A stretch of 64,000 bases of DNA from an uncultured Fretibacterium sp. (GTDB lineage: Bacteria; Synergistota; Synergistia; Synergistales; Aminobacteriaceae), in contig CALBPU010000181.1 in assembly GCA_937899395.1 (NCBI GenBank), forward strand, positions 4,297 through 68,296. The letters are read 5' to 3'. The position numbers were made by a program, and so were the translations under genes. Numbering within the stretch: the stretch's first letter is position 1; each line of letters begins with the position of its first letter. The notes under the pieces were generated by a model. The model did no database searches. It worked only from the letters and a program-made list of their open reading frames with translations, and was not told the DNA's origin. This document shows positions 1 through 64,000 of the stretch, one piece after another.

Positions 1-267
1 GGTTCCGCCGTCTTTCTTTGCATCTTTAACGCGCCTTGTTCCAACAGCACCGCCGTTACCGTTTACATTAGAGACGACGAAGTTTGGAGGAAGTTTTTTG
101 CTGAGTTTATCAGCGAATAACCTTGCGTTGAAATCAGTATCGCCGCCTGCTCCGGCAGGGACAACAATCTCAACATTTTTCGGCCATGAAACATCAGCCG
201 AAGCGACACACGATAGCAGCATAACTGCTAAAACGAACGATAAAAGAACAACTACAAATTTTTTCAT
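1..267 (-). CDS. Tripartite tricarboxylate transporter substrate-binding protein (TctC/Bug family), N-terminal part; gene runs off the window start
   Basis: Own translation of the minus strand from ATG (rc of 265-267): MKKFVVVLLSFVLAVMLLSCVASADVSWPKNVEIVVPAGAGGDTDFNARLFADKL... This gives a signal peptide with an LLSC lipobox-like Cys, then the PAGAGGxTD..AR motif typical of Bug/TctC binding proteins. GGAGG lies 9 nt upstream of the ATG. The gene is absent from the ORF track because it is open at the window edge. Confidence 0.6.
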   Translation of the reverse strand, partial: MKKFVVVLLSFVLAVMLLSCVASADVSWPKNVEIVVPAGAGGDTDFNARLFADKLSKKLPPNFVVSNVNGNGGAVGTRRVKDAKKDGGT

Positions 268-392
268 AAGGTTTTACCTCCATAAATTAAAGTGAATTAA
301 TTTTTATTATAATTAAATCCTTGTAAAAGTAAAATTAATAGTTATAATTTTAATTATTAGAAAAAATTATATTGAAATGGAATGATGTTATT

Positions 393-1310
393 ATGGACGA
401 CAGATATTTGAGTTATTTTATGGAAATTGCAAAGCAGAAAAATATTTCAAAGGCTGCTACGTATCTTTTTGTAACGCAGTCATCATTAAGTCAATTTCTT
501 GCAAAAGAAGAAGAGGAGCTGGGAGTAAAATTATTCATCAGGGATAAAAAAGGGTTGAAGCTGACACAGGCAGGAGAGTTATATAAAGATGCCTGCGAAA
601 AAATGCTTGAAACAAGAGCAGGGCTTTATCATTCGCTTGCTGACTTGGAACAATCAAAAACCGGCGTAACAAAAGTCGGAATTACTCCGCAATGGGGAGG
701 TATAGCTTTTGCAAACATAATGCCGAAATTTCTCAAAAAATATCCTTTGACATCAATAAAATTTATTGAGGAGACAGCACACCCTCTTCTTGAAGCTATT
801 TCTGGAAATGAAATTGATTTAGCTCTTGTTGCCCTTGATACAGATACATCGATGCAATATCCGAAATTAAAAATTCAAAACGAAGAATTATTGCTCGCTG
901 TTCCAGAAAGTTTTGCTAACGATAAAGGGATTTGCGACGACGATAATAATATTTTTCCGACTGAGAGGCTGAATATTTTTCAGGATTGTCCTTTTATACT
1001 TTCAAGAGAACGAACAATGATTCGCGATATTACAGATGATATGTTTCGGGCAGCAGGATTTATGCCGAAAGTTGTATGTGAGATGAATAATCACCTTGCA
1101 TCTCTTGAAATGACATCAAACGGTCTTGGAATATCAATTATCCCTCGATGTTACGTTATGAAGGATTACAAAATAAAATATATCTCCATAGCTCCGCATT
1201 GGTATTGGGAAATTTCAATCGTAATGCGAAGAGGTTACGAACTAAGCCAAGCTGATCAATATATGATTCAACTTTTACGAGAATATTATATTGCTGAGCA
1301 GAATTTATAA
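393..1310 (+). CDS. LysR-family transcriptional regulator
   Basis: ORF 372-1310; likely ATG at 393. The N-terminal wHTH is MDDRYLSYFMEIAKQKNISKAATYLFVTQSSLSQFLAKEEEELGVKLFIR. A co-inducer-domain-sized C-terminus of about 200 aa follows. It is divergent from the TctC gene, the classic LysR arrangement. Confidence 0.85.
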   Translation: MDDRYLSYFMEIAKQKNISKAATYLFVTQSSLSQFLAKEEEELGVKLFIRDKKGLKLTQAGELYKDACEKMLETRAGLYHSLADLEQSKTGVTKVGITPQWGGIAFANIMPKFLKKYPLTSIKFIEETAHPLLEAISGNEIDLALVALDTDTSMQYPKLKIQNEELLLAVPESFANDKGICDDDNNIFPTERLNIFQDCPFILSRERTMIRDITDDMFRAAGFMPKVVCEMNNHLASLEMTSNGLGISIIPRCYVMKDYKIKYISIAPHWYWEISIVMRRGYELSQADQYMIQLLREYYIAEQNL

Positions 1311-1364
1311 TAATTTTTTTCTATATATGGCATTTGTACGAAATCTAACGTTAATCCATAACCG

Positions 1365-1916
1365 TCAACTATAGCAAACCTCAATTATTATTATCGTTCC
1401 AATCACGGTAGAGATTATCGTGTGAATTTCGCTCCGCATTAAAATTTTTCCGTCAAAATTTCCCCTTAAGTCCTCAAATTTTAATGATAACGGATAAAAC
1501 CTTTTCACCCGTTCGCAATATTTTTCGTATTCATGGCCGAATTTAGAGCGCAAAAAATTTTCCTCATGAGGAATTATTACAAGAACATATAAAACATAAA
1601 AGCTGACTATGAAAATTATTACGGCGTTTAATCCTGCTATTATGCTCCAGCCTAAACCGATTAAAAAATTCCCGAAATATAACGGATTTCTCATCAAAGC
1701 ATACGGGCCTGTCGTAGCAAGTTTCAATGCTTTAACATTTTCTCCCCTGTATAATCCTATAAAACCTGCTGACCAACATCGCCATAATTGCCCGATTAAT
1801 ATTATTATCAGAGAAACAAAAATTTTTTCGAGAGATGATTCCTGAGCCATGAACAAAATTATTACAAATAATAACGTCCATAGCCCTCCTCGCATTTTGA
1901 AAACCCATTCACGCAT
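1365..1916 (-). CDS. Isoprenylcysteine carboxyl methyltransferase (ICMT)/phospholipid methyltransferase-family membrane protein
   Basis: ORF 1365-1949, polytopic. The C-terminal motif MRNPLYFGNFLIGLGW...PHEENFLRSKFGHEYEKYCERVKRFYP is typical of the ICMT/PEMT family. The likely start is the internal Met (MREWVF), which overlaps the upstream gene by 8 nt. Confidence 0.7.
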   Translation of the reverse strand: MREWVFKMRGGLWTLLFVIILFMAQESSLEKIFVSLIIILIGQLWRCWSAGFIGLYRGENVKALKLATTGPYALMRNPLYFGNFLIGLGWSIIAGLNAVIIFIVSFYVLYVLVIIPHEENFLRSKFGHEYEKYCERVKRFYPLSLKFEDLRGNFDGKILMRSEIHTIISTVIGTIIIIEVCYS

Positions 1917-2955
1917 CTTCAACCGACGCCCCTTTGTGTAAATTTTCACTCACTCCCCAACCTAACATACGAATTACTACTACAACGCCCATGAAAATTG
2001 AAATATAATCCGTGAAAAATCTGCATATTATTGACATTATTCCGGCCATATTTTCAGGCATTAAGATCGAATATAACAATGCTCCTCCCCCTTCTGCTAC
2101 TCCACTTGCTCCCGGTGTAGGAACAAAATATAAAATAAACATAAAAACTGCTTGAACCGCTATCGTTTGAATATATTTGAAAGGTAAACCTACCGCGCTC
2201 ATTAATACAGGCAAAACCGTAAACAATGCTAATAAATGTAAGACCGAAAGAATCGTCGCAAATGTCAGCCAAAGTTTTCCCGAATGAAATACTAATCTGA
2301 AATTCAAAATGTAATTATCAATTTCTTTATCGAGCCATTGAATAATTTTTATAACTGTCCGCTTAGAATTCATGATTTTGAATCTGCTCAACCACATCAC
2401 TATAACACGGCTTAATTTTTTTATGGCTTCAGGCTTGAGTATAGTGAAAATTACAAATACCCATGTTGCTAAAATTACAATGAAAACATAAAATACTAAT
2501 CCCTTCAAAAACGGGCTGCCTTCTAAAATATCAGGGTCAAGCATTAAAGCTATAGGAACTGAAAGCGTTAAAATTAAAATCGTCAACATCGTTCGCATTA
2601 ATGTTATAGCAATTCCCTTTCCTAATGGTATACCTTTTTTATAGAGAGCGTAAACCTGAAACGGCCCTCCTCCGCTCTGCATAGGTGTAACAGCACTGCC
2701 GAAATAATTCAGCCATGTTAAAACTATTCCTAAAGGAAACGAAACTCTTTCATGTGCCGCAAATGCCAATGCGCAAAATCTCCCTGCGTCAAATATCCAT
2801 GCAAGAAATACAACAAGAAGAGCCAGCAGAAGTTTTAATTTATTCGCTGCCAAAAGAGAGCGTATTGTTTCATGGTCAACGCTCCTGAAAATTATTATTG
2901 CTCCCATTCCGAAAGCCAGCAGTATAAAAATTATCAGACCTTTTCTAAGAGACAA
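1909..2955 (-). CDS. Flippase-like membrane protein (UPF0104 / lysylphosphatidylglycerol-synthase TM-region family)
   Basis: 348-aa polytopic ORF with the GGGPFQ...(Y/F)..PTPGASG(V/G)AEGG pattern I associate with TIGR00374-type proteins. It is translationally coupled to the ICMT-like gene. Confidence 0.6.
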   Translation of the reverse strand: MSLRKGLIIFILLAFGMGAIIIFRSVDHETIRSLLAANKLKLLLALLVVFLAWIFDAGRFCALAFAAHERVSFPLGIVLTWLNYFGSAVTPMQSGGGPFQVYALYKKGIPLGKGIAITLMRTMLTILILTLSVPIALMLDPDILEGSPFLKGLVFYVFIVILATWVFVIFTILKPEAIKKLSRVIVMWLSRFKIMNSKRTVIKIIQWLDKEIDNYILNFRLVFHSGKLWLTFATILSVLHLLALFTVLPVLMSAVGLPFKYIQTIAVQAVFMFILYFVPTPGASGVAEGGGALLYSILMPENMAGIMSIICRFFTDYISIFMGVVVVIRMLGWGVSENLHKGASVEDA

Positions 2956-3114
2956 ATCAAAAAATCCTCCGTAACGAATTTATTTTGTTATTATAACCTG
3001 TCTTTGAAATATTAACGGAAAATATGAAATTCTGAAATTCTGGAATTTGAAGATAACATGAATTTTTGGTATAGTTCCAAAATTAAATTATTTTCATTAA
3101 AAGGAGCGATAATT

Positions 3115-4527
3115 TTGCTTAGCAATATAAATTCTATCATTAACACTATCAGCGGCTTTTTATATGAACCGTATGTTGTACCGTTAATTCTTGTTTTGGC
3201 AGGGATTTTTTTCACGATCCGAATGAATTTCTTACAGTTCCGTCTTTTCGGCGAATCTGTCAGAGTCGTCTCTGAAAAACCTGTTAATCTCGAATCAACT
3301 TCATCATTCGGGGCTTTAATGGTTTCAACAGCTTCACGAGTTGGAACAGGAAATATCATGGGAGTTTCAACGGCCTTATGTCTCGGAGGAGCCGGCGCGA
3401 TATTTTGGATGTGGGTAACTGCATTGCTCGGAGGTGCTTCGGCATTTGTAGAATCAACTCTTGCTCAAATTTACAAGAAACGTTATTCTCAAGGACACAG
3501 CTACGGAGGCCCTTCCTATTACATGCAGGACGCAATCGGTCAACGTTGGCTCGGAATAATTTTCTCAATCGTTCTCATTTTAACTTACGTAGTCGGCTAT
3601 AACATGCTTGCAGCTTATAACACTCAAGATACTTTCTCTGTATTTTCTTTTTATACGACTTCAACACGCTATATAGTTGGTGCAGTGCTGGCGATTTTGT
3701 TTGCTTTTTGCGTTTTAGGTGGCGGAAGACGATTAACGAAGGTTACAGAAGTTCTTGTTCCTGTTATGGGTGTTATGTATGTCGCAGTATCTCTTGTTGT
3801 CGTAGCTATGAATATTCAAAGGGTTCCTGCTGTCTTCGGAATGATATTCGGTTCAGCTTTTGACTTCAAAGCAATATTCGGAGGCTTCACAGGTTCGTGT
3901 ATCATGTACGGAATTAAACGAGGGCTTTATTCAAACGAGGCCGGTATGGGTTCAGCTCCTAACGCGGCGGCGGCGGCAGATGTTTCACACCCTGCGAAAC
4001 AAGGACTTGTTCAAATGCTTTCCGTTTTCATTGATACATTGCTTATATGTTCGGCGACAGCTTTTATGTGTTTGTTCTCAGGTGTCGAGCCTACAGCTTC
4101 AGCAGCAGGTGCAGCCTATGTTCAATCAGCAACAAGAACAGCACTTGGAGATTTTGGGCCATTATTTGTTACTGTAGCGGTGTGTCTTTTTGCTTTCACA
4201 ACTTTAATTGGAAATTATTATTACACTGAAGGTTGTTTAAGATTTATACTTAACAGGGAACCGAGCAAAATTTTTATGACATGCTTCAGGCTTTTCGCAA
4301 CGTTTTTGGTCTTTATCGGAGCAGCGGTTTCGGCAGGTCTTGCATGGGATACTGCGGACTTGCTTCAGGCATTAATGGTCATAATTAACGTTCCCGTGAT
4401 CGTGATATTAACTAAACCTGCTATTAACGCTCTCAAAGATTACGAAGCTCAGAAAAAAGCAGGAAAGAATCCGATTTATATCGCTAAAAATAACGGTGTA
4501 GAAAACACTGACTTCTGGAAAAATTAA
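3115..4527 (+). CDS. Alanine/glycine:cation symporter (AGCS family, sodium:alanine symporter)
   Basis: ORF 3058-4527. Signature TASRVGTGNIMGVSTALCLGGAGAIFWMW plus GLYSNEAGMGSAPNAAAAA. The likely start is TTG 3115, preceded by AAAGGAG; the upstream 19 codons lack an RBS. Confidence 0.85.
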   Translation: MLSNINSIINTISGFLYEPYVVPLILVLAGIFFTIRMNFLQFRLFGESVRVVSEKPVNLESTSSFGALMVSTASRVGTGNIMGVSTALCLGGAGAIFWMWVTALLGGASAFVESTLAQIYKKRYSQGHSYGGPSYYMQDAIGQRWLGIIFSIVLILTYVVGYNMLAAYNTQDTFSVFSFYTTSTRYIVGAVLAILFAFCVLGGGRRLTKVTEVLVPVMGVMYVAVSLVVVAMNIQRVPAVFGMIFGSAFDFKAIFGGFTGSCIMYGIKRGLYSNEAGMGSAPNAAAAADVSHPAKQGLVQMLSVFIDTLLICSATAFMCLFSGVEPTASAAGAAYVQSATRTALGDFGPLFVTVAVCLFAFTTLIGNYYYTEGCLRFILNREPSKIFMTCFRLFATFLVFIGAAVSAGLAWDTADLLQALMVIINVPVIVILTKPAINALKDYEAQKKAGKNPIYIAKNNGVENTDFWKN

Positions 4528-4550
4528 CAAATTCTACAGGGCTTTGAGCA

Positions 4551-4910
4551 TTATAAAGAAGCACATTCATTGTAATAGGCATTCAGATTTTCAAAGCCCA
4601 TTTCTTTTACAGCCCATTCAGCCGCAACTGTCAACATCGGTAAAGCACTCATGCCCTTCACAGTCAGAGAATATTCAACATGCGGAGGAACTTCGTTAAA
4701 TTGCGTTCGAGTTATTAACCCGTCGGCTTCAAGTTCTTTGAGAGATTGTGAGAGCATCATATTTGTAATATCTCCTAATTTTCGTTTTATTGCTCCGTAA
4801 CGTTGATGCTTTTTGTTCGAGAGAATGCAAATTATAGGCAGCTTCCATTTCCCGCCGAAAGTTTTTGTTAAATACTTCAAAGGACATACGGTTCTATTTT
4901 CCGACATCAA
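4551..4910 (-). CDS. HxlR-family winged-helix transcriptional regulator
   Basis: 119 aa. CPLKYLTKTFGGKWKLPIICIL...RYGAIKRKLGDITNMMLSQSLKELEADGLITR...PPHVEYSLT is the canonical HxlR/DUF24 pattern. Confidence 0.85.
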   Translation of the reverse strand: MMSENRTVCPLKYLTKTFGGKWKLPIICILSNKKHQRYGAIKRKLGDITNMMLSQSLKELEADGLITRTQFNEVPPHVEYSLTVKGMSALPMLTVAAEWAVKEMGFENLNAYYNECASL

Positions 4911-5037
4911 TACTTCTTCTCCTTAAAATAAATATTTTTTTCGTATATAGTATGAAAAAACTGCGTAATTGCGAAAAAATTATCACGAAAATAAAATAAC
5001 ATTATAAAATAAAATTTCATGAGGAGGATAAATTATT

Positions 5038-5334
5038 ATGGAAATTAAAGTTGTAAAACTTTATGATGACGGTTTATTTGCAGGAGATTTCCTTATAATT
5101 ATTGCTGAAGGTGATGACGGAGTGTATTACATGATGCACGGCGATGTTACTTACAACGACACGGCATTAAAACGCAATAAACTCTCAATCGTTTTTGAAG
5201 ATTTGGAAGCTGCTCGCGATACTCTTAACAGGGTTCGTGAATTTGTGAAAAACAATCCGACCGTTTACCTTTCAACACATACTCCTGAAGGCTATAAAAA
5301 TCTCGAAGACAAAGTTATTATGAAATTGGATTAA
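5038..5334 (+). CDS. Small protein resembling only the C-terminal part of an MBL-fold hydrolase (possible gene remnant)
   Basis: 98 aa with a strong GGAGG RBS. GDVTYNDTALKRNKLS...VYLSTHTPEG resembles the last strands and last metal-ligand region of metallo-beta-lactamase-fold lactonases. The HxHxDH core is absent. Confidence 0.4.
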   Translation: MEIKVVKLYDDGLFAGDFLIIIAEGDDGVYYMMHGDVTYNDTALKRNKLSIVFEDLEAARDTLNRVREFVKNNPTVYLSTHTPEGYKNLEDKVIMKLD

Positions 5335-5339
5335 GAGCT

Positions 5340-6038
5340 ATGGAATTTGAGAAAGTTTTAGTTAATCGTGTTTCGACACGACAGTATAACGACAAAATGC
5401 CTGATGAAAAACTTATTCAGAAGGTAATCGACGCAGCATTTTTAGCACCTATTGTACGAATGCACAAACTTCATCTTTCAGTTGTAACAAACAAAGACGT
5501 TATGGAGTTGGCACAAGACGCAGCGGACAAAATTTTTCAAGCTCCTGACGCTATAATTTTTAGGAGGAATTTTTTTACAATGTCGGACAAAACAAAAATA
5601 GTCGAAGGACTTCAGGTAATCGTAACGGATCTTGCACAACAGGCAGACGGCCATGAAATTCAATCAAGGATTTTCGCTTCACTGGGCTTTAACAAACTTG
5701 CTGACAAATACGCAGAACATGCAAGCGAGGAAAGAGACTATGTGAAAAAATGCGTTGATAGGATTTTGGATTTAGGTTGCGAAGTTAAGATCGGCGCGAA
5801 AAAAGAATTACCAGTTTGCAATGACGCTCTTGAATTTGTGAAGTATGATCTTCAAGTTTCAAAGGACGGTCTTGCGTGGCTTGCAGAGCTGGTTGAATGT
5901 GCGAAAGGAGACCTCTCAACCTTTGATATTCTCAGTGCATATTACAAAGATGAAGAAGATGATATGTATTGGGGAGAACAGCAGCTCGAACTCATTAAAT
6001 TAATCGGAAAAGAAAACTGGTACACTTCATTAATGTAA
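5340..6038 (+). CDS. Chimeric protein: nitroreductase-like N-terminal segment fused to a bacterioferritin-like four-helix bundle with degenerate di-iron ligands
   Basis: Residues 1-75 (LVNRVSTRQYNDKMPDEKLIQKVIDAAFLAPIV) look like the start of a nitroreductase. Residues about 85-232 align by eye to E. coli Bfr: LGFNKLADKYAEHASEERDYVKKCVDRILDLG vs [33 protein letters not shown], and DEEDDMYWGEQQLELIKLIGKENW vs [24 protein letters not shown]. Confidence 0.5.
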   Translation: MEFEKVLVNRVSTRQYNDKMPDEKLIQKVIDAAFLAPIVRMHKLHLSVVTNKDVMELAQDAADKIFQAPDAIIFRRNFFTMSDKTKIVEGLQVIVTDLAQQADGHEIQSRIFASLGFNKLADKYAEHASEERDYVKKCVDRILDLGCEVKIGAKKELPVCNDALEFVKYDLQVSKDGLAWLAELVECAKGDLSTFDILSAYYKDEEDDMYWGEQQLELIKLIGKENWYTSLM

Positions 6039-6048
6039 AATAAAAATT

Positions 6049-6099
6049 CCCGTTGACGATAGAACATAAATAATAATTTTATCGCAACGGGATTTTTTT
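6049..6099. terminator. Bidirectional intrinsic terminator between convergent genes
   Basis: CCCGTTGaCGAT (6049-6060) pairs with ATCGCAACGGG (6081-6091). An A-run lies upstream and TTTTTTT downstream. Confidence 0.6.
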
Positions 6100-6109
6100 G
6101 CACCATAAA

Positions 6110-9100
6110 TTACTCTACAGCACTTAAATATAATTCTGATGTCTCAAATTTATCCGTCCTTGCTTGAACTTTGAAATCATCGTGAACAAATTCTGACGGA
6201 AGCGTAAATTTCATTTCATCTTCTTCATTATCGACGATTATTTCCTCAACAGCTTCATCATCAACGTATACATAAATTTCTTCGGGCAAAATTTCAACTT
6301 TTGAGCCGTCAGCATTAACCCATTCAGAAATTATAAATCTTACAGGCTGATTAATTTTCACTTCGATAAGGTCCTCGTCTTTTCCTTCACCCTGCCATAA
6401 AATATCCTCGCTCAAAACTTTAAGCTCCGTTATCATATATGAACCTGTTTGAGAAGAAATTTCGTTTAATTCGTTTTGTTTCATCAAAAATTCCTGAGGC
6501 GATATTTTCAACGGTAAAGAATTTTCATCTGTTAAATTATTACTGTCTTTAGAATCGTTTTGAGTTTTTGTTGATGTCGATGATTTTGCAACAGTAATCT
6601 TACATTTTTTTGAGGCAGCAGCTTTGTTCTTATCCGCAACTTTTAACGTAAATGAAAATGTCCCTGTCTTCGTCGGTTTACCCTTCAATGTAACTTTAGT
6701 CCCTTTAGTATCGGCACTGAGAGTTAAACCGTCAGGAATTTTTCCCGAACTCACTGACCACTTATAAGGCGATGTTCCTTTTGACACGGTTAAACTGCTC
6801 GAATATGATTTCTTTAACACTCCTGAAGCTGTTAATGTTCCGCTTATTGTTGTTTTAGTTACGGTTATAGCGTACTCGTTAGAAATGCTCGTGCCGTTTT
6901 TATCCGTAACTGTTAAAGAAAATTCAAATTTTCCTGCCTTAGTCGGTTTACCTGTAAGCTTTGCCGTTGCTCCTGAAGTTTTGAATGACAAGCCTGAAGG
7001 AATATTTCCGCTCTTTGACCACTTGTAACCTGCTTTTCCGCCCTTAACATTCACGCTGATGTCGTAGGATTTATTCACAATTCCTTTAGTGAAACTTCCG
7101 TTTAAGATCATTCTCACAACGTTTGTATCTCCGCAATAAATATTTACGAGATTCGGACAAGAGGTTGCGTCAATTTCAGAAATTAAATTTTGTGAACAGT
7201 CAAGAGTTGTTAAAGCGGTGTTCTTGCTGATGTTCAAGGCTGTCAAAGTGTTCGCATTACATAAAAGAGTTTTTAACTTTGTGTTTTTTGTAACGTTAAG
7301 GCTCTTGAGTTTATTGTTATGGCAATCAAGATAAGTGAGCTTTGTATTTTTCGTAACGTTCAAACTTGAAAGCGAATTATCCGAACATCTAAGCTCTTGA
7401 AGCGCCGTATTTTTCGTTAGGTCTAATTTTTTGATACCTGAACTTGAACAATCGAGCTTTTTCAATGATGTCAGATACTCAATGCCCTGAAGATTTTTTG
7501 TGTTGACATTAAGTTCTGTTAATCTCGCAATGTCCTTATCGGCTTTACGGAAAACGAAATTGCTTTTGCTTCCTCCGTAATTTGCATTTATATATCTAAG
7601 CTGTGTACGAAATTCATCGTCAGGGAAATGCACGTAGTCAATCGGTATATCACCTTCAGGACAAATTATTTCCATCACTTTTTCATCACAATTAAGAGTT
7701 TTTAATTTCTTGTTCGTGCTTGTATCAAGTTTATCAAGACTGTTTCTGTAACAATAAAGCGTTTTAAGCTCTGTGCAGTTTGTGATGTTTAATTCTTCGA
7801 GCTGGTTTCCACTACAATCAAGATATTTCAGCTTCGTATTTTTGCTCAAGTCTAATTTTTTGATCTGATTTTCGTTGCAAGACAAAGATGTCAGTTCCGT
7901 GAAATTTTCGATACCTGTAACGTCAGACATATTATAAAAATAGCCGGGAAAATCAAGATTTTTTATCCGCTCAATATCTTTGTCATCTTTACGGAAAACG
8001 AAATTGCTGTTGCTTCCACCATTGTAGCTATTAAGGTATGCTAAGTAGGCGCGAAAACCTACATCGGGAAAATGTACAGCATCGATAGGCAAATCACCTT
8101 CAGGGCAAATTATTTCCGTTACTTTGTCATCGCAAATAATCCATTGTAAATTCGGGCATGTGCTTGTGTCAAGGCGTGTGATTTCATTTTCAGCGCAGTT
8201 AATCTGTGTAAGCTCTGTGCAGTTATCAATGATTAATTCCGTGAGCTGATTGCCCTCACATTCCAACGTGTATAAGGCCGTGCCGCTGACATTCAGCTTC
8301 GTAAGATTATGATTATATAAGTCGCTAATACCTCTAAGAGAAGAACAGCCGCGTAAATCTAACTCCGTAACACTCTCAGGGATATATAATTCTTCAAGAG
8401 CCGTGCAGTTGTTTACGTACAAAGTTGTAAGAATATTTGAATCACATCTGAGAGTTTTAAGTTTTGTAAAATTTCTTACGCTCAAAAAATCAGCGTTGTT
8501 ATCGGAGCAGTCAAGATATTCAAGGTCAGCACAACCTGACATGTTAAACCATTCAAATTTGTTGTTGTAGCATGAGACACTTTTAAGAGCAGTACAGCCG
8601 CTAATGTTTAGAGAACCTCTGATTATGTTGTCGTAACAATTCAAAGTTTCAAGCTTTGTACAGCCGTTTACGTAAAGATTTTGAAGTTGATTGTCGGAAC
8701 ATTCAAGCAGAACGAGATTTTTCAATCCCATAACATTAAGCGTATTGAGATTGTTACTTGAGCAATTCAATTTTTCAAGAGACGTGAAGTAATTTATTCC
8801 GACTAAGCTTGAAATTGAATAACCCGATAAATTAAGTTCCTTAACCGAAGCAATTTGTTCTCTGGTTAAAACATAATTTTCAGTGTCGCCGTCTTTATCT
8901 CTGGAATTTCTTTGAAACAAATTAGCAAAAAACGATTTAAGAAGTTCTCTGAAAGTCATGTCGGGAATTTTCGCCGAATCATTTACATCGAGGCTTCCGT
9001 CATCACCTAAAGGATTATCATTTTCGGGTATAACAGGTTGAGCACTAACGATAATTTTGAAATCAACAGCAGTTCCATAACCTGCTAAATTGCTTCCTTG

Positions 9101-9823
9101 AACCGTAAAATTAAATTCACCTGTTTGAGTAGGTGTACCTCTTAAAAAAAGATGTCCGTTTTCTGAAGTCAAGTTTACGTTCGGAGGAATTTTACCTGAT
9201 GCTGTCCATGTAATCGGAAGAGTTCCTGAAAATTTAACATCAAAATCATAATATTCGTTGACATAGGCAAAAGGTATTTCCTGACCTATCAAAATTTGAG
9301 GAAGAGCAGCAACCGTACCTGAACCGTTTCCAATTTTGCAGAGGCTTATATAAGCTCCGCTCTGTTTGATGCAATCCGCAAGACCTGCCCAAGTATGTTT
9401 TGTAACGTGAATGCCGCCGTCATTACCGTAATTGCCGTGCAAAAACCATACTTGAGCAGCTTCGATTTTTGCAATGATAACGAAATGAGGCGTTAATGTG
9501 CCGTTATGCCATGAGTCCCAACTCATTTGACCTATATCACCGATAACAGCCCTGCTAAAAACATCACAAATTTTTTGGGCTCTTGTTGTTGCGTCTTCAC
9601 CGCTGTAAGAATATGAAGCAACAGCAGACCTTTTCGATATGTCTCTTCCTTCATCACTCAAAACTTTTTGAGCGAACGTAAAGCAATCGTATTTGTATTT
9701 GTCATAATTTTTTTTGTAGTAGTCTTCGTCAGTATAATCATGATAAGTATGACCAACAGCAACAGAAGCGCTCATCGAGAAAACAATCAGAACGAAAATT
9801 AAAACTTGCAAAAATTTCTTCAC
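6110..9823 (-). CDS. Giant secreted surface protein: signal peptide, NlpC/P60-CHAP-like putative amidase domain, Ig-like domains, three LRR blocks, shared C-terminal domain
   Basis: ORF 6110-9844; likely GTG start at 9823, 9 nt after AAGGAG (KKFLQVLIFVLIVFSMSASVAVG signal peptide). YKYDCFTFAQKVL plus PHFVIIA looks like a Cys/His amidase. It has three GxPTxxGxFxFT Ig-type units and many LxxLxCxxNxLxxL repeats. The last 105 aa or so are homologous to the C-terminus of the 51979-55338 protein. Confidence 0.85.
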   Translation of the reverse strand: MKKFLQVLIFVLIVFSMSASVAVGHTYHDYTDEDYYKKNYDKYKYDCFTFAQKVLSDEGRDISKRSAVASYSYSGEDATTRAQKICDVFSRAVIGDIGQMSWDSWHNGTLTPHFVIIAKIEAAQVWFLHGNYGNDGGIHVTKHTWAGLADCIKQSGAYISLCKIGNGSGTVAALPQILIGQEIPFAYVNEYYDFDVKFSGTLPITWTASGKIPPNVNLTSENGHLFLRGTPTQTGEFNFTVQGSNLAGYGTAVDFKIIVSAQPVIPENDNPLGDDGSLDVNDSAKIPDMTFRELLKSFFANLFQRNSRDKDGDTENYVLTREQIASVKELNLSGYSISSLVGINYFTSLEKLNCSSNNLNTLNVMGLKNLVLLECSDNQLQNLYVNGCTKLETLNCYDNIIRGSLNISGCTALKSVSCYNNKFEWFNMSGCADLEYLDCSDNNADFLSVRNFTKLKTLRCDSNILTTLYVNNCTALEELYIPESVTELDLRGCSSLRGISDLYNHNLTKLNVSGTALYTLECEGNQLTELIIDNCTELTQINCAENEITRLDTSTCPNLQWIICDDKVTEIICPEGDLPIDAVHFPDVGFRAYLAYLNSYNGGSNSNFVFRKDDKDIERIKNLDFPGYFYNMSDVTGIENFTELTSLSCNENQIKKLDLSKNTKLKYLDCSGNQLEELNITNCTELKTLYCYRNSLDKLDTSTNKKLKTLNCDEKVMEIICPEGDIPIDYVHFPDDEFRTQLRYINANYGGSKSNFVFRKADKDIARLTELNVNTKNLQGIEYLTSLKKLDCSSSGIKKLDLTKNTALQELRCSDNSLSSLNVTKNTKLTYLDCHNNKLKSLNVTKNTKLKTLLCNANTLTALNISKNTALTTLDCSQNLISEIDATSCPNLVNIYCGDTNVVRMILNGSFTKGIVNKSYDISVNVKGGKAGYKWSKSGNIPSGLSFKTSGATAKLTGKPTKAGKFEFSLTVTDKNGTSISNEYAITVTKTTISGTLTASGVLKKSYSSSLTVSKGTSPYKWSVSSGKIPDGLTLSADTKGTKVTLKGKPTKTGTFSFTLKVADKNKAAASKKCKITVAKSSTSTKTQNDSKDSNNLTDENSLPLKISPQEFLMKQNELNEISSQTGSYMITELKVLSEDILWQGEGKDEDLIEVKINQPVRFIISEWVNADGSKVEILPEEIYVYVDDEAVEEIIVDNEEDEMKFTLPSEFVHDDFKVQARTDKFETSELYLSAVE
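7508..7690 (-). repeat. Internal duplication unit 2 (LRR N-cap module CDEKVMEIICPEGDIPIDYVHFPDDEFR...FVFRKADKDIARLTELN)
   Basis: About 183 nt, closely similar at DNA and protein level to 7952-8133. Confidence 0.7.
7952..8133 (-). repeat. Internal duplication unit 1 (CDDKVTEIICPEGDLPIDAVHFPDVGFR...FVFRKDDKDIERIKNLD)
   Basis: Paralogous to 7508-7690. For example, acggaaaacgaaattgct occurs in both copies. Confidence 0.7.
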
Positions 9824-9859
9824 GGGCAAAAACTCCTTGCTCAATTAAATTTTAACGGG

Positions 9860-11860
<2,001 letters not shown>

Positions 11861-13381
11861 TTATGCTTTCGGTTTCATAGTCGGGAAAAGAATTACATCA
11901 CGGATTGAACGTGCGCCTGTTAAAAACATAACGATTCTGTCCATTCCGATTCCCATTCCTCCGGTAGGCGGCAAACCTGCTTCGATTGCATTAATGAAAT
12001 CCTCATCGAAAACATGTGCTTCATCGTCTCCGGCTTCTTTTTTGCGAGCCTGATCCTCAAATCTTTCACGCTGATCAATAGGGTCATTTAATTCACTGAA
12101 GGCATTTGCAACCTCTTTACCGTACATGAAAAGCTCAAATCTGTGAGTGTAATCAGGATTTTCAGGATCACGTTTTGATAACGGAGAAATTTCGGTCGGG
12201 TGTCCTAATAAAAATGTAGGCTCAATTAATTTTTCCTCACCGAACGCTTCAAACATCAAATTCAAAACTGCGAACTTGCTTTCATGGCCTGTTAATTCAG
12301 CTCCGAGACCTTTTGATTTTGCAATTTCTCTTGCTTCTTCGTCGGATTTAACTGCGTCAAAATCAACTCCCGCATATTCTTTAACGGCTTCTCTCATTGT
12401 AATTCGTTTGAAAGGTTTTGAGAGGTCTAATTTAATTCCGTTCCATTCGATTTCAAGAGTTCCGATAGCTTTTGCAGCATTACGGATTAATTCTTCAGCT
12501 AAGTTCATCATGTCAACGTAATTACAATAAGGCCAATAAACTTCCATCATCGTAAATTCAGGATTGTGCATTGTGTCAATACCTTCGTTACGGAAGTTAC
12601 GCCCGATTTCATAGACACGCCCCATCATTCCGACGACTAAACGTTTCAAATAAAGTTCAACGGCTATTCTCATGTACATATCAAGACCGAGAGCATTATG
12701 AAAAGTTTTGAAAGGTCTTGCGTTAGCTCCACCTGCCAAAACCGAAAGTATAGGTGTTTCAACTTCGAGTGTGCCGTGTTTTTCAAGAGTTTCTCTGAAA
12801 GATGAAATAATTTTTGAACGTTTACGAAATACATCACGGATTTCAGGATTAGCGATTAAGTCCATGTAGCGTTTTCTGTAACGAATTTCAGTGTCGGTTA
12901 AGCCGTGCCATTTTTCGGGTAAAGGTCTTATAGCTTTGCTTAGGAGTTTATATTCCTTAACTAAAATCGTAAGCTCACCTCTTCTTGTTCTGCAAGGATA
13001 GCCTACAACTCCGATCCAGTCTCCGGTATCAACCCATTTTTTCAAGAAATCATATTCTTTTTCACCGACAGAATTTAATTGGAAATATAATTGAATTCTA
13101 GACGTTTCGTCAGCAAGGTCGGCAAATGTTGCTTTACCTTGTCTTCTGACTGTCATAACTCGGCCTGCGGTTTTAATTACGCTGTCTTGAGCTTCTTGTT
13201 CGGGTTCGAGATATTCAAAATTTTTTCGGATTTCTTCAAGCGTGATTTCCCTGTCCCAAGTTTCATTAACATAAGGGTCATAACCTTCTTCGGATTTCAA
13301 ACGCAATAATTTTTCTTTACGCTGTCTAACAACTTCATTGTCTTCTGAATTAAAATTTTCCTGTAAAATTTCTTCAGGCAT
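11861..13381 (-). CDS. lysS: Lysine--tRNA ligase (class II)
   Basis: 506 aa. OB anticodon domain, class II motifs (YEIGRNFRNEG, GGMGIGMDRIVMFL), ELFxxGxExANAFSELNDP. Confidence 0.95.
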   Translation of the reverse strand: MPEEILQENFNSEDNEVVRQRKEKLLRLKSEEGYDPYVNETWDREITLEEIRKNFEYLEPEQEAQDSVIKTAGRVMTVRRQGKATFADLADETSRIQLYFQLNSVGEKEYDFLKKWVDTGDWIGVVGYPCRTRRGELTILVKEYKLLSKAIRPLPEKWHGLTDTEIRYRKRYMDLIANPEIRDVFRKRSKIISSFRETLEKHGTLEVETPILSVLAGGANARPFKTFHNALGLDMYMRIAVELYLKRLVVGMMGRVYEIGRNFRNEGIDTMHNPEFTMMEVYWPYCNYVDMMNLAEELIRNAAKAIGTLEIEWNGIKLDLSKPFKRITMREAVKEYAGVDFDAVKSDEEAREIAKSKGLGAELTGHESKFAVLNLMFEAFGEEKLIEPTFLLGHPTEISPLSKRDPENPDYTHRFELFMYGKEVANAFSELNDPIDQRERFEDQARKKEAGDDEAHVFDEDFINAIEAGLPPTGGMGIGMDRIVMFLTGARSIRDVILFPTMKPKA

Positions 13382-13454
13382 TAAAAATTTTCTCCTTTAT
13401 AATAATCTTTAGATATATTTTATTACACGTGAAAAATTTTCAAGAGGTGAAATA

Positions 13455-14831
13455 ATGGCTCAACAAATTACGAAATATATTTGCTCCGAATGCGGCCATG
13501 TTACGACAACTAAGACGGGGAAATGTCCTTCATGTAATTCATGGGGAACGTTTGAGATTTTGCCCGAAGTTTCATCATCTAATAAAAATTCATCAGCGAA
13601 AAAAAATTTACCCAACATAAAAATCATTAATGCCCTCGAAGTTAAAACACCTCGAAGAATTTCAACAGGCATTGAAGAATTTGACAGGGTTTTAGGAGGA
13701 GGATTAGTTCCCGGAAGCGTGATATTAATCGGAGGTCAGCCCGGTATAGGTAAATCGACATTATTGTTGCAGGCCGCCGGAAGTGTAGCGAAAAATTATA
13801 ACGTACCTGTTTTATATATATCAGGTGAAGAATCCGACGCTCAAGTTGCTTTAAGGGCTTCGAGAATTAATACTGCTTCGGAAAATTTATTTTTGTATTC
13901 AGGCTCTGAACTTGAAGACGCATTAATCAATCTTGAAAATAATAATTTCGCATTTTTCGTTTTGGATAGTGTGCAAGCAATGTCAGCGGATAATAATTCG
14001 GGTTGGGTTGGAACAGTAACACAGGTTAGAGCGGTTGCTCAGAGAGTAATAGATACTGCACGTGAGAAAAAAATTCCTGCTGTAATGATTGGACACATAA
14101 CTAAAGACGGAAAAATTGCAGGGCCAATGATGTTGGAACACATGGTTGACACTGTATTAAATTTTTCGGGAGAAGGTTATTCGGCGTATAGAATGTTAAG
14201 AGCCGTTAAAAATCGTTACGGAAGCACGGACGAGTTAGGAATATTTGAGATGCTTGAGGACGGATTGAAACCTGTAACGGATAAGAGCGGATTATATTGG
14301 AACAGGGAAGATTCGGCAGTACCAGGAGTAGCGATGACGATAGCTCTTGAGGGCAACACACCTTTAGCCGCAGAAATTCAAACTCTTGCAGCAAAAACAA
14401 TTTTCCCGTATCCGAGAAGGACATCAAGGGGAATTGAATTAAATCGTTTTCAATTATTAACGGCTGTAATAGACAGACGGTGCAGAATTTCGACATTAAG
14501 TCATGATTTATATATAAATGTTGCGGGCGGATTAACTTTGCAAGACCCTTCAGCGGATTTACCGGCATGTGCAGCGATTGCGAGTGCATTGAAAAATGTT
14601 TCGCTTCAATCAGGGACATGTTGGTTAGGTGAGGTTGGATTAGCAGGAGAGGTTCGACCTGTAACGAGGATTGATTTAAGGTTAAAGGAGGCTGCGCGAT
14701 TAGGATTTCACACGGCAGTAGTAAGTTCGAGGGAGCAAATAAAATTTTCGGGAATAAAAATAATTCGAGTATCGCATATTGATGAAGCACTCGCAGGATT
14801 AATAGTTGCTAATTCCACACAAAGCCGTTAG
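13455..14831 (+). CDS. radA: DNA repair protein RadA/Sms
   Basis: N-terminal CSECGHVTTTKTGKCPSC zinc finger, Walker A GGQPGIGKST, KNRYG motif, Lon-like C-terminal domain. Confidence 0.95.
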   Translation: MAQQITKYICSECGHVTTTKTGKCPSCNSWGTFEILPEVSSSNKNSSAKKNLPNIKIINALEVKTPRRISTGIEEFDRVLGGGLVPGSVILIGGQPGIGKSTLLLQAAGSVAKNYNVPVLYISGEESDAQVALRASRINTASENLFLYSGSELEDALINLENNNFAFFVLDSVQAMSADNNSGWVGTVTQVRAVAQRVIDTAREKKIPAVMIGHITKDGKIAGPMMLEHMVDTVLNFSGEGYSAYRMLRAVKNRYGSTDELGIFEMLEDGLKPVTDKSGLYWNREDSAVPGVAMTIALEGNTPLAAEIQTLAAKTIFPYPRRTSRGIELNRFQLLTAVIDRRCRISTLSHDLYINVAGGLTLQDPSADLPACAAIASALKNVSLQSGTCWLGEVGLAGEVRPVTRIDLRLKEAARLGFHTAVVSSREQIKFSGIKIIRVSHIDEALAGLIVANSTQSR

Positions 14832-15924
14832 GAATATTATTAAGTTTCCATGAAGCCTTTGAGATATAAATTACGTGATATTTATACTCATTATTGTTCC
14901 ATCGTGCTTTCTCCGGCCATCTAGAATAAGGCGGTCGTTCATGAATTCTTCCGTCTTTACCTCCGCTTGCTAAAACCCAAAGAGTTAAAATATTTGTTTC
15001 TGTATCAAGTTCCATGTAAATTTCTAAAATGTTTCTTTCGTGAGGTCGACGTTCGCTCCAATCCGCGTAATCGTATTTGTTTGTTGTTAGTTTTTGAAAT
15101 CTAAAATTTTTTTCAGTATCTTCATCATCTAACTTCCCTGCAAATAATCTTTCGCATTTAAGATAGAGTAATTCATCACCACTAATGATTATCGGATTAG
15201 CAGATGTTGGAGTGATAGTGTCAAGAAATTTTAGCTCTATTTTTTTATTAGTCTTAGTTGGTACATTCTCTATAAATAGCGGCTCTCCTGCTCCAACCAT
15301 AACAGCATAGCTATTAATCTCTTGTTTTCGTTTGTTTACTTTATCTTCTTTAGAAAATTGTGAACCGTCATCCTTATATTCATCAGGACTTATCAATTCA
15401 TATTTAGGTTTGTAAGGATCAGTTTCAGTTTCAATTACAGATTTATTTACAATCATAAAATTTCGATCAAGGTCTCTTTGAGCATAAAGCAGAGTCAAAA
15501 TATTTCCATATTGAATTGTATGTTTGTCCGAGTTTTCATATGTTTCATCAGGGCTTGCTACTTTTAAATCACTGTCTGTGAGGACATCTTTATATTGATA
15601 GGTAATTGCTACAGGAAGCCTTAACTGTTCAGTGCCCTTGATTTTTAGTGGTTTATATCCAGCCTCGTTAATGAATAAATCAAAGACATCGCGATATTGC
15701 TTTGAGCTTGTTAATCTCCACATCCCCAACCCTGCATTCTTTATCCTGCTGTCAACATACGAAATAACTCTTTGCCCTCTTTCACGTGCCGTTAAAATCT
15801 GCTGCGTTCCGCTCCCAAATGATACCAATAAATAAAATGTCCCGCACAAAACTAATATAAATCCTGCCTGCAATAACATTACCGTTAAAATTTCCGCCAA
15901 TATAAATCCCTTTGAACGTCTCAT
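14809..15924 (-). CDS. Prepilin-type N-terminal cleavage/methylation-domain protein (orphan minor-pilin/pseudopilin-like)
   Basis: The N-terminus MRRSKG|FILAEILTVMLLQAGFILVL fits the class III signal peptide (G-1, F+1, E+5, hydrophobic helix). The remaining 340 aa are unassigned. The 3' end overlaps the radA 3' end by 23 nt (convergent). Confidence 0.7.
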   Translation of the reverse strand: MRRSKGFILAEILTVMLLQAGFILVLCGTFYLLVSFGSGTQQILTARERGQRVISYVDSRIKNAGLGMWRLTSSKQYRDVFDLFINEAGYKPLKIKGTEQLRLPVAITYQYKDVLTDSDLKVASPDETYENSDKHTIQYGNILTLLYAQRDLDRNFMIVNKSVIETETDPYKPKYELISPDEYKDDGSQFSKEDKVNKRKQEINSYAVMVGAGEPLFIENVPTKTNKKIELKFLDTITPTSANPIIISGDELLYLKCERLFAGKLDDEDTEKNFRFQKLTTNKYDYADWSERRPHERNILEIYMELDTETNILTLWVLASGGKDGRIHERPPYSRWPEKARWNNNEYKYHVIYISKASWKLNNIPNGFVWN

Positions 15925-16018
15925 AAATTTTTTCTCCTTTTGCGTAATTTATTCTTGTAAAAATTTTACTTTTAGGGTTATTATACTCATTAATAAAATT
16001 TATTGGGGGTAAATCAAA

Positions 16019-16387
16019 ATGGAAAAATTAAGCGTATTCAAATGTGCTAAGTGCGGCAATATCGTTGAAGTTATGCACGCCGGTAAAGGAACTCTTTCAT
16101 GCTGCGGTGAACCTATGAAACAGCTTGTCGAAAATACAACCGATGCTGCTCAGGAAAAACATGTTCCTGTTCTCGAAGGTACTGAAGTTAAAGTCGGAAG
16201 CGTCGCTCACCCTATGCAGGACGCTCATTATATCGAATGGATTGAAGTTATTAACGGTAACAGGATTTGCAGGCAGTTCCTTAATCCCGGCGAAGCTCCT
16301 GAAGCTGAATTTCATTGCGCTAAATCAGGTTCAGTATTGCGTGAATTCTGCAACCTTCACGGACTTTGGAAAGCTGAAGTGAAATAA
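16019..16387 (+). CDS. dfx: Desulfoferrodoxin (2Fe superoxide reductase)
   Basis: N-terminal desulforedoxin-like [10 protein letters not shown]...SCCGEPM. EKHVP, HPM..H and a C-terminal C..H fit the centre II ligand pattern. Confidence 0.9.
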
Positions 16388-16389
16388 TC

Positions 16390-16878
16390 ATGAAACTTTC
16401 TGACGCAATGATTGTTGCGATTAACGATCAGATTAAAGCTGAATTTGATTCCGCTTATATCTATCTCGCAATGTCATCATATTTTGAAAGCGAAGGATTT
16501 TCCGGCATGGCTCACTGGATGAAAAAACAATACAGTGAAGAAGTCGAACATGCTGAAAAATTTATTGCTTATCTTTATCAAAGGGGCGCACGTTTCATAG
16601 TTCCTGAAATCGCTAAACCTAAAGAAACTTACGAAAACGCTCTCGATGTTTTCAAAACTGCTTATGCTCATGAACAATATGTAACCTCTCGAATTTATAA
16701 GCTCGTTGATCTTGCCGTTGAGGAAAAAGATTATGCAACTCAATCAATGTTAAAGTGGTTCGTCGATGAGCAAATGGAAGAAGAGGACAACACATGCAGC
16801 ATAGTCAGCAAACTTGAAATGCTCGGAAGCGATAAACATCATGTCTATATTGTCGACCGAGAACTTCTTTCTCGTTAA
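16390..16878 (+). CDS. ftn: Non-haem ferritin
   Basis: 162 aa. INDQIKAEFDSAYIYLAMSSYFE...EEVEHAEKF...AYAHEQYVT...WFVDEQMEEE matches ferritin ferroxidase ligand spacing. It starts 2 nt after dfx. Confidence 0.9.
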   Translation: MKLSDAMIVAINDQIKAEFDSAYIYLAMSSYFESEGFSGMAHWMKKQYSEEVEHAEKFIAYLYQRGARFIVPEIAKPKETYENALDVFKTAYAHEQYVTSRIYKLVDLAVEEKDYATQSMLKWFVDEQMEEEDNTCSIVSKLEMLGSDKHHVYIVDRELLSR

Positions 16879-16951
16879 AACCTTCTAATTTTTTAATTTA
16901 GTTGGAAGCTCTGTTTTGAGGAAATTTTCAGGGCTTCCTTCTTTTCAAACA

Positions 16952-17749
16952 ATGAATAACGAAAAATTAAAATCATTTCTCGACGGTCTTTATTACATTT
17001 ATCAGCGAAGAGAATTAATTAATCCTGATCCTTTGTTTTTCCTTTATGATTATAAAAATGTCAGAGACTTGGAAATTGTTGGGCTTGTAGCATCGTCGTT
17101 AGCTTACGGAAGAGTTGCCCAGATTATGAAGAGCGTTAAAACTGTTTTGTCATGTCTGAACGATGAACCTTATAAATTTTTAACGTCAAATAAAAATTTC
17201 AATATCGTTCCTGAAAATTTCAAACACAGATTTACAACAGCTCAAGACATGAATAACTTGCTCGCAAATATTTCAGACATCATAAAAAATTACGGAAGCC
17301 TTGAAAATTTTTTAGGCGATTGCATGAAAACTTCTTTCCATAATATTTTTTTAGCTCTCAATAAATTTTCAGAAGGATTATCACGCAACAAAATTGACGG
17401 TTCCTTTTCACTTGTTACGGCTCCTAAAGACGGAAGTGCTTGCAAAAGATTATTTTTATATTTGAAATGGTTAGTGAGACATGACGAAGTTGATCCGGGA
17501 GGCTGGAAAGTTTTGAAGCCCGAAAATTTAATTGTCCCTACCGATACACACATGCACAATATAGCGATGAAGTTAGCTTTTACGAAGCGAAAACAAGCAG
17601 ACTTGAAAACAGCTATCGAAATTACGGAAGGCTTCAAAAAAATTTGTCCCGAAGATCCTGCGAAATATGATTTTGTTTTAACACGTTTCGGAATTAGGGC
17701 AGGTCTTAATGTCGATGAGCTTTCAGAACTTTTTAAGGAAGGAGATTAA
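16952..17749 (+). CDS. TIGR02757/DUF2400-family protein
   Basis: ORF 16916-17749; likely ATG at 16952. Pattern ...LAYGRVAQI...HRF...DGSACKRLFLYLKWLVRHDEVDPGGW...PTDTH...DPAKYDFVLTRFG matches my recollection of this family. Confidence 0.65.
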   Translation: MNNEKLKSFLDGLYYIYQRRELINPDPLFFLYDYKNVRDLEIVGLVASSLAYGRVAQIMKSVKTVLSCLNDEPYKFLTSNKNFNIVPENFKHRFTTAQDMNNLLANISDIIKNYGSLENFLGDCMKTSFHNIFLALNKFSEGLSRNKIDGSFSLVTAPKDGSACKRLFLYLKWLVRHDEVDPGGWKVLKPENLIVPTDTHMHNIAMKLAFTKRKQADLKTAIEITEGFKKICPEDPAKYDFVLTRFGIRAGLNVDELSELFKEGD

Positions 17750-17804
17750 TAATAATGGCAATATTAGAAATTTTGAGAGAAGCACTCTCAACTCTTAACG
17801 TACA

Positions 17805-18248
17805 ATGAAAAAATATAATTTTTACGGCTTTGAAGATTCGTTCAACGTTCATTCAATCGATAACAAATACAAAAACATTAACACACCTTCAGATTTATAC
17901 GAGGCATTGTTAAAAATCTGGTGCGAATATTCATGTGCTCCTCGAATGCGCTTAAATTGGAGCTACGAAAATATTACTCTCGGTCAATGTTCAATAACGG
18001 CGTTCTTAGCTCAGGATATTTTCGGCGGAAAAGTTTTCGGCATTCCGAGAGATGAGGGAAATGTTCATTGCTACAATGTGGTTGACGGCCATGTCTTTGA
18101 TTTAACGAGCGAACAATTTCAAGGCGAAATTTTGGATTACAGCAACAACCCCGAACAATTCCGTGAAAAACATTTTGCAAAGGAAGAAAAACGACAACGT
18201 TATGAATATTTGAAAACTGAACTCAAAAAATTGAAAGGAGCTTTTTAA
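17805..18248 (+). CDS. Hypothetical protein, YunG-like
   Basis: 147 aa. W...LGQCSITAFLAQDIFGGKV....HCYN...G.VFDLTSEQF resembles the YunG family pattern. Function unknown. Confidence 0.45.
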   Translation: MKKYNFYGFEDSFNVHSIDNKYKNINTPSDLYEALLKIWCEYSCAPRMRLNWSYENITLGQCSITAFLAQDIFGGKVFGIPRDEGNVHCYNVVDGHVFDLTSEQFQGEILDYSNNPEQFREKHFAKEEKRQRYEYLKTELKKLKGAF

Positions 18249-18250
18249 TC

Positions 18251-18967
18251 ATGAAGAAATTTATTTTAGCTTTGTTGTGTGTATTATTATTTTCGGGAGA
18301 AGTTTTTGCGGAACTTTGGCAAAATCAAAATCTCAAAATCTCTGAACTCGGTAAAGTTTTCATAATGCCGTTTGAAACAAAATCTGAAGCAGGCACGCAA
18401 TTAATTCCTGAAAGCCAGTTGAAAAATAATTTATATTCATGGGCAAATAACGGAATTAATTCAGCTCTCAAAAAATCAAAAATCAAACTTACCGTAAAAT
18501 CTCTCGAAGCTCTAACTGAAGACATTAAATTTGTTTACAATGATAACGTCTCAGTGAGTGATGATTTATTTTTCCAGCACGCTAAAGAATTAGGTTACAA
18601 CGCTTTCATAACTTGCAAAATAGAACAGCGTTTTCAGACAGAACATATTCCCGAACAAATTCGGACTTATACGGAGTACAGGGAAATTCAGAAACGAGAC
18701 AGCAAAGGAAGAATAATTGAAACAATAAGAATCCCTGAAGAAAAAACTGAAATCACTCCGGCTCATGATGTAACATATTTATACACATTATGCGAACCGA
18801 AATTATTTATGACAAGCGAACGAAACGGAGAATATTATGCTGCTTCAAGCCAAAATATTTACAGAGAATATCAAGGCGGGCCTGTAATGAAAGTTGTTGA
18901 AAATATCGTTAATGCGACGATGAAAGAATTATTTACCGTCAACGAAAAAATTAAAAAACGAAAATAA
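18251..18967 (+). CDS. Secreted hypothetical protein
   Basis: 238 aa with signal peptide MKKFILALLCVLLFSGEVFA; no recognisable domain. It starts 2 nt after the previous gene. Confidence 0.5.
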   Translation: MKKFILALLCVLLFSGEVFAELWQNQNLKISELGKVFIMPFETKSEAGTQLIPESQLKNNLYSWANNGINSALKKSKIKLTVKSLEALTEDIKFVYNDNVSVSDDLFFQHAKELGYNAFITCKIEQRFQTEHIPEQIRTYTEYREIQKRDSKGRIIETIRIPEEKTEITPAHDVTYLYTLCEPKLFMTSERNGEYYAASSQNIYREYQGGPVMKVVENIVNATMKELFTVNEKIKKRK

Positions 18968-18978
18968 AGTGAAATAAA

Positions 18979-19016
18979 AATTCCCCTCAGATTTTTGAAG
19001 TCTAAGGGGAATTTTT
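18979..19016. terminator. Bidirectional intrinsic terminator
   Basis: TTCCCCT (18981-18987) pairs with AGGGGAA (19005-19011), flanked by an A-run and a T-run. It lies between convergent genes. Confidence 0.55.
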
Positions 19017-19055
19017 CAATAAGTTAGGAGATTTTTGCTGAAATTTAACTGGTGG

Positions 19056-20504
19056 TTATTTTTTGCTAATCATTATGAAATATGTTGAACCTTCACGCTC
19101 AATCATTAACACGATCGAAGTTTCTTCACCGATTGCCTTCTTAAGATCGTCAGTTGAAGTTACTTCTTGACCGTTGACCTCGATTAATAAATCTCCTTCC
19201 CTGACTTCTCCGTCAAAATCAGCTTTCGATTCTCTGTCAATTTCCGTTATTACAAGGCTGTTAGTGTTTGAATCAATATTATATTTTTTCTTAAGATTGT
19301 CATTAAGTTTTGCTACACGGCTTATTCCGAAATCCTTCAAAGCGTCTGAACCGTCCGAAACTTTTTCCTCAGTTTCTTTATTTTGTGTTTCAGCATCAGG
19401 GCGGCCATCTGTTGTATTTGCACGTTCTCCTAATTGAACATCAAAATTCAATTTTTTGCCTTTTCTTACGACTACAAGTTTTGCAGTTGAGTTAGGAGCG
19501 AGGGTTCTGACTTTCTGGACAAATGCGCTTGCATCTTTTACTTTTTCGCCGTTGAGTTCAATTACGACATCTCCGCGTTTAATTCCTGCTTTGTCTGCCG
19601 GATCTCCTTTGAACACGTCGTTAATCATTGCTCCGTTAGTGCCCTCAACTTTGTAAGCCTTTGCCATTTGTTCGTTAATATCTCTGACAGATACTCCGAG
19701 CCAACCTCTTCTTGCATGGCCGTGTGAAACTAAATCGCCCATAATTTCCTTCGCTTTATTAACAGGAACTGCAAAGCCTAAACCTTGAGCATAGGGAATA
19801 ATTGCAGTATTAATTCCGATAACTTTACCGTCCATATTTAATAACGGGCCGCCTGAATTTCCGGGATTAATTGCCGCGTCAGTCTGAAGGAAATCGTCAA
19901 AATTTACGTCCTGAGCATGAATGCTTCTGTTTTTAGCTGAAATTACTCCAGCAGTTACGGAGTGTTCAAAACCGTAAGGATTGCCGATAGCTACAACCCA
20001 TTCTCCTACTTCAACAGCATCTGAATCGCCTAATTCAAGAACGGGTAAATCTTCATCGGGTTCAATCTTTATTACGGCTAAATCATACGTTGCGTCTTGT
20101 CCTTTGAGTGTTGCGGGATAAGTTTTTTTGTCGCCGTTTGCAAGCAAAACTGAAACAGTGATTTTGTCAACGCCGTCAACAACGTGATTATTCGTTAAAA
20201 TTAATCCGTCTTTTGAAACTATGAAACCTGAACCTCTTCCCTTCATCGGAACTGAACGCGTGAAATCTTTGAAAGCATCACCGAAAAATCTCTTGAAAAT
20301 CGGATCGTCATCAAAGGGAAAAGGTGAGAATGAACGTTTCGCAGTTTTCTCAACATCAATATTAACGACAGCAACCGAAGCGTTTTTAACAATAGAAACG
20401 ATAGGGTTAGACGATCCAAAAGGAGACATAGCGGCTAATGATGTTCCACCTAACGCAAAAATCAACGCAAGCGTCAAAACTAACGCTAAAAATTTTTTAC
20501 TCAA
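19056..20504 (-). CDS. htrA: HtrA/DegP-family periplasmic serine protease with two PDZ domains
   Basis: Signal peptide, catalytic triad context (TNNHVV, D, GNSGGPLLN), then two PDZ-sized C-terminal regions. Confidence 0.9.
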   Translation of the reverse strand: MSKKFLALVLTLALIFALGGTSLAAMSPFGSSNPIVSIVKNASVAVVNIDVEKTAKRSFSPFPFDDDPIFKRFFGDAFKDFTRSVPMKGRGSGFIVSKDGLILTNNHVVDGVDKITVSVLLANGDKKTYPATLKGQDATYDLAVIKIEPDEDLPVLELGDSDAVEVGEWVVAIGNPYGFEHSVTAGVISAKNRSIHAQDVNFDDFLQTDAAINPGNSGGPLLNMDGKVIGINTAIIPYAQGLGFAVPVNKAKEIMGDLVSHGHARRGWLGVSVRDINEQMAKAYKVEGTNGAMINDVFKGDPADKAGIKRGDVVIELNGEKVKDASAFVQKVRTLAPNSTAKLVVVRKGKKLNFDVQLGERANTTDGRPDAETQNKETEEKVSDGSDALKDFGISRVAKLNDNLKKKYNIDSNTNSLVITEIDRESKADFDGEVREGDLLIEVNGQEVTSTDDLKKAIGEETSIVLMIEREGSTYFIMISKK

Positions 20505-20599
20505 AATAAAATTACCTCCAATAATTTTTTCAATTTTTTACAGCGGAATATTTTAATGGCTCTCAAAAATTATTTCACGCCAATTTTTACCTATATTAA

Positions 20600-21385
20600 C
20601 TAACGGCTTTTCACTGATTTTAATCTACGCAAACCATACATAAGCCATAAGCATTCAAACGGAAGAGCAACAGCTAAAATGATATACAAAGGTGTCGTGA
20701 AAATCTTCTCAAATAAGTGTGTCTTATCTCTGAAATAAATCATTGAAAATCTCATAAGCGAATATAATATTAATGCTAACGGAGCTATTACTGAATGAGA
20801 TTGCGAGATTAAATTTGAACGTCTGATTTTTTGCTCGACCTTTAACAAAATTAACATTGTTATTAACATTATTACAGAGTAATAAATTTGTACAGGGTGT
20901 CTTGTAACTCCTGCTTTATCAAATGGAAAATGAACGGCAAAAAATGATTTTGAACGCAGCCCTACACAGCAGCCGTTGAAAAAACAACCCCATCTTCCTA
21001 TTATTATTGAAATACATGAAGGAATTGCAGCAGCTTCACATAATTTTAAGAACGAAATTTTTTTGCGATATAAACTCGTTAAAAATCCTGCTGTTATGCC
21101 TCCGATTACTGCTCCGATTTCGTGAAGTCCTCCGCGATTCAGGTCTAATAATAATGACGGATTGTTATAATAAACCTTCCAATTAAAAATATATTCGGGC
21201 ATTCTTGCTCCTAACAATATGAAAAAAAACGATACCGCCATAACCGTTCTGGCTTCGTCCTCGTTAATATCGTAAAGTTTAAGGCGTTTGATGCTCCAGA
21301 TTATAGCGAGCGACAGACCTATAAACCATAAAACGCTGTATGTGTCAATTCTAAATCCGAAAATATGAAAAAGTGTTGGGTACAT
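20600..21385 (-). CDS. lgt: Prolipoprotein diacylglyceryl transferase
   Basis: 261-aa polytopic protein. GRWGCFFNGCCVG and HPVQIYYS motifs. Confidence 0.85.
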   Translation of the reverse strand: MYPTLFHIFGFRIDTYSVLWFIGLSLAIIWSIKRLKLYDINEDEARTVMAVSFFFILLGARMPEYIFNWKVYYNNPSLLLDLNRGGLHEIGAVIGGITAGFLTSLYRKKISFLKLCEAAAIPSCISIIIGRWGCFFNGCCVGLRSKSFFAVHFPFDKAGVTRHPVQIYYSVIMLITMLILLKVEQKIRRSNLISQSHSVIAPLALILYSLMRFSMIYFRDKTHLFEKIFTTPLYIILAVALPFECLWLMYGLRRLKSVKSR

Positions 21386-21395
21386 GATAAAAAAT

Positions 21396-21473
21396 AAAAC
21401 CCCTTGTCATAATGTAACCCTTACCTTGTCTCCCCTGAGAAGGGGAGATGTCATGCAATGACAGAGGGGTTTT
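21396..21473 (-). promoter_or_regulatory. Long nested hairpin followed by a U-run, ending 3 nt before the lgt start and sequestering its purine-rich RBS
   Basis: The outer arms are AAAACCCCTTGTCAT (21396-21410) and ATGACAGAGGGGTTTT (21458-21473), 15 bp with one bulge. The inner hairpin is TCTCCCCT-GAGA-AGGGGAGA (21429-21448). An alternative mini-hairpin is TGTCAT-GCA-ATGACA (21449-21463). On the minus-strand RNA the 3' arm ...AAGGGGUUUUAUUUUUUAUC precedes the AUG. Confidence 0.5.
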
Positions 21474-21492
21474 CAATTAGATAAAAATTTCT

Positions 21493-22047
21493 TTATGCCT
21501 TGTAAACTAACGGGATTAAAAACGCTTCCGCAACTTCTTCTGACATTGCTTTACCCTCAAGAATTTCAAGGAGTTTAAGAGCAAAGAAAGGAGTTACGGC
21601 AGGCCCTTTAGCAGTTGTGATGTTTCCGTCGGTTTCTACAATGTGTGTTCCAATTCTTGCGCCAGTAAGATGTTTTTCAAGTCCGGGATAACATACCGCA
21701 GTTTTTCCGGCCAAAATTCCGGCTTTACCGAGTGCAGCAGGGGCAGCGCAAATAGCAGCGATTAATTTTCCTTCAGCATGATATTTTTTCACAAGCTCCT
21801 GAAGTCCTTCATGGTCTTTGATATTGAGAGTACCTCCGGGAAGAATGAGCATATCGAATTTTTCGTCCTTAACAGTTTCAAACATTGCGTCAGCCCGAAC
21901 AGAAATTTTATTTTTGCTGATAACTTCCTGTCTGCCTGTTAATGATGCTGTAGTAACGACAACACCGCCGCGTCTCAAAATATCTCCTGTTGTTAATGCT
22001 TCAGTTTCCTCGAAACCGTCAATTAAAAATATTGCAGCAGTTTTCAT
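21493..22047 (-). CDS. DJ-1/PfpI-family protein
   Basis: 184 aa. Nucleophile elbow AAICAAP and the overall ThiJ/DJ-1 pattern (LPGG...). Confidence 0.85.
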   Translation of the reverse strand: MKTAAIFLIDGFEETEALTTGDILRRGGVVVTTASLTGRQEVISKNKISVRADAMFETVKDEKFDMLILPGGTLNIKDHEGLQELVKKYHAEGKLIAAICAAPAALGKAGILAGKTAVCYPGLEKHLTGARIGTHIVETDGNITTAKGPAVTPFFALKLLEILEGKAMSEEVAEAFLIPLVYKA

Positions 22048-22107
22048 GATGAAAAATTTTTCCTCCTAAAAATTAATATGAATTTTTCCCGAATTATAAC
22101 ACTATGT

Positions 22108-22350
22108 TTAGGGAGAATAGATTTTTTTGTTTCGTGAAAGTTTTTTTGCGTCGGATTTTTTTTTCCAAGCGTTTTGCAAGGCATGTACGACTTTTTTCCA
22201 CTTAAAATTCCATGCACTTTCAGCCTCGCAGGGCTTATAAAATTCCGGGTGATCTATTGCGTCAATATCATTCGGCCTTTTATGAATTGTAAAATTTTCT
22301 CCGTCGAATGATATTGATGAACCGTCTTTGAAGGGTAAATAAACTCTCAT
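22108..22350 (-). CDS. Hypothetical small basic-tailed protein
   Basis: 80-aa ORF overlapping the upstream GNAT gene by 4 nt (ATGA-type coupling); no recognisable domain. Confidence 0.4.
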   Translation of the reverse strand: MRVYLPFKDGSSISFDGENFTIHKRPNDIDAIDHPEFYKPCEAESAWNFKWKKVVHALQNAWKKKSDAKKLSRNKKIYSP

Positions 22351-22826
22351 AATTTTATTCTGAAGTTCAACGGCAATGAAGCACTCATAACTATTGCGTC
22401 CTCACCGTTTGAATAATATCCGCGTCGGACTGTCTCGCCTTTGAAAGACATTTGAGAATACAAAGCTATTGCGCCCGAATTTGATTTACGTACACGTAAT
22501 TTTAATCTCTTCATGTTAAGATACATTGCGCAATCACTTACGGCTATTAATAACTGCGTGCCAATTCCCATTCGCTGAAAATTTTTATCGACATTTAACG
22601 CCATTAAAAGCCCTGTTTTTTTCTCTCGTCCTAAAACGGCATAACCCAACAATGAAGCCTCCGTATTAGTTGCGAAGGCTCCAATGTAAGTTATTTCGTT
22701 GTTAGATTCGTTTTGCAAATCTGCTCTTATAATTTCCTCTGACCACGGACAGCCCGATTTTGCGTTAATCCTCAAAATATCAGGCAGGTTATTTATGTTC
22801 AGGAAATTTATTTCAGGCAAATACAA
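22347..22826 (-). CDS. rimI: GNAT N-acetyltransferase, RimI-like
   Basis: 159 aa. Acetyl-CoA motif QRMGIGTQLL, LKLRVRKSNSGAIALYSQMSF, YYSNGEDAIVM. This is the typical RimI layout. Confidence 0.7.
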   Translation of the reverse strand: MYLPEINFLNINNLPDILRINAKSGCPWSEEIIRADLQNESNNEITYIGAFATNTEASLLGYAVLGREKKTGLLMALNVDKNFQRMGIGTQLLIAVSDCAMYLNMKRLKLRVRKSNSGAIALYSQMSFKGETVRRGYYSNGEDAIVMSASLPLNFRIKL

Positions 22827-22829
22827 AAA

Positions 22830-24122
22830 TTACATACCTCTGTTTATAGTTTGATTGCGATCTGCTCCGACACCGATTAACATTACGGGTGTCTTTAATT
22901 TTTCCTCAATGTATTTCACATACGACTGAGCATTTGCAGGAAGTTCCTCAAAAGTTTTGCAGTTCGTTATGTCGTCGTCCCAACCGGGCAATGTTTCGTA
23001 AACGGGTTTAAGATTGTCCAACACCCGATAATCTGTCGGCCATGTTGAAATTTTTTCGCCGTCTTTTTCATAAGCAACACAAACTTTAATACCGCCCATT
23101 CCTGTTAAGACATCAAGTTTTGTTAATGCTATAACGTCAGCACCGTTAAGTTCCATTGAATATTTCAAAGCGGGAATATCAAGCCAACCGCAACGTCTGG
23201 GTCTTCCTGTTGTAGCTCCGAACTCGCCGCCGTTAGCTCTTAACTTTTCGCCTGCTTCCTCAAAATCTTCAGTCGGGAAAGCTCCTTCACCTACTCGTGT
23301 TGTATATGCTTTTACGACAGCAATAACCCTTGTTAAATCGTTAGGAGCTAATCCTGTTCCTGTAAATGCTCCTGCTGCTGAAGTTGAAGAGCTTGTAACA
23401 TAAGGATAAGTTCCGTGATCAATATCAAGCAAAGCAGCCTGCGCTCCTTCAAGCAAAACATGCTGTCCTTCATCAACGGCCTTCCTTAAAATCGCTCTTA
23501 TATCATCAACATAAGGTGCAATAGCTTCGCCCCATTTTCTCGCAGGCTCATAGACTTCATCAAAGGGCAAAGGTTTTTGATTATATAATTTCGTGAAAAT
23601 CTGATTTTTTTCCTCAAGAATATATGTTAATCTCTCACGAAGCACATCAGGATCAATTAAATCTTCAATTCTTAAACCCGAACGTGAATATTTATCGACG
23701 TAACAAGGCCCTATTCCTCGTCCTGTTGTACCGATTTTGCGGCCTTTTCCTCGAGCTTCTTCCTGAAGTTTATCGAGCATTCTGTGATAAGGCATAACAA
23801 CATGAGCATGAGGACTTACGGCTAATCTTGCTTTGTCCTGACCTCTCTGGAATAATTCGTTAGTTTCGGCTAAAAATTGTTCAGGGTCAATTACTAAACC
23901 GTTACCGAGAACACATAATTTTCCCGAATAAAGCATTCCTGACGGCAATAAATGGAACACGACTTTTTGACCGTCCGAAATTACCGTGTGTCCTGCGTTA
24001 GCTCCACCCTGAAATCTGACAAAAACATCAACATCAGAACCTAACATATCAACTACTTTGCCCTTACCTTCATCGCCCCATTGGGCACCGACTAAAAGGT
24101 CTACATTTTTTTTACCGCTCAA
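22830..24122 (-). CDS. purA: Adenylosuccinate synthetase
   Basis: GAQWGDEGKGK P-loop, GGANAGHTV, TTGRGIGP, GATTGRPRRCGW. Confidence 0.95.
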   Translation of the reverse strand: MSGKKNVDLLVGAQWGDEGKGKVVDMLGSDVDVFVRFQGGANAGHTVISDGQKVVFHLLPSGMLYSGKLCVLGNGLVIDPEQFLAETNELFQRGQDKARLAVSPHAHVVMPYHRMLDKLQEEARGKGRKIGTTGRGIGPCYVDKYSRSGLRIEDLIDPDVLRERLTYILEEKNQIFTKLYNQKPLPFDEVYEPARKWGEAIAPYVDDIRAILRKAVDEGQHVLLEGAQAALLDIDHGTYPYVTSSSTSAAGAFTGTGLAPNDLTRVIAVVKAYTTRVGEGAFPTEDFEEAGEKLRANGGEFGATTGRPRRCGWLDIPALKYSMELNGADVIALTKLDVLTGMGGIKVCVAYEKDGEKISTWPTDYRVLDNLKPVYETLPGWDDDITNCKTFEELPANAQSYVKYIEEKLKTPVMLIGVGADRNQTINRGM

Positions 24123-24143
24123 AATATTTTTACATCTCCTTGA

Positions 24144-25376
24144 TTATTTTCTTTTTCCAGCCACAGATCTAAGCAATTTTTTTACCTCAGTAATTGCTCT
24201 CTGAAGCTGAAGATCTTTACTGGTATCTCTATTTGGTTCGCCTTTGACTTCAATATCAGGCGATAATCCAACATGATCTATCAATTTTCCCGACGGTGTG
24301 TAATATCTGGCAATCGTTACATAAACTCCGGAACCGTCAGTTAACGGGAACAACGTTTGAACGCTGCCCTTGCCGAAACTTTTTTCACCGATTAATTTTG
24401 CCCTGCCTTTATCGCTCAAAGCACCTGCAACGATTTCAGATGCCGAAGCACTTCCGCCGTTGATTAATACGTTCATTGGAACTGACGTTAAGTAAAATGA
24501 TTTATCGACATAATATTGATCGTTAGCTCTCTTTGAACGTCCTTTAGTTTCGACGACCAAACCGTTATTAACGAACATGCTGACAACTTTAACACTTACG
24601 TCAAGAAGGCCACCACCGTTGTTTCTCAAGTCCAAAATTAAAGCCTTCATGCCTTGTTTAACTAAATCTCTAACGGCATTTCTTGCTTCTTCAGCGGTAT
24701 CGTGTTTGAACTGAGTTAATTTGAGGTAGCCAATATCGTCCGAAAGCATTTCATAACGAACGCTGTGTAACTTTATAATCTCCCTTGTTATTTCAAAGCT
24801 CAAAAGTTCGTCCTCATTTTCACGTCTGACCCAGACCGTAACTTTTGTGCCTGCTTCACCGCGTAATTTTTGGACAACCCTGTCAGAAGTCCAGCCGACA
24901 ACGACTTCATCATCGATTTTAACGATCATGTCCTTGTTTTTTAAGCCTGCACGTTCAGCGGGAGAATCTTCCATCGGGCTAATAACGACGACAGCTCCGT
25001 CCCTGTCTCCGATGTACATTCCTAAACCGCCGTAATGTCCTTCAAGTTCAATCTCTTCATCTTTTAATTGCTTTGGAGATACGAAACGGGTGTAAGGGTC
25101 TTTCCATGCTTCAACCATTCCTTTAGCGGCACCGTGCAGTAAATCTTCGTCGGAAGCGGGCTTTTTGTCAGCGTCAACCTGATAATTTTCGATGATGTAA
25201 CGAACTTGGCGCAAAAGCCATAAAGACCTGACATTAAACGGGGATATTCTGTTAAAATCTTCGTCGGAGAAGTCAGCCGATATAGCTTTGAAGGCATATA
25301 AAGAACCGAACAACGCTAATAAAACTAAAAACAGAACATACTTTTTTTGTTTTTTCAAATTTTTCAATCTATGCAC
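24144..25376 (-). CDS. ctpA: S41 carboxyl-terminal processing protease
   Basis: Signal-anchor, PDZ region, LDLRNNGGG, GGSASASEIVAGAL (Ser nucleophile), then the Lys region. Confidence 0.9.
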   Translation of the reverse strand: MHRLKNLKKQKKYVLFLVLLALFGSLYAFKAISADFSDEDFNRISPFNVRSLWLLRQVRYIIENYQVDADKKPASDEDLLHGAAKGMVEAWKDPYTRFVSPKQLKDEEIELEGHYGGLGMYIGDRDGAVVVISPMEDSPAERAGLKNKDMIVKIDDEVVVGWTSDRVVQKLRGEAGTKVTVWVRRENEDELLSFEITREIIKLHSVRYEMLSDDIGYLKLTQFKHDTAEEARNAVRDLVKQGMKALILDLRNNGGGLLDVSVKVVSMFVNNGLVVETKGRSKRANDQYYVDKSFYLTSVPMNVLINGGSASASEIVAGALSDKGRAKLIGEKSFGKGSVQTLFPLTDGSGVYVTIARYYTPSGKLIDHVGLSPDIEVKGEPNRDTSKDLQLQRAITEVKKLLRSVAGKRK

Positions 25377-25427
25377 CTCTTTTATGAAAATATGCTTTAA
25401 TCTCTCGGAAATTATACAGCATAATTT

Positions 25428-26675
25428 TTATATCAGGTAATTCATGGGATTTACAGCCGAGCCGTTTTTCCTGACCTCAAAATGCAATCCGTATTCCGAA
25501 TTTGTTCCTGAATTTCCTACACGGCCGATAACTGTTCCTGCTTTAACCGAAGCTCCTTCACGAACCGAAGCTCCTCCTAAATGGGCATAAACAGTTGATA
25601 AATCACCGCCGTGATCAATTATTATAACCTGTCCGAAACCTCTTAACCAACCTTGATATAAAACTTCACCTGCTCCGGCAGCTTTAACGGGAGTTCCTGA
25701 AGATGCCTTAATATCAATTCCGGAGTTAAAAATTTTTGTTTTGAAAGTCGGGTGAACTCGTGAACCGTATTGCATAGTTACTGTACCGTTTACAGGCCAT
25801 GAAAGAGCGCCGGGAGCTTTTCGAGCTGTTGCAGCAGCAGGTTGAGCTTGAGTTTTTTGTGGAGCTTTATTGTTATTAGAAGCAGTTTTATTTTTTGCAA
25901 CAGTTTTTTGTGAAGCGGCTTTTGTTTGAGCAGTTTTCTTTTGTTTCATCAAAGAATTTATTTTGCTTCCGACAGCCCTTTGAGCATTTTCAAGTTCTTT
26001 AGCGGCGGCTTCAGCCCTTTTCTGTTCACTTTGAACATTTTTCAACAAAGTGTCAGTTTGTTTAATAGTTGAGTCATATTCAGCACGTTTCTTTTTTAAT
26101 TCATCAGCTTGTTTACGAATTTTAGATTGATCAGCTTCAAGTTTTCTCCTAGCTTCTATTAATTCATTTTCCTGTTGAGTTAAATCATTAAGCATTTTTT
26201 GGTCATTGCGGGCAAATAATTTTAACATATAAGCAGTATTTACGGCATCATGAGGGTCTGTTGAATTTAATATCAGGCTCAAAGTGTTTTCTTCAGGAAT
26301 AAATTTGTAAAGTTCAGGAACTCTTTCTTTGAGAATAGCAATAATTTTTGACATTGAAGCATTTACAGTTTTTATGCGCTTATCCAGTTCATCAACAGAT
26401 TTGTTTAACTTTGAATTTTCACTTTCAAGATCATTCATTTTTGCTTGAGAAGCTGAAGCATCCTTTTTGAGTTTCGACAGTTGCCCCAACAAAGTTTTTG
26501 ATTGTTTGGATTTTTCTTTAGCTATCGAATTGTACTGCTGAATTTTTTTCTTCATGTCATTTTGATTTTTTTGTTGAGTTTTAATTTGACTGTCTATATT
26601 TGCCGAATAGACTTCAGAATTAATACTCATAATTAATAACATCAGCGATAAAATTGCAACAAATTTTTTCATCAA
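25428..26675 (-). CDS. Coiled-coil LytM/M23-domain protein with degenerate metal/catalytic residues (EnvC-like activator candidate)
   Basis: Signal peptide, about 250 aa of heptad-rich coiled coil, C-terminal LytM domain. HxxxD reads NSGID, and HxH reads G-L-H (EYGLHFEV). Confidence 0.85.
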   Translation of the reverse strand: MMKKFVAILSLMLLIMSINSEVYSANIDSQIKTQQKNQNDMKKKIQQYNSIAKEKSKQSKTLLGQLSKLKKDASASQAKMNDLESENSKLNKSVDELDKRIKTVNASMSKIIAILKERVPELYKFIPEENTLSLILNSTDPHDAVNTAYMLKLFARNDQKMLNDLTQQENELIEARRKLEADQSKIRKQADELKKKRAEYDSTIKQTDTLLKNVQSEQKRAEAAAKELENAQRAVGSKINSLMKQKKTAQTKAASQKTVAKNKTASNNNKAPQKTQAQPAAATARKAPGALSWPVNGTVTMQYGSRVHPTFKTKIFNSGIDIKASSGTPVKAAGAGEVLYQGWLRGFGQVIIIDHGGDLSTVYAHLGGASVREGASVKAGTVIGRVGNSGTNSEYGLHFEVRKNGSAVNPMNYLI

Positions 26676-26684
26676 TATCCCTCC

Positions 26685-27872
26685 TTAACGTTTCAAATAT
26701 TTTATAGGATTTGCTGGTGTACCAAAAACTCTGACTTCAAAATGTAAATGGTAGCCTGTTGTATTACCTGTTTTACCTACACGAGCTATTACAGCACCGT
26801 TTTTAACGACTTGTCCTTCTTTTACAAGGCTTGCTGAAAGATGAGCATATAAAGTTGAATAACCTCTTCCGTGATCTAAAACGACAACACGTCCGTAACC
26901 TCTTAACCAACCGTCATAAATCACTTCTCCCGGAGCGGCTGCTTTAACAGGAGTTCCGTTTGGAGCAGCAATATCAATGCCCGAATGTAAAATATTTCGT
27001 TTTAAGATCGGGTGCATTCTATTTCCGTAACCGCTTGCAATTTGACCTCTTACAGGCCAATCGAACATGGAGCCTTTACCTGTTACATAAGATTTTTTGG
27101 CAGCTTCAGAACGTTTCCTTTGTAATTCCGCTATCATTCTTCCTGCTTGTTTTTGAGCTTGTTCGGCTTCAATAGCGGCTTTTTCGGCCAATGCTTTTTT
27201 CTTCTTTATCGAGCTTATAAATGAGTTTGTCTCTTTGATACTAAGTTTATATTTATTGCGCTGGGTTTGAACAGCTTCGGTTTTTTCCTGTAATCTTGTT
27301 TGTTGCTCGTTCATGGTTTGACGGCTTAAATCAAGATTTTGAACTCTCGATTGAAGTTGTGATAAAATCTCCTCATCACGTTGAGTAACTAAATTCAACA
27401 AATGTGCAGTTTCAACAGCTTCAAAAACGCTTCTTGATGCAAACATCATTCGCATAGTACCGGCTTCTCCGTATTTATACATGTCAAGCAATCTGCCTTT
27501 CATTTGTTCGGAGAGTTCAGCTATTTTAACCTGTTCATCTTTTATGTTGTCATCAAGGACATCTATATTTTCCTGAATTTTTTTGTTTTGAAGTTCAAGG
27601 ACTGTTAATTCCTGCCGTGCAACGCTTTCATCTTGCTGTAAAGTATTTACTTTAGTTAGTAAACTCTCAACCTGATTTCCCATATCTTGAACTTGCTTCT
27701 TGTATTTCTCTACTTGTTTGGCAAGATCAGAACGTTTTTTTTCTTCTTCTGCTATTTGAGAATCAATGCTTCCTTTACTCTTTTTAGCAGCGGAATTTAC
27801 AGGTGTTGAGACATAAATTAATGAAATTACAACTAAAATAACAAGACTTGAAAACTTTATAAACTTACGCAT
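26685..27872 (-). CDS. Coiled-coil M23 peptidase with intact active-site motifs
   Basis: Same architecture as its neighbour, but HSGIDI (HxxxD) and GYHLHFEV (HxH) are intact. Confidence 0.85.
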   Translation of the reverse strand: MRKFIKFSSLVILVVISLIYVSTPVNSAAKKSKGSIDSQIAEEEKKRSDLAKQVEKYKKQVQDMGNQVESLLTKVNTLQQDESVARQELTVLELQNKKIQENIDVLDDNIKDEQVKIAELSEQMKGRLLDMYKYGEAGTMRMMFASRSVFEAVETAHLLNLVTQRDEEILSQLQSRVQNLDLSRQTMNEQQTRLQEKTEAVQTQRNKYKLSIKETNSFISSIKKKKALAEKAAIEAEQAQKQAGRMIAELQRKRSEAAKKSYVTGKGSMFDWPVRGQIASGYGNRMHPILKRNILHSGIDIAAPNGTPVKAAAPGEVIYDGWLRGYGRVVVLDHGRGYSTLYAHLSASLVKEGQVVKNGAVIARVGKTGNTTGYHLHFEVRVFGTPANPIKYLKR

Positions 27873-28769
27873 TTATTCGGGCCTCGTTATTGAGTTTATG
27901 AACCTCGCTACAACAATGTAACTGCAAACCCAACCTAATGTTGCTCCAAATCCTGCTAACAAACCGCAAAATCTGAAAATTATATTTTTATCCGTCAACA
28001 AACTTGTGCGCAAAAACGGTAAACTGTTTTCTAATAAGGCTATTCCTGGGAAATATGTTCCAAGAATGCCGCCAGCAGCTATTAATGCACCGAAAAACGC
28101 TAATAACGTTCCTTCAAGCACAAATGGCGATGCTATGTAAGCACGTGTTGCTCCGATTAAATACATTATTCCTATTTCATCTCTTCGTGAATATAATGAA
28201 ATATGTATAGTGTTATAAACAACTAACGCAGTTATTACAACGGATAATATAAACATTACAAGAGCAACTCTTGACGAAATATTTGATAATGCTGAAATCC
28301 TTTTTACAACCATTCCGGCATACACAACATCGTCAACTTCAGGAAGTGCTTTTAATTCATCAACTAAAGGCTCAACATCTTCTGCTTTTCTGACGTGAAT
28401 TTCAAAATTATAAGGTATCGGATTTTCACCTAACATCTCTAAAGCTCTGGAATGGCTGCCCATTTTCTCCTGAAGTTTTGCAAGCGAATCTGAAGGTGAA
28501 TATACTTTCATTGCCGAAACATATTCTAATTCCTGAATTTTTTCAGCTACTGAATTAACGTCTAAAGTAGTGTCCTTAACTAAATATGCCTGAACAACCA
28601 ATTCACTTTCAAGGCGATTCAAGAGATTTTCAAGATTTAATGAAAATAGCGTCGTAATTCCTAAAATCCACAGCATAACTCCTGCCGTAATTAAAGTTAA
28701 TAACCCTAAAATCCAGTGTCGGGCTATTAACCTGAACATATCACGCAATATATATTTTATAGTAGTCAT
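27873..28769 (-). CDS. ftsX: Cell-division ABC transporter permease-like protein FtsX
   Basis: 298 aa with 4 TM segments and a large first extracytoplasmic loop. It overlaps ftsE by 1 nt and abuts the M23 gene. Confidence 0.85.
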   Translation of the reverse strand: MTTIKYILRDMFRLIARHWILGLLTLITAGVMLWILGITTLFSLNLENLLNRLESELVVQAYLVKDTTLDVNSVAEKIQELEYVSAMKVYSPSDSLAKLQEKMGSHSRALEMLGENPIPYNFEIHVRKAEDVEPLVDELKALPEVDDVVYAGMVVKRISALSNISSRVALVMFILSVVITALVVYNTIHISLYSRRDEIGIMYLIGATRAYIASPFVLEGTLLAFFGALIAAGGILGTYFPGIALLENSLPFLRTSLLTDKNIIFRFCGLLAGFGATLGWVCSYIVVARFINSITRPE

Positions 28770-29449
28770 TAATTATAAGAGCCTCCCTTCTCATCTCTGA
28801 TTAATCTGCCGTTTTCAAGCTCTATAACTCGTTTTCTTGATGAATTTACTATTGCTTGATTATGAGTTGACATTACAACCGTAACTCCAGCAGCATTTAT
28901 TGCAAATAAAATCTTCATTACCTCAGCAGCTGTGTGAAAATCTAAATTTCCAGTCGGTTCGTCCGCTATAAATAACGAAGGTGTGTTTGCTAATGCTCTT
29001 GCGATTGCAACTCTTTGCTGTTCTCCTCCTGAAAGCTGTGCTGGTTTCATCGAACGTCTTCGCCACAAACCTACTTGATTTATAACATCTTTAGTTCGCT
29101 CTTCAACAAGATTTTTCGGAACTGACATTGTTTCCATTACAAAAGCAACATTTTCATAAACTGTAAGTGCAGGAATCAATTTGAAATCCTGAGCTACTAA
29201 TCCTACATCACGTCTGTAATAAGGGACGTCCGAACTTCTCATTCGTCTGAGATCATAATCTCCAACCGTTATTGAACCTTTTGAAGGCAACAATTCACGT
29301 GTTATTAAGCGTAGTAATGTTGATTTTCCCGAACCTGTCTGACCGATTATATAAACAAATTCTCCTTGAGTAATATCCAAGCTAATATCCGTAAGTGCTG
29401 CTATATCAGGCTGAAATATTTTTGTTACTCCCGAAAAATTTATATTCAT
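28769..29449 (-). CDS. ftsE: Cell-division ATP-binding protein FtsE
   Basis: Walker A GQTGSGKST, signature LSGGEQQRVAIARAL, Walker B LFIADEPTGNLD. ATG at 29449, 11 nt after GGAG. Confidence 0.9.
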   Translation of the reverse strand: MNINFSGVTKIFQPDIAALTDISLDITQGEFVYIIGQTGSGKSTLLRLITRELLPSKGSITVGDYDLRRMRSSDVPYYRRDVGLVAQDFKLIPALTVYENVAFVMETMSVPKNLVEERTKDVINQVGLWRRRSMKPAQLSGGEQQRVAIARALANTPSLFIADEPTGNLDFHTAAEVMKILFAINAAGVTVVMSTHNQAIVNSSRKRVIELENGRLIRDEKGGSYN

Positions 29450-29452
29450 CAA

Positions 29453-30349
29453 TTATTCATCTCCTTTATATTTAGCTCGTTCTATCATTGCCTGCTGTGT
29501 GTCGTATTCTCCCCATAATGCGAGTATTATGTCATCTGTTGACATCTTTCTGACTTCTTTAAGTTCATTGTAAAGTTCATGATTCAAATATTCCCACAAA
29601 ACAAACGTAGTATCTGAATTTTTTCCGTTATCATAATTAAACCTTTTCACAATAAGCCAACCTGATACAGGATTATATAAAATAACAGGCGAAATTTTTT
29701 GTGCTGCTACATGATCTATTTCAAGTTTTGTAAATGAAAGTTGTTTCAGTTCGCTAATAACGCCTTTATCAGGTATATTCAAAATTGAAAACCATATTTT
29801 CATTACATTTTTTGAATCCGTAAAAGTTTCAGGCCCCGCCTTTAACCATGCTTTTAATCTGCGTGCAGTTTCAAATTCATGTCGTGCCAATGCAAATCTT
29901 AAAGTCCAATAAGTCTTGCAAAGCGTTAAATCATTCTTCATAGTTTCGTTGAAAGTTTTTTCGTCTGAAAACTTTATTTCTTTTTCTCTTAATATGGTTT
30001 TTAACATTAATAACGTCGGAACATGCCTTCCGGGAGGTTCGGTCAATGAAAATAATTCTTTACGAAGAGCATTAACTGTTTCTTTCGGAATTACTGTAGG
30101 TTTTGAATTTCCGTTCGACAAAGATAAAACTTGATCATCATATAAAAATACATCTTGATGTTTATCTCCTGATTTTAACACCCATTTTGAACCGATTCCG
30201 AGCAAATATTGATTATGAGGTAACAACAACATCACCGAAGGTTCTTCAGGCATTGTAATATTATTCGGGATATTTTCGGGCGGCAATTCCGCTAAAGTTC
30301 CGTTAGACATTAATTCAAGCAACAATTTTTCATTCACCTCTCTCATCAT
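29453..30349 (-). CDS. Hypothetical protein, translationally coupled to ftsE
   Basis: 298 aa, soluble, no motif I recognise. Its stop is 3 nt before the ftsE ATG, and its start overlaps the ppx-like gene by 20 nt. Confidence 0.5.
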   Translation of the reverse strand: MMREVNEKLLLELMSNGTLAELPPENIPNNITMPEEPSVMLLLPHNQYLLGIGSKWVLKSGDKHQDVFLYDDQVLSLSNGNSKPTVIPKETVNALRKELFSLTEPPGRHVPTLLMLKTILREKEIKFSDEKTFNETMKNDLTLCKTYWTLRFALARHEFETARRLKAWLKAGPETFTDSKNVMKIWFSILNIPDKGVISELKQLSFTKLEIDHVAAQKISPVILYNPVSGWLIVKRFNYDNGKNSDTTFVLWEYLNHELYNELKEVRKMSTDDIILALWGEYDTQQAMIERAKYKGDE

Positions 30350-31259
30350 ATATCAACAGTCCGTGCCTCAAGCCGTTAATGCTGACCGTAAATGAATTTA
30401 CCTCAAAAAATTTCAATATTGTCAATATAATACATGCACTCCCTAATATTATATCTGCCCTCGCAGGCGGTAAACCGATTATATTTTCACGCTCTTTTAA
30501 CGTCAATGATGAATACATTTTTATCTGACGTTCAACATCTCTTACCGTTAAAATTCCTCCGTGAAGTTTTGACGGATCAAAATTTTCACACGCATATTTA
30601 ACTCCTGCCATTGACACTGCACCTCCGCCAACTCCGATTATCTTCAGTGTTTCACCTGAAGGCGCAAAATCAATTATATTATACTCAAGCAAAAGATTTT
30701 TAACATAATTTACAATTTCATCACAAAATTTTGCTTTAACGGGTTTGTTATTATCGTAGGAAAATTTCTCCAAAAGTGTTACAGCTCCTATCGGAACACT
30801 TACGATTTTTTCAATGTTACCGTTTAACCCGATTACAAATTCCGTGCTTCCTCCTCCGGAATCAAACATCAAAACTTTTCCCTTAACGTCAAATCCGTCA
30901 ATAGCTCCGTACCACGAATATTTTGCTTCGTCTTCTCCGGAAAATACATGAACATCATAACCTGTCGAATCTTTTACCATATTAACAAATTCCTGCGAAT
31001 TTTTAGCTGTCCTTAATGCCATAGTACCGACTATGAAAATTTCATCACCGTATTTTTTTGCTCTTCTTACCATTTTAGTTACGGCAGTGCAGGAATTTTT
31101 CATGCTCTGTTCGTTCAAGTATCCCGAAACTGACATTCCTTTTCCGAGTTTCACAACTTCAGTTTCATCACGGATAACTTTTACTTTAGAGTTTATGACA
31201 TTAGCAACACGCATTTTTATCGAATTGCTTCCGATGTCTATTACAGCCTTAACCGCCAT
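30330..31259 (-). CDS. Ppx/GppA-family phosphatase (ASKHA fold)
   Basis: DIGSNSIKMRV phosphate-1 motif, DSGGGSTE, GVGG; 309 aa (N-terminal Ppx-GppA module only). Confidence 0.8.
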   Translation of the reverse strand: MAVKAVIDIGSNSIKMRVANVINSKVKVIRDETEVVKLGKGMSVSGYLNEQSMKNSCTAVTKMVRRAKKYGDEIFIVGTMALRTAKNSQEFVNMVKDSTGYDVHVFSGEDEAKYSWYGAIDGFDVKGKVLMFDSGGGSTEFVIGLNGNIEKIVSVPIGAVTLLEKFSYDNNKPVKAKFCDEIVNYVKNLLLEYNIIDFAPSGETLKIIGVGGGAVSMAGVKYACENFDPSKLHGGILTVRDVERQIKMYSSLTLKERENIIGLPPARADIILGSACIILTILKFFEVNSFTVSINGLRHGLLIYDERGE

Positions 31260-32382
31260 GTTTCCGCCTCAATGATTCCTGAAATACGAAACAAAATGCC
31301 GTTACAGGAATTGTGAATAATAATCCTAATGTCCCTGCCAGACTTTGAACAATCTCTTGAGCTATATAAGGGTCGTTCAAAATTCCCGAAATTTCAACTC
31401 CTGCACTGCAAATTAATATCGCCATCGGTAAAGAGCTTCCGAGATAAGCAAGTATTAATGTGTTAATCATGCTTCCGAGAACTTCGCTTCCGACGTTAAG
31501 ACCTGCTAACAAAAGCCTGTCGAGATGAATTTTTTCATCATAATCAACAAATTCGGACATTGAAGCAGTAACTGACACTCCGACATCTAACACCGCTCCT
31601 ATTGAGCCTATTAAAACCGATGAAAGCAATACGCCCCTCATGTTCAAATTCGGTAATGTTGAAGCAAGCAAAGCCGAACCTTCACCTGCTAATCCCGACA
31701 ACTGCCACAAATGAACCATTGCAGCACCGCAAGCAAAACCGCACATTACTCCGCCTAAACTTCCAAGCAATGAAACTAACATATATCTTATATGTCGGAC
31801 TACGCACAAAATCGTTACGGTCGAAATGATGAACACCGAAGCTATTGCAACAGGCACAGGAGACCAGCCCAATGTTACTAACGGTATCATAGTAAATATT
31901 AATACGCCTATCGAAGCTCCTAATCCTAAAAGCGCAAATAGTCCTCTGTAACCAGTCAACGCTATTAACATCGTGCAAACCGCCATTATTATTCCTGCTA
32001 CCGAAGGCACTCTGAATGAATCTGCGATTGAATATTGAACTGTTCCGTCCTCAAAATAATCCCAAACTAACAAATAATTTCGTCCAGGAATAATTTCAAG
32101 TCCGCTTCCCGATAACCTTACCGTGTTTACGGTTATAACTTCACCGCTGTTATTACCCGATAAAACCATCAATATTAATTGACGTTCCAATGTTTCGTAT
32201 CTGTCTTCATCACCTGAAATATCGGATTGCCTGATTTTTTCTTCTCCGGCTTCAAGTACTCTTACTATTAAAGATTCGGAGGTGTTCCAGTTTTTAATGG
32301 CAAAATAATTTACAAGATAATAAAACGTCCACGCTACAGCCAACGCAAAAATTATTTTCAGCACAAAATTTTTAGTCTTCAT
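31249..32382 (-). CDS. YibE/F-family membrane protein
   Basis: 377 aa: N-terminal TM, an extracytoplasmic beta-rich domain of about 110 aa, then about 6 TM helices. This matches the general YibE/F layout. Confidence 0.6.
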   Translation of the reverse strand: MKTKNFVLKIIFALAVAWTFYYLVNYFAIKNWNTSESLIVRVLEAGEEKIRQSDISGDEDRYETLERQLILMVLSGNNSGEVITVNTVRLSGSGLEIIPGRNYLLVWDYFEDGTVQYSIADSFRVPSVAGIIMAVCTMLIALTGYRGLFALLGLGASIGVLIFTMIPLVTLGWSPVPVAIASVFIISTVTILCVVRHIRYMLVSLLGSLGGVMCGFACGAAMVHLWQLSGLAGEGSALLASTLPNLNMRGVLLSSVLIGSIGAVLDVGVSVTASMSEFVDYDEKIHLDRLLLAGLNVGSEVLGSMINTLILAYLGSSLPMAILICSAGVEISGILNDPYIAQEIVQSLAGTLGLLFTIPVTAFCFVFQESLRRKHGG

Positions 32383-33310
32383 AGTTATTAATCCTTAACT
32401 CTAAAATTTCTCTCATGTCTTCAGGTAAAGGAGCATAAAATTTTTTACCTGATATTTCATTCAACGATTCTTCATGTAAAATCGGAAATTCTAATTCATA
32501 AGCATGTAACATAGGACGCTTAATATTTTTCATGAGCCTGTTAAATCCAAAATCTCCGTATTTTCTGTCGCCTAATATCGGGTGCCCTATATGTGCCATA
32601 TGAACCCTTGCTTGATGTGTTCGGCCTGTCTGTAATTCCAGCTCAACCAACGAAATTTTTTCATCTTCAGATGTGGCGAGAGTTTTACAGATTGTTACGG
32701 CTTTCGAGCCTGCTTCAGAGACTTTCACGAGATTTTTTTCAGCGTCCTTTAACAACGGTGCTTCAATCGTAATTTTTTCGGGAGCTTTACCAACAACTAT
32801 TGCACGGTAAAATTTTTTGACCTTGCGTAATTTGAAGACCTCTTCTAATGCTCTTAACGATTTTCCGTGAAGCGCAACAATTAAAATTCCCGTTGTATTT
32901 CTATCTAGCCTGTGAACCGCAGCAGCCGTCCTTAATCCCGTAACGCTCCAAACTCTTGAAATTATAGAATCTCCTCCGGCTTCATCGGGCTGAACTAAAA
33001 TTCCTGAAGGCTTGTTCAGGATTAAAACATTTTCTCCATGAAATATTATTTTGATTTTTCCCCATGAAGAATATTTGTTCGTTAAAATTTTGTTATCGTT
33101 TTCATTTTTAAGAGGCCATTTAACGATTAACTCATCACCTTCATAGAGCCTTTCGCCGGGTTCACGGATTTTTTTTGAGTTCACACGAACTTCACCGAGC
33201 CTTATTGACTTCATTATCTCGCCTAAACTCACCCACTTGAATTTCCCCCTTAAAAACCTGTCCAGCCTCCTGCCGTCATCATCTCTTGAAATTTTTATTG
33301 AGTAACTCAT
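32372..33310 (-). CDS. RluA-family 23S rRNA pseudouridine synthase with S4 domain
   Basis: S4-like N-terminus (RLDRFL), catalytic HRLDRNTTGIL, TGRTHQARVH. Confidence 0.9.
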   Translation of the reverse strand: MSYSIKISRDDDGRRLDRFLRGKFKWVSLGEIMKSIRLGEVRVNSKKIREPGERLYEGDELIVKWPLKNENDNKILTNKYSSWGKIKIIFHGENVLILNKPSGILVQPDEAGGDSIISRVWSVTGLRTAAAVHRLDRNTTGILIVALHGKSLRALEEVFKLRKVKKFYRAIVVGKAPEKITIEAPLLKDAEKNLVKVSEAGSKAVTICKTLATSEDEKISLVELELQTGRTHQARVHMAHIGHPILGDRKYGDFGFNRLMKNIKRPMLHAYELEFPILHEESLNEISGKKFYAPLPEDMREILELRINNYED

Positions 33311-33311
33311 T

Positions 33312-34355
33312 TTACTTTAACGAAATTCCCCGCCATAATCTTCGCTCCAACATCGGAATATAATCCGTGAAATCACTTTGAGGATTGAGATTTTCAATTT
33401 GATTTCGCCAAAACGTTACTCTGAAATCAATTTCATCAGCGGCATTTACGATTAAAGCCTCAGGAGTTTGAGGCAAGACGGGCGCACCGTATTCAAATTT
33501 TCCGTGATGGCTCAAAATTATATGTCCGAGTGCCAATGTTAAATCATGGTCAATTTTTTCAATCTCAGCAGCTTTCATAAACATGTGATAGCCTATGACA
33601 GTATGATCAATGACGCTTGCTTCGGGTAAAGTTTTAGGTATTGTGTCATTCTTATAAGATTCAGTTTTCCCTATGTCATGAAGAAGCGCACCTGCAATTA
33701 TTAAGTCAATGCTTATAGGAACGTTGAAATTTTTGTAATGTTCGGCCATGTCTCTTGCTCCTAAAGTAACAGATACCGAATGTTCAAGAAGCCCTGCCGT
33801 GTAAGCATGATGAAATGTAACAGCAGCAGGATAAGTTCTGAATTTTTCCCATAAACCGTGCTTAAAGAATATTGCGTTGAGAAAATTTTTCAATGTTTCA
33901 TTAGAGATTTCGTTGATTAAGGATTTGAAACTTTCCTCTAAAAATTCCTGCTTTAACGGTGAACGTTTAATGAAAGATTTAGGAGGATATTTATTTTGAT
34001 CAAGAATATAAATCTCAGTGAAATTATATTGTAACTGTCCTTTATAATCCGATATGCGGCCTATAAAACCCATGCTCAAACCTTCAAAATTAAATCCGCA
34101 GTTATCGGGGTCAATCGGAAATTTATCGCCGTTCTGAATATTTTGCCAAGACGAATCGAACCATGCACGCCCCGTTATATCGCCCGTAGTATCTGTAACC
34201 ATAATTTCCCAAAAAGGACGGTTATTGCGGTCTAACCTTCTGTAAATTTTCGTTACGATACCTGTTAATGCAAAATCCGAATCTTTTGAGAGCTGTTTAA
34301 TGTCCCTTATGTTGATAATTTTTTCTTTGTCCTTAGTAATTTTTATTGCTTCCAT
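33312..34355 (-). CDS. OB-fold + HD-domain nuclease (YhaM-like 3'-5' exoribonuclease family)
   Basis: N-terminal OB-like segment (FALTGIVTKIYRR...WEIMVTDTTGDITGRAW), HD motif LLHDIGK, and a downstream SHHG. Confidence 0.65.
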   Translation of the reverse strand: MEAIKITKDKEKIINIRDIKQLSKDSDFALTGIVTKIYRRLDRNNRPFWEIMVTDTTGDITGRAWFDSSWQNIQNGDKFPIDPDNCGFNFEGLSMGFIGRISDYKGQLQYNFTEIYILDQNKYPPKSFIKRSPLKQEFLEESFKSLINEISNETLKNFLNAIFFKHGLWEKFRTYPAAVTFHHAYTAGLLEHSVSVTLGARDMAEHYKNFNVPISIDLIIAGALLHDIGKTESYKNDTIPKTLPEASVIDHTVIGYHMFMKAAEIEKIDHDLTLALGHIILSHHGKFEYGAPVLPQTPEALIVNAADEIDFRVTFWRNQIENLNPQSDFTDYIPMLERRLWRGISLK

Positions 34356-34446
34356 TGTTGAAGTCCTTAATTAAATCAAAAAATCAAATTTGTTATTATT
34401 ATAACAGCGAGAAGATTTTATTAATTTGGAAGTGAAAAAGTTTAGA

Positions 34447-34968
34447 ATGATTTTATCGGGACTTGAAATTAAAAATCATATTGACCGTGATATTATAATC
34501 GAACCTTTTGATGAACGGAGATTAAATCCTAACAGTTATAATTTGTCGCTGCATAATGAGCTTTTAATTTACTCAAACAAAATTTTAGATATGCGTGAAA
34601 AAAACGACACTCAGAAAATTTTAATTCCTTCTGAAGGTTTTGTTCTTGAGCCGGGAGTGTTATATCTCGGACGTACCGAAGAATATACTAAGACTGAAAA
34701 TTTTATTCCGATGTTAGAAGGAAGGTCATCAATAGGAAGACTTGGAATTTGCATTCATGTTACGGCTGGATTTGGTGATGTAGGTTTTGCCGGATATTGG
34801 ACACTTGAATTATTTTGCGTGCAGCCTGTGAGAATTTATACGGGAGTTCAGATAGCACAGATTTATTATCACACAATCAGCGAACCTTATGAACGTTACA
34901 CGAAGGGCAAATATCAAAATAACGAAGGTATTCAGGCAAGTATGTTATACAGGGAATTTGAAAGATGA
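34447..34968 (+). CDS. dcd: dCTP deaminase
   Basis: ORF 34426-34968; likely start at MILSGLEIK. NPNSYNLSL, GRSSIGRLG, ELF...P motifs. Confidence 0.85.
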   Translation: MILSGLEIKNHIDRDIIIEPFDERRLNPNSYNLSLHNELLIYSNKILDMREKNDTQKILIPSEGFVLEPGVLYLGRTEEYTKTENFIPMLEGRSSIGRLGICIHVTAGFGDVGFAGYWTLELFCVQPVRIYTGVQIAQIYYHTISEPYERYTKGKYQNNEGIQASMLYREFER

Positions 34969-35831
34969 AAGAACTCGGATTAATAATAAATTTACGCAAG
35001 CCCGAAGCTGTGAAGATGGCTCAAAAAATTATGACATGGGCAAAAAATCACGGCTGTGAAATTTTACTGCCTCATCAGGAAGCCAGCGCATTAACAACAG
35101 TAGGGCTTGACGATGAACAATGGCTCAAAACAGTAAAACTGGCTTTAGTAATCGGAGGAGACGGGACGTTTTTAAGGGCAGCACGTTACATAATGGGAAC
35201 GGAAATAATTTTGCACGGGGTTAATATGGGGCATTTGGGTTTTTTAGCATCAACAAAACCTAATGAAATTGAAAGTGATTTAGAGAAGATTTTGAGCGAC
35301 GATTTTGAAGTTATAGAACGTCGTGTTTTAAGCAGCGTTTTATATCATGACGAATCGCCTTCTCATAAAATTTATGCCTTAAACGACATCGTATTAACAA
35401 CTAATGCAATAGCCCGTTTAGTACAGATTGAAATCAGGTTCAATGAAAAATTCTTTTGTGTATTGCCTGCTGACGGAGTGATAGTTTCAAGTGCGACAGG
35501 TTCAACAGCTTATGCTCTTTCGGCAGGAGGTTCGATAATGCCGCCTCAAATGGACGCGATAATTTTGGCTCCGTTATGCGCACATACGTTATATTCAAGG
35601 CCGTTATTGGCATCGGATAAGGATACTATAACGTTAATACCGAGAGGAATTTCGAGAGATTTAATGTTGACGCAGGACGGACAGGTTGCTTATGAGATAT
35701 TCCCGAATGACAGAATAGAAATCAAATTATCAGGAACTAAAAAAATCAAGACACTGAATTTTCCCGATAAAGGATTTTTGGATATAGTAAGTGAAAAATT
35801 AGGTTGGGGCAAAGCGTTTAACAGTGATTAA
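34965..35831 (+). CDS. nadK: NAD kinase
   Basis: GGDGTFLRAAR, NxGxLGFL, SSATGSTAYALSAGG. It overlaps dcd by 4 nt. Confidence 0.9.
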   Translation: MKELGLIINLRKPEAVKMAQKIMTWAKNHGCEILLPHQEASALTTVGLDDEQWLKTVKLALVIGGDGTFLRAARYIMGTEIILHGVNMGHLGFLASTKPNEIESDLEKILSDDFEVIERRVLSSVLYHDESPSHKIYALNDIVLTTNAIARLVQIEIRFNEKFFCVLPADGVIVSSATGSTAYALSAGGSIMPPQMDAIILAPLCAHTLYSRPLLASDKDTITLIPRGISRDLMLTQDGQVAYEIFPNDRIEIKLSGTKKIKTLNFPDKGFLDIVSEKLGWGKAFNSD

Positions 35832-37416
35832 GAATTTAAGCATAAAAAATATCGGAGGAATTAGAGAGGCCGAATTAACTTTCAAACCCGGCTTAAATGT
35901 TATCACGGGTGAAAGCGGTGCGGGCAAGAGCAGCATAATCCGTTCCATAGAATTATTAACAGGAATAAGAGGAGGAGCGAAATTTATTCTTGCCGGCGAA
36001 AAAGTCGGAAAAGTTGAAGGAGTTTTTACTTCCGAAGATAAAAAAATATATCGTGAAGTTTCGGAAAACGGAAGAAATAAAGCAAAAATTGACGGAGCAA
36101 ATGTCGGTTTAAGTACCTTTGCTGAAATTGTTGACGGTTTAGTGAGGATTCAAAGTCAGTTTTCACAGTTGGAATTATTAGAGCCTGAAAGACAGTTAGC
36201 GATGTTGGATTCATGTTTGCCTGAAAAAATAAGGAAAGAAATATTTGATGAGTTTCACGAAATTTATGACAAAGCAAGAGAGAGTGTTAAAAATTTACGT
36301 GCGATAAAAAAACGTCGGAGCGAAATTGAGAAACAATATTCAAACGCAAGAGAAATATTTGACCTCATAAAACTCTCAAAACCCGAACCCGGTTTAGAAA
36401 AGCAGCTTGAAAATGAATTAGCAGACTTAACACACAGGATATTTCAACGTGAACGTGCTCAAGAAAATCTTGATGAATTAACAGGCGGTTTATCGGAGAA
36501 CGGTTTAATTGGGAAGACTGAGGATTGTTTCGAGGAGCTTTACGAATTTGCAGATGATAATGACATAAACAGCGTAAAAAATTCGATTGAGATTTTATAT
36601 AATGCCGTAAAAAATATTTCCGTTAATATTTTGTCGGACGATGAAGAAAATGACAATATAGTTCTTGAACAAACCGAAACGAGATTAGGAGCTTTAAGAA
36701 GGTTAAAGAGGCTTTGCAATATAACAGACGAAAACGAACTGTTAAATTATAGCGATGAAGCATATAAAAATCTCGAATGGCTCGAAAGCAGTTACAAGGA
36801 ACTTGAGGAAATTTCAATTCGTTCATTAGATGAAAAAAGAAGGGCTAATGCTCTTGCAATGGAAATCAGACAGGCACGACACGAAGCCGCGAAAATTTTG
36901 GAAGACCGTGTGAATATTTTGCTGAATGAATTGGGAATGTCAGGAATAAATTTCGCCGTAAATTTCACAGGACTTCAGAAATTAAAATATAATGGAGCTG
37001 ATGAGATAGAATTTATATTGAAAGAAGGTTCGAGATCAGGACGTGTAGAGAAGGTAGCTTCAGGAGGAGAACTCAGCAGGTTATTATTAGCTTTACAGCT
37101 TTCGTTGCCTGATGAATGGTTACCGCCTACAATAGTATTTGATGAAGTCGAAGCAGGATTGGGAGGTCGGGCAGCAGTTTTATCGGGACTTCAACTGAAA
37201 AAACTTTCAACAAGGTGTCAGGTTATATTGGTAACTCATGAGGCTTCGATAGCAGCACTCGGAACTAACCATATATTAATACAGCGTCAAAACGGTGAGA
37301 CAATAATTACAAATATAAACGCCGCTGAAAGAATAAGGGAAATAGCGAGAATGTTATCAGGTTCACCTGACATGGCCGAAGCTCGTGAACACGCTAAAAT
37401 ATTGTTAAAAATTTAA
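35824..37416 (+). CDS. recN: DNA repair protein RecN
   Basis: Walker A GESGAGKSS, long coiled coil, ASGGELSRLLLAL signature, VFDEVEAGLGG Walker B. GTG start overlaps nadK by 8 nt. Confidence 0.9.
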   Translation: MIKNLSIKNIGGIREAELTFKPGLNVITGESGAGKSSIIRSIELLTGIRGGAKFILAGEKVGKVEGVFTSEDKKIYREVSENGRNKAKIDGANVGLSTFAEIVDGLVRIQSQFSQLELLEPERQLAMLDSCLPEKIRKEIFDEFHEIYDKARESVKNLRAIKKRRSEIEKQYSNAREIFDLIKLSKPEPGLEKQLENELADLTHRIFQRERAQENLDELTGGLSENGLIGKTEDCFEELYEFADDNDINSVKNSIEILYNAVKNISVNILSDDEENDNIVLEQTETRLGALRRLKRLCNITDENELLNYSDEAYKNLEWLESSYKELEEISIRSLDEKRRANALAMEIRQARHEAAKILEDRVNILLNELGMSGINFAVNFTGLQKLKYNGADEIEFILKEGSRSGRVEKVASGGELSRLLLALQLSLPDEWLPPTIVFDEVEAGLGGRAAVLSGLQLKKLSTRCQVILVTHEASIAALGTNHILIQRQNGETIITNINAAERIREIARMLSGSPDMAEAREHAKILLKI

Positions 37417-37437
37417 TTATGGAAAGGGAAAATAAAA

Positions 37438-38793
37438 ATGCCTGAAGAACTTGAAAAAGTATTTGATGAAATTCAAAAATTAATCGAGACGAAAAACATA
37501 AGAGAGTTAAGAATTATAACAGAGGACATGAACGACGCGGATATTGCGGACATAATTGAGGAACTTGAACCTGAAGGACGTGTAATATTGTTCCGTGCGT
37601 TACGTAAAGACATGGCCGCCGAAGTTTTTGCCCATTTAATATCTGACACAAAAGAAGCATTGGTTTCGCAATTAACAGCCCCCGAATTAGGACGGATTGT
37701 TGACGAATTATTCTTGGACGATGCAGCGGATTTGGTTGAGGAATTGCCTGCGGACGTTGTGAAGAGGATTTTGGAGAGTGCAAGCCCTGAAACAAGACGC
37801 GGAATTAATCAGCTTCTTCAATATCAGGAGGATTCGGCAGGAAGCATAATGACAACCGAGTATATATCGCTTCGTCCTGATATGAACGTTGAACAATCAT
37901 TCAAACATATTCGTGAAGTCGGAACTGATAAAGAGACTTTATACACATGTTACGTTACTGATCCTAAAGGAATTTTGAAGGGAGTTGTAACGGTTAGGAC
38001 GATGTTATTGTCTCAATATGCCGATATGATAGGCGACATAATGACCGATACAAATTTAATCAGCGTCAATACTAATGATGACCGTGAAAAAGTTACGGAG
38101 TTATTTCAGAAATATGATTTTATGGCATTGCCTGTAGTAGATTCTGAAAATCATTTAGTAGGAATTGTAACGGTAGACGATGCTATGGAAGTTTTGGAAG
38201 AGGAAAGCACTGAAGACTTTCATAAGATGGCTGCTATTTTGCCGATTGACGAGCCGTATTTGTCAATGGGAGTTTTGGAGCTTGCGAAAAAGCGTGTTAT
38301 ATGGTTAATGGTCTTAATGATTTCAGCGACATTTTCAGGACAGATAATAACGCATTATCAATCGGTTTTTGCTGCATTGCCCGCATTAATAGCTTCGATA
38401 CCGATGTTAATGGACACTGGAGGAAATGCCGGTTCGCAGTCTTCAACGTTAGTAATTCGTGGAATTGCTGTCGGAGAATTAAAGATTTATGACGCTCTGA
38501 AAGTTTTGCTGAAGGAGTTAAGAGTCGGCTTGTTAGTCGGAGGAGGATTAGCGGTTGTAAATTTCTTCTATAAATATGCAATGAGCGGCGACCTTCCTCT
38601 TTCAATAACAGTAGGAATAAGTTTGTTTGCTACGGTAATTTTTGCACAGACAATCGGAGGAATGTTACCTTTATTAGCAAAGGCGTTAGGATTTGACCCT
38701 GCATTAATGGCTTCACCGATAGTAACGACGATAGTAGATGCAGGAAGTTTGACAGTGTATTTCATGACAGCAGGAAGAATAATGCACTTATAG
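37438..38793 (+). CDS. mgtE: Magnesium transporter MgtE
   Basis: MgtE-N acidic domain (DDAADLVEELP), CBS pair, and a 5-TM C-terminal domain with the GGNAGSQSS motif. Confidence 0.95.
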   Translation: MPEELEKVFDEIQKLIETKNIRELRIITEDMNDADIADIIEELEPEGRVILFRALRKDMAAEVFAHLISDTKEALVSQLTAPELGRIVDELFLDDAADLVEELPADVVKRILESASPETRRGINQLLQYQEDSAGSIMTTEYISLRPDMNVEQSFKHIREVGTDKETLYTCYVTDPKGILKGVVTVRTMLLSQYADMIGDIMTDTNLISVNTNDDREKVTELFQKYDFMALPVVDSENHLVGIVTVDDAMEVLEEESTEDFHKMAAILPIDEPYLSMGVLELAKKRVIWLMVLMISATFSGQIITHYQSVFAALPALIASIPMLMDTGGNAGSQSSTLVIRGIAVGELKIYDALKVLLKELRVGLLVGGGLAVVNFFYKYAMSGDLPLSITVGISLFATVIFAQTIGGMLPLLAKALGFDPALMASPIVTTIVDAGSLTVYFMTAGRIMHL

Positions 38794-39084
38794 AAAATAG
38801 AGGTCTGATTCCCTGAGGGGGGAATTTCGACCATAAATTTCTATTATATGAGGGGGGTAAAACTAAAAAACGATCTAAACAAGATTGAACAAAAACGAGG
38901 AATATTAATTCATAAATCATTTATATTTCAGAAATCCTTCTTGCAGGTTAAGGGTTTCATGACTGAATAATCAATTTCGTATTGTTCGTAACGTCAAACA
39001 TTATAGCGCAAAAAAATTATGTGTCAATATTTTGTTAATGATTAGTGATTAAGTAATAAGCATAATGTGTTGACGAAAAAAAAA

Positions 39085-39093
39085 TGCTAGAAT
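39085..39093 (+). promoter_or_regulatory. Candidate extended -10 promoter element (TGcTAGAAT)
   Basis: TGCTAGAAT at 39085-39093. The nearby TTGACG (39070-39075) is only 12 nt away, so it cannot serve as a -35 with normal spacing. Confidence 0.3.
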
Positions 39094-39115
39094 ATTTTAA
39101 CTTTGAAAGTAAATG

Positions 39116-39149
39116 TTACCCCTTTAATAATTCGAGGGGTAAATTTTTT
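39116..39149 (+). terminator. Intrinsic-terminator-like hairpin inside the leader of the antiporter gene (candidate attenuator)
   Basis: TTACCCCT (39116-39123) pairs with AGGGGTAA (39135-39142), then A-TTTTTT (39143-39149), 38 nt before the TTG start at 39188. A near-copy of the 3' arm (AGGGGGGTAAAA) sits at 38851-38862. Confidence 0.55.
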
Positions 39150-39187
39150 GTAATACATGCAAACAAAGTGAAAGGAGAGAATATAAA

Positions 39188-40633
39188 TTGTTTGCTCAGT
39201 TAGTTGAATACCTTAATAACGGTTCCGCTGCCAGTGTAGGTGTTTTGACGGTAGCAATAATGTTACTGTGTGGTTTTGCTCTTACAAGGGTTACGAGGTT
39301 GTTAAAACTTCCGAATGTTACGGCTTATATTGTAACGGGAATATTAATCGGGCCGTATTGTTTGAATTTGGTACCCGGTTCAATATCTGAGAGCACGGCA
39401 TTTTTACCCAATATAGCATTGTCGTTTATAGCTTTCAGCACGGGACAATTTTTCAGACTTAACGCTTTGAAGGGCAACGGCATAAAAGTTTTAATAATAA
39501 CGGTGTTTGAGGCGTGCGTGGCTTCAATATTCGTTTTCATTGCGGCATATTTTGTGTTGAGAATGGATTTAGCTTTCTCGACGGTTTTGGCGGCGTTAGC
39601 TTCTGCGACAGCTCCTGCTTCAACAATGATGACGATACGACAAACAGGTGCACACGGAGATTTTGTTAATACTTTGCTTCAGGTTGTTGCACTTGATGAT
39701 GTCGTAGGATTGTTGGCATACAGCATAGCGATTTCGATAGCTTTAGCTTCATCGGTATCAGGTTCGGGAGGCGGAATTGATTTCAACCATGTAATACTTC
39801 CTATATTAATTAACCTCGTGAGCGTAATTATCGGAGCGTTATTAGGAGTTCTGATGAAAATTTTAATTCCTCCGAAACGTTCAACTGATAACAGATTAAT
39901 AATTTCTGTGGCGATTTTGTTCGGATTTTGCGGAATATGTGAAGCGTTGGGAGTATCGCCGTTATTAGGCTGCATGTTTATGTCGACGGTATATATAAAT
40001 ATAACTGACGATGATAAATTATTCATGCAGTTAAATTATTTCAGTCCTCCGATATTATTATTATTTTTCGTGAGATCCGGAGTATGTTTTGAGCTTGGAG
40101 CATTAACGAGCGGTTCAAACGCTGGCGGAACATCGTTATTAATGTTGGGTATCGTATATTTTCTCGTGAGGATAGCGGGAAAATATACAGGGGCGTTTTT
40201 CGGTTGTTTAGTTACGGGCAAAAATAAACTCGTGCGAAATAATTTAGGCTTGGCATTAATCCCTCAGGCAGGAGTTGCGATAGGTCTTGCGGAACTCGGA
40301 GCAAGGACTTTAGGCGGCGAAATGGGAAGCGCATTAAGGACGGTTATATTGGCATCAAGCGTTTTATATGAATTAATCGGCCCTGCGTGTGCAAAATTAT
40401 CGTTATCGCTTTCACATTCGTATGACAAAAACGCTCAGGAAGAAAAACATTTAACGCCTCAAGAAGAGGACAAGTTAATCGTAAATTTTTTAATCGAACG
40501 TATACGTGAAATTCAAAAGGAACTTCCAGAACATACTCAGCCTGTTCCTGTAGAAGTCCCGAACGGCAGTTTTCAGGGAATGCACACGATGGCTCATCAC
40601 CTTCATTCAAATAATACAAATTATCATCAATAG
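39188..40633 (+). CDS. Cation:proton antiporter (CPA-type, Kef/NapA-like membrane domain) with His-rich C-terminal tail
   Basis: 481 aa with about 12 TM segments. The N-terminal pattern LP.VTAYIVTGILIGPY is typical of the Na_H_Exchanger family. GGAG RBS lies 10 nt before the TTG start. There is no KTN/RCK domain. Confidence 0.8.
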   Translation: MFAQLVEYLNNGSAASVGVLTVAIMLLCGFALTRVTRLLKLPNVTAYIVTGILIGPYCLNLVPGSISESTAFLPNIALSFIAFSTGQFFRLNALKGNGIKVLIITVFEACVASIFVFIAAYFVLRMDLAFSTVLAALASATAPASTMMTIRQTGAHGDFVNTLLQVVALDDVVGLLAYSIAISIALASSVSGSGGGIDFNHVILPILINLVSVIIGALLGVLMKILIPPKRSTDNRLIISVAILFGFCGICEALGVSPLLGCMFMSTVYINITDDDKLFMQLNYFSPPILLLFFVRSGVCFELGALTSGSNAGGTSLLMLGIVYFLVRIAGKYTGAFFGCLVTGKNKLVRNNLGLALIPQAGVAIGLAELGARTLGGEMGSALRTVILASSVLYELIGPACAKLSLSLSHSYDKNAQEEKHLTPQEEDKLIVNFLIERIREIQKELPEHTQPVPVEVPNGSFQGMHTMAHHLHSNNTNYHQ

Positions 40634-40642
40634 AGATTAAAT

Positions 40643-40675
40643 ACCCGTTAAAAATTTTTTGACGGGTTTTTTTTT
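40643..40675 (+). terminator. Intrinsic terminator after the antiporter gene
   Basis: ACCCGT (40643-40648) pairs with ACGGGT (40662-40667), followed by a T9 run. Confidence 0.7.
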
Positions 40676-40705
40676 GCTTAAATATTTATTTTTAATGTTA
40701 AAATC

Positions 40706-40713
40706 TCCGATAA
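40706..40713 (+). promoter_or_regulatory. Sigma-28 (FliA)-like -10 element TCCGATAA upstream of fliD
   Basis: It matches 7 of 8 positions of the GCCGATAA consensus, 42 nt before the ATG. No TAAA lies at the expected 15-nt spacing, so this is a partial match only. Confidence 0.3.
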
Positions 40714-40754
40714 AACTTACAGGATAGTCTAACAGAACAGGAGGTTAAATTTTC

Positions 40755-43700
40755 ATGGCTACAATGAGTGTATCGGGCGTAGTGTCCGGTATGGATTGGG
40801 AAGGAATGATTGACAGCGTTATAGAGTCAGCTTCAAATGCTGCTTACGTTCAAGTCAACAAGAAAACCAATCTTACGAATAAAAAAACGTTGTTTGAAGA
40901 AATGAAAGTTTCAATGCAGACGATTCAATCATCGCTCTCAACTTTGAAACTTCCTTCGACATATAAAGCCAAAGAAATTGATATTGAAAGAATAGACACG
41001 AACGGTTCATATAAAGGGGTATTAACTGCAACGGTTAATGCAGATGCTGAAGTGAACGTTCACGAACTTGAAGTCAAACAGTTAGCTACTGCGCAAACGA
41101 ACAGGTCTAAACAAATTACATCATCAACTCTCAAAAGCACGTTAGGAGGTTTAGACAGCTCGAAATTTTATATTAACGCAGGAGGCCAGCAGGTAGGAAT
41201 TGATGTTTATGCAACAGATTCTCTTGACTCTTTGAAATCGAGAATTAATACCACGTTAAAATCTCTCAACACTCCTTTAGCTGTATCTGCTTCAGTAGTT
41301 GACAGCAAGTTAATATTAAAAAGCGATTACACAGGACTTGGTAAAACAACCGTAGAAGGAACTCTCAAGGATAAATATACAACGACAGGCTGTACAAGTT
41401 TAGCAACTCTCATAACTAACACTGATGCAGGAACTACAACGAATATTGTCGTAAGCGATGATTATTTAGATGAACTGAAAGTTACGAGCGGCTCATCAAG
41501 CTACACAATTCATAAAGATTATGAGGTTGTTAATAACGAAATACGCTGGAAACAATACGAGGATACTAACGCCGTGAAACTTGGTGATAGTGTCAGTGCT
41601 GTTTACACTATGGGAGCAGACGATGTTATTGAGGTGAAAGCGACACGTGGTTCGGGCGATTCAGACAGTGTTGATTTTGGTTTTGATGTTAAGGATTACG
41701 GTACGTTAGGAAATCGAATGAAAATTAAATCCGTTCAAACTAAAACTGAAACAGAAGTTATAGATGATTCGCTTTTGCAGGAACCTACCGAAGCTGAATT
41801 AGCCTCTGAAACAGGAATTGATGAAGACGGGAACGAATATGTTGATACATTCAGCTACACAGAGGTTAAAGGTGAAACTGAAGACGATGATTCAACATAT
41901 ATTTTGAGCCGAACAAGAACGACAACAATAAACAGTTATTATACTTACGGAACGGATTTTACGTATTCGGACGGAAAAATTAACTGGATTACAAAGCCCG
42001 ATAAAACAACAAACGAACCTTCGTCTTATACTGTGAGTTATACGAAAGATAATTCGGTGGATTTCAACGTATCAGCCACAAAAACAAAAGAATTTGAGCA
42101 GCCTACAAGTTACACTGTAAGTTACCAGAAAGAGAATTACGTTGTTTCAACAAGGGAAATTCCTAATAATGGTACCAATAATCCAAGCGTATATTCAGGT
42201 TGGTTCGGAGGATATACATTCGACACTCTTGCAAATGAACTTAGTGAAATTGGTATAGGTACTGTTACCGCTGATGACGGATATGCATATCTTGATTTAT
42301 ACGGGACTAATGAAATCTCTGTAAAAGTTGGAGATACTGAATATGTTTATGGTCAAGATTATGTTATAAGATCCAGTTCAAACGGAAGTATCGTTGTAGA
42401 TTTTACAAAAGGAGACGATCCAACAAGCGGCGGTGTGGGGCAATACAGAACCAAAAAAGGTATAACCCCTGTTGCAACTGGTAACGATATTCCTTCGTCA
42501 TTTACGTTAGTTCGTAATCGCACATATCTTTATAAGACCGATACGGACGAAGATTCAGTTTACTCGAATATTTTGAGCATGGCCGACGGAGATTATTCCG
42601 GAATTACTATAAAAGATTCAGACAATAATACTTATTATTACACGTCAGATTCTACACAGTTAGACAATGAACATTTTATGATTGATGCACATGGGAGTAT
42701 TGTTTGGGCTGAAGAAGCAGCGGCCGATGATGAAATAAACATTGACGATCTTTTCACTCACTACAAAGAAATTACAGGCTCTGAACTTGGTACAGTAACT
42801 CTCACAGGAACAGACGGTATCATAAGGACGTACATTGACCCAGATGATGATTACAGAGACGCTTTCACAATAACTTCCGATAACGGTAAAACTTACGAAT
42901 ACGGACGTGATTTTGTCATAAGGGTAAATGATAATGGACAAGGTTATGTTGTTTCGTGGCTTGTATCAGGAGACAGGAATAAAGACGGAAAATATACTAC
43001 TCAAGATACTAACGTCGCCGTCTCAGCTTATACACAGCATAAAAACATCAGTACTCTTGGATTTCAAGTTGCGCCCGATGCTGAAACATATCCGAATTAC
43101 AAGTTCAATTTTGAGTATGAAAAACTTGATACAACAACTAAAACAGTATCATCATCAGCTACTGATAAAACACTTGAAACAATATTGGGTTATGAACTTT
43201 CAGAGGACGAGTACGAAGATCTTGTAATCAAAAACGGTTCAACAACTTATGAATACGGCTATGATTTCACGATTGAAACAGACGATGACGGCAACGCTTA
43301 TATAAGCTGGATTGATACAACTCCGAAGAAACCTTCTGAAGATGTTACGTTCAAAATAAGTTATTATACTGGTGATACCTACAAGTCAAAAAATATTGCT
43401 CCTACATCAAGTTCCACTACAACTAACCTTGTAGAAATTGTTATTGATGATGGCGATAAAATGTCTTGGAATGATATTCAGAACGTTACAAGTGCTGATG
43501 ACTTTGATCCTTCAGATATTTATGTCATTGACAATAACGGAAAAAGGTTTGAATATGGTACGCATTTCACGTTCGCCGTAACTGGTAATCAAAACTCAAA
43601 AAACGATGCTGGAGAACTTTTGCCAAGAATTACTTGGAATACATCAAATGTAAGTGCAAGCGACCTTACAACACCGTATAACGTTTATTACAAAACAGGG

Positions 43701-46157
43701 CTTAACATGTCTTCCGAAGACCTTGAGATAGAATATGATGATGATTATTCTGTATTCTCAGATCTATTCTGGGATCTTGATGATGATGAAATACCTTCGA
43801 GCTTCAGCAAAGATACAATCTCTATTACCGACAGCGAAGGCACAAAATATTATTACGGCAGAGATTTCAAAATCAACACCGACGGAACGATTAAATGGCT
43901 CGACTCAATCCCGACAGGCCCTGATGAAAAATCCGAATATATTATCACTTATGAAAGCTTCGACGCTCTCTCAACAACGTCAACTTTTGATTCAAGCAAT
44001 CCTAATTCAACTGTAAAAATTCAAGTTGACAATTACGGAAATTATTCAGACAGCACAGGCACTTATTTGAGTTATGAACAAATGCTCTCAAGCATGGGAC
44101 TTACAACAAGCTCTGCAAGCAATATAATCGACTCTTCATTCAAGAAAGCTAATCTGTTCACTATCACAGATGAAAATGATAATGAATATACTTACGGCAC
44201 TGATTTCGTAATTAGAATGAGCGATGATTATGTTGACGGTGTAACGGGAGAACATTTGGCTGTTATTGAATGGCTGGACGATGACGATTCAAACTCACCT
44301 GCAAACGGCTTGAATTTTACTCTCACTTACGGTTCTGACGGCGGAGAAGAATTTTCAATGGACGAAGCAATTACTCGTTCAAATTCTGATGTAATTGTTT
44401 CAGGTGTCAGCGGCACTCCTGTTTATTCTGAATTTGAGAGCGGAACTGTTACGATTAATCAGGCCGGAAGAACTTATTATCAGGGCTATGATTTTGATGT
44501 CGGAACTAATGACAACGGCGAAACTGTTATCAACTGGAAAACAGGCACCGATTACGAATGGTATTTACCAAATTCAGGCCAATATTCCCGCTACACTGTA
44601 AATCTTGTAACTTCTGACGGAACTGAAAAAACTTATTCAGGTGTTAGAAATTACGAGGACACTTTAGACATGAGAGATTACGGCTTCACTAACGTAGACG
44701 GCAGTTTGACTTCAATTAAGTACGGCGGTAAAACTTACGACTTAACAAGCACAACAGTTGATGAAGACGGTAAAACAGATACTGATTACGCTGCTGAACG
44801 TAACGGAATTACCGTTAATAACGGTACTAACGGAGGCGTAAAAGTTTTCAATTTCGATTGGACAGTACCGAATTTAACATCTCGTGAAGGCTTGCCTACT
44901 TACGGTTCTGACGTTGAAATTGAATATGATTATTGCGCTAATACTTTCTCTTTATCTGATGAAGGAGACGGGATTATTGATTTACTCGGACTTGAAGACG
45001 ATGTTACACAAGCTCTTAATGCTGTTATTGAACTTAACGGCGTTGAAATTGAAAAGGACTTGAACGACATCGGCTCATCTTACGAGAACGAAATTTCAAA
45101 TCTCAAGGGCGTAACTCTTCACTTAAAAGGAACTGGAAAAGTATCGCTTGATATTTCACATGACGCTGAAAAAGCTGTAACGTCGATTCAGACATTCGTT
45201 GAAAATTATAATTCTTTAATGACTTGGATTAATACACGAATGACTGAAAGCCAAGTTGATGATGATACGGCAGCTACGATTGATTCTGATGATTTCAGAA
45301 TGAGATGGGGACTTTTACACGGAAACTCACTGCTTAGAAACGCTAAAAGCAGCATGAGAGATATTACCGCAAGAAATTACACTTTCTCATTCACAGAACG
45401 AAAAAGTTCAACAGAAATTTACGGGCCTATGTCTTTTAACGGACTTAAGAATGATTCGACATTGAGGCTTCGAGTAGGTTCTGTATATGCTGACGTTATA
45501 ATTTCACCGACTGATACATTGCAAGACATCGTTGACAAAATTAACGACTCTTCAAATTCCGCAATGAGAAATATTTTTTACGGTTCGGACGGGAAATTAT
45601 TGGATCAACCGTTACTCAAAGCAAGTATCAGTTCGGATAAATTAGTTATCAAATCAACATCAGAAGATGAAATTACTATTTCAGGTTCTGCTGCATTAAA
45701 TGCCCTCAAAATGAATTACACTTACAAGGGCGTTTATCAGCTTGGAATTGCGACAACTTCCGACGATTACGGCAAGAGCGGAGAACTTGAATTTGACGAA
45801 GAAAAATTCATGGAAGCTCTTGAAGATAATCCCGATGAAGTACAGGAATTAATGTTGAAATATACCGCTGAAATGGATACATGGTTGAAATCAATGTTGA
45901 CGACTTCGGCATCAGGTGAAACTTCAGGAACTTTAACGAGGCAGATTGAAGATTTAGAATCTCAAATTAACGACATTAACGATTACCTTGAAGATTATCA
46001 GGACAGACTCGATCGAATGGAGGAAAATTTGAGGACTAAATACGCTGCCGCAGAACAAAATATTTCAAAGTTATCCCAGCAGGCAAGCGCAATCGCAGCA
46101 ATCTTACAACAGTTAAGCGGAAATAACTCTAATAATTCCTCAAGTTCATCAAGCTAG
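40755..46157 (+). CDS. fliD: Giant flagellar filament cap protein homologue (FliD/HAP2) with an internal insertion of about 1200 aa
   Basis: GGAGG RBS. The N-terminus MSVSGVVSGMDWEGMIDSVIESASNAAYVQVNKKTNLTNKKTLFEEMKVSMQTIQSSLSTL is FliD_N-like. The C-terminal 400 aa or so (VIELNGVEIEKDLNDIG..ISNLKGVTLHLKGTGKVSLDISHDAEKAVTSIQTFVENYNSLMTWIN ... GELEFDEEKFMEALEDNPDEVQELM ... LTRQIEDLESQINDINDYLEDYQDRLDRMEENLRTKYAAAEQNISKL) is FliD_C-like. Confidence 0.8.
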   Translation: MATMSVSGVVSGMDWEGMIDSVIESASNAAYVQVNKKTNLTNKKTLFEEMKVSMQTIQSSLSTLKLPSTYKAKEIDIERIDTNGSYKGVLTATVNADAEVNVHELEVKQLATAQTNRSKQITSSTLKSTLGGLDSSKFYINAGGQQVGIDVYATDSLDSLKSRINTTLKSLNTPLAVSASVVDSKLILKSDYTGLGKTTVEGTLKDKYTTTGCTSLATLITNTDAGTTTNIVVSDDYLDELKVTSGSSSYTIHKDYEVVNNEIRWKQYEDTNAVKLGDSVSAVYTMGADDVIEVKATRGSGDSDSVDFGFDVKDYGTLGNRMKIKSVQTKTETEVIDDSLLQEPTEAELASETGIDEDGNEYVDTFSYTEVKGETEDDDSTYILSRTRTTTINSYYTYGTDFTYSDGKINWITKPDKTTNEPSSYTVSYTKDNSVDFNVSATKTKEFEQPTSYTVSYQKENYVVSTREIPNNGTNNPSVYSGWFGGYTFDTLANELSEIGIGTVTADDGYAYLDLYGTNEISVKVGDTEYVYGQDYVIRSSSNGSIVVDFTKGDDPTSGGVGQYRTKKGITPVATGNDIPSSFTLVRNRTYLYKTDTDEDSVYSNILSMADGDYSGITIKDSDNNTYYYTSDSTQLDNEHFMIDAHGSIVWAEEAAADDEINIDDLFTHYKEITGSELGTVTLTGTDGIIRTYIDPDDDYRDAFTITSDNGKTYEYGRDFVIRVNDNGQGYVVSWLVSGDRNKDGKYTTQDTNVAVSAYTQHKNISTLGFQVAPDAETYPNYKFNFEYEKLDTTTKTVSSSATDKTLETILGYELSEDEYEDLVIKNGSTTYEYGYDFTIETDDDGNAYISWIDTTPKKPSEDVTFKISYYTGDTYKSKNIAPTSSSTTTNLVEIVIDDGDKMSWNDIQNVTSADDFDPSDIYVIDNNGKRFEYGTHFTFAVTGNQNSKNDAGELLPRITWNTSNVSASDLTTPYNVYYKTGLNMSSEDLEIEYDDDYSVFSDLFWDLDDDEIPSSFSKDTISITDSEGTKYYYGRDFKINTDGTIKWLDSIPTGPDEKSEYIITYESFDALSTTSTFDSSNPNSTVKIQVDNYGNYSDSTGTYLSYEQMLSSMGLTTSSASNIIDSSFKKANLFTITDENDNEYTYGTDFVIRMSDDYVDGVTGEHLAVIEWLDDDDSNSPANGLNFTLTYGSDGGEEFSMDEAITRSNSDVIVSGVSGTPVYSEFESGTVTINQAGRTYYQGYDFDVGTNDNGETVINWKTGTDYEWYLPNSGQYSRYTVNLVTSDGTEKTYSGVRNYEDTLDMRDYGFTNVDGSLTSIKYGGKTYDLTSTTVDEDGKTDTDYAAERNGITVNNGTNGGVKVFNFDWTVPNLTSREGLPTYGSDVEIEYDYCANTFSLSDEGDGIIDLLGLEDDVTQALNAVIELNGVEIEKDLNDIGSSYENEISNLKGVTLHLKGTGKVSLDISHDAEKAVTSIQTFVENYNSLMTWINTRMTESQVDDDTAATIDSDDFRMRWGLLHGNSLLRNAKSSMRDITARNYTFSFTERKSSTEIYGPMSFNGLKNDSTLRLRVGSVYADVIISPTDTLQDIVDKINDSSNSAMRNIFYGSDGKLLDQPLLKASISSDKLVIKSTSEDEITISGSAALNALKMNYTYKGVYQLGIATTSDDYGKSGELEFDEEKFMEALEDNPDEVQELMLKYTAEMDTWLKSMLTTSASGETSGTLTRQIEDLESQINDINDYLEDYQDRLDRMEENLRTKYAAAEQNISKLSQQASAIAAILQQLSGNNSNNSSSSSS
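41494..44540 (+). repeat. At least nine divergent protein-level repeats (100-180 aa spacing) with core motif Y-x-Y-G-x-D-F/Y-x-I ... I-x-W inside fliD
   Basis: Motif copies start near 41494 (YTIHKDYEVVNNEIRW), 41934 (YYTYGTDFTYSDGKINW), 42334 (EYVYGQDYVIRSSSNGSIVVDF), 42886 (TYEYGRDFVIRVNDNGQGYVVSW), 43238 (TYEYGYDFTIETDDDGNAYISW), 43538 (RFEYGTHFTFAV..RITW), 43838 (KYYYGRDFKINTDGTIKW), 44178 (EYTYGTDFVIRMSDD..AVIEW) and 44464 (TYYQGYDFDVGTNDNGETVINW). Confidence 0.65.
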
Positions 46158-46205
46158 TGAACTTACAAAAATTTTTCGGGAATGTACAGAAATGAAAATA
46201 AAAAA

Positions 46206-46232
46206 GGGGTTAGGAGTTAAAAGCTCCGCCCC
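46206..46232. terminator. Bidirectional intrinsic terminator between fliD and the convergent exoprotein gene
   Basis: GGGGTTAGGAG pairs with CTCCGCCCC, flanked by AAAAAA upstream and TTAAAATTTTT downstream. Confidence 0.6.
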
Positions 46233-46241
46233 TTAAAATTT

Positions 46242-49200
46242 TTAGTGTTTTTTACGAGATATAAGGTAAAACGCAAGACAAAACATTGCGCTGAAGCCCA
46301 ATCCTGAATTACAGCCTGAACCGCTACTGCCAAGCGTACTCTTGTTTTCATCATCAGGGTCTGTTTCAAGCTCGTCATCAATTTCGACATTCAAGTTCTT
46401 AACCCATTCTGCAACACTATCGTTATAGATCGTGTACTCAAATTCAGTCATAGGCTTATAGAGCGGGTAAATATAGTTAGGCTGGTTTGTTTCCTCGCCG
46501 CCGAAAGTATAAGTGCCCGATGCCGTTGTACCATTGGGATCATTGTACGGTTTTCCGAGATATTTCCATGCAACGACTTTGGTTACTGAATGATCTGTTT
46601 CGCCCCATGCTTTGAACTGCCAAGAAAGTAAGCCGGAAATGTGAACGTGCTTATCAATCCATTCATCGCTCTTGCCAGCCTCTTTATAGAGAGCTGTGAG
46701 AACGTTGTAAGTATCTTGAGCTACAGCGGGGTTTGCACCGTCAGTTTCGCCGTTGAACATCCAAGTTGAGACTTCGTTTTCAATCATTGCATTGACTTCT
46801 GCTTCAGTCCACTGTTGGAAGCTGCTGTGTTCCACTGTACCGTCCATTGCTTCCATATCCTCTGTACTGCTAACCATCATTCCGAAGTTGCCGTTGCATT
46901 CAACATAAGCGTTAATTAAGTCAGGACGCTGGCGAACAACATCGGAGGCAATGATCGTTCCTTGAGAGTTACCTACTAATGTGATGTTATCTACATCGGC
47001 ATTCCAGTTTTGCACAGCGTAATCCATAACGCTAGCTATCTCAGCTGCAGCATTTTCTGTGTTGTTGGAGTGAACGTTGACGCTCATGATAATAGCATCA
47101 GGATATTGTCTGTGCCATTCAGTCATCATAACATCGTAAACTGTATTACAGCCGGGGTTGTTGGCATCTGTTTCTCCATCATAGGAACGTCCGTCAGAGC
47201 CTTTGCCGTCGACTACTTCCCAATAGCAAACACCGCCTCCGGTCTGATAATCTACAATAGGATAAGGATTAGCTCGATTGGCATCATAGTTATCTGGCCA
47301 TATAACGAAGACGGGAACGCATTTTTCGGTACCTTGAGCTTCGTTAATAAGGTCATAGCTTTCGGCATCTCTTCCGATGTTGACCATAACAAGCTCGACT
47401 TTATCAAGGTCATCTGTAAGAATGGTCTCTTTCCAAGGAGTATTACTGAGCATCTTGCCAACGCCGTTAGTTGAAGCTATTCCGTCTTTAACGCTTGCAC
47501 CGCCCACACAGAGAACGAGATCCAAGTTCTCTCTGCGCTGCAAACCTTTGTTGAGCTTATTCGGGTAAATTGTAACGCCAAGTGCATCGTTTTTTTCTTC
47601 ACTGCCGTAATGAAGCTTACCTTCCGTGTCAATATACCAAGCAGAGCTGGTGCAGAGTGTTCCGTAAGTTTCGCGTGAACGGTCTGTAACTTTATCTGTA
47701 GTCTGAGAATCAACGGTCAATGTAACCTTATTGCCTTCAACAGAAATATCAGTGATTTTCATAGCGCCAAATTCCGGATTATTGAAACCACGATCGTAGA
47801 CAGCATAGTCCGTAAGCTTCACGCCTGTGAGATCGGTTCCAGACTTGTAAACGATCTCAACTTTTCCAACCTTATAGCCATAGAAGCAGGCTTCAGCGAT
47901 GGCTTGAATACTTTCGATTTCTGAGGCTGAAGGAGCAGAGGATTTACCAAGTGCCCAGTTGATGAAGTTATCGCCGTAAACGATGTACTCATGCCCGTCT
48001 TTCTTTCCCTGATCGCCGCCAGTGGTACGAACGCCACGTGTTACTACTTCATAAGTATCGCCGATAGCCGTTTTCTCGTCGTAAGTGAGAACGCCGTCAA
48101 CAACATCACAATCTGAACCGTAGTAAATACCGCGACCGTTTTTCGCTTCGCCGAAGTACCAATAATTAATTCTAGTGGTTGAGTGATCGCTCTCGCCCCA
48201 ATAGTAGAAAGGTTCTGACGGGAAAGCAGTCAAGCGAAGGTTCTCGGAAATCCAAGCATCGTCCATGCCAGCTTTCTCGTAAGCTGCTGTTTGTTCCTCA
48301 ACGGCATTGATGTTATTGAAATCCTGCTCAGCGTCAAATATCCAAGCACGTAAACCTGTTTTAGCAATAGCTAAACGATCATCAGCAGTCCAGAGAGCAT
48401 AACCGCTAGTAGGGCCACCAAAAAGACCATTGTTGCAAAGGAAGGTGCCAATGGTGAAATTGTAAGTGTCTTTGTCGAGTGTTCTAGTACGCTCGCTGCT
48501 GCCCCATGTCATAGCGTCTTGGTCATTAGTGTAGGGCTGACCTGCAAGAGCTTGAATAATGGTGCTGGCTGCCATAGTGCTTCTAGAATTGCCGTGAATG
48601 ATTATCTTTGCAGGGTCTACGGAGTAGTTATCGATCATGTACTTCATAACTTTTACGTCATCAACAACGTAATCATAGTCCAAATCCTGACAACTCTTAC
48701 CATCTTCATAATAACTTGCGCCGATAGCTGAACGGTCATGAACGTTGACAACAATAGCTTCTTCCCCTAGCCAAGCGGTAGTTGCAGCATCGTACATAAC
48801 GCCAGTTCCGAAGTTGTTTGTGCCATCTTCCAGAATCCAGAATGAAGTGCCGTCTCCGGTAAACGTGAAAACTAAAGGATATTTCTTTGAAGCGTCAAAG
48901 TCTTTGGGTTGATAAAGGAAACCTCGAACATAGTTATCTTTCACAGCTTTTGTCAGTGATGCTCCTGTGCTTTCGATCTGAATACCAAGTTCTTCAAAGG
49001 ATTTCAATGTTCCTCTGCCGTCATCAGTATTGAAGCCTATGTCTTGAGTTTCAAGCCATTTGTTATTTGCAGTGTACTTGCCGTTATTATCAACTAATGA
49101 AAGGTAAGTGCCTTCGGTATCACCTGCATGACGTAAACGTAACTCTAAGCTCTCACGTTTCTGATAGCCACTGAGACGCATTGTACGTAAATTTGCAGGT

Positions 49201-49739
49201 AAAGCTTTATAACCATTTTCGTCATTATCTTCAGTTCCAAAGTAAATCGTTCCATCTTTAGCTCTGAACCATGGGCCTGTGCAGTAAATACCGAACGCAT
49301 TGCGTGAACGGCTTCCGGTTTTGTTCTCACCGTTGTAGATTAATGCGTTTGTCTCTGTGGCATAAGTCCCCTGATAAACGTACAGCGTTACCGTTTGTCC
49401 GTCGACCTTGAAGGCTTGCAGCTTGACCTGTCCATAATCGGGTGTCTGTGTACCGCGATCTTCCAGTGTGTAAATATTCTGGTAGTTCCCAGCGTTCAGC
49501 CCTGCGAGATCCACACCGTCATTGTAAACGATCTCAACCTGCGTAAGACCTTGCCCGTAAGGGGTCATGTCTGTTGTTGCCTGCAAGCTTTTGACATCGT
49601 TAACAGTAAGGGTTGTCGCATCTCTTACAGCAGCTAATGACATAGAAGCTAACGCAAGAATAACAACAACTGCTAATAAAAACAACGAATAACCTTTTGA
49701 AAAACGTTTCCTTTTCAAAGAAACATCTCTCCTTTCCAA
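46242..49739 (-). CDS. Secreted tandem-duplicated alpha/beta-hydrolase (esterase-like, each half preceded by a beta-rich N-domain) with Synerg-CTERM-like sorting signal
   Basis: Signal peptide ...LALASMSLAAV. The two halves are paralogous (VEIVYNDGVDLAGL.. / VEIVYKSGTDLTGV..). Nucleophile elbows are HGNSRST and VGNSQGT. WGESDHS and WGETDHS give conserved His motifs. The C-terminus GSSGSGCNSGLGFSAMFCLAFYLISRKKH reads as motif + TM helix + basic cluster. Confidence 0.75.
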   Translation of the reverse strand: MERRDVSLKRKRFSKGYSLFLLAVVVILALASMSLAAVRDATTLTVNDVKSLQATTDMTPYGQGLTQVEIVYNDGVDLAGLNAGNYQNIYTLEDRGTQTPDYGQVKLQAFKVDGQTVTLYVYQGTYATETNALIYNGENKTGSRSRNAFGIYCTGPWFRAKDGTIYFGTEDNDENGYKALPANLRTMRLSGYQKRESLELRLRHAGDTEGTYLSLVDNNGKYTANNKWLETQDIGFNTDDGRGTLKSFEELGIQIESTGASLTKAVKDNYVRGFLYQPKDFDASKKYPLVFTFTGDGTSFWILEDGTNNFGTGVMYDAATTAWLGEEAIVVNVHDRSAIGASYYEDGKSCQDLDYDYVVDDVKVMKYMIDNYSVDPAKIIIHGNSRSTMAASTIIQALAGQPYTNDQDAMTWGSSERTRTLDKDTYNFTIGTFLCNNGLFGGPTSGYALWTADDRLAIAKTGLRAWIFDAEQDFNNINAVEEQTAAYEKAGMDDAWISENLRLTAFPSEPFYYWGESDHSTTRINYWYFGEAKNGRGIYYGSDCDVVDGVLTYDEKTAIGDTYEVVTRGVRTTGGDQGKKDGHEYIVYGDNFINWALGKSSAPSASEIESIQAIAEACFYGYKVGKVEIVYKSGTDLTGVKLTDYAVYDRGFNNPEFGAMKITDISVEGNKVTLTVDSQTTDKVTDRSRETYGTLCTSSAWYIDTEGKLHYGSEEKNDALGVTIYPNKLNKGLQRRENLDLVLCVGGASVKDGIASTNGVGKMLSNTPWKETILTDDLDKVELVMVNIGRDAESYDLINEAQGTEKCVPVFVIWPDNYDANRANPYPIVDYQTGGGVCYWEVVDGKGSDGRSYDGETDANNPGCNTVYDVMMTEWHRQYPDAIIMSVNVHSNNTENAAAEIASVMDYAVQNWNADVDNITLVGNSQGTIIASDVVRQRPDLINAYVECNGNFGMMVSSTEDMEAMDGTVEHSSFQQWTEAEVNAMIENEVSTWMFNGETDGANPAVAQDTYNVLTALYKEAGKSDEWIDKHVHISGLLSWQFKAWGETDHSVTKVVAWKYLGKPYNDPNGTTASGTYTFGGEETNQPNYIYPLYKPMTEFEYTIYNDSVAEWVKNLNVEIDDELETDPDDENKSTLGSSGSGCNSGLGFSAMFCLAFYLISRKKH

Positions 49740-49856
49740 TAAAATTTTTAAGAATAATTTAGTGATATTTTAATTATATACATAACCATAACTTTTACAA
49801 GACTAAGCATAATTTTCAGTAATTACACTTATGAAGCGTTTATCAGACAGAAATTG

Positions 49857-50927
49857 CTAAACTCTTAATTTTTCGGCTATGTCTTTCGCACTTGGAGGAC
49901 AGCCTTTTACATTACGAGATGAATTTTTACAGCAATTCCCGATCCCTAATGCTCCGTCGGGAATTGTTTTGTTTTTCCAGCCCTGACCGATATAAATATT
50001 TTCCCTCAAACCTCTTCCATTAACGTTTAATGCTCTCACTAAACTTGCATAACAAGCTGAACATGCCGAATCTTCATGGACATTCTTAATTAATTTCGCA
50101 ACAGTTCCTGAAGGACGTGAAATTTTTGCGGAATGTTCGGGTTCATTGAGGTTGATAATATTTTCAGATGAAAATTTTGTTGAGCCTGCACCGAATTTTT
50201 CAGCGAGTTTTATATAAGGCACGTCATCTAAATCAAGTCCCATTAAACTACAGCCGAAAGAATCAATCATTACAGGGTCAGTTCCTAAATACATTCTATT
50301 AGTTTGAACAGGATTGCCTCCTTCTTCAAAATCCAAATCTCCGCAAATACTGTCAACAATAATTAAGCCTGTTTTTAATACAGCACCAAGAGCAGCGATT
50401 GGTTTTGTGAGACCGAGCGAATGAAATCTTCGTTTTTCTCTATCAGGCAGACAGCCTTTCAAATTTTTTAGCGCACATGTCATTACGGTTTGACAATGTC
50501 CTTTTAAGACGGGAAGATTTACAAGCAAGCCCGCATCTAAAGCACGTGAACAAATTTCCATTGATCCTATTTCAGTTTGAAGAGTTTTAGTTTTGTCTTT
50601 TTTCAGATCGAAAAATGGGACATTATATTTTTCACAGACTTTATCATAACCTGCTCGTTTCATAGCTCTCATTGTGTCAGCAGCAACCCAGCTTCCTTCA
50701 ATAACGCTAATATCTTTAACGCCGTTATCCATGAAATATTCAATGCAGCTGCTTAAAACTCCTGCATGAGTAGTAGCTCCGTTATCAGGTGTACCTGCAA
50801 CAACAAGGTTAGGTTTCAAAGCAACATTTCCGCCTGAAGGGACGAGATTTATTGCATTAGATTCTTCGAGGAGTTTTTTTGTCATCGAATGCGAATCTGT
50901 TCCGTAAATGTTAAAAATTTTGTTCAT
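49857..50927 (-). CDS. DUF362-domain protein with C-terminal Cys cluster
   Basis: VALKPNLV..., LPVLKGHCQTVMTCALKNLKGC, IVDSICGD and TDPVMIDSFG fit the DUF362 pattern. The C-terminus has CSACYASL ... GNCCK ... GCPP. Confidence 0.7.
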   Translation of the reverse strand: MNKIFNIYGTDSHSMTKKLLEESNAINLVPSGGNVALKPNLVVAGTPDNGATTHAGVLSSCIEYFMDNGVKDISVIEGSWVAADTMRAMKRAGYDKVCEKYNVPFFDLKKDKTKTLQTEIGSMEICSRALDAGLLVNLPVLKGHCQTVMTCALKNLKGCLPDREKRRFHSLGLTKPIAALGAVLKTGLIIVDSICGDLDFEEGGNPVQTNRMYLGTDPVMIDSFGCSLMGLDLDDVPYIKLAEKFGAGSTKFSSENIINLNEPEHSAKISRPSGTVAKLIKNVHEDSACSACYASLVRALNVNGRGLRENIYIGQGWKNKTIPDGALGIGNCCKNSSRNVKGCPPSAKDIAEKLRV

Positions 50928-50981
50928 GATTATTCATTTCTCCTTTATAATATAATAATTATACAAATTCTATAACAGGAT

Positions 50982-51314
50982 GTGATTGAAATTAATAGCT
51001 TAAAATTTTTGTATTGTAAATCTCGTGAAGCATCGGCTATGGGTTTTATCAGCGAGAACGGTTTTACGGTTTTAAAAGATTCAAAAGTTTCGTATAATAT
51101 TGTTCCATCTTTTTCAAAACATAATCCAGGATACTATAATTTAAGAATAAAGTTGGAGAATAACGGGATAATATTTTCAGGAACTTTTCAAAATGATTAT
51201 GAATTTTCCGCTCCTTCTGCAGCTTCATCAGTAGTTTTGGGGAGGTCTTCAAATGGACGCATCGATTGGAAAGATGAAAACGGAAGAATTTTGAGGGAAT
51301 TAATAGAAGATTAA
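50982..51314 (+). CDS. Stand-alone DUF4357-like protein
   Basis: GFTVLKDSKVS...F.NDYEFSAPSAASSVVLGRSSNGRIDWKDENGRIL matches the DUF4357 pattern that usually forms the C-terminus of GIY-YIG-containing proteins. No nuclease domain is present. The start is uncertain (GTG 50982 or ATG 51039). The 3' end overlaps mpg by 4 nt. Confidence 0.55.
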   Translation: MIEINSLKFLYCKSREASAMGFISENGFTVLKDSKVSYNIVPSFSKHNPGYYNLRIKLENNGIIFSGTFQNDYEFSAPSAASSVVLGRSSNGRIDWKDENGRILRELIED

Positions 51315-51895
51315 ACTTTTGAAACAAATTTATTTCCTTCAATAAAGTATCGCCATAAAAAATTTTTACATTCTTCAGCGTAATCAATATTAATTCTCGG
51401 AGATGTAATAATGTTCATGGCCGAATTTTTGTTATTTTTGTTATCTAAAATGTAAATATTATTTCCGCATAAATCTTCTCCGTAATTTTCTTTCGTAATG
51501 TTTAACGCTTGACATAATTTTCCAGGCCCATTGCATAAATTTATAAGTTTTTCAGTTTTTCGTCTTTCTTTCATTATCTCAATTCCCTCTAAAGGTTCTA
51601 AAGCACGAACCAATACAGCTTCGGGTTTGTCGTTAGAATTTGCGGTTACGTTGAAGCAGTAATACATTCCGTAAATCATGTATATATAAGCATAACCGCC
51701 TTCACGAAATTGAATTTCGGTTCTCGAAGTCCGTTTGTTGTTATAAGTATGAGCTGCTTTATCTTCAGGGCCTTTATATGCTTCAACCTCGACAATAATT
51801 CCCGATGTTTCACCATGCACAAGAATTTTCCCGATTAAATCACGTGCAACTATATTTACATCTCTGAGATAAAAATCACGGTTTATTTTTTTCAT
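51311..51895 (-). CDS. mpg: DNA-3-methyladenine glycosylase (Mpg/AAG family)
   Basis: FYLRDVNIVARDLIGKIL...GIIVEVEAYKGPEDKAAHTYNNKRTSRT..F..GGYAYIYMIYGMYYCFNV...VLVRALEP...GPGKLCQAL. Confidence 0.85.
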   Translation of the reverse strand: MKKINRDFYLRDVNIVARDLIGKILVHGETSGIIVEVEAYKGPEDKAAHTYNNKRTSRTEIQFREGGYAYIYMIYGMYYCFNVTANSNDKPEAVLVRALEPLEGIEIMKERRKTEKLINLCNGPGKLCQALNITKENYGEDLCGNNIYILDNKNNKNSAMNIITSPRINIDYAEECKNFLWRYFIEGNKFVSKV

Positions 51896-51978
51896 TTGAG
51901 AATTATAACATCTTGAATTTTTAACGGCTTTATGATAGAAATATTTTTTACAAAAAATTTTTCAAGGAGAAATTAAAA

Positions 51979-54900
51979 ATGAATAAGCGAAAAAAATTTA
52001 TGTCATTATTTTTATGGACTGTAATTTTTAGCGTGATGTTCGTTTCGTCAGGATTTTCGGAAGAGGCTTTGCAATATGCAACAGGTTATGTTAAACCGCC
52101 GATTGATTTTTCACACATCGGAAGGTCTACACCTGAACAGGAAAGATATTTCAAGGACAAAGCAAGCAATTTCCCCGTCAGTTATGACCTGAGAAAACTT
52201 AACAGAGTTAATAAGACTGTCGGAGATCAAAATCCTTACGGAACATGCTGGGCATTTGCTACACTCGGAGCAATGGAATCAAATTATATGACGCAAGGTT
52301 TAACATCTTTGGGAAGCAAGCCGAATTTATCCGAACTTCATTTAGCTTGGTTCGCTTACAAAGACCCGACACAGGGAAATTCATTTACTGTCAACAAAGA
52401 TAAAGCAATTTTGGATCAAAGCGGACAAGTATTAAAAGCTTCAGCTCTTTTGTCTCGAATGTCAAGCCCTGTAATTGAAAAATCAATGCCGTATTCAAAG
52501 GCAGGAACAAACAAAAAGAAATCCGACAGCGTAATGACAAAATATGTAGGAGATAAAGCACCTTCGGATTATTTCCCGTTAGCATTGAATTTGAAAGAAT
52601 GGCTTTTGCTAGGTTCAGTTAGTGATGATAACCGTGAAAAGCAAAAAGAAAATATCAAAAAAATGCTTTCAGTTTACGGTGCCGTACAGATAAGTTATTA
52701 TGCAGGTGAGGGTGCAACATCTCCTGAAGGAAGCACAACAGCGTATTTTGATAACTCTCACGGAACTGAAACAAATCATGGTGTTTTAATCGTAGGTTGG
52801 AACGATAATTTTTCCAAAACAAAATTCAACAAAACAAAATCAAAGAGACCTAAGAATAACGGAGCATGGATTGTAAAAAATTCATGGGGAAAAGATTGGG
52901 GCAACAGCGGTTATTTTTATATGTCGTATGAGCAGTTTATTGCAGATGCTTCTGTGTTCATTGTAGAAGAAGCTAAAACAGATGAAAAAGTTTATTATCA
53001 TGACGCTTTAGGTTTTGTTTCTTCTCACGGTTACGGAAAAAATACTCCTGCTTACGCCGCAAATGTTTTCAAAGCAACAGCAACTGAGGGAATAAGATCC
53101 GTAGGTGTTTACGCAACAGATGACAACACTAAATACGAAATATATATTTGCAACGATTTAGGAACTGCAAAACCTTCATCGCCCTTATCGGAAGATATAA
53201 AACGTGTAGCGTCAGGAACTTTTATGAATGCTGGCTATCATACTGTTGACCTTTTTCAGCATTTACTTGTAAAAAAGAATCGATATTTTTCTGTAATCGT
53301 AAAAATGACAACTCCGAATTCAGACAAGCCGATTGCAGTTGAACGTGTCGTAAAGGATTATTCTGACGGAGCTGTAATAAAATCAAAAGAGAGTTATTTT
53401 TCTTCTGATATGCTTACATGGACTGACGGCACAAAAATCAGAAACGATGAAAATAAAATCGCTAAGAGCAATGCCTGCATAAAAGTTTTCACGTTTTATG
53501 GTATTCCTATTGATGAAGCACATTTTCCTGATGAACAATTCAGAAATTGGGTAAGCAAAAATTGTGATTTTGATAAAGATGGTTATCTTAGCACTAAAGA
53601 AATTTTTCAAATTAAAAATGTCAGTGTCAGCAAGTGTAACATTGCAAATTTGAAGGGCATTGAATATTTTACAGCTATGAAAATGCTTTCCTGCAGTAAC
53701 AATAATATGACAAAATTGGATGTAAGCAAATGTAATGCTTTAGAAATACTCACTTGTAATAATAATAAATTGACAAGTTTGATAGTAAACAAAAATACTT
53801 TGCTTAAATATCTTGAGTGTACGCATAATCAGCTGATAAAAATAAATATTAGCAAATGTACCTCTTTGGAAACACTGTTTTGTGGCTATAATCAACTAAC
53901 AACTTTAACACTAAGCAATAATATTTCTCTCAAAAGACTTGACTGCGAATATAATCAACTAATAAAATTAAACGTCAGTAAGTGTAATGCTCTGGAGGAA
54001 CTTTATTGCTACAACAATCAACTCAATACCTTAACACTAGGTGATAACATTCTTCTTGAAAAAATTTTTTGCAATAATAACCAGATAACTAACTTAAATA
54101 TCAGCAAATGTACTGCACTAAAATCACTCCAGTGTAATGATAATCAAATGCAAGTCTTAACGATTGGAGTTAATATTGCTCTTGAAAGCCTTCATTGTCC
54201 TAATAATCAGCTCACAAAATTAAATGTAAGTAAATGTAAAGCTCTGGAATGGCTTTACTGCAATGACAATCAACTTAAAACTTTAACTCTTGGCAATAAC
54301 ATTCTGTTAAAATATTTTCAGTGCTACAATAACCAACTTACAAATTTAAACGTAAGCAAGTGCACTTCTCTAAAAATTCTAGGATGTTATAATAATCAAA
54401 TTAAGACATTAACGCTTGGTTTTAATATTGCTTTGGAAGAACTTTATTGCCACGACAATCAGTTGACAGCCTTAAATGTTAACAAGTGCAGTACTTTGAA
54501 AAAGCTTTATTGCTACGAGAACAACATAACAACATTAACGTTAGGTTCTAATACTGCTCTGAAATATATTCACTGTTATAGTAATAAGATAACAAATTTG
54601 AATGTCAGTAAATGTACTGCATTGAATACGTTGTATTGTCATGATAATAAATTAAAAACTATAACATTCGGACAAAATATTGCTTTGGAATATTTTTCTT
54701 GCGACGATAATCAACTTACAAAATTAGATGTCAGCAAATGTATTTCTTTAATTTCTCTTTCTTGCAGCAATAATCAACTTACAACATTAAAGTTAGGAAA
54801 CAATACAGCATATTCTATGTTCGTGTATTGTGTCAACAACAAACTTAAAAATATTGATGCATCAGGTTGTTTTAATGTTCACATTGTTGCTGATGAAGGA

Positions 54901-55338
54901 GTAAACATTACTTGGCCTTCATCAAAATCAAACTCCGCAAAATCATATTCATCGCAGAAATTTGACACTCAAACCCAAAATCACGGCGGCAATGAAAGCA
55001 GCGTGTTCAAAACCGCTTCACTGAAAATTTCGGACGATGATATTTTGTGGCAAGGTGAAAATCGTGATGAAGATTTGGTGAAAGTCCGAGCTAACATGCC
55101 CGTAACGTTTATTATCGGCGATTGGCTCAAATCTGACGGAACAAACGCAAATGTTTCTGTCGATAATATTCAAATTTTTGTCGATGATAAATTCGTTGAA
55201 GGTATTGAAATTTCTGATGAAAAAATCTTCACTCTTCCTGCTGAATTTGTGCATGATGATTTCAAAATCGGTGTTAAAGCAAAAATTCAGGGAAGCGAAT
55301 TTGAATCTGATGAGTTATATATCTCAGCTGAAAATTAA
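51979..55338 (+). CDS. Giant secreted protein: signal peptide, papain-family (C1) cysteine peptidase, beta-domain, LRR array of about 20 units, shared C-terminal domain
   Basis: Active-site context GDQNPYGTCWAFATLGAMES (Cys), NHGVLIVGWND (His), KNSWGKDWGNSGYFYMSY (Asn/Trp). The LRR cap is EAHFPDEQFRNWV, and the LRR array follows. The last 105 aa or so are homologous to the C-terminus of the 6110-9823 protein. Confidence 0.85.
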   Translation: MNKRKKFMSLFLWTVIFSVMFVSSGFSEEALQYATGYVKPPIDFSHIGRSTPEQERYFKDKASNFPVSYDLRKLNRVNKTVGDQNPYGTCWAFATLGAMESNYMTQGLTSLGSKPNLSELHLAWFAYKDPTQGNSFTVNKDKAILDQSGQVLKASALLSRMSSPVIEKSMPYSKAGTNKKKSDSVMTKYVGDKAPSDYFPLALNLKEWLLLGSVSDDNREKQKENIKKMLSVYGAVQISYYAGEGATSPEGSTTAYFDNSHGTETNHGVLIVGWNDNFSKTKFNKTKSKRPKNNGAWIVKNSWGKDWGNSGYFYMSYEQFIADASVFIVEEAKTDEKVYYHDALGFVSSHGYGKNTPAYAANVFKATATEGIRSVGVYATDDNTKYEIYICNDLGTAKPSSPLSEDIKRVASGTFMNAGYHTVDLFQHLLVKKNRYFSVIVKMTTPNSDKPIAVERVVKDYSDGAVIKSKESYFSSDMLTWTDGTKIRNDENKIAKSNACIKVFTFYGIPIDEAHFPDEQFRNWVSKNCDFDKDGYLSTKEIFQIKNVSVSKCNIANLKGIEYFTAMKMLSCSNNNMTKLDVSKCNALEILTCNNNKLTSLIVNKNTLLKYLECTHNQLIKINISKCTSLETLFCGYNQLTTLTLSNNISLKRLDCEYNQLIKLNVSKCNALEELYCYNNQLNTLTLGDNILLEKIFCNNNQITNLNISKCTALKSLQCNDNQMQVLTIGVNIALESLHCPNNQLTKLNVSKCKALEWLYCNDNQLKTLTLGNNILLKYFQCYNNQLTNLNVSKCTSLKILGCYNNQIKTLTLGFNIALEELYCHDNQLTALNVNKCSTLKKLYCYENNITTLTLGSNTALKYIHCYSNKITNLNVSKCTALNTLYCHDNKLKTITFGQNIALEYFSCDDNQLTKLDVSKCISLISLSCSNNQLTTLKLGNNTAYSMFVYCVNNKLKNIDASGCFNVHIVADEGVNITWPSSKSNSAKSYSSQKFDTQTQNHGGNESSVFKTASLKISDDDILWQGENRDEDLVKVRANMPVTFIIGDWLKSDGTNANVSVDNIQIFVDDKFVEGIEISDEKIFTLPAEFVHDDFKIGVKAKIQGSEFESDELYISAEN
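53641..54880 (+). repeat. Tandem 63-nt (21-aa) LRR coding repeats with a 126-nt super-period
   Basis: Units alternate between two types: L..L.C..NQLT.LNVSKC.. and L..L.C..NQL.TLTLG.NI.. For example, LEWLYCNDNQLKTLTLGNNIL then LKYFQCYNNQLTNLNVSKCTS. Confidence 0.75.
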
Positions 55339-55354
55339 TAACCCGCAATTAAAA

Positions 55355-55384
55355 AGAGCCTCTCGAAAGTGGGAGACTCTTTTA
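55355..55384. terminator. Imperfect hairpin terminator between convergent genes
   Basis: AGAGCCTCTC-GAAAGT-GGGAGACTCT followed by TTTATTTATT; the stem has two mismatches. Confidence 0.45.
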
Positions 55385-55395
55385 TTTATTATTTT

Positions 55396-56238
55396 TTACA
55401 GTTTATAGTTTATTAAAAGTGCTTCAATCATTGAATGTCTATTAATTTCTCTGGCTCCTAAATGATAAAAATGCTCGTGATTAATTTTTTTGCAGAAATT
55501 CCATATCGAATCAATATATTTGTTTGTTCTATAATTATTATAATCCCATGTAGAGAGCATAAATTTAGCCTCTATATTTCTCAAAATCCCGCAAAGTCTT
55601 TTCTCTGAATCTTCGTCCCAACTGTCATAATAATCAACATGACGGCCAATATATGGAGGATCGCAATAAATGAAGGAATCTTTATCCGAAATTTCTATTG
55701 TATTTTCAAATGATTGACATATAAATCTCCAATCATAAATTTTCAAGCATTCTTCGATATACCATACCTGATTAACTATTTTTGTAATATATGCCCTCGA
55801 AAATCTTAAAGGCTTATGTCCATAAGGTACATTGAATTTATAATCTTTATTAAACCGTATCATGCCGTTAAAGCATGACCTGTTCAAAAACAAAAAGTCT
55901 AAAGGATTATGAGTTTTGTTAAATCTTTCACGTACAGCATAATAATATTTTTCATCAAATTCAGCTAAATTTTTCCCCTGTTCTTGAAGAAATACTCTTA
56001 CAATTTCTGAATTAATTTTGCCTGATTTAACGGAGTTGTAAAAATTAATTATATGAGGATTTATATCAGCGAAAATTGCACGCTCCGGTCTGATATTAAA
56101 ACCAACTACACCGGAACCCATAAAAGGTTCAATCCATAAAGTTTTTTTATTTATTGAAATATTTTGTTTTATAACAGGAACTAATTTAGTTTTAATGCCC
56201 TGAATTTTTATCGGAGGGACAAAAATTTTTTCGCTCAT
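55396..56238 (-). CDS. Dam-family N6-adenine DNA methyltransferase, M.EcoRV-like
   Basis: FVPPIKIQGIKTKLVP, EPFMGSGVV (AdoMet site), NRSCFNGMIRFN, catalytic CDPPYIGRHVDYY. Similar along its length to M.EcoRV as I remember it. Confidence 0.9.
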   Translation of the reverse strand: MSEKIFVPPIKIQGIKTKLVPVIKQNISINKKTLWIEPFMGSGVVGFNIRPERAIFADINPHIINFYNSVKSGKINSEIVRVFLQEQGKNLAEFDEKYYYAVRERFNKTHNPLDFLFLNRSCFNGMIRFNKDYKFNVPYGHKPLRFSRAYITKIVNQVWYIEECLKIYDWRFICQSFENTIEISDKDSFIYCDPPYIGRHVDYYDSWDEDSEKRLCGILRNIEAKFMLSTWDYNNYRTNKYIDSIWNFCKKINHEHFYHLGAREINRHSMIEALLINYKL

Positions 56239-56239
56239 T

Positions 56240-57072
56240 TTATTTTAACCGTTTAGATTTTCTGGGATTATTTAATTTTTCCGGTAATCCTCTATAACGT
56301 AAATATTCCGAAAAAGAAGAAATATTTTTATAAATACCGTTTTTGTTTTGAATTTTTATCTTTCCGAAATTTGCCCAATAATCATCAAATAATTCTTCTC
56401 CAGCTTTTGCAAAAACACCGTTACTGTTTAATATATCGTCAATAAATTGAATACTACCTATGTTAGCTGTATTACCACTGCCGCTTTTATCACTTGCAAT
56501 TTTCCATTTTTCTGCTGCAAAGAAAATAAAATCTTTTATGACAGCAGGAATATTTTCAATATCATCTACGGAAAAAATTTTTGCTTCATAAAGTTCTGAA
56601 ATATTTCTCGAATAAATTATCCCTAAACAAAAATGTCCGCTATATTGATTATATGGATATTGTATATTTTTAGTGCTGTTTCGTTCTGTAAAATATTCGC
56701 CGTGTGAACCCAATGTAAAACCATTGCAAAAATCTTTATATTTTTCATCTCGGTATGTAGTTTTTAAGTCAACAGCAAATTTGATTCCAGAATTTTTCTT
56801 TGATACAAAAGTAAAATCAGGATACCAATTTTGTTTTTCAGCAGGCTCAATTTCGTAATCTATATGTTCTGCAAAACATAAAAATTCAGGTACAAATGAA
56901 GCTCAAGTATTTTCGAGATAACTTTTGAATCCGTCGTCAACGGATAAATATTTCTAAAAATATCTATAAAGCCTCTAATTGTCCATTCATTTTTGCTTAA
57001 AATTTTTGACGGAAGATTATCAGCAAATAATCTTAAATTTTCAAAAAACTTTTCCTTTTCTATTTTATACAT
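56240..57072 (-). pseudogene. EcoRV-family type IIP restriction endonuclease, split by a 1-nt frameshift near 56897-56903
   Basis: ORF 56860-57072 (..IYPLTTDSKVISKILELH) matches the R.EcoRV N-terminus (..IYPLGSDTKVLSTIFELF). Reading frame +1 from about 56900 gives SFVPEFLCFAEHIDYEIEPAEKQNWYPDFTFVSKKNSGIKFAVDLKTTY..., which runs into ORF 56240-56713 (NSTKNIQYPYNQY.., WKIASDKSGSGNTANIGSI). PD and DLK sit 16 residues apart, as for EcoRV D74/D90/K92. Confidence 0.8.
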
Positions 57073-57551
57073 GCTGAATAACGCTCTCTCAATTTTTCAA
57101 ATACTGTTTCAGGCACAACATCTTTAACCGTTCCGCCGAAATGAAAAATTTCTCTCACACTTGAGCTTGATACATACGAATATTTCGGATCAGTTACGAT
57201 GAAAAATGTTTCAATATCAGTAGCTAACTGACGGTTCATTAATGCCATTTGAAATTCATACTCAAAATCTGACATGGCACGCAATCCACGAATTATTACC
57301 CCTGCGTTGCATTGTTTGACATAATCAACCAATAATCCGTTGAAACTATCGACTTTAATATTTTTAATATGCGCTAAAGATTCTCGAGCCATTTCACAAC
57401 GTTCTTCAACCGTAAATGCCCCTTGCTTGCGTTCGTTTATTAAGATACTGACGATTACTTCATCAAAAATTTTCGCAGCCCTTTCAGCGATGTATATATG
57501 GCCATTAGTTATAGGATCAAATGAACCCGGATATACTGCTTTGATTTTCAT
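57060..57551 (-). CDS. coaD: Phosphopantetheine adenylyltransferase
   Basis: AVYPGSFDPITNGHIYI (T/HxGH), ISSSxVRE-type motif (VSSSSVREI); 163 aa. Confidence 0.95.
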   Translation of the reverse strand: MKIKAVYPGSFDPITNGHIYIAERAAKIFDEVIVSILINERKQGAFTVEERCEMARESLAHIKNIKVDSFNGLLVDYVKQCNAGVIIRGLRAMSDFEYEFQMALMNRQLATDIETFFIVTDPKYSYVSSSSVREIFHFGGTVKDVVPETVFEKLRERYSACIK

Positions 57552-58915
57552 TTTTTCACCTTTTCTACAAAAATTTTAGGCTCAAAAATTATTTTCCCGT
57601 AAATTACAAACGTTTGAAGAAGTGAAAGCAATTCCGCTACAGGTAACGCCCATATTAAACCGTATTCTCCCATAAAATAATTCATTATGAACAATGCCGG
57701 AACATATAATAAACATTGTCTGCAAACGCTCAATATAAACGAAGCCTTTGCCGCTCCCATTGCCTGCAATGCGTTTACGAATATGAAAAATACCGCAAAT
57801 AATACGCTCGAACTTAATTTGATACGCAAAAATTTCATGGCGTAATTAAAAGCGTTAGGCTCAATCAAAAATACTCGAACAATATTTCCCGTGAATATGT
57901 AGCACATCATCACCATAAATAAACTTACCGAAATCGTAAGCTTCAAAGCAAATTTCAACATTGCTTTATATCTATCCCAATCCTTAGCTCCCACACAAAA
58001 GCCCAATAAAGGTTGAACACCCTGCCCTGAACCCATTGCTATTAAACAGGCTATCTGTTCAATTCTCATCGTTACTCCTGCTGCTGCTATTGCCATATCT
58101 CCGTAAGCCGACATTAAAGAGTTCATTATCATTTGAGAAATGCTCATCAAAAACGGATCTAAACATGCCGGAATACCTATTGCTATAACTCCTGTAGCTA
58201 TTCCGTTATTAAACTTGAAATTTTTAATATTTATTCGTAATGATGACTGCCCTGACAAAAAATATCCGATGTAATATGCTGCTCCTGCGACTGTTCCTAA
58301 TACTGTTGCAATAGCTGCTCCCGTTATTCCCATTTTCATATACAATATCATAATCGGATCAAGAATTATATTTAGGACGTTGCCTATGATCTGTCCGTTC
58401 ATTGCCTGAGTTGCATGACCTTCAGCTCTTAATATTCCTCCCGAAGCCATGCTGAATAACACGAAAGGTGCCGAAGCTATTACTATGGAAAGATAACTGA
58501 ACGACGGAACAAAAGTTTCAATGCTGGCTCCTATTAATATCAAAATTTTTCCTATGAACACAGTAAATATTATCGTCATTATTAAGCCTGTAATAATTCC
58601 GGCCCATATACAAAACGAGGCGATATTATTCGCTTTTTTATGTTCACCTGCTCCTAAAGCTCTTGAGATACATGACATTCCTCCGGCCATGAAAACTATT
58701 CCGCACGTTATCAAAAGCATAAACACAGGAGAAGCTAAAGAAACTGCGGCAATTTGTATAGGATCATTAGTCTGAGCAATGAAAAAAGTATCGGCAAGAT
58801 TATATATGAGTATCATTAACTCAACTATGACTGCCGGGATAATATTTGAAATTACCTGTCTGTGTATTGATTTTGAATCTGATTTTGAACGCAAAATGTT
58901 TATCTGTCCTTTCAA
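57548..58915 (-). CDS. MATE-family efflux transporter
   Basis: 455 aa, 12 TM segments, internal two-fold repeat, typical MATE N-terminal pattern. It overlaps coaD by 4 nt. Confidence 0.85.
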   Translation of the reverse strand: MKGQINILRSKSDSKSIHRQVISNIIPAVIVELMILIYNLADTFFIAQTNDPIQIAAVSLASPVFMLLITCGIVFMAGGMSCISRALGAGEHKKANNIASFCIWAGIITGLIMTIIFTVFIGKILILIGASIETFVPSFSYLSIVIASAPFVLFSMASGGILRAEGHATQAMNGQIIGNVLNIILDPIMILYMKMGITGAAIATVLGTVAGAAYYIGYFLSGQSSLRINIKNFKFNNGIATGVIAIGIPACLDPFLMSISQMIMNSLMSAYGDMAIAAAGVTMRIEQIACLIAMGSGQGVQPLLGFCVGAKDWDRYKAMLKFALKLTISVSLFMVMMCYIFTGNIVRVFLIEPNAFNYAMKFLRIKLSSSVLFAVFFIFVNALQAMGAAKASFILSVCRQCLLYVPALFIMNYFMGEYGLIWALPVAELLSLLQTFVIYGKIIFEPKIFVEKVKK

Positions 58916-58955
58916 GTTTTTATCAAGTATAAGCGATTATAACAGAATAAAAATT

Positions 58956-59444
58956 TTATGTCTTTTTCATGAAAGTTAAGCAAGTCTCCCCGTAATCACG
59001 CTGCGAAATTATTTCGAGATTATGGGGATTATCCTTTAATGTCAAAGGTTCTCTGACTGAATGTTCAATGATTAAGACCGCTTCATCGGCAAAAATTTTG
59101 TTGAGATTTTGCAATGTCGGTAAAACTTCACACCAACCCGAATTATAAGGAGGATCAGCGAAAATTATATCGAATTTCATTTCACGTTTTACAAGCCACG
59201 TTAAAGCACGCCTTATATCGAGCGACAATATCAAAGATTTTTCGGAGGAAAAATTTTTTATGGCTTCAGCACGACTTTTAACACTCTCAACAAAAACGCA
59301 TTCTTCAGCATTACGTTTAAGAGCCTCCAATCCTATTCGACCCGTACCTGCGAATAAATCCAAAAACTTTTTTCCCTCAATATCTCCGAGAATGTTAAAC
59401 AGAGCTGATAATACCCGTCCTGATGTAGGTCTTACGTCTTTCAT
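58956..59444 (-). CDS. rsmD: 16S rRNA (guanine966-N2)-methyltransferase RsmD
   Basis: RPTSGRV...FLDLFAGTGRIGLEAL (AdoMet motif I) and FADPPY (motif IV). Confidence 0.85.
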   Translation of the reverse strand: MKDVRPTSGRVLSALFNILGDIEGKKFLDLFAGTGRIGLEALKRNAEECVFVESVKSRAEAIKNFSSEKSLILSLDIRRALTWLVKREMKFDIIFADPPYNSGWCEVLPTLQNLNKIFADEAVLIIEHSVREPLTLKDNPHNLEIISQRDYGETCLTFMKKT

Positions 59445-60382
59445 AATTTCATGGCCGCATCATTCAGAGCTAAACGAACCGCCGGTGTTAAAAATGCGTC
59501 CGAAGTTTTGTCAAGCCTCACCAAAAATCCTTCATCACGAGGTGAAATGTTAATGTAAAATCTCTGTTCAAATTCATCATCACTCGTTAATGTCTCAAGC
59601 AAAAATTTTTTCTCATCATCAGAGCTTACGAAATATTTTCCGAATCGCCAATATGATTTTTTGTTTTCATCTTTTCCAGAAATATTTTTCAATGCTGCTA
59701 TGTCTTTTTCCGTGATTTTGTGATCTATTTTTATGTGCATTTCCTGCGATGTTCTCCGTGAAACTGTAAATGATTTTGTTTTTGTAAATACAAGCCTGAA
59801 AATTTTTTTCCCCTCTTCAAGCCATTTACGTTCATATTTTGTAGTAATTTTTCGTGAAGGATTGATTTCAAATTCACTGAGTTCTAATGCCTCGTGTCCT
59901 CCCAAAACTCCCTTAACTTCCTCCGAATAATTTTCGTCATCTGTCAACACCTCAAATTTTCCGCCAATCTTCAAAACTGCCGCTAATCCGTCCGAAAAAT
60001 CTTTTGCCGTAACTCTCCTGTGAGCTTGTTTGTTGCTGCTCCAAGGACAAGGGAATTGCATAAAAATTTTGTCGAGCGTTTCATCTTCAAATAATTCTCT
60101 TAACATATAACGAGCATCGGTGTTAATGATTTTGAGATTGTCGAGATTAGCTGCGCGCCTTGCACATCTTAAAACACATGACTGTGAAATTTCAATTCCG
60201 TATAACAAAATTTCGGGATTAGCTTTTGCATATTGAACCGTAAATTCTCCGTTGCCAAATCCGATTTCAAGTTCGGTGTGATTTTTAACAGGAAGAGGAG
60301 TTGAAAGACCGCTTTGAGATGAAATTATGATCTTATATTGCGGTCTTGCCTGTGTAGTTGCCGTCAAATCTAAAATGTCCAT
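59441..60382 (-). CDS. trmB: tRNA (guanine46-N7)-methyltransferase TrmB with a C-terminal extension of about 120 aa
   Basis: LEIGFGNGEF, QFPCPWSSNKQAHRRV (FPDPW.K..H.KRR-like). The catalytic core ends near residue 190, followed by an unassigned tail. Confidence 0.8.
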   Translation of the reverse strand: MDILDLTATTQARPQYKIIISSQSGLSTPLPVKNHTELEIGFGNGEFTVQYAKANPEILLYGIEISQSCVLRCARRAANLDNLKIINTDARYMLRELFEDETLDKIFMQFPCPWSSNKQAHRRVTAKDFSDGLAAVLKIGGKFEVLTDDENYSEEVKGVLGGHEALELSEFEINPSRKITTKYERKWLEEGKKIFRLVFTKTKSFTVSRRTSQEMHIKIDHKITEKDIAALKNISGKDENKKSYWRFGKYFVSSDDEKKFLLETLTSDDEFEQRFYINISPRDEGFLVRLDKTSDAFLTPAVRLALNDAAMKL

Positions 60383-61764
60383 GTAAAATCCGGAAGTCCT
60401 TCAGCCAAAATTCTCTCTTTAATATCGGCCATGATTTTTTTCAAAGCCTCTTCAGTTTTTCCTTCACATCTTATAACTATAACGGCCTGAGTATTTGAAG
60501 CCCTGATTAAGCCCCAACCGTCAGGATATAAAATCCTCACTCCGTCAATTATGCTGCATTCATATTTTTCGAGAGCCTTATCCTGAATTTTTTTCACAAC
60601 CTGAAATTTCGTTTCATCGCTGCAAGGTATTCTGATTTCTTCGGTTGAATTGTAAATCGGAATTGAAAGCATTAAACGAGAAAGAGATTCGTTTGATTTT
60701 GAGAGTATACGAAGCAAACGTCCTGCTGCATAAAAAGCATCATCATGGCCGAAAAATTCATCAGCGAAAAACATATGCCCCGAATATTCGCCTGCAAATA
60801 ACGCTCCTATCTCACGCATTTTAGCTTTGATTAAAGAATGTCCCGATTTCCAATATAAAACTTTACCGCCTAATTTTTCAGCGATTTCCGGCAATACTAA
60901 ACTGCATTTAGGTTCAACAATAACGCTTGTGCCTTTATGATTTGCTAAAATTTCCTTCCAATATAAAGTCATTAATCTGTCGCCAAAAATTACCTCGCCT
61001 TTATCATCTACAACTCCAATTCTGTCAGCATCTCCATCAAACGCAACTCCTAAATCAGCTCTAACTTCTTTTACTTTTTCAATGAGGCTTTTAAGATTTT
61101 CACGTTTTTGAGGATCAGGATGATGATTGGGGAAATGTCCGTCAGGTTCTTCAAATATTGAGACACATTCACAACCTAAAGCTTCAAAATATTTTCGAGC
61201 TGTTACTCCTGCTGCACCGTTGCCGGAATCACAAACTACTTTGAATTTTTGTCCGTTTTTAGTGAGAGGGACATTAAATTTCGATACTAACATTTTTATG
61301 TACTCGTCATTTATATCAGCTTGAGTTAATTTTCCGTTGCCTGTCTCAAAATTTCCGCTCTCAGCGATAAGCCTCATATTTTTAACGTCATCACCCCATA
61401 ACGTCCCGTGCTCAAAGCATAATTTTAATCCGTTCATTTGAGGTGGATTATGCGAACCTGTAATCATTACTCCGCCCGAAAAATTAAAGCGTATCAAACT
61501 CCAATATAACATCGGTGTTGTAACAAGTCCGACATCAACAACATTAAGACCTGTAGATAAAACGCCCTCAATTAAGGCTGATTTTATTCGAGGGGTTGAA
61601 AGTCTTGCGTCTCCTCCGACCGAAATTCCTCCCGTAACTCCTGCTCTGACTAACCATGAACCGTAAGCTTTGCCGATTAAATTTACAATTTCATCGGTTA
61701 ATTCTTTATCAGCTTCTCCGCGAATATCATATTCTCTGAAAATATTTTCAGGTATTTTTATCAT
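60370..61764 (-). CDS. Phosphomannomutase/phosphoglucomutase (alpha-D-phosphohexomutase family)
   Basis: Active-site TGSHNPP, Mg site FDGDADRIGVVD, sugar loop GEYSGH, phosphate-binding RASNTQ. Confidence 0.9.
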   Translation of the reverse strand: MIKIPENIFREYDIRGEADKELTDEIVNLIGKAYGSWLVRAGVTGGISVGGDARLSTPRIKSALIEGVLSTGLNVVDVGLVTTPMLYWSLIRFNFSGGVMITGSHNPPQMNGLKLCFEHGTLWGDDVKNMRLIAESGNFETGNGKLTQADINDEYIKMLVSKFNVPLTKNGQKFKVVCDSGNGAAGVTARKYFEALGCECVSIFEEPDGHFPNHHPDPQKRENLKSLIEKVKEVRADLGVAFDGDADRIGVVDDKGEVIFGDRLMTLYWKEILANHKGTSVIVEPKCSLVLPEIAEKLGGKVLYWKSGHSLIKAKMREIGALFAGEYSGHMFFADEFFGHDDAFYAAGRLLRILSKSNESLSRLMLSIPIYNSTEEIRIPCSDETKFQVVKKIQDKALEKYECSIIDGVRILYPDGWGLIRASNTQAVIVIRCEGKTEEALKKIMADIKERILAEGLPDFTWTF

Positions 61765-61934
61765 TAATCTATCTCCTTATGAGAAAAATTTTATTGCTAT
61801 TATTATAATTGTTTTATTAATTCATTGCCAGATAACAAATTTCATTTTGCTTTTTTGTACGAAATAGAGTAACATATATAAAATTCAATTTTAATAATGG
61901 CTACGGCCTAAAAAAGAAAGGATGTAATACAATA

Positions 61935-63215
61935 ATGAAGAAAGTTGTATCATTTTTAGTTGCACTGTTAGTGTGTTTCTCAGCTTTTTCTATTGCTTCT
62001 GCACAGACGGTTGAGGAAGTCATTAAGGAAGCTCAGAAGCTGACGTTGCAGGAGTTGTTCCAGAAAGCTATTGAAGAGAGCAACGGCAAAAGATTTGACG
62101 CTGTAGGAAACTCAAGTCGAGGCAAAAGTGTCCTTCCGTTGTTTGTTGAAGCCCTGCAAAAGATTAACCCCAAATACACCTTGAATTATGAGGGCGGTTG
62201 GCAGCAGCCTAAGGAAAACAAAATCTTCGATCAATTAACAGAAGATGTCAACGGCACTAATCATGTAATGTCAATGACGCTTATTCAAGACGGCAATCAG
62301 ATTCAGAGCAAGATGTTAAACACCGGACTGTTGTTAAACTTTGTGCCAAAGGATTGGATTGAAGCTGAAGGTCTTGCCAGAGAAAACAACGAAAATCCTT
62401 TAGCTTTGCAGATGTTGAACAAGGTTTTCATGTTTAATAATCTTGGTAAAAAAACCTTCAAAAACATGTGGGATTTTGTCAGAGAAGGTGAAGCGCCGCT
62501 TTTCATGGGTGTCAATTCCGAGTTAGTCGGAAAAAATTTCCTTTACATGATGACCAACGACAAATACGCTACGATTGCAAAGGAAGCCTATGAAGTTTGG
62601 GACGGTAAAAATGCAGAAGATGACGCTTTAATCGAGGATATGAAACAGGACGCAGCGGATCTCGGTTTATCAGGTGAGAATGTTCAATACGGCCTTGCTT
62701 GGGTATATCTCTGGTGTGAAAAATACAATGCCCAGACTGATGACGGCCCTATATGCAATACTTTAGTAACAAATTCTGCTGTAGATCAGTCAGGATTGTT
62801 AGTTTATTCAAAGTTGCGCAGCGTTGAGGAAACCCCTGAATCTTCCGTGAACAATATCACTGTTGCAGCTTACCAAGATGATTATGTAGGTATTGGCGGA
62901 TATGCTTATAAACATTATCTAATGTTGACAAAATCCAGCCCGTTGCCTTGGACATCATGTGCGCTTATTGCTTTCATGACCACAACAAAAGAAGGATTTG
63001 CAGCATGGGGAAAAGATATGGGCGGTTACGCTCCTGCTCCTGTATGTATGCAAGATCACAGTCATGACGGCGGCGATAAATTCCCTGCAAAGAACGATCG
63101 CGGTTATGATTGGTGGATTAATAAGGGAAAACTTGTTGTTGAGGATCCTGCTTACTGTGCTTCAGTTTCAGCCCAAATGAGTGATTGGGTTGACGGTATT
63201 GTAGCCGGCAAGTAG
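61935..63215 (+). CDS. ABC transporter periplasmic substrate-binding protein
   Basis: Signal peptide MKKVVSFLVALLVCFSAFSIASAQ and a two-lobe SBP of 426 aa, immediately upstream of a permease gene. Substrate not inferable. Confidence 0.65.
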   Translation: MKKVVSFLVALLVCFSAFSIASAQTVEEVIKEAQKLTLQELFQKAIEESNGKRFDAVGNSSRGKSVLPLFVEALQKINPKYTLNYEGGWQQPKENKIFDQLTEDVNGTNHVMSMTLIQDGNQIQSKMLNTGLLLNFVPKDWIEAEGLARENNENPLALQMLNKVFMFNNLGKKTFKNMWDFVREGEAPLFMGVNSELVGKNFLYMMTNDKYATIAKEAYEVWDGKNAEDDALIEDMKQDAADLGLSGENVQYGLAWVYLWCEKYNAQTDDGPICNTLVTNSAVDQSGLLVYSKLRSVEETPESSVNNITVAAYQDDYVGIGGYAYKHYLMLTKSSPLPWTSCALIAFMTTTKEGFAAWGKDMGGYAPAPVCMQDHSHDGGDKFPAKNDRGYDWWINKGKLVVEDPAYCASVSAQMSDWVDGIVAGK

Positions 63216-63236
63216 CATAATTGTGAGTATTGATGT

Positions 63237-63279
63237 AGGCGATGCATTGGGATTAAATTAACCTTTTGTATCGCCTTTT
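63237..63279 (+). terminator. Intercistronic hairpin (partial terminator/attenuator) between SBP and permease genes
   Basis: AGGCGAT (63237-63243) pairs with ATCGCCT (63270-63276), followed by TTTT. Confidence 0.4.
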
Positions 63280-63312
63280 CATTATCAAAATAAGAAAGAT
63301 TGGAGGATTTTT

Positions 63313-64000
63313 ATGACCGCTTCAACACCTCATCGAGCCAGTAAATTTCGACGAACTTGGAACAAATTTCATACTTACATCACAAAACCTCAAAACGCAA
63401 TTTTGCTGGCACTCGGTATTATATTGACAATTACGACTGTATTTCCTATGTATACAATAGTAAGAGATACAGTAAGACTGCACCCCGGAAGTATTGATTC
63501 ACAGGCGAATGCTGTTGCTTCTCAAAGTGAAGTTCTTGGAACAACTTTAACAAGTTACAACTGGAAAAATCTTTTTACAGCTAATATTACTACACGTATT
63601 GGACGAGAACGAGTTACAAGAAGTGTAGCATCTATTTATCTGTGGATACCGTTGTTAAACTCTGTATTGATTAGCATTTTTTCCTGTTTCGGTGCGATAT
63701 TATACGGCGGAGTTTTTGCTTATTTGGTAACAAGAACTAATTTGAAATTCAAAAAGTATTTAAGCTCAATTTTCATTTTTCCGTATATTATGCCGCAGTG
63801 GACATTAGCTGTTATGTGGCAAAATCTCTTTAACTCAAATGCTGTTACAGGCGGAAATGACGGTCTATTTGTTGCGCTCTTTAATGTTTACATGCCTAAA
63901 TGGTGGTGTGAAGGGATATTCCCTGTTTCGGTAGTGTTGGCAATTCACTACGCTCCTTTTGCATATATTTTAATCGGAGGTATTTTCCGAAATATGGACG
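63313..64000 (+). CDS. ABC transporter permease, N-terminal part (continues past window end)
   Basis: Own translation from ATG 63313 after a GGAGG RBS: MTASTPHRASKFRRTWNKFHTYITKPQNAILLALGIILTITTVFPMY... This gives a TM helix, a long periplasmic loop and further TM segments. The frame is open to the window end, so the gene is absent from the ORF track. Confidence 0.65.
   Translation, partial: MTASTPHRASKFRRTWNKFHTYITKPQNAILLALGIILTITTVFPMYTIVRDTVRLHPGSIDSQANAVASQSEVLGTTLTSYNWKNLFTANITTRIGRERVTRSVASIYLWIPLLNSVLISIFSCFGAILYGGVFAYLVTRTNLKFKKYLSSIFIFPYIMPQWTLAVMWQNLFNSNAVTGGNDGLFVALFNVYMPKWWCEGIFPVSVVLAIHYAPFAYILIGGIFRNMD

Follow-up and report, generated by a model that had tools for sequence, protein, structure and literature searches.

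Is an 1800-residue FliD homologue, encoded in a 64-kb window (the whole stretch of DNA analysed here), a flagellar filament cap, and what fills the length by which it exceeds ordinary caps? The gene starts with ATG and specifies a protein of 199 kDa with a pI of 4.2, confirming the first-pass annotation of a FliD homologue several-fold larger than the characterised caps. Filament caps characterised so far have masses of ~50 to 74 kDa, and the cap is usually seen as a minimal assembly chaperone. A pentameric cap built from a 199-kDa FliD would reach ~1 MDa and, to our knowledge, such a protein (up to 2136 aa in relatives) would rank among the largest flagellar type III substrates known. The features of the locus, in order along the window, are as follows.

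40643-40675, + strand: intrinsic terminator of the upstream Na+/H+ exchanger gene, an 11-bp stem (40643-40667) followed by a T-run.
40686-40713, + strand: putative σ28-type promoter, with -10 CCGATAA (40707-40713) and -35 TTAT (40686-40689), from an alignment of upstream regions (A2).
40721-40746, + strand: leader with two GGA boxes, AGGAT (40721-40725) and ACAGGAGGTT (40737-40746), also from A2.
40755-46157, + strand: fliD open reading frame, 1800 aa, from the ORF call.
40785-41096, + strand: residues 11-114, N-terminal D0/D1 helices and the start of D2 (FliD_N, PF02465).
41097-41432, + strand: residues 115-226, first half of D2 and the D3 head domain, placed by profile-to-PDB alignment and the model of a homologue.
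41433-44657, + strand: residues 227-1301, ten β-modules, from a motif scan, an iterated HMM and AlphaFold2.
44658-44951, + strand: residues 1302-1399, a further conserved β domain that joins the array back to D2, from the model and the family alignment.
44952-45374, + strand: residues 1400-1540, returning D2 strands and first D1 helix (PF07195 at residues 1420-1540).
45375-45728, + strand: residues 1541-1658, small insertion domain in the leg, weakly resembling Flagellin_IN.
45729-46112, + strand: residues 1659-1786, C-terminal D1/D0 coiled-coil helices, from PRK07737 and the homologue model.
46116-46154, + strand: Ser/Asn-rich tail SGNNSNNSSSSSS, read from the sequence.
46204-46234, strand unassigned: hairpin flanked by an A-run and a U-run, from folding.

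Both ends of the protein belong to FliD, as had been proposed from the sequence by eye and is now borne out by two Pfam models above their cut-offs. FliD_N matches residues 11-114 over the complete model (positions 1-97 of 97; E 6.8e-12, 46.3 bits against a cut-off of 24.8), and FliD_C (PF07195) matches in two stretches, the first beginning at residue 1420 (E 2.6e-31, 109.3 bits against a gathering cut-off of 25.4). NCBIfam FliD models cover residues 1417-1545 and 1659-1786, the latter, comprising the terminal helices, corresponding to positions 361-498 of 501 in PRK07737. The equivalog cut-off of the NCBIfam FliD models was not reached (best model NF005188, 106.5 bits against 469), a shortfall expected from the 1190-residue insert and from divergence; it counts against equivalence to those specific models, not against homology to FliD.

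The remaining terminal segments are consistent with this assignment. In the model of a homologue (P0073, see below), the equivalent of residues 115-226 consists of β strands and one helix, the equivalent of residues 1659-1786 is predicted as a long C-terminal helix, and a β/α domain occupies the place of residues 1541-1658; the Flagellin_IN match there (residues 1580-1635) is below the Pfam cut-off (E 0.051). The low-complexity C-terminus remarked on at first reading is a real Ser/Asn tail and typical of the family as a whole: in at least 40 of 78 family sequences the last six or more residues are all S, N, G or T, and the shorter relatives carry SGTSS-like tails.

A single-protein phmmer search of the PDB sequences gave no match; the family profile matches the solved FliD structures 6sih, 9gsx, 5fhy, 5xlj and 5h5w. 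Profile positions 88-223 align with chain positions 21-154 of the P. aeruginosa FliD structure 5fhy and with the E. coli structure 5h5w (D2-D3), and profile positions 1030-1125 align with the C. jejuni structures 6sih and 9gsx and with chain positions 165-252 of 5fhy, leaving ~810 family-profile positions between chain positions 154 and 165 of the P. aeruginosa protein. By this alignment ~1190 residues are inserted where an ordinary FliD has a ~10-residue link leading from D3 to the returning D2 strand. For the full-length fold we used an AlphaFold2 model of P0073, a 1066-aa family member 44% identical to the window protein, as a stand-in (pLDDT 76). Foldseek aligned this model at probability 1.00 with caps from Salmonella, Campylobacter and E. 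coli (E 8e-14 to 1e-9); over the structures 9gnz, 6sih, 9gsx and 5h5v, E ranged from 8e-14 to 1e-7 and the target-normalised TM score from 0.5 to 0.69. The FliD core of D0, D1, D2 and D3 is thus predicted to be kept in the N- and C-terminal parts, the fold being taken from P0073 and extended to the family by the profile match to the PDB.

The first-pass annotation had described ~1200 central residues that could be assigned to no family. An insert of ~1190 residues is indeed present, and it resolves into an array of ten β-modules followed by one further β domain. The modules, each of 75-90 aa and built on the motif xTITDxxGxxYxYGxDFxIxxxGxIxW...P...YTVxY, lie at residues 227-301, 370-445, 508-577, 608-693 and 693-767 (modules 1-5) and 814-888, 905-988, 1008-1082, 1117-1199 and 1214-1301 (modules 6-10). 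Eight are clear and two (copies 1 and 4) are degenerate; a stricter count gives nine. An AlphaFold2 model of residues 196-1395 is mostly β (mean pLDDT 81.2), and the copies are joined by linkers, some of them with low predicted confidence (model residues 276-281, 438-443, 687-706, 777-817 and 903-905). The closing domain, residues 1302-1399, is modelled with pLDDT >90 and is aligned in 96% of family members at a mean identity of 44%.

Direct searches with the insert returned little. Residues ~216-1399 of the window protein have no Pfam or PHROG match, the DUF4815 model (PF16075) gives nothing at E ≤ 1, and no enzyme or binding domain was found in the array. Against the PDB, Foldseek returned nothing for the insert model at E ≤ 1e-3, its best matches being titin Ig tandems (E 0.025) and, at low probability, phage neck/connector proteins; against BFVD it returned only long phage structural proteins at probability ≤ 0.28. 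None of these structural matches is confident, and we assign the array no fold from them.

The family-level module profile (A5, which includes the window's modules) was more informative. It retrieved 140 proteins among 1.84 billion representatives, and 85 of the 125 new matches have no FliD termini. When 55 of the non-FliD matches were scanned, 29 proved to carry DUF4815 (best score E 1.4e-166), nine Baseplate_J and four a tail-sheath domain, and the PHROG matches of the retrieved proteins include baseplate wedge subunit, baseplate protein and tail sheath. The phage-type proteins are reached by the repeat profile at whole-library E values down to 1e-17 and have in common the motif TYxxGTDYxL...IxW...P..G..FTVxY; unlike them, the window modules are too divergent for a direct match to Pfam DUF4815 or PHROG. 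One giant FliD, P0049, exceeds the DUF4815 cut-off (31.1 bits against 30, model positions 237-359), and several Synergistota FliDs of ~680 aa have precomputed DUF4815 matches. On profile and homologue evidence, the module is a relative of a segment of DUF4815, a domain to which, so far as we know, no function has been given, and most of its occurrences beyond FliD are in baseplate and tail-sheath proteins of phages. The same module occurs in an FlgL-like junction protein, P0275. The host of the module here is a flagellar axial protein, and its phage-type relatives are tail proteins, a distribution that points to phage tails and flagella having exchanged domains that decorate their surfaces.

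The window protein is not a one-off and belongs to an annotated, unstudied family. Its design is shared by more than 70 proteins from Synergistaceae metagenomes, 1000-2136 aa long, that NCBI already names FliD; no description of a giant or large FliD, or of FliD in Synergistetes, turned up in the literature searched. Across Synergistota the series shares the N- and C-terminal cores, the insertion site, the module and the isolated gene position with the window protein, which takes its place in the series with 8 clear and 2 degenerate modules. Copy number runs from one module (~680 aa) to 14 (2136 aa), and from 4 to 14 among related gut Synergistaceae alone. The FliDs of Aminivibrio pyruvatiphilus (681 aa) and Thermanaerovibrio acidaminovorans (831 aa) have one and three modules, respectively. 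Protein length follows 519 + 127 × modules (r = 0.976, n = 165 family members). This graded series suggests that the distal face of the cap can serve as an evolvable display site, comparable to the hypervariable region of flagellin. An apparent recent loss of a module (P0002 versus P0157, differing by 137 aa within one 90%-identity cluster) was rejected, the difference being an N-terminal truncation only.

The two parts of the protein have evolved at different rates. The core is 68-69% identical across the family, with many invariant residues (residues 1-215, mean 69%), and the insert 39%. The first and last modules and the domain at residues 1302-1399 keep their positions, and conservation is poor in the middle modules (40-61% aligned, 17-37% identity). 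Judged from these alignments, divergence is much faster in the modules than in the core. The best database member is only 63% identical to the window FliD; for PurA, another product of the window, the closest database relatives reach 90-97%.

The first-pass annotation had considered the genomic context atypical. The gene is indeed isolated and monocistronic: a comparison of ~60 ORFs spanning the whole window with Pfam found no flagellar gene, and specifically no fliS, fliT, flaG or flagellin near fliD within the 64 kb. Such isolation, however, is ordinary for the phylum, because in T. acidaminovorans, as in six further relatives, fliD lies apart from the remaining flagellar genes just as it does here, and no flagellar gene lies within 10 kb of fliD in any relative examined. 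T. acidaminovorans is motile by lateral flagella (PMC3035242), so that the neighbourhood does not discriminate in Synergistota, and an isolated fliD should be regarded as normal when genomes of this phylum are annotated. A tblastn search of the window and 25 loci (452 kb) with P0275 and a B. subtilis Hag sequence as probes found no flagellin; P0275 gave matches solely to the part of fliD that bears the modules, in three loci (L003, L004 and L025). No csrA or fliW gene was seen in the window. No flagellar gene other than fliD is visible in the window or within 10 kb of the fliD of its relatives, and a flagellar apparatus in this organism is therefore presumed.

The gene stands alone, with a terminator on either side. 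The upstream terminator noted at first reading was recovered by a terminator scan and is predicted to isolate fliD transcriptionally. The downstream hairpin is unusually stable (-19.4 kcal/mol, z = -4.85; none of 200 shuffled sequences matched it) and is probably a bidirectional terminator common to fliD and a convergent gene of 1165 aa; folding thus supports the bidirectional terminator proposed earlier, though a simple terminator scan missed the hairpin at ~46204-46234.

Upstream of fliD lies TCCGATAA (40706-40713), which the first-pass annotation had read as a partial σ28-like -10 element. With 32 occurrences of CCGATAW in the window where 14 would be expected, a single site proves nothing, and the case rests on conservation. 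In alignment A2, which comprises nine orthologous upstream regions from the low-GC giant-FliD clade, CCGATA(A) is invariant (9/9) and TAAT stands 17 nt upstream in 8/9, giving TAAT-N17-CCGATAA. The window is the exception, its -35 TTAT having one mismatch to TAAT; the -10 is therefore complete and conserved, and only the -35 of the window is degenerate. The σ28 consensus is TAAA-N15-GCCGATAA, and it is by likeness to this consensus that the element is assigned, putatively, to σ28. CCGAYAA boxes recur, with a longer leader, in a second clade (L015-L020); no obvious CCGATAA box stands at the same place in T. acidaminovorans or in a 683-aa relative.

Between promoter and start codon, both GGA boxes are invariant in the nine orthologues while the flanking bases vary, and the ACAGGAGGTT box includes the ribosome-binding site. 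CsrA-regulated leaders are known from the flagellin mRNAs hag, flaB and flaA of Bacillus, Borrelia and Campylobacter, and the fliD leader, with its two GGA sites of which one overlaps the ribosome-binding site, may resemble them. RNAalifold found no conserved structure or hairpin in the nine leaders, so a GGA site presented on a hairpin is not supported, and we regard the boxes as candidate CsrA-type sites and as a lead only.

Taken together, the conserved core, the promoter and the graded family make it probable that the giant fliD is a true cap gene of the late flagellar class, and that the enlarged head of its product forms a rapidly evolving array at the filament tip. The host, an uncultured gut or rumen Synergistaceae, would transcribe fliD as a late flagellar gene and export the protein unfolded via the flagellar type III system, and the protein would then form the usual oligomeric cap that guides the insertion of flagellin. 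Caps solved in situ are pentamers; on this stoichiometry the arrays would project from the distal face and amount to ~50 modules and ~650 kDa of extra mass per cap. The suggestion that the cap has been elaborated into a distal adhesin or display platform is plausible. As to what the array does, we can only speculate; the most likely role would be that of a variable tip surface serving adhesion (to glycans, particles or cells) or antigenic or phage-related variation. A more ambitious proposal, which we consider less likely than not, would make the cap a megadalton, fast-diversifying tip organelle in which ~50 phage-baseplate-type modules per tip act as a grappling or recognition device, or as a decoy for flagellum-binding phages. 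Gain and loss of modules would tune reach and specificity, σ28 and a CsrA-like checkpoint on the fliD leader would couple expression to filament assembly, and flagellar tips would tether the cell to glycans, plant particles, protists or other microbes.

The array could instead be a structural adaptation rather than an adhesin, a wider lid that caps or chaperones a thick filament of giant or decorated flagellins. Giant flagellins do occur in Synergistetes, for example in Aminomonas paucivorans (PMC6248924), the FlgL-like P0275 indicates that several axial proteins can bear the module, and the positions of the first and last modules and of the 1302-1399 domain are conserved. A copy number varying from 4 to 14 among gut relatives, together with poorly conserved middle modules, is a bad match to a precise structural fit, and we consider this explanation unlikely.

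Co-option of the FliD scaffold for a non-flagellar filament had been the other hypothesis of the first reading. More broadly, an organism lacking flagella might use the scaffold to cap or form another surface structure, or as a secreted or surface protein acting alone. Such co-option draws on the lack of flagellar genes in the 64 kb and within 10 kb on either side in relatives, and on the patchiness of motility in Synergistetes, where the annotation of the non-motile Aminobacterium colombiense lists no flagellar genes (PMC3035294). It is disfavoured, and we think it improbable, because fliD is just as isolated in the motile T. acidaminovorans, the σ28-type promoter is conserved, and conservation is highest (68-69% identity) in the D0/D1 leg segments, by which the protein inserts into the filament. 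Export of a FliD, which has no signal peptide, moreover depends on the flagellar type III system. That the gene is an assembly chimera or is degenerating might be suspected from its unusual length alone and from a source that is probably a metagenome assembly. This we regard as highly improbable: the 5.4-kb reading frame is intact, independent assemblies contain collinear homologues (99-100% query coverage, 42-44% identity), no DNA repeat longer than 36 nt inside the gene offers a basis for mis-joins, GC content is even (0.37-0.38), and promoter, ribosome-binding site and terminators are in place.

For the preferred reading, a flagellar cap with an expanded head, the nearest precedents are H. 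pylori FliD (685 aa, PDB 6IWY) and C. jejuni FliD (PDB 6SIH, 9GSX), caps with head domains beyond D2-D3, to whose structures both the family profile and the model of P0073 align. Their additional domains number only two, described as folds of the D2/D3 kind, and their mass is ~74 kDa; the window protein, in contrast, has ~1190 inserted residues and 199 kDa, and the number of modules varies among its relatives. In H. pylori FliD the additional head domains, D4 and D5, are surface-exposed and make up its more antigenic part (PMC8306008). FliD acts as an adhesin in P. aeruginosa, and corresponding reports for C. difficile and H. pylori are contested (PMC8306008). The P. aeruginosa protein binds host glycans as a mucin adhesin independently of filament formation (PMC8306008; see also PMC4009794). 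It is of ordinary size and has no added modules. The cultured, motile T. acidaminovorans, with its three-module form, offers a tractable model for density at the filament tip, adhesion and the role of the array.

A second parallel is provided by the giant flagellins of >1000 aa in Bermanella and Oleibacter (PMC6248924), likewise axial proteins in which conserved terminal helices enclose an expanded lineage-specific surface insert, and which, like giant FliD, must leave via the flagellar type III system. In the flagellins the insert sits on the filament subunit, is repeated thousands of times and makes the filament thicker; in giant FliD it sits on the cap, in a few copies at the tip, and consists of modules in tandem.

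The window fliD is an intact ORF that lies between an upstream terminator and a probable downstream one and forms a monocistronic unit. The downstream element is a stable hairpin (-19.4 kcal/mol, z = -4.85) with A and U runs on its flanks.

40643-40667: clear intrinsic terminator upstream of fliD
40721-40746: fliD leader with two GGA boxes (AGGAT, and ACAGGAGGTT over the ribosome-binding site)
40755-46157, forward strand: fliD, intact, 1800 codons
~46204-46234: hairpin downstream of fliD
46242-49739, reverse strand: 1165-aa ORF convergent with fliD, with a weak S9 peptidase match only (residues 890-1017)

The encoded FliD homologue (199 kDa, pI 4.2) has a conserved leg and head core and a tandem array of modules, ~1190 residues long, on the distal side. 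With Pfam, FliD_N matched residues 11-114 over the full model length (E = 6.8e-12; 46.3 bits, cut-off 24.8) and FliD_C matched in two stretches, the first from residue 1420 (E = 2.6e-31, 109.3 bits against 25.4). Residues 1417-1545 and 1659-1786 match NCBIfam FliD models, the second stretch reaching the model end, with scores far under the equivalog cut-offs. Residues ~216-1399 have no match in Pfam or PHROGs, and the scans of the protein showed neither an enzyme nor a lectin domain. A Pfam scan of the whole 64-kb window (about 60 ORFs) found no flagellar gene besides fliD; the ORFs are housekeeping, surface or restriction genes. The first-pass annotation, which described canonical FliD termini, flanking terminators and no other flagellar gene, is thus correct in its description. 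The Ser/Asn tail that it remarked on is a compositional trait across the FliD family.

The ~1200 residues that had seemed assignable to no family resolve as a tandem array. The insert, in which Thr, Asp, Ser and Tyr are abundant and Cys is almost absent, carries a recurring motif (Y-x-Y-G-x-D-F-x-I ... G-x-I-x-W). A module HMM, built on eight copies and then iterated over homologues, detected ten modules, eight clear and two degenerate (nine by a stricter count), and pairwise identity between the copies is low, at about 16-36%.

Residues 227-301, 370-445, 508-577, 608-693, 693-767: modules 1-5
Residues 814-888, 905-988, 1008-1082, 1117-1199, 1214-1301: modules 6-10

An AlphaFold2 model of residues 196-1395 (72 homologues, mean pLDDT 81.2) shows a series of small domains, most of them beta, with linkers in between, of which several are predicted with low confidence; segment 1302-1399 is a further beta domain, conserved and well predicted. 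Foldseek of this multi-domain model gave no confident relative in the PDB (best, titin Ig tandems, E = 0.025), and every match in a viral library had a probability of 0.28 or less.

The FliD family profile matches solved FliD structures from Campylobacter jejuni (6sih, 9gsx), Pseudomonas aeruginosa (5fhy), Serratia (5xlj) and Escherichia coli (5h5w). Profile positions 88-223 align with 5fhy chain positions 21-154 and profile positions 1037-1125 with chain positions 165-252, and the whole insert therefore takes the place of some ten residues in an ordinary FliD. By this alignment the insert follows the D3 head domain and precedes the returning D2 strands, on the predicted distal face of the cap. 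The FliD core fold is retained as modeled: the full-length model of P0073, a 1066-aa family member (44% identical, pLDDT 76), matches the in-situ Salmonella and Campylobacter caps and E. coli FliD in Foldseek (E = 8e-14 to 1e-9, probability 1.00, target-normalised TM up to 0.69).

Giant FliD genes are already catalogued and auto-annotated as FliD, and do not constitute a new system; they are of interest to structural biologists of the flagellum and to students of phage-host exchange of surface domains. A large protein database yielded 77 relatives, 1000-2136 aa in length, and both FliD_N and FliD_C are present in nearly all of them. Where the source names them, they are from metagenome-assembled genomes; several span 99-100% of the window FliD at 42-44% identity. 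In scans of genomes and metagenomes, relatives turned up in bins from goat reticulum and red deer gut. These scans also brought out a second clade, with enlarged FliDs of 1058-1269 aa (~30% identical), on JGI metagenome contigs (loci L015-L020). Queried alone, the C-terminal 401 residues reach complete FliDs of 641-683 aa, many with precomputed DUF4815 matches and one from Aminivibrio pyruvatiphilus, and the module profile retrieved the 831-aa, three-module FliD of Thermanaerovibrio acidaminovorans. Across 165 family proteins with both termini, the module count ranges from 1 to 14 and length equals 519 + 127 x (module count), at r = 0.976. The window FliD, with eight clear and two degenerate modules, is a member of this family, which is graded in size within Synergistota and takes in a motile cultured species. 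The searchable literature yielded no account of giant, modular FliDs; the enlarged cap exemplified in a 2021 review is the 74-kDa Helicobacter pylori FliD with domains D4 and D5 (PMC8306008).

The genomic isolation of fliD, earlier considered atypical, is not peculiar to the window. No flagellar neighbors occur within 10 kb at six other giant-FliD loci, at the locus of a 683-aa relative, or in T. acidaminovorans, a species that moves with a tuft of lateral flagella and whose genome assigns 71 genes to the cell-motility category (PMC3035242). Another giant-FliD clade (L001, L003, L021, L022, L023) has a conserved non-flagellar neighborhood in the order dynamin-like GTPase, Orn/DAP decarboxylase, variable small ORF, fliD, Na+/H+ antiporter, PRAI, EamA, ParA/MipZ-like ATPase and a 350-450-aa unknown protein. 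At L024, the locus of the 683-aa relative, a gene pair for a PEMT-like methyltransferase and an LPG synthase lies directly upstream of fliD (7263-8934); the window has such a pair at 1365-2955 (reverse strand), 38 kb from fliD, which may be a synteny remnant or a coincidence.

Nine orthologous fliD upstream regions are unconserved apart from four shared elements. The sigma-28-like -10 noted earlier as partial is present, and its CCGATA(A/T) box is invariant in all nine, with TAAT 17 nt upstream in eight (TTAT in the window). The remaining elements, the AGGAT box and ACAGGAGGTT, which contains the ribosome-binding site, are likewise invariant. On its own, CCGATAW has 32 occurrences in the window, where chance predicts 14; the promoter evidence is therefore the conservation and not a single match. 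The conserved arrangement is in keeping with the sigma-28 consensus, TAAA-N15-GCCGATAA, and we infer from this a sigma-28-type promoter. Loci L015-L020 have their own CCGAYAA box, a longer leader and the ribosome-binding site AAGGAGGGG. The two GGA boxes of the window leader recur about 16 nt apart at L001, L003, L005, L006, L007, L010, L011 and L014; the rest of the ~35-nt leader is variable and unstructured, and no conserved hairpin was found in the fliD leaders. We take these boxes, by their resemblance to CsrA sites on flagellin mRNA leaders, to be candidate sites that, if real, would bring the cap gene under FliW/CsrA-type control.

Mean identity to the family is 68-69% over the N-terminal 215 and C-terminal 391 residues, with many invariant positions, and 39% over the insert. 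The first two modules, the last two and segment 1302-1399 keep their positions; modules in the middle are alignable in just 40-61% of family members. The closest database FliD is 63% identical overall; the window PurA shares 90-97% identity with many Synergistaceae metagenome proteins and 74% with that of a Fretibacterium sp. By these comparisons the cap evolves quickly, the array above all. Quick evolution is common in exposed surface proteins.

The module profile, A5, matched only 140 of 1.84 billion representative proteins at E ≤ 0.001, and 85 of 125 new matches lack FliD termini. Domain scans of 55 of these 85 found DUF4815 in 29 (best E = 1.4e-166), Baseplate_J in nine and tail sheath in four; PHROG matches include baseplate wedge subunit, baseplate protein, tail sheath and major tail protein with an Ig-like domain. 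The giant FliD P0049 itself exceeds the DUF4815 cut-off (model positions 237-359). Together these matches make the module a rare surface-decoration unit common to phage tail and Synergistota flagellar axial proteins. To our knowledge DUF4815 has no known function, and just three searchable papers mention it. One scanned protein, P0275 (514 aa, Logan assembly, outside the window), has Flagellin_N and by sequence looks like a FlgL-like hook-filament junction protein. It bears two to three module copies, so the module is not limited to FliD among flagellar axial proteins. S-layer-anchored Firmicutes proteins also bear the module: a Paenibacillus flagellatus SLH-domain protein (P0185/P0290, 2507-2578 aa) and P0186 (3698 aa) are very large non-flagellar surface proteins with 7-11 profile matches.

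The giant FliD would serve as the functional filament cap. It would leave the cell through the flagellar type III system and be oligomeric, as a pentamer in the matched in-situ structures, with its arrays projecting from the filament tip. Co-option of the FliD scaffold for a non-flagellar role and an assembly artefact are both disfavored on the evidence given here. Repeats within the gene do not exceed 36 nt at the DNA level, so the array is old and not prone to assembly collapse. What a projecting array would do is a matter for speculation; it might mediate adhesion, or offer a variable or decoy surface. Adhesion has precedent in P. aeruginosa FliD, with the Clostridioides difficile and H. 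pylori reports contested, and the extra head domains of H. pylori FliD are antigenic (PMC8306008). A rival reading is that the array is a structural fit to giant flagellins, which occur in Synergistetes (PMC6248924).

Further features of the window include two predicted surface proteins and an adenine methyltransferase with an adjoining ORF.

6110-9844, reverse strand: 1244-aa predicted surface protein with leucine-rich repeats and He_PIG/PKD Ig-like domains (BspA-like)
51979-55338, forward strand: 1119-aa predicted surface protein with a papain-family C1 peptidase, a lectin-like domain and leucine-rich repeats
55396-56238, reverse strand: D12-class adenine methyltransferase
56240-56713, reverse strand: 157-aa ORF

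The region of the ORF convergent with fliD has a GC content of 0.43-0.44, compared with ~0.37 elsewhere. The methyltransferase and the 157-aa ORF lie in a low-GC island (54000-58000, 0.31). The 157-aa ORF matches just C-terminal positions 100-244 of the 244-position EcoRV endonuclease family. This may represent part of an acquired restriction-modification cassette in which the restriction gene is truncated or mis-started.

What the first reader, a model, noticed from the sequence alone, without database searches (positions are those of the whole stretch)
41494..44540. Unrecognised repeat module (Y-x-Y-G-x-D-F-x-I ... G-x-I-x-W) iterated at least nine times in the FliD insertion
At least nine copies of one short signature recur at 100-180-aa spacing. 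Examples are TYEYGRDFVIRVNDNGQGYVVSW, TYEYGYDFTIETDDDGNAYISW, KYYYGRDFKINTDGTIKW, EYTYGTDFVIRMSDD...VIEW and TYYQGYDFDVGTNDNGETVINW.

Each copy reads like a beta-hairpin: strand, a D-x-(D/N)-G turn, then a strand ending in Trp. Each is embedded in acidic, Thr/Ser/Tyr-rich sequence.

The copies are divergent at DNA level, so this is an old protein-level repeat rather than recent slippage. I cannot match the motif to a named repeat family (it is not Ig/He_PIG, cadherin, FG-GAP or RHS/YD as I know them). It may be a new extracellular beta-module.
Basis: seen in the sequence. Interest (0 to 1): 0.6.

Follow-up and report, generated by a model that had tools for sequence, protein, structure and literature searches.

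The report
Phage-tail-type repeat module in giant FliD
The flagellar cap protein of this uncultured Synergistaceae bacterium (closest named relatives are ruminant-gut MAGs) is four times normal size because a ~117-residue unit, whose 57-residue beta core also occurs in phage baseplate and tail-sheath proteins, has been copied about ten times in its outward-facing part.

Summary
ORF 40755-46157(+) is the genome's only FliD (1800 aa). Its Pfam-blank insert holds 8 strict copies of [YF]-x-[YFQ]-G-x-[DH]-[FY], against 0.016 expected by chance. Two clear degenerate copies and two doubtful ones are also present. The copies are old: DNA repeats are at most 36 nt and paralogs are 23-43% identical.

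The unit is larger than a hairpin. It has a 57-residue conserved core inside a ~117-residue period. Across 82 FliDs, length = 618 + 117 × modules (r = 0.96, 1-14 modules).

No Pfam family confidently matches the window's modules. However, the module is neither FliD-specific nor wholly unrecognised. It is homologous to a segment of Pfam DUF4815 (model positions ~273-362; solved in the phage 812 baseplate entries). It also recurs in tandem in Baseplate_J-like and tail-sheath proteins. Support comes from a phage-only profile (FliD at E 8e-24) and hhalign (97%).

Only 123 of 1.84 billion representative proteins match. FliD carriers with a named taxon are all Synergistaceae or Synergistales, and the array is greatly expanded in the window's genus.

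The fold is unassigned and the function is inferred: an exposed decoration of the flagellar tip, possibly adhesive.

The parts
40755..46157 (+). fliD ORF, 1800 aa (P0001). It is the only FliD in the genome.
   Evidence: Pfam FliD_N 46.3 bits and FliD_C 109.3 bits, both above cutoff. The whole-genome scan finds one FliD_N match.
40785..41096 (+). FliD_N domain (aa 11-114)
   Evidence: PF02465, E 6.8e-12.
41097..45011 (+). Insert with no Pfam, NCBIfam or PDB-sequence match (aa 115-1419). It contains the module array.
   Evidence: Over aa 201-1410 the composition is T 13%, D 12%, S 10%, Y 7.6%, with net charge -132.
41475..41555 (+). Module copy 0, degenerate (aa 241-267, LKVTSGSSSYTIHKDYEVVNNEIRWKQ)
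   Evidence: weak. The orthologous position in homologues carries a canonical copy (KSYTYGTDFTVANGNEIRW).
41931..42059 (+). Module copy 1 core (aa 393-435)
42312..42443 (+). Module copy 2 core (aa 520-563). The Trp is replaced (VVDF).
42588..42710 (+). Module copy 3, degenerate (aa 612-652, ITIKDSDNNTYYYTSDS...GSIVW)
   Evidence: weak. Homologues have a canonical copy here.
42855..42989 (+). Module copy 4 core (aa 701-745)
   Evidence: The ortholog in other species is 55-60% identical.
43224..43379 (+). Module copy 5 core (aa 824-875). It lies inside the AF2 query, aa 787-893.
   Evidence: 26.3 bits with the phage-only profile.
43503..43703 (+). Module copy 6 core (aa 917-983), with a long loop insertion
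43806..43976 (+). Module copy 7 core (aa 1018-1074)
   Evidence: 25.5 bits.
44133..44339 (+). Module copy 8 core (aa 1127-1195)
   Evidence: 30.5 bits.
44439..44606 (+). Module copy 9 core (aa 1229-1284)
   Evidence: The ortholog in P0002 is 61% identical.
44700..44744 (+). Doubtful remnant copy (aa 1316-1330, GSLTSIKYGGKTYDL)
   Evidence: Scores are not significant.
44898..44933 (+). Doubtful remnant copy (aa 1382-1393, TYGSDVEIEYDY)
   Evidence: Member of DNA repeat family D1, plus the translation.
45012..46154 (+). FliD_C region (aa 1420-1800). It includes a weak Flagellin_IN-like segment at aa 1580-1635.
40643..40667 (+). Terminator-like hairpin plus T-run ending the upstream antiporter gene, so fliD has its own transcription start
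40706..40713 (+). TCCGATAA, a 7/8 match to the sigma-28 (FliA) -10 consensus GCCGATAA. No good -35 element is present. AGGAGG lies at 40739-40744.
   Evidence: Sequence read. The consensus is from my own knowledge and its function was not tested.

Best explanation
**What it is.** The ORF is the organism's single flagellar filament cap protein, FliD. Its variable region lies between the FliD_N and FliD_C Pfam blocks. In solved FliDs that region is the distal head (D2-D3), on top of the cap. Here it has been enlarged by tandem duplication of one small beta-rich unit.

**The unit.** It has a 57-residue conserved core: strand h-T-I-T-D, turn x-x-G, strand x-Y-x-Y-G, strand x-D-[FY]-x-I, turn, strand I-x-W, loop with Pro, strand Y-x-V-x-Y. 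FliD copies add a short helical leader and a variable linker, giving about 117 aa per unit.

**Relatives.** The core is homologous to a module that decorates contractile-tail phage parts:
- the N-terminal, DUF4815-covered part of the phage 812 tripod protein;
- C-terminal arrays on Baseplate_J-like proteins;
- insertions in tail-sheath proteins.

**History.** Synergistota FliDs in general carry 1-4 copies. The window's genus expanded interior copies to 6-14. The positions are now orthologous between species, so the array is old and each position is kept under selection.

**How it probably works (inferred).** FliD is exported unfolded through the flagellar channel. The near absence of Cys fits that route. 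The modules then fold one after another outside the cell. A pentameric cap would display about 50 acidic modules as a large crown at the flagellar tip. By analogy with the exposed phage parts that carry the module, it would serve as an extended scaffold or contact surface. The most likely role is tip adhesion to glycans, plant fibre or other cells.

**Confidence by part.** Identity, homology and evolutionary history: about 0.9. Exposed-crown geometry: about 0.6. Adhesive role: about 0.35.
For: **FliD identity and uniqueness:**

**The repeat is real:** (476 copies against 1 in shuffles).

**Whole-unit conservation:** W 97%, P 81%, G 98%, D 96%.

**Length is explained by module number:** length = 618 + 117n, r = 0.96, 82 FliDs.

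**Homology to phage modules**
- P0058 reaches DUF4815 at 31.1 bits against a cutoff of 30.
- The module HMM hits the prophage DUF4815 ORF in the same genome at E 3.3e-6.
- The library-wide profile search gives Baseplate_J-like proteins at 2e-18 to 2e-15 and DUF4815 proteins at 4e-11 to 4e-7.
- The phage copies show the full signature.
- A phage-only profile finds FliD at E 8e-24 with 8 domains. It also finds the prophage DUF4815 ORF on C85 and nothing else in the genome. Shuffles score at most 7.4 bits.
- hhalign gives 97.3% probability, E 2e-11, over 57 columns.

**DUF4815 is a phage baseplate-region protein**
- It lies in a prophage cluster in the order Baseplate_J, Tail_P2_I, BW3TFN, DUF4815.
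- It is found in 804 phage records.
- It matches PDB chain 9euf and relatives from the phage 812 baseplate and arm maps (PMC13433997).

**Distribution**
- 104 of 268 genomes in the phylum carry the module.
- 46 of 47 genomes of the window's genus have it, with 1-11 matches each (4-11 in most).
- Other lineages have mostly 1-3 matches, a few up to 6.
- Named FliD carriers are all Synergistaceae or Synergistales.

**Antiquity and positional orthology:**

**AF2:** a confident helix-helix plus 4-strand meander, pLDDT 84-93 over residues 1-70.

**Composition:** 2 Cys in 1800 aa; the insert's net charge is -132.
Against: - No window module reaches a Pfam gathering score. The best DUF4815 E-value among 74 modules is 5.5e-4.
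- The module profile did not reach the 9euf chain in the PDB sequence search.
- Foldseek against PDB and BFVD gave nothing with E below 0.4, so the fold and its identity with the phage sub-domain are not shown structurally.
- The three-module AF2 model was poor (pLDDT 52). The fifth conserved strand was not modelled confidently. Domain boundaries and inter-module packing are therefore unknown.
- Placing the insert in the D2-D3 head rests on Pfam boundaries and general knowledge. Single-sequence searches did not reach solved FliDs.
- The module tree is unresolved. A single origin of the FliD copies is compatible with the data (AU p = 0.42) but not shown.
Confidence: 0.65

Rival explanations
1. 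The module is a remote member of the Ig-like repeat families of Gram-positive surface adhesins (Sgo0707_N2, CBM_X2, Shr-like HID, Big_14). The array would then be an adhesin stalk of that known kind, and the phage relationship would be secondary.
For: - The module profile hits PDB 4igb (Sgo0707 N-terminal region) at E 0.0025 and 7woi (Spa2) at E 0.027.
- 4igb recurs in Foldseek: 31 columns, rmsd 2.3, probability 0.28.
- 7 of 74 modules touch Sgo0707_N2 and 7 touch Big_14 at E<1.
- Large surface proteins with these domains appear among the library hits: P0108, P0116, P0128 and P0134.
Against: - These hits share only the front hairpin (I-T-D-G-x-x-L-x-x-G-x-D-Y-T-V). They lack the I-x-W, Pro and Y-x-V-x-Y elements.
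- Each copy scores only 4-15 bits. Whole-protein significance comes from summing many repeats.
- All Pfam scores are below cutoff.
- The phage proteins share the whole 57-residue core at far better scores.
Confidence: 0.2
2. The array is purely architectural. It widens the cap plate so that it can cover, and help fold, the unusually large flagellins of these bacteria. It has no binding role.
For: - The same genome has six flagellin-family ORFs with open frames of 565-1071 aa.
- Relatives have flagellin ORFs of 750-1250 aa.
- From general knowledge, the FliD head lies over the site where flagellin inserts.
Against: - Large flagellins occur across the whole order, including lineages whose genomes have 0-3 FliD modules. 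Examples are G027/G028 with flagellin ORFs of 1832-1856 aa and G032 with 1958 aa.
- Flagellin size therefore does not track the genus-specific expansion to 6-14 modules.
- FliD sizes in those lineages were not measured directly.
Confidence: 0.2
3. One reading: a new extracellular beta-module specific to FliD insertions, unrelated to any described family.
For: - No Pfam, NCBIfam or PHROG family reaches its cutoff on the window's modules.
- No significant Foldseek match.
Against: - Reciprocal profile searches and hhalign link it to DUF4815, Baseplate_J-like and sheath modules.
- One homologue passes the DUF4815 cutoff.
Confidence: 0.05
4. The motif recurrence is a by-product of the Thr/Ser/Asp/Tyr-rich composition and does not reflect a domain.
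For: The insert is compositionally biased.
Against: - 8 copies observed against 0.016 expected in composition-matched shuffles.
- 476 copies against 1 in shuffled homologues.
- Conserved W, P, G and D columns.
- Positional orthologs between species.
Confidence: 0.01

Closest known systems
Pfam DUF4815 (PF16075) phage baseplate proteins, including the 1152-aa chain in the phage 812 baseplate PDB entries (9EUF, 9EUJ/K, 9TIC, 9TIF-H), most likely the tripod protein gp119
   Same: - The same 57-residue core signature (x-Y-x-x-G-x-D-[FY]-x-h, I-x-W, P, Y-x-V-x-Y), at DUF4815 model positions ~273-362.
- 1-3 copies per protein.
- Reciprocal profile hits, and hhalign 97% against a mixed phage-module alignment that includes DUF4815 copies.
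   Different: - In phages it is a sub-part of a larger trimeric baseplate protein. In FliD it is a free-standing unit with an added helical leader and linker, repeated 8-14 times, in a flagellar export substrate.
- The window's modules do not reach the Pfam cutoff.
- Identifying the PDB chain as the tripod protein is my inference from which entries hold it.
Baseplate_J-like proteins with C-terminal module arrays, and tail-sheath proteins with inserted modules (P0086, P0087, P0089, P0137, P0154, P0175; P0135, P0129)
   Same: Tandem arrays of 2-5 copies of the same module appended to, or inserted in, an exposed structural protein of a secretion- or injection-type nanomachine.
   Different: - The carrier protein is different.
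- The period is shorter (about 70-90 aa), without the helical leader.
- They are very acidic. A halophile origin is only my guess from composition.
Sgo0707_N2, CBM_X2 and Shr-like HID repeats of Gram-positive surface proteins
   Same: They share the I-T-D-G-x-x-L-x-x-G-x-D-Y-T-V hairpin and occur as long tandem arrays in extracellular adhesins.
   Different: They lack the Trp strand, the Pro and the Y-x-V-x-Y strand. Matches are weak (4-15 bits per copy), so the relationship is unproven.
FliD proteins with extra head domains (Helicobacter and Campylobacter D4-D5) and giant flagellins with expanded outer domains (my own knowledge, not tested here)
   Same: Enlargement of the surface-exposed variable region of a flagellar axial protein, while the terminal D0/D1 segments stay conserved.
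   Different: Those carry one or two extra domains, or unrelated outer domains. Here a single module is iterated up to 14 times, and that module is shared with phage tails.

Membership tests
FliD (flagellar filament cap) | N-terminal FliD_N (PF02465) above the gathering score | tested here: met
   46.3 bits against a cutoff of 24.8, aa 11-114.
FliD (flagellar filament cap) | C-terminal FliD_C (PF07195) above the gathering score | tested here: met
   109.3 bits against a cutoff of 25.4, from aa 1420.
FliD (flagellar filament cap) | NCBIfam equivalog cutoffs for full-length FliD | tested here: not met
   Best is 106.5 bits against a cutoff of 469. This is expected because the 1300-aa insert splits the match.
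FliD (flagellar filament cap) | Functional context: a flagellated organism in which this is the cap gene | tested here: met
   It is the only FliD_N match in a 96.6%-complete genome, and six flagellin-family ORFs are present. Assembly of a cap was not testable.
Pfam DUF4815 (PF16075) | Whole-protein score at or above the 30-bit gathering cutoff | tested here: not met
   - P0001 as a whole has no hit.
- The best single module scores 7.6 bits.
- 16 of 74 modules hit at E<1, with a best E of 5.5e-4.
- Homologue P0058 does reach 31.1 bits.
Pfam DUF4815 (PF16075) | Homology of the module to the DUF4815 sub-region (~273-362), by reciprocal profile search | tested here: met
   E 8e-24; 97.3%.
Pfam DUF4815 (PF16075) | Presence of the rest of the DUF4815 architecture (N-terminal ~270 and C-terminal ~200 model positions) | tested here: not met
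   Only model positions ~237-362 are ever matched in FliDs. FliD is therefore not a DUF4815 protein; it shares one module with that family.
Ig-like / Sgo0707_N2 / CBM_X2 repeats | Pfam gathering score, or a significant structural match | tested here: not met
   Big_14 scores 16 bits against 27. Sgo0707_N2 best E is 9.4e-4, below cutoff. Foldseek to 4igb gives E 4.0.
   None appears. In one search, FG-GAP_3 appears once (1 of 74 modules, E 0.0083, below cutoff).

The most novel reading that the evidence does not exclude
Synergistaceae have turned the flagellar cap into a tip organelle. A pentamer would display about 50 copies of a module borrowed from, or shared with, contractile-phage baseplates. 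It would act as a multivalent adhesin for plant fibre, glycans or partner cells in the rumen, or as a decoy or shield against flagellotropic phages. The 57-residue core would define a new domain family that moves between phage tails and the flagellum.
Probability: 0.3. Interest if true: 0.7.

Novelty: new variant of a known kind. Interest (0 to 1): 0.5.

Why it matters
FliD caps studied so far are about 400-700 aa, with two to four head domains. Here a whole gut-bacterial genus carries caps of roughly 1100-2100 aa, built by iterating one module.

The result gives three things:
- a defined, rare domain family (123 hits in 1.84 billion representative proteins) that has no Pfam model of its own in the copy available here and no assigned fold;
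- a concrete evolutionary link between the exposed parts of phage contractile tails and the tip of the flagellum;
- a natural series of 1 to 14 modules for testing what extra mass on a flagellar cap does for assembly, adhesion or phage resistance.

It also flags that Pfam DUF4815 is a composite model whose positions ~273-362 form a mobile module.

Tried and rejected
- **Three-module AF2 model** (A1, 28 staggered rows): pLDDT 52, so it was not used for any inference.
- **Foldseek on the single-module model:** against PDB the best E was 1.2; against BFVD the best E was 0.47. Neither gives a usable match. The PDB Foldseek copy ends 2026-04-08 and may lack the phage 812 entries.
- **PDB sequence searches:** phmmer of the whole insert gave only noise. 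phmmer of the FliD N- and C-terminal flanks did not reach solved FliDs, so the insertion point could not be mapped residue by residue.
- **PHROGs on two-module stretches:** no family.
- **PF27730:** it is precomputed on homologues P0005 and P0045 but is absent from the Pfam copy here, so it could not be identified.
- **Literature:**
  - 'FliD' with 'Synergistetes', 'DUF4815' and '9EUF' found nothing relevant.
  - A broad FliD / filament-cap / insertion / giant-flagellin search listed only general FliD papers, none on such insertions.
  - The phage 812 paper gives no residue ranges for the tripod domains, and no supplements are held.
- **Cap size tracking flagellin size:** not supported.
- **Module phylogeny on 60 columns:**
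  - It is unresolved, and the AU test neither rejects nor proves a single origin of the FliD copies.
  - It gives only a weak hint (SH-aLRT 81-93) that first and last modules are shared with 3-4-module FliDs and that interior modules are the genus-specific expansion.
Full report
**What is there**

The finding lies inside a single ORF, 40755-46157(+), of 1800 aa.
- Pfam places FliD_N at aa 11-114 and FliD_C from aa 1420, both well above cutoff. Nothing is found in the 1300 residues between them.
- NCBIfam FliD equivalogs match the two ends only.
- The window's genome is 2.34 Mb in 193 contigs and 96.6% complete. It has just this one FliD and six flagellin-family ORFs.
- The gene is not next to other flagellar genes. 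Its neighbours are mgtE, a cation antiporter and a convergent 1165-aa hydrolase.
- Upstream lie the antiporter's terminator, a TCCGATAA element that resembles a sigma-28 -10 box, and a strong AGGAGG. The consensus is from my own knowledge.

**Checking the observation**

- The motif [YF].[YFQ]G.[DH][FY] occurs 8 times, against a mean of 0.016 in 5000 shuffles of the insert.
- An HMM of these copies adds degenerate copies at aa ~241-267 and ~612-652, and doubtful remnants near 1319 and 1382.
- The two degenerate copies sit where homologues carry canonical ones.
- The same HMM finds 476 copies in 62 homologous proteins, against 1 in their shuffled versions.
- DNA repeats are at most 36 nt at 63-76% identity, and TRF finds no relevant array.
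- The observation, including 'divergent at DNA level', is therefore confirmed.

**The unit is a domain, not just a hairpin**

- In an alignment of 276 complete units, conservation extends over the whole period. The elements are an F/L-T-I-T-D strand, x-x-G, T-Y-x-Y-G-x-D-[YF]-x-[IV], a D/N-G turn, I-x-W (W 97%), a Pro (81%) and a Y-T-[LV]-x-Y strand. A poorly conserved stretch follows.
- Modal spacing is 80-120 aa.
- Across 82 full-length FliDs carrying 1-14 modules, length = 618 + 117 × modules, with r = 0.96. Module number therefore explains nearly all the size variation.
- AF2 on a 74-module alignment gives pLDDT 78 overall and 84-93 for residues 1-70. The confident part is two short helices and a four-stranded meander covering the I-T-D, Y-x-Y-G, D-F-x-I and I-x-W strands. 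The fifth conserved strand is not confidently placed.
- A three-module model failed (pLDDT 52).

**Comparison with known families**

- No window module reaches any Pfam cutoff.
- The most frequent sub-threshold family among the 74 modules is DUF4815 (16 modules), followed by Sgo0707_N2 and Big_14 (7 each).
- The repeat region of FliD homologue P0058 does pass the DUF4815 cutoff: 31.1 against 30 bits, model positions 237-359.
- Searching the window's own genome in six frames with the module HMM gave FliD and one other ORF on contig C85, at E 3.3e-6.
- That ORF is a DUF4815 protein (E 3e-97). Its matching segment reads KIYIEGTDFRF...GLDWSL...P..SKYDVTYEY.
- It lies in a prophage baseplate cluster in this order: tape measure, GPD-like hub, Baseplate_J, Tail_P2_I, BW3TFN, DUF4815, a coiled-coil fibre and, further on, a reverse transcriptase.
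- DUF4815 relatives occur in 804 phage records. Where annotated at all, they are called structural or adsorption-associated tail proteins.
- A 1152-aa DUF4815 chain has been solved in 15 PDB entries. The eight codes listed include 9TIC, 9TIF-H and 9EUJ/K, which the phage 812 paper deposits as baseplate and baseplate-arm maps (PMC13433997). That makes it most likely the tripod protein gp119, but this is my inference.

**Global census**

- The module profile was run against 1.84 billion representative proteins. It gave only 123 hits at E ≤ 1e-3, of which 50 were at ≤ 1e-10.
- By local HMMs of the FliD termini, most strong hits are FliDs or fragments of them. These include ordinary-sized FliDs of 640-1100 aa with 1-4 modules.
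- Every FliD carrier whose source names a taxon is Synergistaceae or Synergistales.
- The closest named relatives are MAGs from goat reticulum and red deer, plus one of unstated source.
- The non-FliD hits with the full signature are DUF4815 proteins, Baseplate_J-like proteins with 2-5 modules, and tail-sheath proteins with inserted modules. Exceptions are P0147, which has no Pfam family, and P0156, where Pfam finds only Laminin_G_3 and whose copies I did not inspect.
- A second group shares only the front hairpin, at 4-15 bits per copy. These are large Gram-positive surface proteins with Sgo0707_N2, CBM_X2 or Shr-like HID repeats. This matches the weak PDB hits to 4igb and 7woi.
- That relationship is possible but unproven.

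**Reciprocal and profile-profile tests**

- A profile was built only from 31 phage-protein modules, excluding the window's genome. In the window's genome it recovers FliD at E 8e-24 with 8 accepted domains and the prophage DUF4815 ORF at E 1e-12, and nothing else.
- 500 shuffles of FliD score at most 7.4 bits.
- hhalign of the FliD-module alignment against the phage-module alignment gives 97.3% probability, E 2e-11, over 57 columns.
- I therefore treat homology of the core as established by sequence. It is not yet shown by structure: Foldseek was uninformative, and the profile did not reach 9euf directly.

**Evolution**

- In 268 genomes of the phylum, 104 carry the module.
- In the window's genus, 46 of 47 genomes do, with 1-11 matches each (4-11 in most), in ORFs of roughly 1100-2100 aa where complete.
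- Other genera and families mostly have 1-3 matches, a few up to 6, in ORFs of about 680-960 aa.
- Within P0001 the paralogs are 23-43% identical.
- Modules 399, 717, 835, 1148 and 1244 each have a clear collinear ortholog in other species. Identities are 36-61% and scores 125-300, against about 60-120 for the next-best paralog in the clear cases. Module 533 is less clear-cut.
- A 60-column tree is unresolved. FliD and phage labels do cluster (8 changes against 23 in shuffles).
- First and last modules group with those of 3-4-module FliDs, while one group of ten contains only interior modules of giant FliDs. An AU test does not reject FliD-module monophyly (p = 0.42).
- The picture is an old 1-4-module insert in Synergistota FliD, followed by duplication of interior modules in one genus, and then long divergence under constraint.

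**Mechanism**

Shown:
- identity as the sole cap protein;
- the array and its homology;
- 2 Cys in 1800 aa and a strongly acidic insert, net charge -132.

Inferred from general knowledge of FliD (a cap with D0/D1 legs in the filament and a D2-D3 head plate on top, exported unfolded through the flagellar type III channel):
- The insert lies between the Pfam N and C blocks, which is in the head.
- The modules would fold outside the cell and project from the distal face of the cap. In a pentamer that would be about 50 modules.
- In phages the module sits on exposed peripheral parts: baseplate arms, extensions of the J-type wedge protein and the sheath surface. I therefore favour an exposed scaffold or contact surface, with adhesion as the most likely use.

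The alternative that the cap merely scales with giant flagellins is weakened. Flagellins of 750-1950 aa occur across the order, in lineages whose genomes have 0-3 FliD modules.

**Verdict**

This is a real and statistically overwhelming repeat. It is a new, strongly expanded variant of FliD, built from a module shared with contractile-phage tail proteins. That module is only implicitly covered by Pfam DUF4815. Its fold and function remain open.

Noticed in passing
own genome contig C85, about 3500-21300 (outside the window): A contractile-tail prophage fragment: tape measure, GPD-like hub, Baseplate_J, Tail_P2_I, BW3TFN, DUF4815 and a 955-aa highly repetitive coiled-coil fibre. It also has a reverse transcriptase (RVT_1) next to a 419-aa protein with no Pfam hit. 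That pairing could be a diversity-generating retroelement with its target.
   Followed up: partly
own genome contigs C55, C121, C87, C174, C33 (loci L002-L007): Six flagellin-family ORFs have long open frames (565-1071 aa). Relatives across the order have flagellin ORFs of 750-1250 aa, and a few reach 1832-1958 aa. None contains the FliD module.
   Followed up: partly
window 45220-45740 (aa ~1490-1660 of FliD): A second, smaller extra segment lies inside the FliD_C region, with a weak Flagellin_IN-like match (aa 1580-1635, E 0.05). The cap therefore appears to have an additional insertion apart from the module array.
   Followed up: no
window 40634-40754: fliD appears to be monocistronic and separate from other flagellar genes. 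An upstream terminator, a TCCGATAA sigma-28-like -10 box without a good -35, and a strong RBS are present. No fliS or flaG lies downstream, where a convergent gene follows instead.
   Followed up: partly
homologues P0005 and P0045: The precomputed annotation lists Pfam PF27730 on two giant FliDs. That accession is not in the Pfam copy available here, so it could already be a model for this module or for something else.
   Followed up: partly
window 46242-49739 (-): A 1165-aa secreted-looking protein with only a weak Peptidase_S9 match in its C-terminal half. It looks internally duplicated and ends in a Gly/Ser-Cys, hydrophobic, basic tail.
   Followed up: no
window 51979-55338 (+): A 1119-aa protein combining a papain-type peptidase (Peptidase_C1), a Lectin_like domain and a long LRR array.
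   Followed up: no
library proteins P0086, P0087, P0089, P0154, P0175: Baseplate_J-like proteins of 700-950 aa carry 4-5 very acidic copies of the module (D/E-rich, 'DGxxDxIxW'). The composition suggests halophile viruses, but this is only a guess.
   Followed up: no
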